Below, piece after piece: positions 1-17,782 of a DNA stretch of 17,782 bases. Positions within the stretch are counted from its first letter, which is position 1, and the number at the start of each line of letters is the position of its first letter. The notes under the pieces are model-generated. The model ran no database searches, was not told the origin of the DNA, and saw nothing but the letters and a program-made list of their open reading frames with translations. The position numbers were made by a program, and so were the translations under genes. The DNA is from an uncultured Oscillospiraceae bacterium (GTDB lineage Bacteria > Bacillota > Clostridia > Oscillospirales > Oscillospiraceae): the NCBI GenBank assembly GCA_934643765.1, contig CAKUCT010000014.1, positions 1 to 17,782 of the forward strand, written 5' to 3'.

Positions 1-143
1 ACTTTGGGAATCAGATATTTCGTTCCAATCCGTTTGTAACCTATCACACGCTCGTGCAGCAGGCGATAGGCGGATTTCTGGCTTACGCCAAGCACCTTTG
101 CAAGCTCGTCCGGCGTGAGTACGTCGCGGTAGTCGTTCAGCAT
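1..143 (-). CDS. Excisionase-type helix-turn-helix DNA-binding protein. Only the N-terminal 47 codons are in the window; the gene runs off the left edge.
   Basis: Not in the ORF track because it is too short in the window. ATG (rc of 141-143) is preceded by AAGGAGG (rc of 151-157). Translation MLNDYRDVLTPDELAKVLGVSQKSAYRLLHERVIGYKRIGTKYLIPK fits the MerR-like/HTH_17 excisionase pattern. The start lies 12 nt after the Rep stop, so the two are probably co-transcribed. Confidence 0.6.
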   Translation of the reverse strand, partial: MLNDYRDVLTPDELAKVLGVSQKSAYRLLHERVIGYKRIGTKYLIPK

Positions 144-155
144 CCGCCTGCCTCC

Positions 156-1076
156 TTAAAACGGCTCACCGTTCGGCAAGGTAGGCAGCATTCGATATAC
201 GGACGTCAAACGGCGTTTGAAAGCGTCAAAGCTCGCCGGTTCTTCCAGCTGTACATTGGGGTACTGTTTCTCCAACGGAATGTTGCTGATAATATAGACT
301 TCCGTATAACATGCCATGCGGTCAGCATAGCGGCAAGGCAGCGGCACTGGATAGCCGTCCAGATAGCAAAGCATTTCCGTTAACGGCAAACTAGAACGGA
401 ACTCGTCAAAAAGAATTACCTTTTGTCCTTTGTAGCCATCAAAAGGGTGCACATAATTTGTTACCCGGTAGACATTTTCATATCCGTGTTTTTCCATGAC
501 ACTTCGTGTTTTACCTACACCAGACTCGCCCCAGATATACGTCACTGTCAATTCGCGGAATTTCGTGCGTTGTTCCTCTTCCAGCAGTGTCTGGCGGGCT
601 TGTTCAATTCGTGGCAGATGCAACATTGCGCCCGGACATTCCCGCAAAATTTCTGCATCGGTTGCGCCGTCATGCAGCATAGACATGATTTTCTCCGTCT
701 GCTTAACGCGGCGGTCGGATTCCTCCGGCAGTTCTCCAGATTCTTCAAACGTTTCTGGCTTGTTTGTCTCGGACTTTTCGCTGTCGCGCCATCTGCCCTC
801 TTTGCGGATATAATCCCTGTTTTCCTGGTGCGTACCTCTGGCGGCTTCAATGTGCGCACCATAAAAGCGGCGCTGCATCATGGAAAACTCTTTGGCGTTT
901 TCAAATGCGACGTACAAATGTGTGTGATACGTCGAACCTTCTTCGTCGCACATGCACCAATAGACGATACCGGAAATATCCTGCAATATGCTTCTGATGG
1001 TTTCATGGTCGAATCCATGTTCCTGCGGGTTATTGAACGTCAACTGAAACTTGCGATACGCCTTATTTCTTGGCAT
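156..1076 (-). CDS. Rolling-circle Rep protein: N-terminal HUH endonuclease fused to an SF3 helicase (CRESS-DNA-virus/pCRESS-plasmid-like). Possible replication initiator or relaxase of the integrated element.
   Basis: Start trimmed to MPRNKAY (ATG rc of 1074-1076) behind AAAGGAGGAATT. Endonuclease motifs: motif I FQLTFNNP, motif II (HUH) YHTHLYVAF, motif III YIRKEG (YxxK). Helicase motifs: Walker A GESGVGKT, Walker B VILFDEF, motif C YIISN. Confidence 0.8.
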   Translation of the reverse strand: MPRNKAYRKFQLTFNNPQEHGFDHETIRSILQDISGIVYWCMCDEEGSTYHTHLYVAFENAKEFSMMQRRFYGAHIEAARGTHQENRDYIRKEGRWRDSEKSETNKPETFEESGELPEESDRRVKQTEKIMSMLHDGATDAEILRECPGAMLHLPRIEQARQTLLEEEQRTKFRELTVTYIWGESGVGKTRSVMEKHGYENVYRVTNYVHPFDGYKGQKVILFDEFRSSLPLTEMLCYLDGYPVPLPCRYADRMACYTEVYIISNIPLEKQYPNVQLEEPASFDAFKRRLTSVYRMLPTLPNGEPF

Positions 1077-1195
1077 AATTCCTCCTTTTAACTGTTGAGA
1101 ATCATCTCCTTTCAAAATTACAATTCATCTTCAAAAACATATTCTATTATTTCTGATGATTCTATGGTGGGTAGGTGTACACAACTTACATTGTT

Positions 1196-1219
1196 GGACA
1201 GGGTAATACTTCCCTGTCC
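1196..1219 (-). terminator. Hairpin immediately after the RHH stop codon; no U-tract, so a possible attenuator or mRNA-stabilising element.
   Basis: GGACAGGG (1196-1203) pairs with CCCTGTCC (1212-1219) around an 8-nt loop. On the minus strand it is followed by AACAATG, which is not T-rich. Confidence 0.25.
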
Positions 1220-1462
1220 TTAGAGGTGTTCTTTCAGAAAGCTTAAACCTTCATTAGAGATTTGCTGCAACCGCTCCAATGGCACGTTTTCAAAAAGCTT
1301 CATTACTGCCTGCTTTCCGGCTTCAGCTTTCAACTGCAAAATAATCAACTGCAAGCAAGCCGTTGCATCGTTGGAAATACAGGCATTTTTCTTGTATTCC
1401 TGCAACAGTTCGTAAACATCATCCGGAACCGTCAGGTTGATTCGTTTCTTATCTGATGGCAT
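1220..1462 (-). CDS. Small ribbon-helix-helix (CopG/Arc/MetJ-like) DNA-binding protein, 80 aa.
   Basis: The N-terminus MPSDKKRINLTVPDDVYELLQEY is the typical RHH beta-strand plus helix signature. GGAGGT lies 8 nt upstream of the ATG. The gene sits upstream of Rep on the same strand. Confidence 0.55.
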   Translation of the reverse strand: MPSDKKRINLTVPDDVYELLQEYKKNACISNDATACLQLIILQLKAEAGKQAVMKLFENVPLERLQQISNEGLSFLKEHL

Positions 1463-1484
1463 CTTTTGTCACCTCCATGCAATG

Positions 1485-1513
1485 AGGATAGCACGCAGAG
1501 TAACTCTTGTCAA
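1485..1513 (-). promoter_or_regulatory. Sigma-70-type promoter for the RHH-Rep-HTH transcription unit.
   Basis: Minus strand reads TTGACA (rc of 1508-1513), a 17-nt spacer, then TATCCT (rc of 1485-1490), about 20 nt upstream of the RHH ribosome-binding site. Confidence 0.45.
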
Positions 1514-1533
1514 GGAGTATTTTGGAGTAACTC
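1498..1533. promoter_or_regulatory. Direct repeats bracketing the -35 box; candidate operator for the RHH protein.
   Basis: GAGTAACTC occurs at 1498-1506 and 1525-1533, with a third GGAGTA at 1514-1519. The distal copy is embedded in the palindrome GGAGT-A-ACTCC (1524-1534). Confidence 0.35.
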
Positions 1534-1539
1534 CATTTT

Positions 1540-1730
1540 TGCCGCGCCTGCAGCGCGGGGACTTCCAAGGTGGTGCAGGTTCCCATAGGGCGGTCTTCTG
1601 CAACGCACCGACACTTCTGCAAATCTGCTAGTGCGGTAGGGCGCGCGGGGGCTGCATACACGCGAGCCGCTTCGCTCTCGCGTATTGCCTGACCGGTAGG
1701 TTTTGCAAATTTTGCAGGTTGCAAAAGAAA
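1540..1730. other. GC-rich, repeat- and hairpin-dense non-coding block; candidate origin (dso/oriT) for the adjacent Rep.
   Basis: Hairpins: CCGCGC/GCGCGG (1542-1558) and CGCGAG/CTCGCG (1661-1682, 10-nt loop, followed by GTATTGCC). Direct repeat CTTCTGCAA at 1595-1603 and 1614-1622. TTTTGCA-type repeats at 1701-1726. The ORFs called here (1449..1724, 1510..1755) have no ribosome-binding site and implausible Arg/Pro/Ala-rich composition. Confidence 0.3.
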
Positions 1731-1768
1731 ACAGCCGCTGGCGCGTCTCTGGCACGTCTGCGGCTGTT
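1730..1768 (-). terminator. Putative terminator of the XRE gene.
   Basis: AACAGCCGC (1730-1738) pairs with GCGGCTGTT (1760-1768). On the minus strand it is followed by TTCTTTTGC. The 21-nt loop is long, so confidence is modest. Confidence 0.35.
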
Positions 1769-1771
1769 ATG

Positions 1772-2011
1772 TTATTCTGGAAAGAAATATGTCACGGGTA
1801 CATGAAACACCTGTGACAGCCCGTAAAGCTCAATGTCCGTCACTGTGCGCTGCTTATCCTCGATTCTGGAAATAGAACCGCGGCATACATAAATTGCAAG
1901 CATTTCCAGCTTATCAGATACTGTCTGCTGGCTCCATCCGTTTGCTGTCCGAAGCGCCCGCAGCTTGTCTCCAATCATGTTCATTTCCGTTCCGTCCACA
2001 ATTCTAGCCAC
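1772..2011 (-). CDS. XRE-family helix-turn-helix transcriptional regulator.
   Basis: IGDKLRALRTANGWSQQTVSDKLEM...ISRIEDKQRTVTDIELYGLSQVFHVPVTYFF is a canonical HTH_3/XRE fold. I prefer the GTG start at 2011 because GGAGGG lies 7 nt upstream. ATG starts at 1984 or 1978 are also possible. Confidence 0.7.
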   Translation of the reverse strand: MARIVDGTEMNMIGDKLRALRTANGWSQQTVSDKLEMLAIYVCRGSISRIEDKQRTVTDIELYGLSQVFHVPVTYFFPE

Positions 2012-2025
2012 GTCGTATCCCTCCG

Positions 2026-2089
2026 TTTGTCTTGACTCAGGACAAATGATAGGGTATATTATTTTCAAAGATGTCCTGTCATAAGACAG
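2026..2089. promoter_or_regulatory. Divergent control region: plus-strand promoter for the DUF2726 gene with two small palindromes (candidate XRE operators).
   Basis: TTGACT (2032-2037), a 17-nt spacer, then TATATT (2055-2060). The inverted repeat TTTGTC/GACAAA (2026-2046) spans the -35 box. The palindrome CTGTC-ATAA-GACAG (2076-2089) lies just downstream of the -10 box. Confidence 0.45.
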
Positions 2090-2102
2090 AGTCAAAATAT
2101 TT

Positions 2103-2687
2103 GTGAAAGGAATGCACCGTAACATGGAACTGCTTTTTCTGCTCCTAATACTGGCTGTTCTTGCGCTGCTTTTATCTTCTCGTGGTTCCAGCAGGTGGCA
2201 TAGAAACTATCGTTTTCAGCGGACACCGCCGCAAAACAATCCATCAGGATATGAACGGTCAGATGCTGCATCGCAGAATGAGGCAGATACGTTGCCATAC
2301 GACAAGGCTTATCAGAAAAAATGGCTCTTAACGATAAATGAAAAGGCATTCTACCGGCAATTAAGCAGCTTTGCAGCAAAGAAAAATATGACTGTTTTTA
2401 CAAAAGTCCGTCTGCTTGACCTGCTGGAACCGGTAAAAAATCAGCCGAAATACAAAACCTATTTCTACAAAGTGCAGGCAAAGCACGTTGACTTTGTTCT
2501 GTGCGACAGCAAGTTGGTCGCTCGTTTTATTATCGAATTGGACGATGGCAGTCATAATGCTCCAGACCGGTCAGAACGAGATCAATTCGTCGATACAGTT
2601 TTGCAGGCGGTCGGATACAAGGTCTTACGTTTGAACGCTTTTGATGAAAGCAGGATTGAACAGGCGTTTTTCCCGCCTGCCACATAA
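2103..2687 (+). CDS. Membrane-anchored DUF2726-domain protein (PD-(D/E)xK nuclease-like fold).
   Basis: N-terminal transmembrane helix ELLFLLLILAVLALLL. C-terminal region LTINEKAFYRQL...KVRLLDLL...KHVDFVLCD...IIELDDGSH...ERDQFVDTVLQAVGYKVLRL matches the DUF2726 signature. The start is uncertain (GTG 2103, ATG 2112 or ATG 2124); none has a well-placed ribosome-binding site. Confidence 0.75.
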   Translation: MKGMHRNMELLFLLLILAVLALLLSSRGSSRWHRNYRFQRTPPQNNPSGYERSDAASQNEADTLPYDKAYQKKWLLTINEKAFYRQLSSFAAKKNMTVFTKVRLLDLLEPVKNQPKYKTYFYKVQAKHVDFVLCDSKLVARFIIELDDGSHNAPDRSERDQFVDTVLQAVGYKVLRLNAFDESRIEQAFFPPAT

Positions 2688-2694
2688 AGAAATT

Positions 2695-2740
2695 GCCCAC
2701 CCTGCGGCGCATGTTTTTTGCGCCGTAGGGTGGGCTTTTC
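2695..2740 (+). terminator. Rho-independent terminator of the DUF2726 gene.
   Basis: A 16-bp stem GCCCACCCTGCGGCGC (2695-2710) pairs with GCGCCGTAGGGTGGGC (2720-2735), with one G-U pair, followed by TTTT. Confidence 0.8.
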
Positions 2741-2760
2741 ATCGATAACAGCAGACTTTC

Positions 2761-2780
2761 TTTCTAACACATTTCTAACA
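2761..2780. repeat. Tandem 9-bp direct repeat in an AT-rich tract; candidate recombinase arm-type or iteron sites.
   Basis: TTTCTAACA occurs at 2761-2769 and 2772-2780 (11-bp period), inside a T-tract-rich stretch (2742-2840) that also holds GATTTTT(G/C)A at 2797-2805 and 2826-2834. Confidence 0.3.
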
Positions 2781-2940
2781 GTTTTTCATTTTTTACGATT
2801 TTTGACTTTAGCAGAGAGTTTCTTTGATTTTTCAGATTTTGGGGCAAAAGTCATTGAAATTACAGGACTTTCCGGTCTTTCGCGTGCACCCGTGTACCAC
2901 CATAGGGAAAACGGAATATGAAAATGGGGTTCAAGAGGCC

Positions 2941-2968
2941 GTTAGTTCGAATCTAGTCACTCGGACCA
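2941..2968 (+). other. tRNA 3'-end-like fragment (T-arm plus acceptor 3' strand plus ACCA); possible att-site remnant marking the element boundary.
   Basis: GTTAG-TTCGAAT-CTAGT (canonical T-loop, stem with two G-U pairs) followed by CACTCGG-A-CCA. No matching 5' acceptor strand, D-arm or anticodon arm exists upstream, so this is not an intact tRNA. Confidence 0.3.
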
Positions 2969-3012
2969 ATAAAAAAAGACACGCTACGGCGTGTCTTTTT
3001 TATTGGTCCGAG
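2960..3012. terminator. Long near-perfect palindrome; its core is a bidirectional intrinsic terminator.
   Basis: CTCGGACCAATAAAAAAAGACACGC (2960-2984), loop TACG, then GCGTGTCTTTTTTATTGGTCCGAG (2989-3012). One A is unpaired (7 A against 6 T). The left arm overlaps the tRNA-like ACCA end. Confidence 0.6.
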
Positions 3013-3014
3013 AG

Positions 3015-3084
3015 CGGTCTGCTTCGCAGACCGTCGCCTACGGCGGGAATTGAACGCGAAAGAAACCCCTGATGGGTTTCTTTC
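3015..3084. other. Series of additional stable hairpins in non-coding DNA.
   Basis: CGGTCTGC-TTC-GCAGACCG (3015-3033), CGCC-TAC-GGCG (3035-3045) and GAAAGAAACCC-CTGAT-GGGTTTCTTTC (3058-3084). Confidence 0.4.
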
Positions 3085-3149
3085 ACACTATCTTCCTTTC
3101 CGAAATCGCGACGCTTATTATTCATTTATAGTGTCGTGAAAGTGAAACA

Positions 3150-3185
3150 AAAATCGGTTGAAATCGTATGATTTCAACCGATTTT
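3150..3185. terminator. Bidirectional rho-independent terminator.
   Basis: Perfect 16-bp stem AAAATCGGTTGAAATC (3150-3165) pairs with GATTTCAACCGATTTT (3170-3185) around a GTAT loop. The A-run and T-run arms give a U-tract on both strands. Confidence 0.65.
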
Positions 3186-3269
3186 CTTTATATTTCGTGT
3201 CAAATCCATTCCTATTGTCCTGCGTAATCCTACCGGCGAGAAAATTTTATTCATGCTCGTTGATCTCGC

Positions 3270-3930
3270 TTCTTGTTTGTCGTCCAGCAAGCCCAAATGC
3301 AGAACATTGCCGCGCCCAGCCATCCAGTCGCTTTCCGACTCGGACAGGCTGATGGCGCTGGTAGTCTGGCTGTGATACTTGCGCGTCAACGCGCCGTTAT
3401 AGTCAAATTCATTGCGCTGAATCTCGCGCTGCGCGCGGTTCAGCTCCGACAGAAGATCCGGCCGCTGCTTGGAGACGCCGAAGTATATAGTCGCTTGAGC
3501 CGATATCCACCAACGGCACATAGCCGTAGGCAATGGAAAGGTCAGGCGTTACAATCGTCTCCACCTCACCCGCGTCCAGCGCGTCCATCAGCTCATTGTA
3601 GCCGTGAAGTGGAACAACCTCTGCCGAAATTTCATTTTCCGCCAACCACTGCACCAAAAGATCCAGCTGATAGCTGTCGGCCGTCACGCCGATGCGGCAG
3701 CCGTCAAAATCGCTCAGATCGCCGAACAGGTCAATCTCGCCGCTGACCAGCATATCGTAGCATTCCTTGAACGAGCCGTGAACGTATTCATACTCCCAGC
3801 CGGTCACAGAGGAAATCTTCTGGAGGTATTCATAGCCCGCGCCGGTCTTATACCCGCCCTCATACTCTTCTTCATATGTGATTGCGTTCACGTAGCCCAC
3901 GCGGACAGCCTTGGCCGCCTGCTGGCCATG
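3270..3930 (-). pseudogene. Decayed N-terminal fragment of a sensor protein with tandem periplasmic solute-binding (SBP_bac_3-like) domains.
   Basis: Homology is split across two frames. ORF 3409..3900 gives VRVGYVNAITYEEEYEGGYKTGAGYEYLQKIS...SFKECYDMLVSGEIDLFGDLS. ORF 3174..3533 gives YFGVSKQRPDLLSELNRAQREIQ...LSESESDWMAGRGNVLHLGLLDD. There is an in-frame stop at 3931-3933 upstream of the domain and no signal peptide in frame. An apparent internal deletion follows GDLS. No kinase or output domain follows. Confidence 0.6.
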
Positions 3931-4142
3931 TCATTGTATCAAACACAATCGTACCGGAAAGCAGGCCATTTTCCGCCGGCAGATATTGTTTATTGTACTA
4001 TTTTACGACGGAAATTGCCAGACTTTTCTTGACATTTTCTTAACATCCCGTGGTTCTTTTTTGTAATTACGCCCGTTTTTGTATGAATATGGGATTATTG
4101 ATGTAAAATCAAGAAATTCCGGAAAAGCTCTGCGGACGCAAG

Positions 4143-4173
4143 AAGGGCACTTCCCAAAAAAGGAAGTGCCCTT
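4143..4173 (-). terminator. Hairpin 14 nt downstream of the nucleoside hydrolase stop; probable end of the long operon.
   Basis: A 12-bp stem AAGGGCACTTCC (4143-4154) pairs with GGAAGTGCCCTT (4162-4173). The T-tract is good on the plus strand (GTTTTGA) but weak on the minus strand. Confidence 0.45.
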
Positions 4174-4187
4174 GTTTTGATGACTGA

Positions 4188-5159
4188 TTATCCGACGGGG
4201 TAAGCGTAGGTCTGATCCATGAACGTGGTGATGAGCTCGGCAGCCGCCTTCTCGCCTTCCACATCCATGCAGAACGTTGTAAACGGCGCGTCAAACGGCT
4301 CTTCGCGCACGTCTGTCACGATCATACCGCGGCAGTACGTGCCGCCGCATTCCACGCGCGCGCGCATCTTGCGCATCATCACAAGACTCGGGTCCACTGC
4401 AACCAGCACGGCCAGCGGATCGTGCACCGGGCAGTCGTCGATGCAGTTATTCTGCACGCGGTTGAAGCGGTAATAGAAGTGCAGCGCCTGCTTGATGTAC
4501 TCACAGATGGGCCGGTTTTCTTCTGCGCAATAGTGATCGAGCGCCTGGATATGGCGAAGGGTCAGGCGCGTTTTCATCGTAACGTCCAGACCGATCATCG
4601 TCAGATCAAAGCCCGCCATCATGACCATATCTGCAGCTTCGGGGTCGCCGATGATATTGGCCTCCGAAACGGGCGAAGCGTTGCCGCTCACCTTCACAGT
4701 GCCGCCCATGGTCACAACATTTTTCAGAAGCTTCGGAAGGTTCGGCTCCAGCTGCAGCGCCTGCGCAAGATTCGTCATACGCCCAAGCGTCACCAACGTC
4801 AGCTCGCCCGGGTTTTCCCGCGCCATGCGCACAATAAACTCGTGGCCCGGCTCCTTGACCGGCTTCTGGCCGACAGCCGGGAGCTGCGCCTCGCCGACGC
4901 CGTTTTTGCCGTGGATGTGCGGCACCGGGCCGTCCCATTCGCCATTGAGCGGGCGGCCGGCGCCGATTGCAACCGGTACTTCATAGCCGGGCTTTGCCAG
5001 ATGCACCAGACGGATGCTGTTTTCCGCCGCCTGCTCCGCGGTTGTATTTCCGAAGCCGGTGATAATGCCCATAACGCGCACATCGGGCCGCTTCAGGGCG
5101 AACAGAATCGCAATGGAATCATCAATGCCGGTATCGCAGTCGATCAGCATTTTTATCAT
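4188..5159 (-). CDS. Nucleoside hydrolase (IUNH / Rih family N-ribohydrolase).
   Basis: N-terminal aspartate cluster LIDCDTGIDDSIAI. Other family motifs: VTLGRMTNLA, NASPVSEANIIGDPEAA and VHDPLAV. AAGGAG lies 9 nt upstream of the ATG. Confidence 0.9.
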   Translation of the reverse strand: MIKMLIDCDTGIDDSIAILFALKRPDVRVMGIITGFGNTTAEQAAENSIRLVHLAKPGYEVPVAIGAGRPLNGEWDGPVPHIHGKNGVGEAQLPAVGQKPVKEPGHEFIVRMARENPGELTLVTLGRMTNLAQALQLEPNLPKLLKNVVTMGGTVKVSGNASPVSEANIIGDPEAADMVMMAGFDLTMIGLDVTMKTRLTLRHIQALDHYCAEENRPICEYIKQALHFYYRFNRVQNNCIDDCPVHDPLAVLVAVDPSLVMMRKMRARVECGGTYCRGMIVTDVREEPFDAPFTTFCMDVEGEKAAAELITTFMDQTYAYPVG

Positions 5160-5197
5160 TTCTATAAACTCCTTTTTCTATGTAACGTTTTCCCGTA

Positions 5198-6124
5198 TCA
5201 GTTCAGGCGCACAGCCTTTGCCTTCTGCTGCTTGCAGATCGAGAAAATGGTCAGACCCAGAATCGTCGCCACATACGGCAGCATATCAATGAACTGCGAG
5301 GGAATTGCCAGCAGCTGCAGCGTATTGGACAGGCTGTCAAAGAATGCGAAGACCATGGACGAGAGGAACACGCCGAGCGGTGTGGACTGTCCCATCGCCG
5401 CCGCGGCCAGCGCGATAAAGCCGCGGCCGGCTACCATGTCGCGCGTAAACATGCCGATATAGCCCATCGACATATACATGCCGCCAAGGCCCGTCAGAAT
5501 GCCGCAAAGCAAAATCGCAATGTAGCGCGTCTTGTTGACGTTGACGCCGACCGAGGACGCCGCCGCCGGATTTTCGCCCACCGAACGACTCCGAAGGCCG
5601 AGCGGCGTCTTATACAGGATGAACCAGACCACAAAAATGGCAAGGAACGCCAGATAGGTAATCAGGTTGTGGCCTGAGATGATTTTGCCGAGCACCGGAA
5701 TGTCTTCAATCAGCGGAATGTGCACTGTCGGGAACGAGAAGCTCTTCAGAGACGAGCTCGTGCCCTTTTCGCTGGTGATGGTATAAAGCAGCATGACTGT
5801 TGCACCGGCGGCAAAGGTGTTGATGGCCGTGCCGCAGAGGACGGCGTTCGCCTTCAGATTCAGATGGAAATAGGCAAACACAAGGCTGACCAGCAGTGCA
5901 ACGCCAAGCCCTCCGACCAGGCCCCAGAACAGGCTTCCGCCGAACGCGCCGCCGAGCACACCGCCCAGCGCCGCCAGAAGCATCATGCCCTCCAGGCCGA
6001 GATTTACAACGCCTGCCTGATTGCAGAGGCTGCCGCCCAGCGCGGGAAGCAGGATCGGCGTTACAACGCGGATCCACATATAGACAAATTCAACACTGAA
6101 AATGTTTTTTAAGATAATGGACAT
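5198..6124 (-). CDS. ABC transporter permease (BPD_transp_2 type, nucleoside/simple-sugar class), second permease.
   Basis: Polytopic membrane protein. Start trimmed to MSIILKN (ATG rc of 6122-6124) behind GAGGAGGAAGCGT. The basic 21-aa extension in the ORF track would overlap the upstream gene. Confidence 0.85.
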   Translation of the reverse strand: MSIILKNIFSVEFVYMWIRVVTPILLPALGGSLCNQAGVVNLGLEGMMLLAALGGVLGGAFGGSLFWGLVGGLGVALLVSLVFAYFHLNLKANAVLCGTAINTFAAGATVMLLYTITSEKGTSSSLKSFSFPTVHIPLIEDIPVLGKIISGHNLITYLAFLAIFVVWFILYKTPLGLRSRSVGENPAAASSVGVNVNKTRYIAILLCGILTGLGGMYMSMGYIGMFTRDMVAGRGFIALAAAAMGQSTPLGVFLSSMVFAFFDSLSNTLQLLAIPSQFIDMLPYVATILGLTIFSICKQQKAKAVRLN

Positions 6125-6137
6125 ACGCTTCCTCCTC

Positions 6138-7217
6138 TCACGGCTTCGGCTGCGCTGCAGCCTGCTCTTTTTCTGCCGCCTCGACAATCAGCTTCTGACG
6201 CCAACGCTGCAGCAGCGCGCCGGAGGCAATCAGCAGCATAATGACCGCCTGAATGATCTGGGCGACCTCGCTGCTCACGTCACTGTTCATTGACATGATG
6301 TTTGCGCCGGTGTTGATGTAGGCGATAAAGCAGGCGCTCAGCGGAACCATCAGAGGATTGTCCTTGGCCAGAAGCGCAACGACAATGCCGGTCCAGCCGT
6401 ATCCGGGGCTGGCCGTCCATTTGAAGCGGTTGTACATGCCGAGCAGCTCCACGCCTCCGCCAAGACCGGCGATCGCACCCGCGATCATCTGCGCGCCGAC
6501 CATGATGCCCGTCTCATTCAGGCCGACATAATGGGCAAACGAGGCGTTTTCGCCCGTCAGCCGCAGCCGGTAGCCAAAGCGCGAACGGTAGATGAGGACC
6601 CAGCACAGAACGCTGCAGACCACGGCGAAGACAACGCCGAGATGAATGTTTGTGCCCGGAATGATTTTCGGAATGATACTTGTTTCCGTCAGCTTCCAGG
6701 AGCAAAGAGACGAGTTGCCGAGCTCACGGAAGTGATAGGTCACAAGATAGATTGCAAAGAACTGGATGACATAGTTCAGCATGATCGACGTGACGACTTC
6801 GCTGACATTCCAGAGCTTTTTGAGAAACGCCGGAACCGCCGCAGCCAGCGCGCCGGCTGCCGCCGCGACCAGCAGTGCCACAACCATATGCACGCCCGCC
6901 GGAAGCGTGATTGCCAGGGATACCACCATCGCCGCCGAGGTTCCAAGGAAGAAGGAGCCTTCGGAAATCATGGAGAACTGGCCAGCGCCGAAGATCAGCA
7001 TCACAGCCAGCGCCGTAAAAATCAGCGGGCACGCACCCTCAACGATGTTACCGATGCGGCGCATGGACAAAAACGGGCCGATGAAGAAATTATACAGTGC
7101 GTTTCCGGGCTCATCGCTCACCAAAAAAATGATGACTGCAATCATGGCAAGCGCGATGAGCAGGATCATCAGCAGCTTGACGCTGTCCACCAGCAAATTG
7201 ATTTTTTTATTGCTCAT
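6138..7217 (-). CDS. ABC transporter permease (BPD_transp_2 type), first permease.
   Basis: Polytopic membrane protein. Its ATG overlaps the ATPase stop codon (ATGA, 7214-7217). Confidence 0.85.
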   Translation of the reverse strand: MSNKKINLLVDSVKLLMILLIALAMIAVIIFLVSDEPGNALYNFFIGPFLSMRRIGNIVEGACPLIFTALAVMLIFGAGQFSMISEGSFFLGTSAAMVVSLAITLPAGVHMVVALLVAAAAGALAAAVPAFLKKLWNVSEVVTSIMLNYVIQFFAIYLVTYHFRELGNSSLCSWKLTETSIIPKIIPGTNIHLGVVFAVVCSVLCWVLIYRSRFGYRLRLTGENASFAHYVGLNETGIMVGAQMIAGAIAGLGGGVELLGMYNRFKWTASPGYGWTGIVVALLAKDNPLMVPLSACFIAYINTGANIMSMNSDVSSEVAQIIQAVIMLLIASGALLQRWRQKLIVEAAEKEQAAAQPKP

Positions 7218-8770
7218 TTTGCTACCTCCGCGATCTGCTCATCTGTCTGGCGCTCAATGCCAAGCATGTAACGGCCCAGCATCTCCTCTGTCACAGCCTT
7301 TGTGTCCGGGAAATAAGCGGCAATCTTGCCGCCGCACAGCACAATCAGACGATCCGCCAGACCAAGCAGCTCGTTGAGATCTGACGAAACCAGCATGACA
7401 CATTTGCCGCTGTCGCGCAGCTTCAGAAGCTCCTTGCGGATAAACTCCGTCGCGCCGACGTCAACGCCGCGCGTCGGCTGGTCGGCAATGACAATCTCGG
7501 GCGTGCTGGACAGCTCTCGCGCCAGAACGACCTTCTGAATGTTGCCGCCGGAGAGGCTTGAAATGCTCACATCCGGAGACTTGCAGACAACCTGATACTG
7601 CGAAACCATCTCTCTGCCGTATTCGCGGATATTCTTTCTGCGAAGAAGGCCGAGCTTGCTGACAAAGCGTGCATCGTCACTCTTGTCGGCCAGCGCATTT
7701 TCCGTGATGGAAAGCTGGCCCGCCATGCCGACGCTCATACGGTCCTCTGGAATATAGCTGACCTTCAGCTTGCGCACCTGCCGGGGGCCCATCCCCTTGA
7801 TGTCCTTGCCCAACAGCTCCACCGCGCCGCCTTCAAAGCCGCGGTTGCCGCTGAGAATTTCAACCAACTCGCCCTGGCCGTTGCCCTCGACGCCGGCAAT
7901 GCCGAACACCTCCGCGCGCTTGGCGCAGAAGCTCACGCCGTCGAGCCGCTTCTGGCCCAGGATGTTGCGCGCCGTCAGTTCCTTCACGGAAAGGACGGTT
8001 TCCCCCTGCTTGGCAGGCGTCTTGTCGATCTGCAGCACAACGTCGCGGCCAACCATCAGCCGGGAGATCTGCGCCTCGTCGACGTCTGCGATGTTGTAAA
8101 CGCCCATGGTCTTGCCGCGCCGGATGACCGTAATCCGGTCGCACAGCGCGCGCACTTCGTTGAGTTTATGTGAAATGAAGATGATCGTGTAGCCGTCATC
8201 TCGCAATACTTTCAGTTCCTGGAACAATTCCTGCGTCTCCTGCGGCGTCAGAACGGCCGTCGGTTCGTCAAGAATCAGAATCTTTGCGCCGTGGAGCAGC
8301 GCCTTGAGGATCTCCACCTTTTGCTTCTGTCCGACCGAAAGGTCACGGATCTTTGCCCGCGGCGGGACATTCAGATTATACTTTTCAGAAATTTCAACGA
8401 CGCGCTGCTCTGCGAGCTTCTGGTCGATGACAATTCCCTTCCTCGGCTCCAGACCGAGAATCATATTTTCGACCACAGACAGCGACGGCACAAGCATGAA
8501 GTGCTGGTGCACCATGCCGATTCCGAGCTCGATGGCCTTTGTCGGTGAGGTGATCTGCACCTTTTCTCCGTTGATATAGATTTCTCCGCGCGTCGGCTGC
8601 TCTTCGCCGAAGAGGAGCTTCATCAATGTCGATTTACCGGCGCCGTTTTCACCGGATAACGCATGGATTTCTCCTTGTCTGACGCAGAAATCAATCCCAT
8701 TATTTGCGACAACACCATTGGAATAGACTTTTGTGATATGCTCCATGCGCAGTGCTTCCAACTCTTGCAT
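7214..8770 (-). CDS. ABC transporter ATP-binding protein with duplicated ATPase domains (nucleoside/sugar importer type).
   Basis: First half: Walker A GENGAGKST, signature LSVGQKQKVEI, Walker B ILILDEPT. Second half: GVEGNGQGEL, LSGGNIQKVVL, IVIADQPTRGVD. GGAGGAG ribosome-binding site upstream. Confidence 0.9.
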   Translation of the reverse strand: MQELEALRMEHITKVYSNGVVANNGIDFCVRQGEIHALSGENGAGKSTLMKLLFGEEQPTRGEIYINGEKVQITSPTKAIELGIGMVHQHFMLVPSLSVVENMILGLEPRKGIVIDQKLAEQRVVEISEKYNLNVPPRAKIRDLSVGQKQKVEILKALLHGAKILILDEPTAVLTPQETQELFQELKVLRDDGYTIIFISHKLNEVRALCDRITVIRRGKTMGVYNIADVDEAQISRLMVGRDVVLQIDKTPAKQGETVLSVKELTARNILGQKRLDGVSFCAKRAEVFGIAGVEGNGQGELVEILSGNRGFEGGAVELLGKDIKGMGPRQVRKLKVSYIPEDRMSVGMAGQLSITENALADKSDDARFVSKLGLLRRKNIREYGREMVSQYQVVCKSPDVSISSLSGGNIQKVVLARELSSTPEIVIADQPTRGVDVGATEFIRKELLKLRDSGKCVMLVSSDLNELLGLADRLIVLCGGKIAAYFPDTKAVTEEMLGRYMLGIERQTDEQIAEVAK

Positions 8771-8799
8771 GTACGCTCCTCCAATCAGTTTTTAGATAA

Positions 8800-8829
8800 G
8801 AACAGGGGCAACCTAAGCTGCCCCTGTTC
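8800..8829 (-). other. Intercistronic hairpin between the binding-protein gene and the ATPase gene.
   Basis: An 11-bp stem GAACAGGGGCA (8800-8810) pairs with TGCCCCTGTTC (8819-8829). No U-tract follows on the minus strand. Confidence 0.4.
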
Positions 8830-8849
8830 GGGAATCTTATGAAATGCAA

Positions 8850-10049
8850 TCAGGGCTTGACGGATTCACGCAGAGCTGCCACTTCTGCGGTTTCCATGGT
8901 GTAAGCCGTGTCGACCGTGATCTCGCCGGAGACGACCTTGGATACGATGTCCTCAAGCTGTGCGCGGGTCTCTTCGGTAGTCAGAGCCTGGAAGTTGTCG
9001 TTGTCAGCCAGACCGACAGCGCCCTCTGCAAGGCCCATGGAGTAGGTCTCACCGGTGGACTTGCTGCCGTCCCATAGGCCGGTAGCAGCCAGGACGATGG
9101 CGTCGCCCATCTTCTTCAGCGAAGAGGAAACAACGTTTGCAACCAGCTCCGGATCAGTGTCAACGAGCATGGTGTAAAGGTCCGTGTCGCAGCCGATGAG
9201 CATCTTGTTGCAGTTCTTGGAAGCCGTCACAGCGCCGACAATACTCTGGGAAGCCGGAGCGTAGACAACCTGCGCGCCCTGGTTGTAGACCTGGGTGGTC
9301 ATTTCAAGGCAGGTAGCAACGTCTTCGAACGAGCCGACATAGGACGTGATGACCTTGATGGAGTCGTCGATATACTGGATGCCCTCGATGTAGCCAACGA
9401 GGAAGTCATTGATGGCGGCACTGTCCATGGAGCCGACAAAGCCGGCGATCTTCTGCTCGGGATCGATGTTGCCGGCAGCATTGTCGATTTCAAGCGCGGC
9501 CAGGCAGCCTGCCATAAAGGCGGTCTCATAGGCGCGGAAGGTGATGCCCATCATGTTCGGAGAAGAAATTTCACCGTCGATGAACAGATACTGCTGATCG
9601 GGATAGTCGGCTGCAACCTCTTCGAACACTTCCTGGACAGACCAGGTGCAAGCGACGATCAGGTCCCAGTTCTGCTCGGAAACATCACGGAAATAGGTCT
9701 CGTAAGCGGTTTCGTCACGGCCCATCTCGATGATCTTGATCTCGCAGCCGTAATCGCTGCCCAGACGCTCAATGCCTTCAGCGCAGGAATCATAGAAGCC
9801 CTTGTCGCCCAGGTTGCCGTTGACCAGGAAAACAACACGCTTGCCTTCCGAGGTGCTGGAAGCCGTTTCTGCGGGCTGCTCTTCCTCGGTGGTGGAGTCA
9901 GCTTCGGTTTCTTCTGCCGGCTCCGTCGTCTCAGTTGTCTGCGTGTCCTGTGCTGTCTGGCTATCGGTGCTGGCCGGCTTGGATGCGCAGGCCGTAAGCA
10001 CGCTCAGCAGCATCAGCATAGCCAACAGAAGCGATACAAACTTTTTCAT
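8850..10049 (-). CDS. BMP-family (PnrA/Med-like) lipoprotein; substrate-binding component of the nucleoside ABC importer.
   Basis: Signal peptide plus lipobox LTAC. A ~45-aa acidic T/E/S-rich linker follows. Bmp-family body: VVFLVNGNLGDKGFYDS...GFVGSMDSAAINDFLVGYIEGIQY. TAGGAGG ribosome-binding site upstream. Confidence 0.9.
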   Translation of the reverse strand: MKKFVSLLLAMLMLLSVLTACASKPASTDSQTAQDTQTTETTEPAEETEADSTTEEEQPAETASSTSEGKRVVFLVNGNLGDKGFYDSCAEGIERLGSDYGCEIKIIEMGRDETAYETYFRDVSEQNWDLIVACTWSVQEVFEEVAADYPDQQYLFIDGEISSPNMMGITFRAYETAFMAGCLAALEIDNAAGNIDPEQKIAGFVGSMDSAAINDFLVGYIEGIQYIDDSIKVITSYVGSFEDVATCLEMTTQVYNQGAQVVYAPASQSIVGAVTASKNCNKMLIGCDTDLYTMLVDTDPELVANVVSSSLKKMGDAIVLAATGLWDGSKSTGETYSMGLAEGAVGLADNDNFQALTTEETRAQLEDIVSKVVSGEITVDTAYTMETAEVAALRESVKP

Positions 10050-10107
10050 GTGTAGAGTACCTCCTAAAAATCTTTATATCATCCAGCCGCGCTGGAAAAT
10101 ATACGTC

Positions 10108-10947
10108 TCAGATCAGAACGATATCCGTAAAGCCATTGTTTGCGGCAATCCGGTAATAGCCCTGCATTTCCTCCGCCGTGGGCGAACGGAACTGCGCCTG
10201 ATACGGCGGGCGGACACCAAATTTCCGGTAAGCAATGATTTTATAGCGGATAGAGCGCGTTGTCAAATAGGGCCGGAGCAGCGCCGTGATTTTTTCAACC
10301 GTCTGGCTGTTCGGAAGAACGTCCGGCACAATGACCGTCCGGATTTCTTCGAGCTTTCCGGTCTTGGCAAGATACACTGCGTTTTCCAGCACCATGTCGT
10401 TGCCGCAGCCGGTCAGCGCCTCATGTGCCTTCGTGTCAAACGCCTTGACATCCAGCATCACGCCGTCGCAGACCTCCATGAGCTCCGGGTCAGACGCATA
10501 GTCGTAGCTGCCGTTGGAATCCATGAGCGCGGACAGGCCGTGTTCTTTTGCCATACGGAACAGCTCCAGCACAAAATCGCGCTGCAGCGAGCACTCGCCG
10601 CCGGAGACGGTAATACCGCGGATAAACGGCACATCCGGCAGAATCTGCTCCATCACCTGCTGCGCGCTCATAACCGTCGTCCGCGGGGAGGCAAGATTCG
10701 GACAGATGTGGATGCACGTATCACAGCTGCAGCAAAGCGTCTCGTTCCAGGAAACTTTGCCGTCCTCGATAGACAGCGCACCTGCGGGACATTTCGCGAC
10801 GCACGCGCCGCAATTTGTGCAGCAGTGAATGGTCTCCGGATTGTGGCAGTACGAACAGGCGAAATTGCACCCCTGCAGGAACACCACCGCCCGGTTGCCG
10901 GGTCCGTCGACCACACTGCTGTGTAAAATCCGATTGACGATCGCCAT
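10108..10947 (-). CDS. yjjW: Glycyl-radical enzyme activating enzyme (radical SAM), YjjW family.
   Basis: CNFACSYCHNPE is the CX3CX2C radical-SAM cluster motif. Two ferredoxin-like motifs, CTNCGACVAKCP and CCSCDTCIHICP, plus GGEC. The ATG overlaps the upstream GRE stop codon (TAATG). Confidence 0.85.
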   Translation of the reverse strand: MAIVNRILHSSVVDGPGNRAVVFLQGCNFACSYCHNPETIHCCTNCGACVAKCPAGALSIEDGKVSWNETLCCSCDTCIHICPNLASPRTTVMSAQQVMEQILPDVPFIRGITVSGGECSLQRDFVLELFRMAKEHGLSALMDSNGSYDYASDPELMEVCDGVMLDVKAFDTKAHEALTGCGNDMVLENAVYLAKTGKLEEIRTVIVPDVLPNSQTVEKITALLRPYLTTRSIRYKIIAYRKFGVRPPYQAQFRSPTAEEMQGYYRIAANNGFTDIVLI

Positions 10948-12458
10948 TACAGATGCCGCACCTTCCGATCGTAAACCTTGCCGTTTTTCACCTCGCCGTA
11001 GCCCCAGAAGGCGTTTGCCTGCGGGACGGCCTGGCCGGCGTCGAGCTTTGCGATATCCGACTTCTTGACAAGATAGCCCGTGATGCGGATGACATCGCTG
11101 TCAGAGCAGTAGGTGGAGAAATACCGCATGCCCTGCGCAAAGCTTCCTTTGATCAGATCCACGATTGCCGCGGGATTGCGCTTTGCCGTCTCGTCGAACG
11201 GGAAAATATCGCCCACGCCGGAGGTGAAGTACGGATGCATCTTCGCGCAGTGGCGCAGATGCTCATAGAGCGGCAGCTCCGAGCCGATGGCGATACGCAC
11301 GCCGGGGCTGATGCCGATATCGGAGTCAATGCCGACCTGCGCGTGCAGGGAGAAATGATGGTCCGTGCAGGCGCAGTATTTGCTGGTGAACGCGGCGTTG
11401 CATTCCTGCAGCTTTTCAAGAATTTTCTTTGCCAGCGCATCGGCCGCCTCGCTGTAGCCGTAGCGGTCGTCTTTTCCTTCCTTCTGCATCAGAAGGTTCA
11501 CGCATTCATTCATGCCGACCACGCCGAGCATGGCCGTGAACCGGTCGAGCTGCAAAAAGCCCTCCTGCACCAGGAAGTTGGAGCGGAAGAACTGGCTCTT
11601 TTCCACCAGGAACTCCACCTTCTGCTCCATATATTCACAAAGCGTCGCCACCGCGTGCGGCAGAAGATCATTGATAAAGTGTTCGCTGTCTTTTGCTCTG
11701 GCCGCCAGACGGCTCAACACCACGCGTGAAAGCGTGAACGAGCCGCCGCCGATCGGCAGCGCGTTGTAGCAGCTGGCCACACCATACGGTGTGTCATACA
11801 GCTTGCTATATTCCTTGTGATTTGCAAAGCTCGGCTTTGCGCAGGCCAGCGCGCACTGCACGCACTCCTGCGCAAAATCGTCCGGCGTAATGTCCGGATC
11901 ATACAGAAGCGTAATCGACGGGATGGCATTTTTCATCTGCGTCTGCAGCTTTACAATCATCCGTCCGGCGCGCGTGGCCTCCGGGCCGAGATTCATATGG
12001 CAGTAGGAATCGGGAATCGTGCGGTCCAGGAAGACCAGGAAGCTCCGCATCAGACGCTCTGCGTCCGGATCGTCCATAAACGGCTCGAGCATTTTATCCA
12101 CGGAGCCAAGATACACCGGGTAGTGCGTGACCGACGGGATGTGCCGGTAAAACATCTCCAGCGTCTGGATGGCGTCAAACAGGTTATCCGGCGGGTCGAG
12201 CCGCAAAAACTTGCAGCCCTCGCGCAGCAGCTTTTCATAATCAGGCAGCGTGTAGCGCGGATTATACGTCACATTGCCCTCCGACATCGTGCACAGGCAA
12301 CCAGCCTCATTCAGCTCCCGAAACGCCGCGGTCGTATCAAAAAACTCCACGTAATTCAGCGGTACAGCCGAGAGATTCATTGCCTGCTGTTCATTCGTCA
12401 GCGCGGTATCGGTGAGGATGCTCTCCACATCGCGCTTCAGACTCGTAATGTTCAGCAT
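10947..12458 (-). CDS. yjjI: YjjI-family glycyl-radical enzyme (short GRE, DUF3029-type), substrate unknown.
   Basis: 503 aa from the ATG at 12458 (GGGGG 8 nt upstream; the TTG at 12491 in the ORF track is less likely). The glycyl-radical fingerprint DVIRITGYLV lies near the C-terminus. The gene is immediately and translationally coupled to a GRE activase. Length and arrangement match the E. coli YjjI/YjjW pair. Confidence 0.8.
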   Translation of the reverse strand: MLNITSLKRDVESILTDTALTNEQQAMNLSAVPLNYVEFFDTTAAFRELNEAGCLCTMSEGNVTYNPRYTLPDYEKLLREGCKFLRLDPPDNLFDAIQTLEMFYRHIPSVTHYPVYLGSVDKMLEPFMDDPDAERLMRSFLVFLDRTIPDSYCHMNLGPEATRAGRMIVKLQTQMKNAIPSITLLYDPDITPDDFAQECVQCALACAKPSFANHKEYSKLYDTPYGVASCYNALPIGGGSFTLSRVVLSRLAARAKDSEHFINDLLPHAVATLCEYMEQKVEFLVEKSQFFRSNFLVQEGFLQLDRFTAMLGVVGMNECVNLLMQKEGKDDRYGYSEAADALAKKILEKLQECNAAFTSKYCACTDHHFSLHAQVGIDSDIGISPGVRIAIGSELPLYEHLRHCAKMHPYFTSGVGDIFPFDETAKRNPAAIVDLIKGSFAQGMRYFSTYCSDSDVIRITGYLVKKSDIAKLDAGQAVPQANAFWGYGEVKNGKVYDRKVRHL

Positions 12459-12502
12459 GATAATGCCCCCGAACTTCAAATTTTTGCGCAAACCGCGTCA
12501 TT

Positions 12503-12532
12503 TTGACATTGCGGCTTTTGCAGAAATATGAT
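12503..12532 (+). promoter_or_regulatory. Candidate sigma-70 promoter for the Crp/Fnr-family regulator gene.
   Basis: TTGACA (12503-12508), an 18-nt spacer, then TATGAT (12527-12532). It overlaps the divergent yjjI promoter back to back. Confidence 0.4.
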
Positions 12533-12569
12533 AGCATTAGAGCGCACATTAAAAAATGCCATTTGTCAC
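12528..12569 (-). promoter_or_regulatory. Promoter of the yjjI operon: extended -10 plus an upstream conserved motif in place of a -35 box.
   Basis: Minus strand reads GTGACAAATGGCAT (rc of 12556-12569), 19 nt, then TGCTATCAT (rc of 12528-12536). The -35 position reads TTTTTT. The same motif and spacing recur at 14781-14822. Confidence 0.5.
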
Positions 12570-12588
12570 TTTTTTAGAAAGGTTTTTT

Positions 12589-13293
12589 ATGTCTGATACT
12601 TTGATACACGTCCTGCTCTATATTCTCTCCGAAGATTATCAGTATCCGCTCCCCGCCGCCTGCGCAAAAATGCTTCAGGATGCCCATGTTCCGGTTCTGC
12701 ACGCGGCAAAGGGCTCGTCCCTTACCGTCAGCGGCGCTCCGGTTTCCGGCGTCTATGTGCTGCTCGACGGCTCCTGCAGCGCCGAAAAGATCACACCCTT
12801 CGGCCGCCAGCTCAGCGCCGCGGCCTCCAATCCTGTCCAGATCTTCGGCCTGCTCGAATCCCTCTCCCCTGCCTACACCTGCTATGTTACCACGCAGCGC
12901 TGCCTGTCCGACTGCGCATACCTCTGCATTCCGAGCGAAGAGTATCTGTACATGCTCCGGCACTCCAACGTGCTGTGCATGCTGAATCTGCAGTTTCTCA
13001 GCCTCCATGTGCTGCGTATCATGGATGAAAACGACCTTCTCCTGCTGCATAACATCCGCGACCGGATCCTGCTCTATCTCTATCACAGCGGAGACGGCGC
13101 GCACTTTCCGTTCCGGCTTCCTGTCAAACGCGAAGCCATGGCGCAGAATCTCAACATCAGCCTCCGCACGCTTTTCCGCCAGCTCGATGCGCTGGAGGAA
13201 GAGGGCATCATCTGCATTGAGCACGGCAAAATTATTCTGACCCAGGCGCAGCACACGCACCTGCGCCGGATTTTGGCCGATTTTGTATCATAA
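12589..13293 (+). CDS. Crp/Fnr-family transcriptional regulator.
   Basis: N-terminal cNMP-binding-like beta-barrel region (PVSGVYVLLDGSCSAEKITPFGR). C-terminal HTH REAMAQNLNISLRTLFRQLDALEEEGIICIEHGKI. I prefer the start at MSDTLIHV (ATG 12589); the ATG at 12556 is possible but lies inside the shared regulatory motif. Confidence 0.75.
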   Translation: MSDTLIHVLLYILSEDYQYPLPAACAKMLQDAHVPVLHAAKGSSLTVSGAPVSGVYVLLDGSCSAEKITPFGRQLSAAASNPVQIFGLLESLSPAYTCYVTTQRCLSDCAYLCIPSEEYLYMLRHSNVLCMLNLQFLSLHVLRIMDENDLLLLHNIRDRILLYLYHSGDGAHFPFRLPVKREAMAQNLNISLRTLFRQLDALEEEGIICIEHGKIILTQAQHTHLRRILADFVS

Positions 13294-13303
13294 AAACGAA
13301 TCG

Positions 13304-13339
13304 CCGCCGCAGATGCTTTCAGCATCTGCGGCGGTTTTT
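13304..13339. terminator. Bidirectional terminator between the convergent regulator and amidohydrolase genes.
   Basis: A 13-bp stem CCGCCGCAGATGC (13304-13316) pairs with GCATCTGCGGCGG (13322-13334), followed by TTTTT. An A-rich tract lies on the other side. Confidence 0.75.
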
Positions 13340-13342
13340 GTA

Positions 13343-14734
13343 TTATGCTTCAAATGCCGGGAAATAGGACACTTTGCTGCGCAGCACGCGCGTGCACGTC
13401 CTCTCCGCTGCCCGCGCAAGCTCCTGCTCGTCCACGCCCGTGAGCGTTCCGTCCCGGTAAACAACCTCTCCGTTGATCATCGTCATCCACACCCGGTCCG
13501 TCACGCCGCAGCGCGCCAGAAGCCCCTGCGGATCATGCAGCGTTCCGCTGTACTCCAGTTTGGAAATGTCCACGAGGAACAGATCCGCGCCCTTTCCGCA
13601 TTCCAGGCTGCCAAGATCGGTCCGGCCAAGCGTCTTCGCACCGTTGATTGTCGCGACCCGCAGCATCTGCGCAGCCGATGTGCACCCGCCGCGCTGCTTG
13701 CTGAAGTATGCCTGCATGAGATACGCCATACGCAGCGAGTCGAGAAGGTTCGAGCTGTCGTTCGTCGCTGAGCCGTCGCAGCCCAGGCTGACCGTCACGC
13801 CCTTTTTGAGCATATCCCCAATGTTCAGAATCGGGAAACCGCCGAGAACCGCGGGCCCCGGGCAATGCGACACGCCGCTCCCCGCCTGGCCAATGCGCGC
13901 ATACTCCTCCGGCGTCCACTCCCAGCCATGCGCATACCAGACATCCGGGCCAATGAACCCGATCTTTTCACACCAGTCGAGCGAACGCATGCCATATCTG
14001 GCCTGAATGATATCGTTTTCGCCCTCGCCCAGATGCGTGTGCATATATACGCCGTATTTTCTCGCCATTTTGACCGTCTCTACAAACGTGTCTTCATAGC
14101 AGTTCATCGGCTGGCAGGGCGCCATCACAATCTGGTGCATGGAAAACGGCGAGGCATCCTGGTATTTTCCGATCAGCCGCTCGCAGTCGGCAAGGAACTC
14201 GTCCGTCGTCTCAAGCATATTTTCCGGCATCGTGCTGCCCTTTTCCCGCGGCAACGTGTTGGTGCCGCGGCCGGCGTGATAGCGGATGCCGATCTGCGCC
14301 GCGGCGTCCATCTGCCGGTCCACCAGGAACTTGCCCGCCGCCTTTGTGTAGCAATACTGATGGTCAAAGGCCGTTGTGCAGCCGTGCTTGACCAGATCTG
14401 CAAACGCCGTCAGGGCCGAGTAGTAAATCACGTCCTCATCCACGAGCTGGAACACGTGGTAAATCTTATCCAGCCACTCCGGCACCGTCATCTGCGGATA
14501 ATCGATGCTTGTGAGGTTCCGGACAAACGTCTGGAAAAAATGGTGATGCGTGTTGACCAGACCCGGATACACAAACTTATCCGTCGCGTCAATGATCTCG
14601 CAGCCCTCCGGCACCGGAAGGTTCTTTCCGATTTTGACAATCTGCGGTCCATCAACGAGCAGGTCCGTATTCCAGTAAATATGATCTTCAGCATCGCAGG
14701 TGACAATCGCGCGGGCATTTCGAATCAGCTTCAT
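13343..14734 (-). CDS. Amidohydrolase-superfamily deaminase (8-oxoguanine deaminase / guanine-cytosine deaminase-like, COG0402 type).
   Basis: Metal-binding HxH motif in GLVNTHHHFFQTF. Other motifs: YMHTHLGE, YAHGW, SLGCDGSATND. Start trimmed to MKLIRNARAIV (ATG rc of 14732-14734) behind GAAAGGAG. Confidence 0.85.
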   Translation of the reverse strand: MKLIRNARAIVTCDAEDHIYWNTDLLVDGPQIVKIGKNLPVPEGCEIIDATDKFVYPGLVNTHHHFFQTFVRNLTSIDYPQMTVPEWLDKIYHVFQLVDEDVIYYSALTAFADLVKHGCTTAFDHQYCYTKAAGKFLVDRQMDAAAQIGIRYHAGRGTNTLPREKGSTMPENMLETTDEFLADCERLIGKYQDASPFSMHQIVMAPCQPMNCYEDTFVETVKMARKYGVYMHTHLGEGENDIIQARYGMRSLDWCEKIGFIGPDVWYAHGWEWTPEEYARIGQAGSGVSHCPGPAVLGGFPILNIGDMLKKGVTVSLGCDGSATNDSSNLLDSLRMAYLMQAYFSKQRGGCTSAAQMLRVATINGAKTLGRTDLGSLECGKGADLFLVDISKLEYSGTLHDPQGLLARCGVTDRVWMTMINGEVVYRDGTLTGVDEQELARAAERTCTRVLRSKVSYFPAFEA

Positions 14735-14780
14735 GGCAGTTTCTCCTTTCAAGCGGCTGTTTCTCCGATATTTTGAATAT

Positions 14781-14822
14781 AGTATAGCAAACCCGCCCTC
14801 AAAAAAACATGCCATCTGTCCG
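14781..14822 (-). promoter_or_regulatory. Promoter of the amidohydrolase gene with the same motif and spacing as the yjjI operon promoter.
   Basis: Minus strand reads CGGACAGATGGCAT (rc of 14809-14822), 19 nt, then TGCTATACT (rc of 14781-14789). A partial third copy, ATGCCAT flanked by an A-run, sits at 14881-14887. Confidence 0.5.
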
Positions 14823-15000
14823 ATTTTGCGTGTGCGTCACATTTTCGTCCCGGGCCGCCTGCCCAGGGTGCGCGTCAAAAATGCCATGCATTCGGCAGTC
14901 TTCTGATTGCGTTTGCAAAGGAAATTTTGACGGCCATCGGCGGGGTCTAATACGTCTCACGGTGAGACGCAATTTGAAAACGGAAGGGATGAGATTCTGC

Positions 15001-15029
15001 TTGCAAACATATCATATTCCTGATATACT
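15001..15029 (+). promoter_or_regulatory. Sigma-70 promoter of the toxin-antitoxin operon.
   Basis: TTGCAA (15001-15006), a 17-nt spacer, then TATACT (15024-15029), about 30 nt upstream of the antitoxin ATG. Confidence 0.5.
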
Positions 15030-15057
15030 ATGGATAGAAAACACAGGAGGTGGTTGT

Positions 15058-15336
15058 ATGCAAATCAGAGCATCCACGGCATTGCGCAACGAATATCTTC
15101 AGATTTCACAGCTGGCAAAGGTATCCGGCGAGCCGATCTATATTACAAACAAAGGCGAAGCCGACATTGTGATCCAAAGTATCGAAGCGTATGAACAGCG
15201 CGAAAAGATGCTGGCACACCGGGCAAGCGTCCTGGAAGCAGAACTGGATCGTCTGAGTGGTGCGCCGACATATTCTCCGGAACAGGTACGCGGCAGAATG
15301 AAGGAGATCTTTGATGCAGCAAGAGTATCAGATTAA
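15058..15336 (+). CDS. Type II antitoxin, Phd/YefM family.
   Basis: MQIRASTALRNEYLQISQLAKVSGEPIYITNKGEADIVIQSIEAYEQRE is the typical Phd/YefM N-terminal domain. AGGAGG lies 8 nt upstream of the ATG at 15058. The 83-aa N-terminal extension in the ORF track has no support. Confidence 0.8.
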   Translation: MQIRASTALRNEYLQISQLAKVSGEPIYITNKGEADIVIQSIEAYEQREKMLAHRASVLEAELDRLSGAPTYSPEQVRGRMKEIFDAARVSD

Positions 15337-15631
15337 ATATCTGCGCGCTGCCATGCGCGATTTGGAAAGTATTGCGCAGCTTTATCTCGGCTTGGCCGGT
15401 GCGGATTCCGCTGAAAAATTCATTGGCGAGATTCTGCATACCGTAGACCTGTTACGGACATTCCCATATTCCGGCGCGCTGCACCCGGATATGGTGCTGG
15501 CGGAACGGGAGTTCCGTAAGGTCGTTTGCCGTGACTATGTATGTGTCTACAAGGTCATTGACAGCGAAAAGACGGTCTATATCTACCGCATCGTGAACGG
15601 CAAGACAGACTATCCTCAGCTCTTGTACTAA
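15314..15631 (+). CDS. parE: Type II toxin, ParE/RelE superfamily.
   Basis: 105 aa with a family-typical pattern (IKYLRAAMRDLESIAQLY...LRTFPYSG...FRKVVCRDYVCVYKV...VYIYRIVNGKTDY). AAGGAG lies 7 nt upstream. The gene overlaps the antitoxin 3' end by 23 nt. Confidence 0.8.
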   Translation: MQQEYQIKYLRAAMRDLESIAQLYLGLAGADSAEKFIGEILHTVDLLRTFPYSGALHPDMVLAEREFRKVVCRDYVCVYKVIDSEKTVYIYRIVNGKTDYPQLLY

Positions 15632-15644
15632 CTATATTACGCAT

Positions 15645-15679
15645 AAAAACCAGTCTCTTTTGATAAGAGGCTGGTTTTT
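15645..15679 (+). terminator. Rho-independent terminator of the toxin-antitoxin operon.
   Basis: Stem CCAGTCTCTT pairs with AAGAGGCTGG (one G-U pair), flanked by AAAAA and TTTTT. Confidence 0.75.
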
Positions 15680-15839
15680 CTATGCGCAAGATGATTGGAG
15701 ATGAAACCATGTGCGTGATAACTGAGTTGTATCTCCCCTTGTCTGTGCCCGCAGAACCGAAGCGAAGTTTGCGTAAGTAACTGCATACATGCATCAAAGA
15801 CGCATTGCCCATCGTTGGCGGCGCGCTTTTCTGCATCTA

Positions 15840-15868
15840 TTGATACCGCGCCGCCAAGATGCTATAAT
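15840..15868 (+). promoter_or_regulatory. Near-consensus sigma-70 promoter for the response-regulator gene.
   Basis: TTGATA (15840-15845), a 17-nt spacer, then TATAAT (15863-15868). Confidence 0.6.
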
Positions 15869-15885
15869 TCCGAATACAGGGAAAA

Positions 15886-15933
15886 ATCATGAAGCAAGGC
15901 CTTGCTTCATGCCGTGGGTACCCACGGCATGAT
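15886..15933 (+). promoter_or_regulatory. Two abutting perfect palindromes in the leader of the response-regulator gene (operator or RNA structure).
   Basis: CATGAAGCAAGG|CCTTGCTTCATG (15888-15911) and GCCGTGGGT|ACCCACGGC (15911-15928), bracketed by ATCATG (15886-15891) and CATGAT (15928-15933). Confidence 0.4.
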
Positions 15934-15974
15934 TCTCTCCTGTCAAAGAAAATCTCGGAACGGAGGGATACCCT

Positions 15975-16778
15975 ATGAATCTTCTTGTTGTGGACGATGA
16001 GCGCCTTGCATTGCAGCTTTTGACTGATACGATTCAAAAGGTGCTCCCGGACGCAACGATCTGCGCATTTACAAAGCCCTCCGAAGCGCTGCGCTTTGCG
16101 CAGGAAACAACCTGTGAGATTGCGTTTCTTGATATTCAGATGCGCTCCATGACCGGCTTGGAGCTTGCGCGGCGGCTGAAAAATATGCAGCCGAATATCA
16201 ATATTATCTTTGTCACCGGTTACGATGAATATGCCGGCTATGCCATGCGGATGCACGCCAGCGGTTATCTGATGAAGCCTGTCACGGAAGAAAAACTCCT
16301 ATTGGAGCTTGCCGAGCTGCGCCATCCGATTACACTTGAGCAGCCGCAGGCTGTGCTGCGGGTACAATGCTTTGGAAATTTCGATGTATTTACTGCGCAT
16401 GGCGAGCTTGTCCACTTTGAACGGGCCAAGGCAAAGGAACTCTTTGCTTATCTTGTATCCAAGCGCGGAGGCTCCTGCAATATCCGTTCGCTTGCCGGAA
16501 TCCTTTTTGAGGACACGCCTTACGACATCAAGCAATCGACCTATATGCGGACGATTCTTTCCAGTCTGACAAAATCGCTCAGAGCGGTTGGTGCAGAAGC
16601 AGTCCTGAAAAAGAATTATAACGAGGTTGCAATCGACACGCAGCTGCTTGACTGCGACTACTACCGCTTCCTGCGCGGTGAGGTATCTGCTGTCAATCGG
16701 TATCAGGGCGAGTTTATGGCACAATACTCATGGGCAGAATTTGTGACCGGCTATATTGAACAGAAAACGGTAAAATAA
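15975..16778 (+). CDS. Two-component response regulator: REC domain plus a C-terminal winged-helix (SARP/OmpR-like) DNA-binding domain.
   Basis: REC motifs LLVVDDE, FLDIQM (phospho-acceptor Asp), FVTGY and YLMKP. C-terminal region LRVQCFGNFDVF...AKELFAYLVSKRGGSCNIRSLAGILFED. GGAGGG lies 7 nt upstream. Confidence 0.85.
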   Translation: MNLLVVDDERLALQLLTDTIQKVLPDATICAFTKPSEALRFAQETTCEIAFLDIQMRSMTGLELARRLKNMQPNINIIFVTGYDEYAGYAMRMHASGYLMKPVTEEKLLLELAELRHPITLEQPQAVLRVQCFGNFDVFTAHGELVHFERAKAKELFAYLVSKRGGSCNIRSLAGILFEDTPYDIKQSTYMRTILSSLTKSLRAVGAEAVLKKNYNEVAIDTQLLDCDYYRFLRGEVSAVNRYQGEFMAQYSWAEFVTGYIEQKTVK

Positions 16779-16781
16779 CGG

Positions 16782-16819
16782 ATATACGCTGCATGGATTC
16801 GATGCAGCGTATATTTTTT
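16782..16819 (+). terminator. Rho-independent terminator after the response-regulator gene.
   Basis: A 13-bp stem ATATACGCTGCAT (16782-16794) pairs with ATGCAGCGTATAT (16802-16814), followed by TTTTT. Confidence 0.75.
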
Positions 16820-16911
16820 ATGAATCTATGTTGAGTTTTTACAATTTATGTGAATCTTGTTGCGCTTTTGTAGCGCCTGCTTATTATCATACACGATTGG
16901 AGGCGTCTGAA

Positions 16912-17580
16912 ATGACCGATACACTGAAATATATCAATCTCGCAATGCAAAGCTGGGGGCTTTTATTCTGCCTGCTGGCGGCTGCGATTTTGCTGATTGC
17001 GGCGCACATCGACCGCCGCATGAAGCATTACTTCCTCGCCATCTTTTCGCTGCTGTTTCTCGACCTGCTGTCGAATATGGGCGGGCTCCTTCTGCGCGGG
17101 CGGACAGACGCATTCGGCGCGTTTTTGCTCCGCTTCTCTAACTTTACCGAGTATTTCTGGGGCGACGCGCTGACGCTGGTTCTGACGCTGTATCTGCTCT
17201 ATCTCATCGACCATGGAAAACAGGCCGCAACAAAAATCTGGCGCATTTCCGCGTGGACTCTGTTTGCTGTGGCGGTCACGCTTCTGGTCATTTCGCAGTT
17301 TACCGGCATTTTCTATACCGTTGGTGCAGATGGCATTTACCACTGCGGACCGCTGTTCTGGCTATCGCAGGTGATTGCCATTGCTTCTCTGGTGCTGGAC
17401 ATTGTGCTGATTATCCGCTACCGGACGGTTCTGAGCCGCGCGGAGCGCATCAGCTTCTGCGTCTATGTCTGCGTGCCAATCGTGGCAATTTTTCTTCAAC
17501 TGTTCTTCTACGGCGTGTATTTCCTGCTGCTGGCGTCTACGCTTGCGGCGGTGTTCATGCTGGGTGCGATTATGCTGCGC
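16912..17580 (+). pseudogene. N-terminal 7-TM sensor module (histidine-kinase or GGDEF-type input domain), truncated; no cytoplasmic catalytic domain follows.
   Basis: Start at MTDTLKY (ATG 16912, GGAGG upstream). About seven hydrophobic helices run through ...LAAVFMLGAIML. Beyond that the frame reads PDRAPPTPCNSCSLCLAR and overlaps a convergent gene that ends at 17570. The junction coordinate is approximate. Confidence 0.5.
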
Positions 17581-17782
17581 CTGCCAGATCGTGCGCCACC
17601 AACGCCGTGTAATAGCTGTTCATTGTGCTTGGCGCGTTGAACAGCGCAGCCAGCAGATATTGCCGGATATTCCGAATCCGCGTTGTGTTTTGCTTCAGGC
17701 AGTCCATGACGAAACGGATATGCTCGCTGTTCAGCTTCAGCAGCTTTGACCGCACGACCTCGGCTGGGTAATCGCTGCCTGC
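17570..17782 (-). CDS. C-terminal 70 codons of a conserved Firmicutes mobile-element (ICE/conjugative-transposon-associated) protein; the gene enters from the right edge.
   Basis: The reading frame is open from the window edge: AGSDYPAEVVRSKLLKLNSEHIRFVMDCLKQNTTRIRNIRQYLLAALFNAPSTMNSYYTALVAHDL... From memory, the motif Y(L/M)LxALFNAP-T(M/I)-SYY...V-HD recurs in replication/DnaD-like accessory proteins of clostridial integrative elements. The family name is not certain. Confidence 0.45.
   Translation of the reverse strand, partial: AGSDYPAEVVRSKLLKLNSEHIRFVMDCLKQNTTRIRNIRQYLLAALFNAPSTMNSYYTALVAHDLAGAA

Follow-up and report, generated by a model that had tools for sequence, protein, structure and literature searches.

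Known nucleoside importer operons of the PnrA/Bmp type, which belong to Gram-positives and spirochaetes, are not known to contain a radical enzyme. In E. coli, the once-orphan glycyl-radical enzymes YbiW and PflD isomerise a phosphorylated cyclic sugar, 1,5-anhydrohexitol-6-phosphate, to 1-deoxyfructose-6-phosphate, with hydrogen abstraction beside a C-O bond, cleavage of that bond without net redox change, and an aldolase acting downstream (PMC13450708). The E. coli gene for YjjI is activated by FNR (PMC3688515; PMC2634741) and yjjI is induced anaerobically in Yersinia (PMC3792023), and both observations count for an anaerobic role of this glycyl-radical enzyme. Searches of the accessible literature, among it a June 2026 review of glycyl-radical enzymes, yielded no function for YjjI, and the statement in an earlier note on this DNA that no reaction has been assigned to it still holds there.

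The window, a 17,782-nucleotide stretch from a gut Oscillospiraceae bacterium, contains seven minus-strand genes running from 12458 to 4188 in one operon layout. They encode, in order, YjjI, YjjW, a Bmp/PnrA lipoprotein, a double ABC ATPase, permease 1, permease 2, and an IUNH hydrolase. When open reading frame coordinates were checked in the window and compared with profile matches, the gene content and coordinates given for this interval in the earlier note were borne out gene by gene, as were its tight or overlapping junctions (TAATG, ATGA, and gaps of 13, 38, 58, and 79 nt), a divergent Crp/Fnr-family regulator, and a convergent COG0402-type deaminase. The features are as follows.

4143-4173, minus strand: GC-rich hairpin of 13 bp, 14 nt past the IUNH stop (dG -25.9 kcal/mol, z -4.1)
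4188-5159, minus strand: IUNH-family ribonucleoside N-ribohydrolase (PF01156, 284 bits)
5198-6124, minus strand: ABC permease 2, BPD_transp_2 (PF02653, 119 bits)
6138-7217, minus strand: ABC permease 1, BPD_transp_2 (PF02653, 106 bits)
7214-8770, minus strand: ABC ATPase with two fused nucleotide-binding domains (PF00005 twice)
8850-10049, minus strand: Bmp/PnrA-type substrate-binding lipoprotein (PF02608, 180 bits)
10108-10947, minus strand: YjjW-family radical-SAM activase (TIGR04041, 365 bits, cutoff 250)
10238-10266, minus strand: promoter-like TTGACA-17-TAAAAT inside the yjjW 3' end (11 of 12 consensus positions, a consensus match only)
10947-12458, minus strand: YjjI-family glycyl-radical enzyme, 503 aa (TIGR04040, 636 bits, cutoff 498; PF11230, 662 bits)
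12459-12588, intergenic: divergent control region of yjjI and the Crp gene, with a palindrome and promoter-like sites
12589-13293, plus strand: Crp/Fnr-family regulator with cNMP-binding domain and HTH_Crp_2 (PF00027, PF13545)
13303-13335, intergenic: bidirectional terminator hairpin of 15 bp between the Crp and deaminase genes
13343-14734, minus strand: COG0402-type amidohydrolase/deaminase (PF01979, 179 bits; NF006055, 385 bits, below the 532 cutoff)

The yjjW start overlaps the yjjI stop (TAATG), the permease 1 start overlaps the ATPase stop (ATGA), and the permease 2 ATG lies 13 nt past the permease 1 stop, preceded by a GGAGG ribosome-binding site. The only strong hairpin downstream in the operon direction lies past the hydrolase gene (4143-4173), where the earlier note also had it; none of 200 shuffled sequences gave as stable a fold, a clean U-tract is absent on the operon strand, and this hairpin is likely the operon end. 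Judged by its sequence, the site at 10266-10238, which precedes the Bmp start by about 190 nt, may give the transporter and hydrolase genes an internal promoter of their own besides that of the operon. This site within yjjW could uncouple transporter expression from the radical enzyme.

YjjW carries a CNFACSYC cluster motif and two ferredoxin-like cysteine clusters. The Bmp lipoprotein has an LTAC lipobox followed by an acidic, Thr/Glu-rich linker, and among solved structures it is nearest to Borrelia BmpD and BmpA, an A. pernix lipoprotein, and T. pallidum TmpC/PnrA (E 1e-28 to 1e-23). The hydrolase contains the motif DCDTGIDD (DxDxxxDD), and its nearest named models are of pyrimidine type (RihA, 187 bits; UriH, 176 bits), both scores being below the equivalog cutoffs. 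The deaminase, whose closest match is an 8-oxoguanine deaminase (PDB 7WW2, E 2e-86), is encoded upstream of the operon on the same strand and converges with the Crp gene across 13303-13335.

Within the divergent control region, an imperfect palindrome, ATGCCATTTGTCAC, occupies 12556-12569. A -10-like TATCAT for yjjI on the minus strand (12533-12528) places the palindrome centre at -41.5, and a promoter-like TTGACA-18-TATGAT for the Crp gene lies on the plus strand at 12503-12532. The Crp gene more likely starts at 12589 than at 12556, and an FNR-type N-terminal cysteine cluster was not visible in its translation. Crp-family members adjoin YjjI in 16 other loci, and a scan allowing up to two mismatches (background 0.06 per kb) found ATGACA-N2-TGTCAT upstream of yjjI in 6 of the 16 loci with a Crp neighbour versus 2 of the 63 without. 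The 22-nt spacing from palindrome to TATCAT/TACCAT is conserved in loci L004 and L005. The Crp-family regulator probably activates the yjjI promoter from the palindrome at -41.5.

YjjI is a homologue of NrdD that has lost NrdD catalytic residues

The AlphaFold2 model of YjjI (pLDDT 93.6) was searched against the PDB using Foldseek, and the matches at ranks 1-32 were all anaerobic ribonucleotide reductases (NrdD; TM 0.56-0.75). Sequence identity to NrdD is just 12-14%. The homology is supported by hhalign over 392 columns (probability 95%, E 3e-8). The glycyl-radical site is Gly461, in the motif R-I-T-G-Y, and the catalytic cysteine, Cys230, sits within an invariant S-C-Y-N loop and is the sole universally conserved cysteine across 36 diverse family members. 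In the hhalign alignment, NrdD N174-C175 fall on invariant YjjI R68-Y69 and N405 falls on T242, so that the second catalytic cysteine and the catalytic asparagine of NrdD are replaced by Tyr69 and Thr242. The NrdD YTNSFH motif is a gap in this alignment, and the Zn-ribbon cysteine set is absent from YjjI, as is the Cys-x-Glu motif that known glycyl-radical eliminases and isomerases carry, in place of which YjjI has Cys-Tyr-Asn.

Neighbourhoods of YjjI across 81 other loci

The earlier note had called for an analysis of YjjI gene neighbourhoods, and the genes lying up to 10 kb from YjjI were therefore all clustered, without bias, in 81 other loci. The outcome was positive, with families of nucleoside uptake and catabolism ranked at the top. 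After YjjW, the families most often found nearby were ABC ATPase (44 loci), Bmp (34), permeases (31), PNP/Udp (23), and Crp (16), followed by Cdd (12), IUNH and COG0402 deaminases (9 each), DeoC, Add, and GntR (8 each), DeoB (7), Udk (6), and ribokinase-type PfkB (5). These families provide 64 of the 150 genes directly flanking the YjjI/YjjW pair, which Bmp directly adjoins in 25 loci. The nucleoside link extends to Spirochaetota and to Enterobacterales, and is present in two distant branches of the YjjI family. The earlier note's placement of these genes on the E. coli K-12 map was correct, with yjjW-yjjI (b4379-b4380) divergent from deoCABD across a 257-bp spacer. The arrangements include the following.

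YjjI-YjjW-Bmp-ABC-IUNH: the window and locus L002
YjjI-YjjW-IUNH-Bmp-ABC: locus L017
Bmp-YjjI-YjjW-ABC-Cdd/DeoC/Add/DeoB: about 20 Lachnospiraceae, the pair being inserted between the Bmp and ATPase genes of the transporter operon
GntR-PNP-Deam-ABC-Bmp, divergent from YjjI: Christensenellaceae and Sphaerochaetaceae
IUNH-IUNH-ribokinase-YjjI-YjjW: Youngiibacter
YjjI-YjjW-IUNH alone: loci L010 and L016
DeoC-YjjI-YjjW: locus L006
deoCABD divergent from yjjI-yjjW: E. coli, and Edwardsiella with a NupC-type transporter
PNP, MFS, and ECF transporter with IUNH at the YjjI locus: Treponema

The ribokinase directly before YjjI matches at equivalog level (TIGR02152, 310 bits, cutoff 300). With no fewer than eight distinct arrangements in three phyla, repeated recruitment is indicated. 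The association also tracks YjjI phylogeny, and the independent events are therefore far fewer than the number of loci. In roughly half of the 81 loci, most of them from Clostridium sensu stricto, YjjI lacks a nucleoside gene within 10 kb, and none of the approximately 37 unassociated loci has a Bmp gene; nucleoside neighbours were likewise not found in Proteus or in four of six sampled distant YjjI branches. Bmp transporters are in any case frequently found with DeoC, Cdd, and phosphorylase genes, and the link of these genes may be to the transporter, not to YjjI. YjjI recurs with nucleoside genes, an association that supports the earlier proposal of a step on a nucleoside, a released base, or ribose, but by itself does not identify the substrate.

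A candidate nucleoside pathway and its alternatives

Among the nucleoside, the base, and the ribose, the evidence leans toward the pentose. Our preferred reading, held tentatively and at slightly under even probability, is that the window contains an anaerobic nucleoside-utilisation operon in which the pentose moiety of imported nucleosides undergoes a redox-neutral elimination or rearrangement through the radical chemistry of YjjI. The PnrA/Bmp-type importer would take up nucleosides, IUNH would release base and ribose from ribonucleosides (a role that falls to uridine or purine nucleoside phosphorylases in other species), deaminases would funnel the released bases, and YjjI, activated by the radical-SAM enzyme YjjW, would perform an oxygen-sensitive step. 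The descent of YjjI from the class III ribonucleotide reductase scaffold, together with the lost reductase residues, led us to propose that Cys230 abstracts hydrogen from the pentose. The Gly461 radical would generate a Cys230 thiyl radical, which would take a hydrogen from a hydroxyl-bearing pentose carbon. We infer a pentose substrate, and elimination rather than reduction; the next step would be a redox-neutral beta-elimination or rearrangement, by analogy with the first half of the ribonucleotide reductase reaction and with YbiW/PflD, whose sugar-phosphate chemistry counts as precedent. The product would be a deoxy-keto pentose cleavable into C2 and C3 units. Candidate substrates are ribose 5-phosphate, ribose 1-phosphate, and the ribosyl group of a nucleoside; the hydrolase route with a ribokinase before YjjI leads to ribose 5-phosphate, as does the phosphorylase route with DeoB. 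Because deaminases vary by locus and span pyrimidines and purines, the pentose is the common denominator. Counted against this reading are the nucleoside-free loci, the association's tracking of phylogeny, the companion genes that may be linked to the transporter, the free base as a further cleavage product, the missing Cys-x-Glu, and the promoter-like site inside yjjW.

Both cleavage routes, through IUNH or a phosphorylase, also free the base, and a base-directed reaction is therefore possible, in which YjjI would open or defunctionalise the ring of uracil, xanthine, or another released or deaminated intermediate independently of oxygen while ribose entered ordinary pentose metabolism. Cdd, Add, and COG0402 deaminases do recur around YjjI, and the uridine-centred Udk, Udp, and Cdd flank it in Lachnospiraceae, but the deaminases change from locus to locus, with purines and pyrimidines both represented, and imply no single base. 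Given that the scaffold comes from a ribose-acting enzyme, and that downstream base-catabolic genes (dihydropyrimidinase, ureidopropionase, or xanthine dehydrogenase, for example) were not found among recurrent neighbours in the 81 loci, we regard this as unlikely, albeit foremost among the alternatives. Next, and also unlikely, is that the substrate is a non-canonical nucleoside imported or formed under anoxia (for example 5'-deoxyadenosine, methylthioadenosine, pseudouridine, or a damaged purine nucleoside), and that YjjI would handle an unusual sugar or C-glycoside beyond the reach of hydrolases. Here the Christensenellaceae-type COG0402 neighbours best match 5'-deoxyadenosine and MTA/SAH deaminase-like models, the window deaminase best matches the 8-oxoguanine deaminase model, and two Clostridium genomes have a PfkB resembling pseudouridine kinase in the vicinity of YjjI. 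However, all deaminase scores except that of the L011 8-oxoguanine deaminase fall below equivalog cutoffs, the commonest partners are ordinary (uridine phosphorylase at equivalog level, cytidine and adenosine deaminases, uridine kinase, ribokinase), and matching salvage genes are absent beside yjjI in E. coli K-12.

YjjI-NrdD homology also suggests an enzyme that is still a reductase, analogous to class III ribonucleotide reductase at the nucleoside or pentose-phosphate level and using formate or another donor to make 2-deoxyribose compounds for deoxynucleoside salvage or for DeoC cleavage to acetaldehyde and glyceraldehyde 3-phosphate. This we consider more doubtful again: deoC adjoins yjjI in E. 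coli, Edwardsiella, locus L006, and several Lachnospiraceae operons, and FNR-dependent expression coincides with formate production, but the bottom-face cysteine essential to class III enzymes (E. coli C175) is an invariant tyrosine in YjjI, Asn405 is likewise replaced, and only one cysteine is conserved family-wide. Moreover, thioredoxin, glutaredoxin, and formate genes are not recurrent near YjjI in the 81 loci, and the window has no deoC. We give the lowest probability to a co-localisation without function, in which YjjI/YjjW would have an unrelated anaerobic role and lie beside nucleoside genes owing to shared regulation or genomic hitch-hiking. The roughly half of loci without the association, counts inflated by synteny inherited within Lachnospiraceae, and a 2011 expression-biclustering study that placed E. 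coli yjjI with nitrate/nitrite genes (PMC3228777) point that way. Against it are the varied arrangements in three phyla with three transporter types (Bmp-ABC, NupC, and ECF/MFS), the position of the YjjI/YjjW pair inside the transporter operon, and junctions that overlap or are shorter than 100 nt. The recurring operon pairing narrows the search space for the YjjI reaction.

Comparison with known systems

YjjI shares with NrdD a homologous ten-stranded barrel, a C-terminal glycyl-radical loop (RITGY versus RRVCGY), the finger-loop cysteine, and a conserved glutamate (E318; E496 in E. coli NrdD), and both are anaerobic and require a radical-SAM activase. Beyond its altered catalytic residues, YjjI differs in lacking the YTNSFH motif, the Zn-ribbon Cys4, and the ATP-cone N-terminal region. 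YjjW is not NrdG-like but of the larger activase type with two extra ferredoxin-like clusters, usually found for PFL-like enzymes, and the context of YjjI is nucleoside catabolism whereas that of NrdD is dNTP synthesis.

The phosphorylase, mutase, and aldolase logic of deoCABD, which lies beside yjjI-yjjW in E. coli as well as in Edwardsiella, also recurs around Firmicutes YjjI; in contrast, the window has a hydrolase instead of phosphorylases, and neither deoB nor deoC lies within its 17.8 kb. With PnrA/Bmp importers the window shares the identical four components (Bmp, double ATPase, and two BPD_transp_2 permeases), and their cdd, deoC, and pnp companions reappear in window-related YjjI loci. 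The difference is the YjjI/YjjW pair, which heads the operon in the window and lies between the binding-protein and ATPase genes in Lachnospiraceae. YbiW and PflD, each about 800 aa long, are PFL-like and have a Cys-x-Glu loop, while YjjI is NrdD-like, about 500 aa long, and carries Cys-Tyr-Asn. In the Foldseek search, YbiW and PflD rank under every NrdD match. In chemistry, they are the closest functional analogy for the proposed YjjI reaction.

The operon and its candidate regulator

The earlier note had described seven co-directional minus-strand genes running from 12458 to 4188, and these coordinates were borne out by an ORF check combined with Pfam and NCBIfam identities.

Genes of the operon and its immediate neighbours in the window
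10947-12458, minus: YjjI-family glycyl-radical enzyme (TIGR04040 636.1 bits, cutoff 498.3; PF11230 661.8 bits, cutoff 23; partial NRDD match)
10108-10947, minus: YjjW-family activase (TIGR04041 364.6 bits, cutoff 250.2)
8850-10049, minus: Bmp/PnrA-type lipoprotein (PF02608; lipobox LTAC)
7214-8770, minus: double ABC ATPase (PF00005 matched twice)
6138-7217, minus: BPD_transp_2 permease 1 (PF02653)
5198-6124, minus: BPD_transp_2 permease 2 (PF02653)
4188-5159, minus: IUNH nucleoside hydrolase (PF01156 283.9 bits; DCDTGIDD motif)
Start better placed at 12589, divergent from the operon: Crp/Fnr-family regulator (PF00027 and PF13545)
13343-14734, convergent with the regulator: COG0402 amidohydrolase (8-oxoguanine deaminase nearest)

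The junctions are, in order, a TAATG overlap of yjjI and yjjW, 58 nt, 79 nt, ATGA, 13 nt and 38 nt. A 13-bp hairpin (dG -25.9 kcal/mol, z -4.1) is found 3' of the hydrolase gene, and a bidirectional terminator lies between the Crp-family and COG0402 genes. An antisense 346-aa ORF over the IUNH gene was discarded as an artefact of length-greedy ORF choice in this GC-rich window. The nearest genome locus, L002 from an Oscillospiraceae gut MAG, has an identical gene order and a YjjI that is 94% identical. The 3' end of yjjW contains a near-consensus, sigma-70-like promoter sequence (TTGACA-17-TAAAAT, 10266-10238, minus strand) some 190 nt ahead of the Bmp start, and from this candidate promoter the importer and hydrolase may be expressed apart from the radical enzyme.

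Translation of yjjW reveals the radical-SAM motif CNFACSYC and two ferredoxin-like cysteine clusters. The importer architecture is complete, with a Bmp lipoprotein, a double ATPase and two BPD_transp_2 permeases, so that by its components it is of the PnrA/Bmp type, with a nucleoside as the predicted ligand. The nearest solved relatives of the Bmp protein are BmpD, BmpA and TmpC; its identity to solved nucleoside binders is only ∼25-30%, and its NCBIfam equivalog scores are all far below their cutoffs. The hydrolase carries the N-terminal calcium/ribose-binding motif DxDxxxDD as DCDTGIDD (residues 7-14) and fits none of the named specificity classes RihA, RihB, RihC and UriH (best, RihA, 187 bits against a cutoff of 433). 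The COG0402 protein, whose nearest PDB entry is 7WW2 (E 2e-86), falls below the equivalog level for 8-oxoguanine deaminase (NF006055, 385 bits against a cutoff of 532).

The regulator pairs a cNMP-binding-like sensor domain with a C-terminal Crp-type HTH, and each scores above its cutoff (PF00027, 30.4 bits; PF13545, 32.5 bits). Its sequence has several scattered cysteines, and the Cx2Cx5C pattern of an FNR-type oxygen-sensing cluster is not visible at its N-terminus. A palindrome, ATGACA-N2-TGTCAT with up to two mismatches, was found upstream of yjjI in 6 of 16 loci with a Crp-family neighbour as compared to 2 of 63 without one, against a background of 0.06 per kb. The copy in the window (12556-12569) is followed 22 nt on by TATCAT on the yjjI strand, a spacing that recurs in two other loci (L004 and L005), and its centre falls at -41.5, which is the geometry of class II Crp/Fnr-activated promoters. 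We infer that the Crp-family protein and the palindrome are a candidate regulator and operator. E. coli yjjI is activated by FNR (PMC3688515; PMC2634741), a CRP site is present in the E. coli yjjI/deoC spacer (PMC4287617), and the corresponding Yersinia genes are induced anaerobically (PMC3792023).

Beyond the operon, a 319-aa ORF at 156-1115 (minus strand) encodes a Rep domain of CRESS-DNA-virus or plasmid type (Viral_Rep PF02407, 33.7 bits) and an SF3 helicase domain (PF00910, 28.7 bits) and has an XRE-type HTH gene (1772-2125) and a DUF2726 gene (2103-2687) as neighbours. Because these genes coincide with a drop in GC content to 43-47%, an integrated mobile element is suggested to border the operon. 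Between the two, a 163-aa ORF (3409-3900, minus strand) with a weak, partial SBP_bac_3 match (21.9 bits, below cutoff) is probably what remains of a gene for an amino-acid-binding protein. At the other end, an overlapping Phd/YefM antitoxin and ParE toxin pair (15060-15631, plus strand) lies immediately upstream of the deaminase region and is followed by a receiver-domain response regulator at 15975-16778.

Gene neighbourhoods of YjjI across genomes

The census comprised 80 loci, one per species and with up to 10 kb on each side, together with the E. coli K-12 locus; the 80 were the closest of ∼580 YjjI-positive species genomes. Diverse YjjI proteins were aligned, and all neighbouring ORFs, chosen with weight given to homology support, were clustered without prior labels. 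The earlier note had tied the enzyme to nucleoside genes, and families for nucleoside uptake and cleavage indeed top the neighbour list among the 81 loci other than the window. YjjW adjoins YjjI in 81 of 82 loci when the window is counted in. In L077 the activase gene is apparently missing, and Bmp, YjjI and ATPase genes stand in a row.

Families encoded near YjjI (number of the 81 other loci)
ABC ATPase, 44
Bmp, 34
BPD_transp_2 permeases, 31
PNP_UDP_1 phosphorylases, 23
Crp-family regulator, 16
Cytidine deaminase, 12
IUNH, 9
COG0402 deaminase, 9
DeoC, 8
Adenosine deaminase, 8
GntR, 8
DeoB, 7
Uridine kinase, 6
PfkB kinases, 5

Among the phosphorylases, several score as uridine phosphorylase equivalogs (TIGR01718, 329 bits; cutoff 280) and others are of DeoD or PunA types, while one PfkB kinase scores above the ribokinase equivalog cutoff. 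Bmp directly adjoins the YjjI/YjjW pair in 25 of these loci, and 64 of the 150 genes immediately flanking the pair belong to the families listed. No Bmp gene was found anywhere in the ∼37 unassociated loci, as expected if genomes in general have no more than a few Bmp copies; at that background we infer that chance would place Bmp near YjjI in ∼1% of loci, as compared to the 42% observed.

Locus counts overstate the evidence, since the association follows YjjI phylogeny; the arrangements themselves, however, differ.

Arrangements of the nucleoside-linked loci
Window and L002: YjjI-YjjW-Bmp-ABC-IUNH
Lachnospiraceae M18-1: YjjI-YjjW-IUNH-Bmp-ABC
About 20 Lachnospiraceae: Bmp-YjjI-YjjW-ATPase-permease-permease, then Cdd, DeoC, Add and DeoB, with Udk or Udp before
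Christensenellaceae and others: GntR-PNP-deaminase-ABC-Bmp, divergent from YjjI-YjjW
Youngiibacter: IUNH-IUNH-ribokinase-YjjI-YjjW, with a second Bmp-ABC-Udp set beyond a Crp gene
L010 and L016: YjjI-YjjW-IUNH alone
L006: DeoC-YjjI-YjjW

In the Lachnospiraceae, yjjI-yjjW sits inside the nucleoside ABC operon between the Bmp and ATPase genes, with YjjI at ∼10001-11527 in most records (L026, L045, L048, L054, L057, L058, L060-L066, L068, L076-L078 and L081). The divergent Bmp-ABC-deaminase layout, accompanied by Crp and GntR, recurs in Pleomorphochaeta and in a Sphaerochaetaceae MAG, and a Treponema contig combines YjjI and its activase with a phosphorylase, an IUNH and transporters of the MFS and ECF types. 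In E. coli K-12, as the earlier note stated, deoCABD is divergent from yjjI; Edwardsiella has the same layout plus a NupC-type nucleoside transporter. Two distant clusters at 50% identity also carry such genes, one with a BPD_transp_2 permease directly upstream of YjjI and the other with a consecutive run of genes for adenosine deaminase, PfkB, the activase and YjjI.

Because three transporter classes and both families of glycosidic-bond-cleaving enzymes are represented, these arrangements point to the nucleoside theme itself, rather than one inherited operon, as the basis of the link. YjjI is very probably tied functionally to nucleoside utilisation, and a non-functional co-localisation is very improbable. 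Against the link, about half of the 81 loci have no nucleoside genes nearby. These include most Clostridium sensu stricto, where genes for an HD-domain protein, BirA and a metallophosphoesterase lie near YjjI; nucleoside neighbours were likewise absent in Proteus and in 4 of 6 sampled distant clusters. No coherent second theme emerged from the non-nucleoside contexts (HD-domain, BirA, metallophosphoesterase, MCP, Na/Pi cotransporter, PHP domain and ABC exporters). YjjI may just be without such linkage there, and a functional split within the family is possible.

Several further observations were made in the compared records. In a Gemmiger MAG (L020) and in Clostridium sp. ZS2-4 (L037), there is another YjjW-like activase gene at a distance of a few kb from yjjI-yjjW. 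A TatD-family hydrolase gene (yjjV in E. coli) is found a few genes from YjjI in Enterobacterales, Lachnoanaerobaculum and two Oscillospiraceae MAGs (L001, 8482-9261; L084, 11968-12759; L054 and L061, ∼4377-5162; L069; L071), a proximity that may be incidental, since the TatD gene travels with metG in Firmicutes. In Clostridium thailandense (L035, 15070-17069) and C. drakei (L038, 15705-17704), ∼3.5 kb downstream of yjjW, a PfkB gene (247 bits with the pseudouridine kinase model, below cutoff) overlaps an unannotated 303-aa gene, and the pair may be a pseudouridine module. Two apparent fusions, P0030 (653 aa, Bmp and YjjI, from a Logan contig) and P0124 (574 aa, YjjI and DeoC, from an E. coli record), are probably assembly or gene-calling artefacts given the gene orientations and were left out of the evidence.

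The YjjI family and a candidate reaction

Whole-protein HMM scores (TIGR04040 and PF11230) above the curated cutoffs place the protein from the window in the YjjI family. At least 97% of 36 diverse members retain the motifs R458-I-T-G461-Y and S229-C230-Y231-N232, and Cys230 is the sole cysteine that all 36 share. YjjI is thus a glycyl-radical enzyme by its motifs, with radical formation and catalysis predicted. YjjI proteins form a small and tight family: of 1.84 billion cluster representatives searched with a profile, 619 were hits, mostly fragments, and there are only ∼20 full-length clusters at 50% identity.

The earlier note's statement that no reaction had been assigned to YjjI holds in full-text literature searches, which returned no functional assignment for YjjI/YjjW (DUF3029, PF11230, TIGR04040). 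To our knowledge, YjjI is among the last E. coli K-12 glycyl-radical enzymes without an assigned reaction. The published information found consists only of expression data and one expression-based guess, from 2011, at a role in nitrogen metabolism (PMC3228777). A June 2026 superfamily review treats all known members other than ribonucleotide reductases (RNRs) as PFL-like and mentions neither YjjI nor a nucleoside-catabolic member. The family and its name were already known, and the window holds no new kind of gene; new are the documented, repeated coupling of YjjI to nucleoside uptake and cleavage, and residue-level evidence that suggests a non-reductase offshoot of the class III RNR NrdD. The locus and the census turn an orphan enzyme into a testable case in which the partner enzymes are defined and a regulator and its operator can be proposed.

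The deaminases near YjjI differ by locus (cytidine, adenosine and several COG0402 subtypes), and so does bond cleavage, which is by hydrolase or phosphorylase. Ribose 5-phosphate would be reached either through a hydrolase and ribokinase, the ribokinase gene lying directly before YjjI in Youngiibacter, or through a phosphorylase and DeoB. The RNR scaffold evolved to abstract the ribose H3' and expel the 2'-OH. Because these routes would converge on ribose 5-phosphate, the scaffold handles ribose and the reducing cysteine has been lost, the reaction that we favour is one in which the pentose moiety undergoes a redox-neutral radical elimination or rearrangement, and we give it somewhat less than an even chance. 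The resulting product would be amenable to cleavage by an aldol-type reaction or by hydrolysis. The short list of substrates that the census yields consists of ribose phosphates and common ribo- and deoxyribonucleosides. A reaction on the base appears unlikely. It is also unlikely that the substrate is a non-canonical nucleoside (5'-deoxyadenosine, MTA or pseudouridine, for example). A true reductase feeding DeoC would suit the loci that encode DeoC and is quite improbable, and YjjI was rejected as a ribonucleotide or ribonucleoside reductase because the second catalytic cysteine and the asparagine are not conserved.

If the pentose reading is confirmed, an RNR scaffold would have been reused for catabolism, a new class of radical reaction would be added, and it would become clear how abundant gut anaerobes (Lachnospiraceae, Oscillospiraceae and Christensenellaceae) and enterobacteria gain carbon and energy from nucleosides without oxygen. 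A more specific proposal, which we regard as doubtful, is that YjjI founds a second functional branch of NrdD-like enzymes, in which ribose 5-phosphate or a ribonucleoside is dehydrated or rearranged in a redox-neutral radical reaction, taking the pentose to C2 and C3 products. If true, this would be a new anaerobic route for nucleoside-derived pentose without transketolase or transaldolase, spanning E. coli, the gut Clostridia and the spirochaetes.

YjjI compared with NrdD and PFL-like enzymes

A PDB search returned no solved structure for any YjjI family member, and an AlphaFold2 model was confident (pLDDT 93.6, pTM 0.92). Its best 32 PDB matches in Foldseek are all class III RNRs (TM 0.56-0.75, 11-14% identity; E 4e-18 for the NrdD match), with PFL-like enzymes ranked below all of them. 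By sequence, YjjI scores 41.8 bits against Pfam NRDD (cutoff 26.2) over part of the protein. Its profile matched NrdD only marginally in the PDB (E 0.25) and unreliably when set against one NrdD sequence (probability 19%), whereas a profile of six NrdD sequences, from E. coli and five phages, aligned to YjjI residues 41-449 in hhalign with a probability of 95% (E 3e-8). One of the six, the 952-aa nrdD product of Eggerthella phage EL753P1 (L093), has large insertions around the catalytic finger-loop cysteine (alignment A3, columns ∼400-770) that are absent from the other five and resemble an intein or a homing element in the active site.

Like NrdD, YjjI has a homologous alpha/beta barrel with a finger-loop cysteine and a Gly loop, and E. 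coli NrdD E496 aligns with the invariant YjjI E318. Unlike NrdD, it lacks the machinery of reduction. The essential second cysteine (E. coli C175, T4 C79), within N174-C175, aligns with the invariant YjjI R68-Y69, and no second conserved cysteine exists across the 36 diverse members. E. coli G402-R-N-N405 aligns with YjjI G239-S-F-T242, replacing the asparagine with Thr242, and the invariant YTNSFH motif of NrdD falls in an alignment gap. The Zn-ribbon Cys4 (C644, C647, C662 and C665 in NrdD) is absent, YjjI having no cysteines near the Gly loop, and so is the ATP-cone region. YjjW is also not NrdG-like (NrdG models give it 44-70 bits, their cutoffs being 126-131); it is of the large activase type with ferredoxin-like inserts.

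YjjI also differs from the PFL-like 1,2-eliminases and isomerases, whose Cys loop is defined by a Cys-x-Glu motif (PMC13450708), whereas the YjjI loop reads Cys-Tyr-Asn; the PFL-like and Gly_radical models PF02901 and PF01228 gave no match to the YjjI of the window at E ≤ 0.001. On the basis of the residue mapping and the structure and profile matches, YjjI is a NrdD homologue stripped of reductase machinery, outside both the class III RNRs and the PFL-like eliminases. The pentose elimination or rearrangement proposed for it would resemble the first half-reaction of RNR and the chemistry of the E. coli sugar-phosphate enzymes YbiW and PflD.

Follow-up and report, generated by a model that had tools for sequence, protein, structure and literature searches.

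A YjjI/YjjW glycyl-radical enzyme pair at the head of a Bmp-type transporter operon in an uncultured Oscillospiraceae bacterium

The locus and its operon

The window analyzed here, i.e. the whole stretch of 17,782 nucleotides, contains a seven-gene operon in the order yjjI-yjjW-bmp-ABC ATPase-permease-permease-nucleoside hydrolase. The first two genes, both encoded on the minus strand, specify a glycyl-radical enzyme (GRE), a small and oxygen-sensitive catalyst, and its activase. The genes and the control elements around them are as follows.

4143-4173, no strand assigned: hairpin with a 12-bp stem, directly past the hydrolase stop (terminator-like scan, consensus match only)
4188-5159, minus: nucleoside hydrolase of the inosine-uridine-preferring type, final gene of the operon (PF01156, 283.9 bits)
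5198-7217, minus: pair of BPD_transp_2 permease genes, at 6138-7217 and, with an uncertain start, about 5198-6187 (Pfam)
7214-8770, minus: ABC transporter ATPase with duplicated ATP-binding domains (Pfam ABC_tran, twice)
8850-10049, minus: Bmp/PnrA-type lipoprotein, substrate-binding protein of an ABC importer (Pfam Bmp, 180 bits)
10108-10947, minus: yjjW-type radical-SAM GRE activase, 279 aa (TIGR04041)
10945-10949, minus: TAATG stop/start overlap of the GRE and activase genes (direct sequence reading)
10947-12458, minus: yjjI-type GRE, 503 aa (PF11230, TIGR04040, AlphaFold2 model)
12528-12533, minus: TATCAT, a -10-like hexamer in the putative promoter of yjjI (same register as in 8 other loci)
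12556-12569, no strand assigned: candidate operator GTGACAAATGGCAT, a TGACA-N2-TGTCA palindrome with one mismatch (cross-locus comparison)
12589-13293, plus: divergent Crp/Fnr-family regulator (Pfam cNMP_binding and HTH_Crp_2)
13343-14815, minus: neighboring amidohydrolase gene, related to 8-oxoguanine and purine deaminases (NCBIfam and PDB matches)

The yjjI gene starts at the ATG at 12458, with GGGGG 7 nt upstream, and stops at 10949-10947. An alternative in-frame TTG start at 12491, which would give 514 aa, was rejected because homologues and family HMMs begin at the ATG. The plus-strand CATTA at 10945-10949 reads TAATG on the coding strand, and the TAA of yjjI and the ATG of yjjW share base 10947, just as the earlier note on this DNA had reported. 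The two genes also overlap as annotated in E. coli, and yjjW begins between -17 and +7 nt from the yjjI stop in most of 77 loci. The hairpin past the hydrolase gene is a candidate for the end of the operon.

The closest solved relatives of the lipoprotein are BmpD (6shu), BmpA (9q1u), 4pev and PnrA/TmpC (2fqw), with E-values of 3.6e-28 to 3.3e-23 against the BmpD/PnrA-type nucleoside binders. Bmp-family binding proteins can also take non-nucleoside ligands: remoter matches were TpN38(b), which binds riboflavin, and a binding protein for atrazine, and the nearest named NCBIfam model, a putative B6 transporter, scored far under its cut-off. A duplicated ATPase with two permeases is typical of Bmp/PnrA nucleoside ABC importers such as BmpD of Borrelia and PnrA/TmpC of Treponema, although the nucleoside ligand is putative here. 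By NCBIfam, the hydrolase is RihA/UriH-like, at scores under those models' cut-offs. The amidohydrolase scored 385 bits against the NCBIfam 8-oxoguanine deaminase model, under its 532 cut-off, and matched PDB 7ww2/3hpa with an E-value of 1.9e-86. We know of no earlier description of a GRE pair within or heading a Bmp/PnrA-type transporter operon.

Family membership of the enzyme and its activase

The GRE matched PF11230 (YjjI-like) over the entire profile (662 bits, E 5.5e-199, positions 1-485 of 485) and TIGR04040 nearly so (636.2 bits vs. a cut-off of 498.3; positions 2-497 of 497), and the activase scored 364.6 bits against TIGR04041 (YjjW; cut-off 250.2). Judged by the E-value for the YjjI-like model and the bit score for the YjjW model, yjjI and yjjW are confirmed as real genes rather than chance ORFs, and we regard their assignment to the YjjI and YjjW families as practically certain. 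The pair is no new kind of enzyme; it is orthologous to the E. coli pair (b4380/b4379; PF11230 was formerly DUF3029). E. coli YjjI shares 38% identity with the window's GRE (E 2e-122), the homology being full-length; the lengths agree (~500-516 aa), S-C-Y-N and R-x-T-G-Y recur in both proteins, and in E. coli, too, the activase gene overlaps yjjI downstream and nucleoside catabolism genes (deoCABD) adjoin the pair. The settings differ: the E. coli pair stands alone opposite deoC and is activated by FNR, whereas the pair in the window heads a Bmp-importer/nucleoside-hydrolase operon with a Crp/Fnr-like regulator of its own.

The earlier note had singled out the enzyme for its small size. Small it is: its 503 aa compare with 534-715 residues for the matched solved chains of class III ribonucleotide reductase (NrdD) and 764-869 for GREs of the pyruvate formate-lyase (PFL) type. 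The size is not peculiar to this gene, however, since a length of ~500 aa is uniform across the YjjI family (full-length representatives, 490-532 aa). The short format is the defining trait of an already curated family (TIGR04040, PF11230), one that the earlier note had itself named, and hence not new. The family is widespread, with matches in at least 596 GTDB species representatives. A literature search returned no published biochemical characterization of any YjjI/YjjW family member, and a search of the PDB returned no solved YjjI-family structure; an NrdD-type domain assignment for YjjI had already been noted in 2011 (PMC3228777).

The motifs of the two proteins lie at the following positions.

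10702-10821, minus: ferredoxin-like insert of YjjW with two CX2CX2CX3C-P motifs (Pfam Fer4_9, Fer4_10 and Fer4_7 at residues 42-84)
10702-10734, minus: C72-x2-C75-x2-C78-x3-C82-P (activase sequence)
10789-10821, minus: C43-x2-C46-x2-C49-x3-C53-P (activase sequence)
10846-10869, minus: radical-SAM cluster motif C27-x3-C31-x2-C34 of YjjW (direct sequence reading)
11073-11087, minus: glycyl-radical loop R458-I-T-G461-Y462 of YjjI (conservation, alignment, model)
11763-11774, minus: Cys finger-loop motif S229-C230-Y231-N232 of YjjI (conservation, alignment, model)

All three cysteine motifs previously described for the activase, CX3CX2C and two of ferredoxin type, can thus be read in its sequence. 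C27, C31 and C34 are all kept in 79 of 79 YjjW homologues; the eight cysteines of the insert are present in 65-66 of the 79, and 12 short orthologues are without the insert, which is predicted to bind two auxiliary [4Fe-4S] clusters. Three-cluster activases are the common ferredoxin-insert type of GRE activase, and the activases of PFL-type eliminases likewise combine CX3CX2C with two ferredoxin-like motifs. The runner-up model was the PFLE_PFLC subfamily (TIGR02494), whose 155.3 bits fall just under the 174.35 cut-off; the activase therefore belongs to the sister YjjW family. NrdG models gave 44-70 bits, well short of their cut-offs of 126-131. The partner of NrdD is NrdG, whereas that of YjjI is of the PflC/ferredoxin-insert type.

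Fold, catalytic residues and kinship with NrdD

How is so short a GRE built? The AlphaFold2 model of YjjI (pLDDT 92.6, pTM 0.91) has, according to its DSSP strand pattern, 5 + 5 barrel strands and two beta-hairpin fingers (225-235 and 456-465). In a Foldseek search of the PDB, it matched both NrdD and PFL-type GRE barrels with a probability of 1.0, so a ten-stranded alpha/beta GRE barrel is indeed predicted. Ranks 1-26 were occupied solely by class III ribonucleotide reductases (E 1.7e-17 to 1.3e-13; TM-score on query 0.59-0.72); the best PFL-type match (E 2.1e-13, in a range of 2e-13 to 1e-10) came below them. Pfam NRDD scored 41.9 bits over residues 191-361 (cut-off 26.2), and Pfam PFL-like reached 16.6 bits, under its cut-off of 24.3. 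Profile-profile alignment (hhalign) gave 97% and E 7.9e-11 for NrdD vs. 94% and E 1.4e-7 for the PFL type. The three measures agree, by a moderate margin, and support a placement of YjjI nearer to NrdD than to other GREs. The resemblance to NrdD that the earlier note had proposed for the segment GVASCYNALPIGGGSFTLSRVVLSRLA (YjjI residues 226-252) was thereby supported, and the note's three checks, on the barrel, the cysteine and the closeness to NrdD, brought up nothing against it.

Conservation was assessed in 32 close homologues and in 25 diverse ones that include E. coli YjjI. S229, C230 and N232 of the finger loop (the cysteine is that of SCYNAL) and R458 and G461 of the C-terminal R-I-T-G-Y fingerprint are invariant in both sets, and the alignments contain no second conserved cysteine. 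The hhalign alignments put C230 in one column with Cys384, the thiyl residue of E. coli NrdD, and likewise with PflB Cys419, Ser229 corresponding to Cys418. In the model, Cys230 sits at the tip of one hairpin (E225-228/E232-235) and G461 at the tip of the other (E456-459/E462-465). Cys230 is thus a candidate thiyl-radical cysteine, and it is likely to be close to Gly461, judging from the alignment of the two residues with PflB C419 and G734. In PflB/PflD/YbiW, the counterpart of the glycyl loop by alignment is RVxGY, and an identical RITGYLV string occurs in Prevotella copri NrdD.

With NrdD, YjjI has in common the ten-stranded barrel, the best fold and profile match, the column of the thiyl cysteine and a GYL-type glycyl loop. 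It is nevertheless 100-240 residues shorter and lacks the ~140 N-terminal residues that hold the ATP cone and allosteric region. The hhalign comparison with E. coli NrdD found no counterpart in YjjI to residues 1-143 or to the Zn-Cys4 site (C644, C647, C662, C665); NrdD has this site before its glycyl loop, while in YjjI just 17 residues separate the end of the NrdD alignment from Gly461. One profile alignment paired NrdD N174-C175 with YjjI R68-Y69 and M382 with Ala228, which suggests that the reducing cysteine (E. coli C175, T4 C79) is replaced by an invariant Tyr69 and Met382 by Ala228. The NrdD equivalog models were far from being reached by YjjI (TIGR02487, 16.4 bits, cut-off 326; NF006127, 17.2 bits, cut-off 545). 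Because of the Tyr69 and Ala228 substitutions and the missing Zn-Cys4 site and N-terminal allosteric domains, NrdD-type ribonucleotide reduction is not the expected activity. As far as its sequence can tell, YjjI is not a reductase of the class III ribonucleotide reductase type.

The PFL-type eliminases (glycerol/propanediol dehydratases, HypD, CutC and PflD, the 1,5-anhydro-sugar-6-phosphate dehydratase) also have a single catalytic cysteine, so a redox-neutral radical mechanism is plausible for YjjI. They differ from it in their ~750-870 residues and in the Cys loop: the G-C-V-E loop of GRE 1,2-eliminases places a catalytic Glu two positions past the Cys, whereas YjjI, at ~500 aa and under the Pfam PFL-like cut-off, has C230-Y231-N232 with an invariant N232 and hence no Cys-x-Glu. 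A general base may lie elsewhere in YjjI; invariant E299 or E60 could serve.

Genomic context, regulation and possible function

We surveyed the neighborhoods of 81 yjjI loci. YjjI was paired with YjjW in 77, and nucleoside genes were present in 42 of the 81. Bmp occurred in 33 loci (median distance to yjjI/yjjW, 169 bp), an ABC ATPase in 41 and BPD_transp_2 permeases in 29; in about 20 loci, the order Bmp-YjjI-YjjW-ATPase-permease-permease puts the pair inside the transporter operon. Enzymes of nucleoside breakdown were PNP_UDP phosphorylase (19/81), cytidine deaminase (14/81), nucleoside hydrolase (10/81), DeoC (7/81), adenosine deaminase (7/81) and phosphopentomutase (6/81), and a purine-deaminase-like amidohydrolase appeared in 10. 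DeoC and phosphopentomutase recur downstream in the Lachnospiraceae loci, E. coli yjjW-yjjI abuts deoCABD divergently, and a 38%-identical member lies in a cluster of IU_nuc_hydro, PfkB, PNP_UDP, YjjI, YjjW and Bmp. The other 39 loci have unrelated, non-recurrent neighbors (housekeeping genes with no common theme), and near one distant YjjI member no nucleoside genes were found. Nucleoside uptake and cleavage is the sole recurrent functional theme over the 81 loci and the distant members. The nucleoside context of yjjI-yjjW is strong.

The divergent regulator, whose ORF call begins at 12556 with the ATG at 12589 as the likelier start, is present in 20 of the 81 loci; its sequence has no FNR-type N-terminal Cys cluster. 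Eight other loci have the regulator directly beside yjjI in divergent orientation, and each of them contains a perfect TGACA-N2-TGTCA; the 59 upstream regions without the regulator cluster contain none. A -10-like hexamer follows the operator at fixed spacing in all nine divergent-regulator loci (in the other eight, TATCAT, TACCAT, TAGAAT, TACAAT, TAAAAT or TATACT), and its position would center the operator near -41.5. The Crp/Fnr-type regulator thus probably activates the operon from this operator. Elsewhere, yjjI is FNR-activated in E. coli (PMC3688515) and induced anaerobically in Yersinia intermedia (PMC3792023).

Few glycyl-radical systems in E. coli and numerous gut Clostridia still lack an assigned substrate, and YjjI/YjjW is one of them. 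Of the NrdD features, the enzyme keeps the thiyl cysteine but none of those required for reduction and allosteric control. Operons for nucleoside uptake and cleavage enclose the pair in dozens of species, sometimes with transporter genes on both sides, and one clade adds a regulator dedicated to it, together with a predicted operator. Together, the residue losses, the operon context and the dedicated regulator narrow the candidate substrates to a few that can be tested: nucleosides, ribose, and ribose 1- or 5-phosphate. We consider it probable that the pair, as a YjjI/YjjW orthologue in a Crp/Fnr-regulated operon, carries out a single-Cys radical reaction on a nucleoside-derived substrate; for the substrate's origin taken by itself, we lean only slightly toward the nucleoside.

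In the mechanism that we envisage, the C27/C31/C34 cluster of YjjW would be the site of reductive SAM cleavage, with electrons presumably relayed by the two auxiliary clusters. Gly461 would lose a hydrogen to the 5'-deoxyadenosyl radical, and the stored glycyl radical would be handed on to Cys230. The resulting thiyl radical would then remove a hydrogen from the substrate. That substrate would stem from the nucleoside imported by the Bmp transporter, with the ribosyl part as the likeliest source; candidates are the intact nucleoside, ribose, and ribose 1- or 5-phosphate. The likeliest chemistry would be a redox-neutral radical elimination akin to the opening half-reaction of ribonucleotide reductase, in which, for example, the ribose diol would be dehydrated or a leaving group expelled; even so, this assignment is tentative and somewhat doubtful. 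Hydrolases and phosphorylases encoded nearby can already cleave ordinary nucleosides, which counts against the reading, for it leaves radical chemistry without an evident need. If the ribose-directed reading is true, anaerobic nucleoside catabolism in the gut would include an extra radical step, with a bearing on the evolution of ribonucleotide reductases. An unlikely but more far-reaching version has YjjI as a living minimal NrdD, a single-Cys barrel performing only the redox-neutral first half of ribonucleotide reductase chemistry on free nucleosides or ribose phosphates: 3'-hydrogen abstraction would be followed by loss of the 2'-hydroxyl or the base. That would represent a previously unknown radical route for breaking down pentoses and nucleosides in gut anaerobes and enterobacteria, and a natural model for ribonucleotide reduction evolving from, or decaying into, a simple radical dehydratase.

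Might the substrate instead be unrelated to the ribosyl moiety, such as a nucleobase-derived compound or other Bmp cargo, or might the enzyme serve nitrate/nitrite respiration, a role that has been put forward for E. coli yjjI? The varied ligands of Bmp-family proteins, the purine-deaminase-like amidohydrolases and the roughly half of loci missing nucleoside genes would allow it, and a 2011 co-expression study tied E. coli yjjI to nitrate/nitrite-responsive (nar) genes, not to nucleosides (PMC3228777). We regard this explanation as rather unlikely, however, as the neighbors in those remaining loci share no theme that could compete with nucleoside uptake and cleavage. A lower probability still, and a small one, attaches to a reductase that converts ribonucleosides or ribose phosphate to the 2-deoxy form with formate or another external reductant, feeding the DeoB/DeoC route. 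That route leads to glyceraldehyde-3-phosphate and acetaldehyde. The NrdD-like core with its thiyl cysteine, the invariant Tyr69 at the place of the NrdD hydrogen-donor cysteine, the DeoC and phosphopentomutase genes of Lachnospiraceae and the adjoining E. coli deoCABD fit such a reductase. Yet YjjI lacks the second conserved Cys and the Met that underlie thiosulfuranyl chemistry in formate-dependent NrdD, no reductant is indicated by the neighborhoods, and DeoC, confined to its seven loci, is absent from this window.

It is very improbable that YjjI makes deoxyribonucleotides for DNA synthesis as a true class III ribonucleotide reductase of exceptionally small size. NrdD is its nearest relative by fold and profile, and the glycyl loop is the same as that of P. 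copri NrdD; against this stand the NrdD model scores (16-17 bits vs. cut-offs of 326-545), the single conserved cysteine, the absence of C175 and Met382 as well as of the Zn-Cys4 site and an N-terminal ATP-cone/specificity region, a PflC-like rather than NrdG-like activase, an operon context of uptake and catabolism, and the separate nrdDG that E. coli retains. Hardly any weight at all is left for a 2-keto-acid lyase of the PFL type, to which older annotations (PflB-like or formate acetyltransferase), EcoGene (where the Haemophilus orthologue is called a pflB homologue) and the distant hhalign kinship to PFL-type GREs would point. YjjI is without formate channel or acetyl-CoA genes nearby and falls under the Pfam PFL-like cut-off; it is 250 residues shorter than PFL, and the adjacent Cys418-Cys419 pair that PFL needs is Ser229-Cys230 in YjjI.

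The gene pair and its family

The earlier note had described a short glycyl-radical enzyme (GRE) with an R-I-T-G-Y fingerprint, an activase bearing a CX3CX2C motif and two further Cys motifs, and a TAATG junction between their genes. All of these elements were found in the window:

12458 to 10947, minus strand: GRE gene (ATG at 12458, stop at 10949-10947), 503 aa; GGGGG lies 7 nt upstream of the ATG
10947 to 10108, minus strand: activase gene, 279 aa
10945-10949, minus strand: TAATG stop/start overlap (CATTA on the plus strand); base 10947 is common to stop and start
11073-11087, minus strand: glycyl-radical loop of the GRE, R458-I-T-G461-Y462
11763-11774, minus strand: Cys motif of the GRE, S229-C230-Y231-N232
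Activase residues C27-x3-C31-x2-C34, minus strand: radical-SAM motif
Activase residues C43-C53 and C72-C82, minus strand: two CX2CX2CX3C-P motifs

That the pair encodes a GRE and its activase is nearly certain. The GRE matched the whole of the Pfam profile PF11230 (YjjI-like; 662 bits, E 5.5e-199) and the NCBIfam model TIGR04040 (YjjI family glycine radical enzyme; 636 bits, cut-off 498), and the activase matched TIGR04041 (YjjW family activase; 365 bits, cut-off 250). E. coli K-12 YjjI is 38% identical to the GRE over its full length (E 2e-122). Close homologues from Oscillospiraceae, Eubacteriales, Lachnospiraceae, Treponema and other groups are annotated as “YjjI family glycine radical enzyme”. 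Public metagenome data already contain a protein identical to ours, and a 94%-identical locus with unchanged gene order occurs in the genome of an uncultured Oscillospiraceae. Close spacing or overlap of yjjI and yjjW was the rule among the loci compared, the E. coli pair included. Among 450 matches in 1.84 billion cluster representatives, every full-length YjjI was 490–532 aa long; the short format is thus what defines the family rather than an oddity of the window gene. The pair is a rediscovery of a curated, biochemically uncharacterised family: in the literature that we searched, YjjI, YjjW, DUF3029 and PF11230 were mentioned only in omics work, with no characterisation.

Relation of YjjI to known glycyl-radical enzymes

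Does YjjI resemble class III ribonucleotide reductase (NrdD), as the earlier note had suggested? Sequence searches of the PDB with the single protein and with the family profile returned no solved relative (best NrdD match, E 0.1). Three other measures bear on the question. An AlphaFold2 model computed from 32 homologues (pLDDT 92.6, pTM 0.91) has a predicted GRE barrel of 5 + 5 strands, with C230 and G461 at the tips of two beta-hairpins. When this model was compared with the PDB using Foldseek, ranks 1–26 were all NrdD (E 1.7e-17 to 1.3e-13; TM-score on the query 0.59–0.72), including the enzymes of Prevotella copri, phage T4, Streptococcus thermophilus and Thermotoga maritima; GREs of the pyruvate formate-lyase (PFL) type followed, starting at E 2.1e-13. 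Pfam NRDD scored 41.9 bits on residues 191–361, over its cut-off, whereas PFL-like scored 16.6 bits, under its own. Finally, a YjjI profile from 25 diverse proteins aligned with six NrdD sequences over 395 columns (97% probability, E 7.9e-11), vs. 94% and E 1.4e-7 with PflB, PflD and YbiW. YjjI is thus closer to NrdD than to the PFL types on all three measures, by a moderate margin, and the suggested resemblance holds. An NrdD-type domain had already been assigned to E. coli YjjI in a 2011 paper (PMC3228777).

In the profile-profile alignment, A-S-C230-Y-N of YjjI falls on M-G-C384-R-S of E. coli NrdD, placing the candidate thiyl Cys in the column of the NrdD thiyl Cys. The six-sequence NrdD alignment was used because the single E. 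coli sequence gave a probability of only 22%, with the Cys three positions off. In the PFL-type comparison the Gly loops line up, and C230 shares a column with PflB C419. Quite apart from any such alignment, C230 proved to be the only Cys conserved across the family. Other invariant residues of YjjI are E60, Y69, D121, T191, N232, E299, H372, Q374 and D380.

A true ribonucleotide reductase of any known type was considered and rejected, the kinship with NrdD notwithstanding. When the two are aligned, the invariant R68-Y69 of YjjI stands at N174-C175 of NrdD; C175 is the Cys that delivers the reducing hydrogen, the counterpart of T4 C79. M382 falls on A228, and YjjI has nothing that corresponds to the four Zn-site cysteines invariant in NrdD (C644, C647, C662, C665) or to NrdD residues 1–143. 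The NCBIfam NrdD equivalog models scored 16–17 bits on the GRE, against cut-offs of 326–545, and E. coli has a separate nrdDG. These losses, the single conserved Cys, the low scores and the separate nrdDG together lead us to conclude that YjjI is not a ribonucleotide reductase of known type. Nor is it a pyruvate formate-lyase, since Ser-Cys stands where PFL has Cys-Cys; it also differs from the GRE dehydratases in lacking their Cys-x-Glu motif.

Outside its own family, YjjW scored best with a PflC-type subfamily model (155 bits; NrdG models, 44–70 bits). The enzyme is thus NrdD-like, but its partner is an activase of the PFL type. In YjjW homologues the SAM-cluster cysteines were kept in 79/79, and the eight auxiliary cysteines in 65–66 of the 79. 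The ferredoxin-like 8-Cys insert is wholly absent from 12 orthologues of 237–277 aa (among them those of related loci L040, L045, L050, L058, L060, L062, L063, L074, L076, L079 and L021), and the YjjW of locus L061 has one 4-Cys motif only; many members of the family, though not all, therefore have the three-cluster form. The auxiliary clusters appear to be dispensable in some lineages.

Nucleoside genes around yjjI-yjjW

Downstream of the pair, its strand of the window carries genes predicted to serve nucleoside uptake and cleavage; upstream, an amidohydrolase gene lies beyond the divergent Crp/Fnr-type regulator:

8850-10049, minus strand: Bmp/PnrA lipoprotein, next after yjjI-yjjW
7214-8770, minus strand: ABC ATPase
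5198-7217, minus strand: two permeases
4188-5159, minus strand: inosine-uridine-type nucleoside hydrolase, followed by a strong hairpin
Beyond the regulator: amidohydrolase, nearest to 8-oxoguanine deaminase

Among solved structures, the Bmp protein comes closest to Borrelia BmpD and BmpA and to Treponema PnrA/TmpC, which bind purine nucleosides. A sigma-70-like promoter candidate (TTGACA-17-TAAAAT, 11/12 matches) lies within the 3' end of the activase gene (10238-10266, minus strand), about 190 nt upstream of bmp; from it, the transporter genes could be expressed apart from the radical-enzyme pair.

We compared 81 loci, namely the window and 80 related loci (one GTDB species representative each). 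Neighbours were counted by clustering all ORFs; clusters of antisense ORFs, in this GC-rich DNA, were discarded.

Table. Genes near yjjI (loci out of 81)
YjjW activase: 77
ABC ATPase: 41
Bmp binding protein: 33 (median distance 169 bp)
Permeases: 29
Crp-like regulator: 20
PNP/UDP-family phosphorylase: 19
Cytidine deaminase: 14
Nucleoside hydrolase: 10
Amidohydrolase: 10
DeoC: 7
Adenosine deaminase: 7
Phosphopentomutase: 6

The linkage of yjjI-yjjW to nucleoside and transporter operons is strong. In about 20 loci, mostly of Lachnospiraceae, the order is Bmp-YjjI-YjjW-ATPase-permease-permease, which puts the radical-enzyme pair inside the transporter operon, often with a phosphorylase upstream and, on the downstream side, Cdd, DeoC, Ada or DeoB. 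The E. coli pair yjjW-yjjI lies next to deoCABD, in divergent orientation. Among distant members, locus L084 (1-11721; YjjI 38% identical) is a single-strand cluster of IU_nuc_hydro, ADP_ribosyl_GH, PfkB, PNP_UDP, a sulfatase/phosphodiesterase-family protein, YjjI, YjjW, MFS and Bmp; this nucleoside-type cluster, richer and of different make-up, might help to narrow the YjjI substrate. A further member lies some 6 kb from a Bmp transporter, and one has no nucleoside genes nearby. In the 39 loci (of 81) without nucleoside genes, annotation of the neighbours revealed the pair alone among unrelated housekeeping genes (SPOUT methyltransferase, ABC exporter, Na/Pi cotransporter, phosphoesterase, Met-tRNA ligase and M19 dipeptidase among them) and no second theme.

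On balance, we lean towards a nucleoside-derived substrate for YjjI. YjjW would generate the radical on Gly461, from which it would pass to Cys230; the thiyl radical would then abstract hydrogen from a compound that stems from the imported nucleoside, probably from its ribosyl part. Three invariant arginines (R68, R245, R388) may hint at an anionic, possibly phosphorylated substrate. With a single Cys available and no reductant in evidence, the simplest reading is a redox-neutral elimination; this would be like the first half-reaction of ribonucleotide reductase, or like the GRE diol dehydratases, and we put it forward as a tentative, rather doubtful assignment. Beyond what the curated family already offered, this analysis contributes a residue-by-residue contrast with NrdD, the link to transporter operons and a predicted regulator and operator, which together bring the YjjI substrate within reach of direct testing.

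The divergent regulator and other genes of the window

A perfect TGACA-N2-TGTCA palindrome with A/T-rich flanks occurs upstream of yjjI in 8/8 other loci with a Crp-like regulator immediately divergent from it (L002, L003, L004, L011, L015, L017, L050, L079), and in 0/59 upstream regions without that regulator cluster. The window's candidate site has one half-site mismatch, and for this reason an inverted-repeat search of the yjjI upstream region found nothing; the site was seen only by cross-locus comparison:

12556-12569: candidate operator, GTGACAAATGGCAT
12533-12528: -10-like hexamer, TATCAT

Such a hexamer lies 3' of the palindrome at constant spacing in 9/9 loci. Judging from this spacing, the palindrome would be centred near -41.5, as at class II promoters activated by Crp/Fnr. 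We regard the palindrome with its hexamer as a candidate operator and class-II-type promoter for an uncharacterised regulator subfamily. As the regulator ORF's first ATG overlaps the palindromic site, translation more likely begins at the ATG at 12589. An FNR-type cysteine cluster is absent from the regulator sequence, and its signal is therefore probably a small ligand rather than oxygen. E. coli yjjI is among the operons listed as directly FNR-activated (PMC3688515), CRP binds the E. coli yjjI/deoC intergenic region (PMC4287617), and yjjI increases 4.3-fold anaerobically in Yersinia intermedia (PMC3792023).

A GC-rich hairpin of 14-15 bp (13303-13335), called as a terminator on both strands, separates the convergent regulator and amidohydrolase genes. 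Just past the latter lies a type II toxin-antitoxin pair, Phd/YefM and ParE (14809-15631, plus strand); the antitoxin ORF as called is extended far at its N-terminus, probably spuriously. A response-regulator gene (15975-16778, plus strand) and a gene for a multi-pass membrane protein without a family match (16828-17640, plus strand) follow. A short ORF (3409-3900, minus strand) weakly matches SBP_bac_3 (solute-binding protein) and is possibly a gene fragment. At the other end, a 319-aa protein (156-1115, minus strand) combines Viral_Rep (HUH endonuclease) and RNA_helicase (superfamily 3) domains, as do CRESS-DNA-virus-like and small-plasmid Rep proteins, and shares 30% identity with RepA from a 4.5-kb plasmid of Bifidobacterium pseudocatenulatum (NC_003527). 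Small genes for HTH and RHH proteins (1220-2125) and one for a DUF2726 protein (2103-2687) adjoin it, which suggests an integrated small-plasmid-like element.
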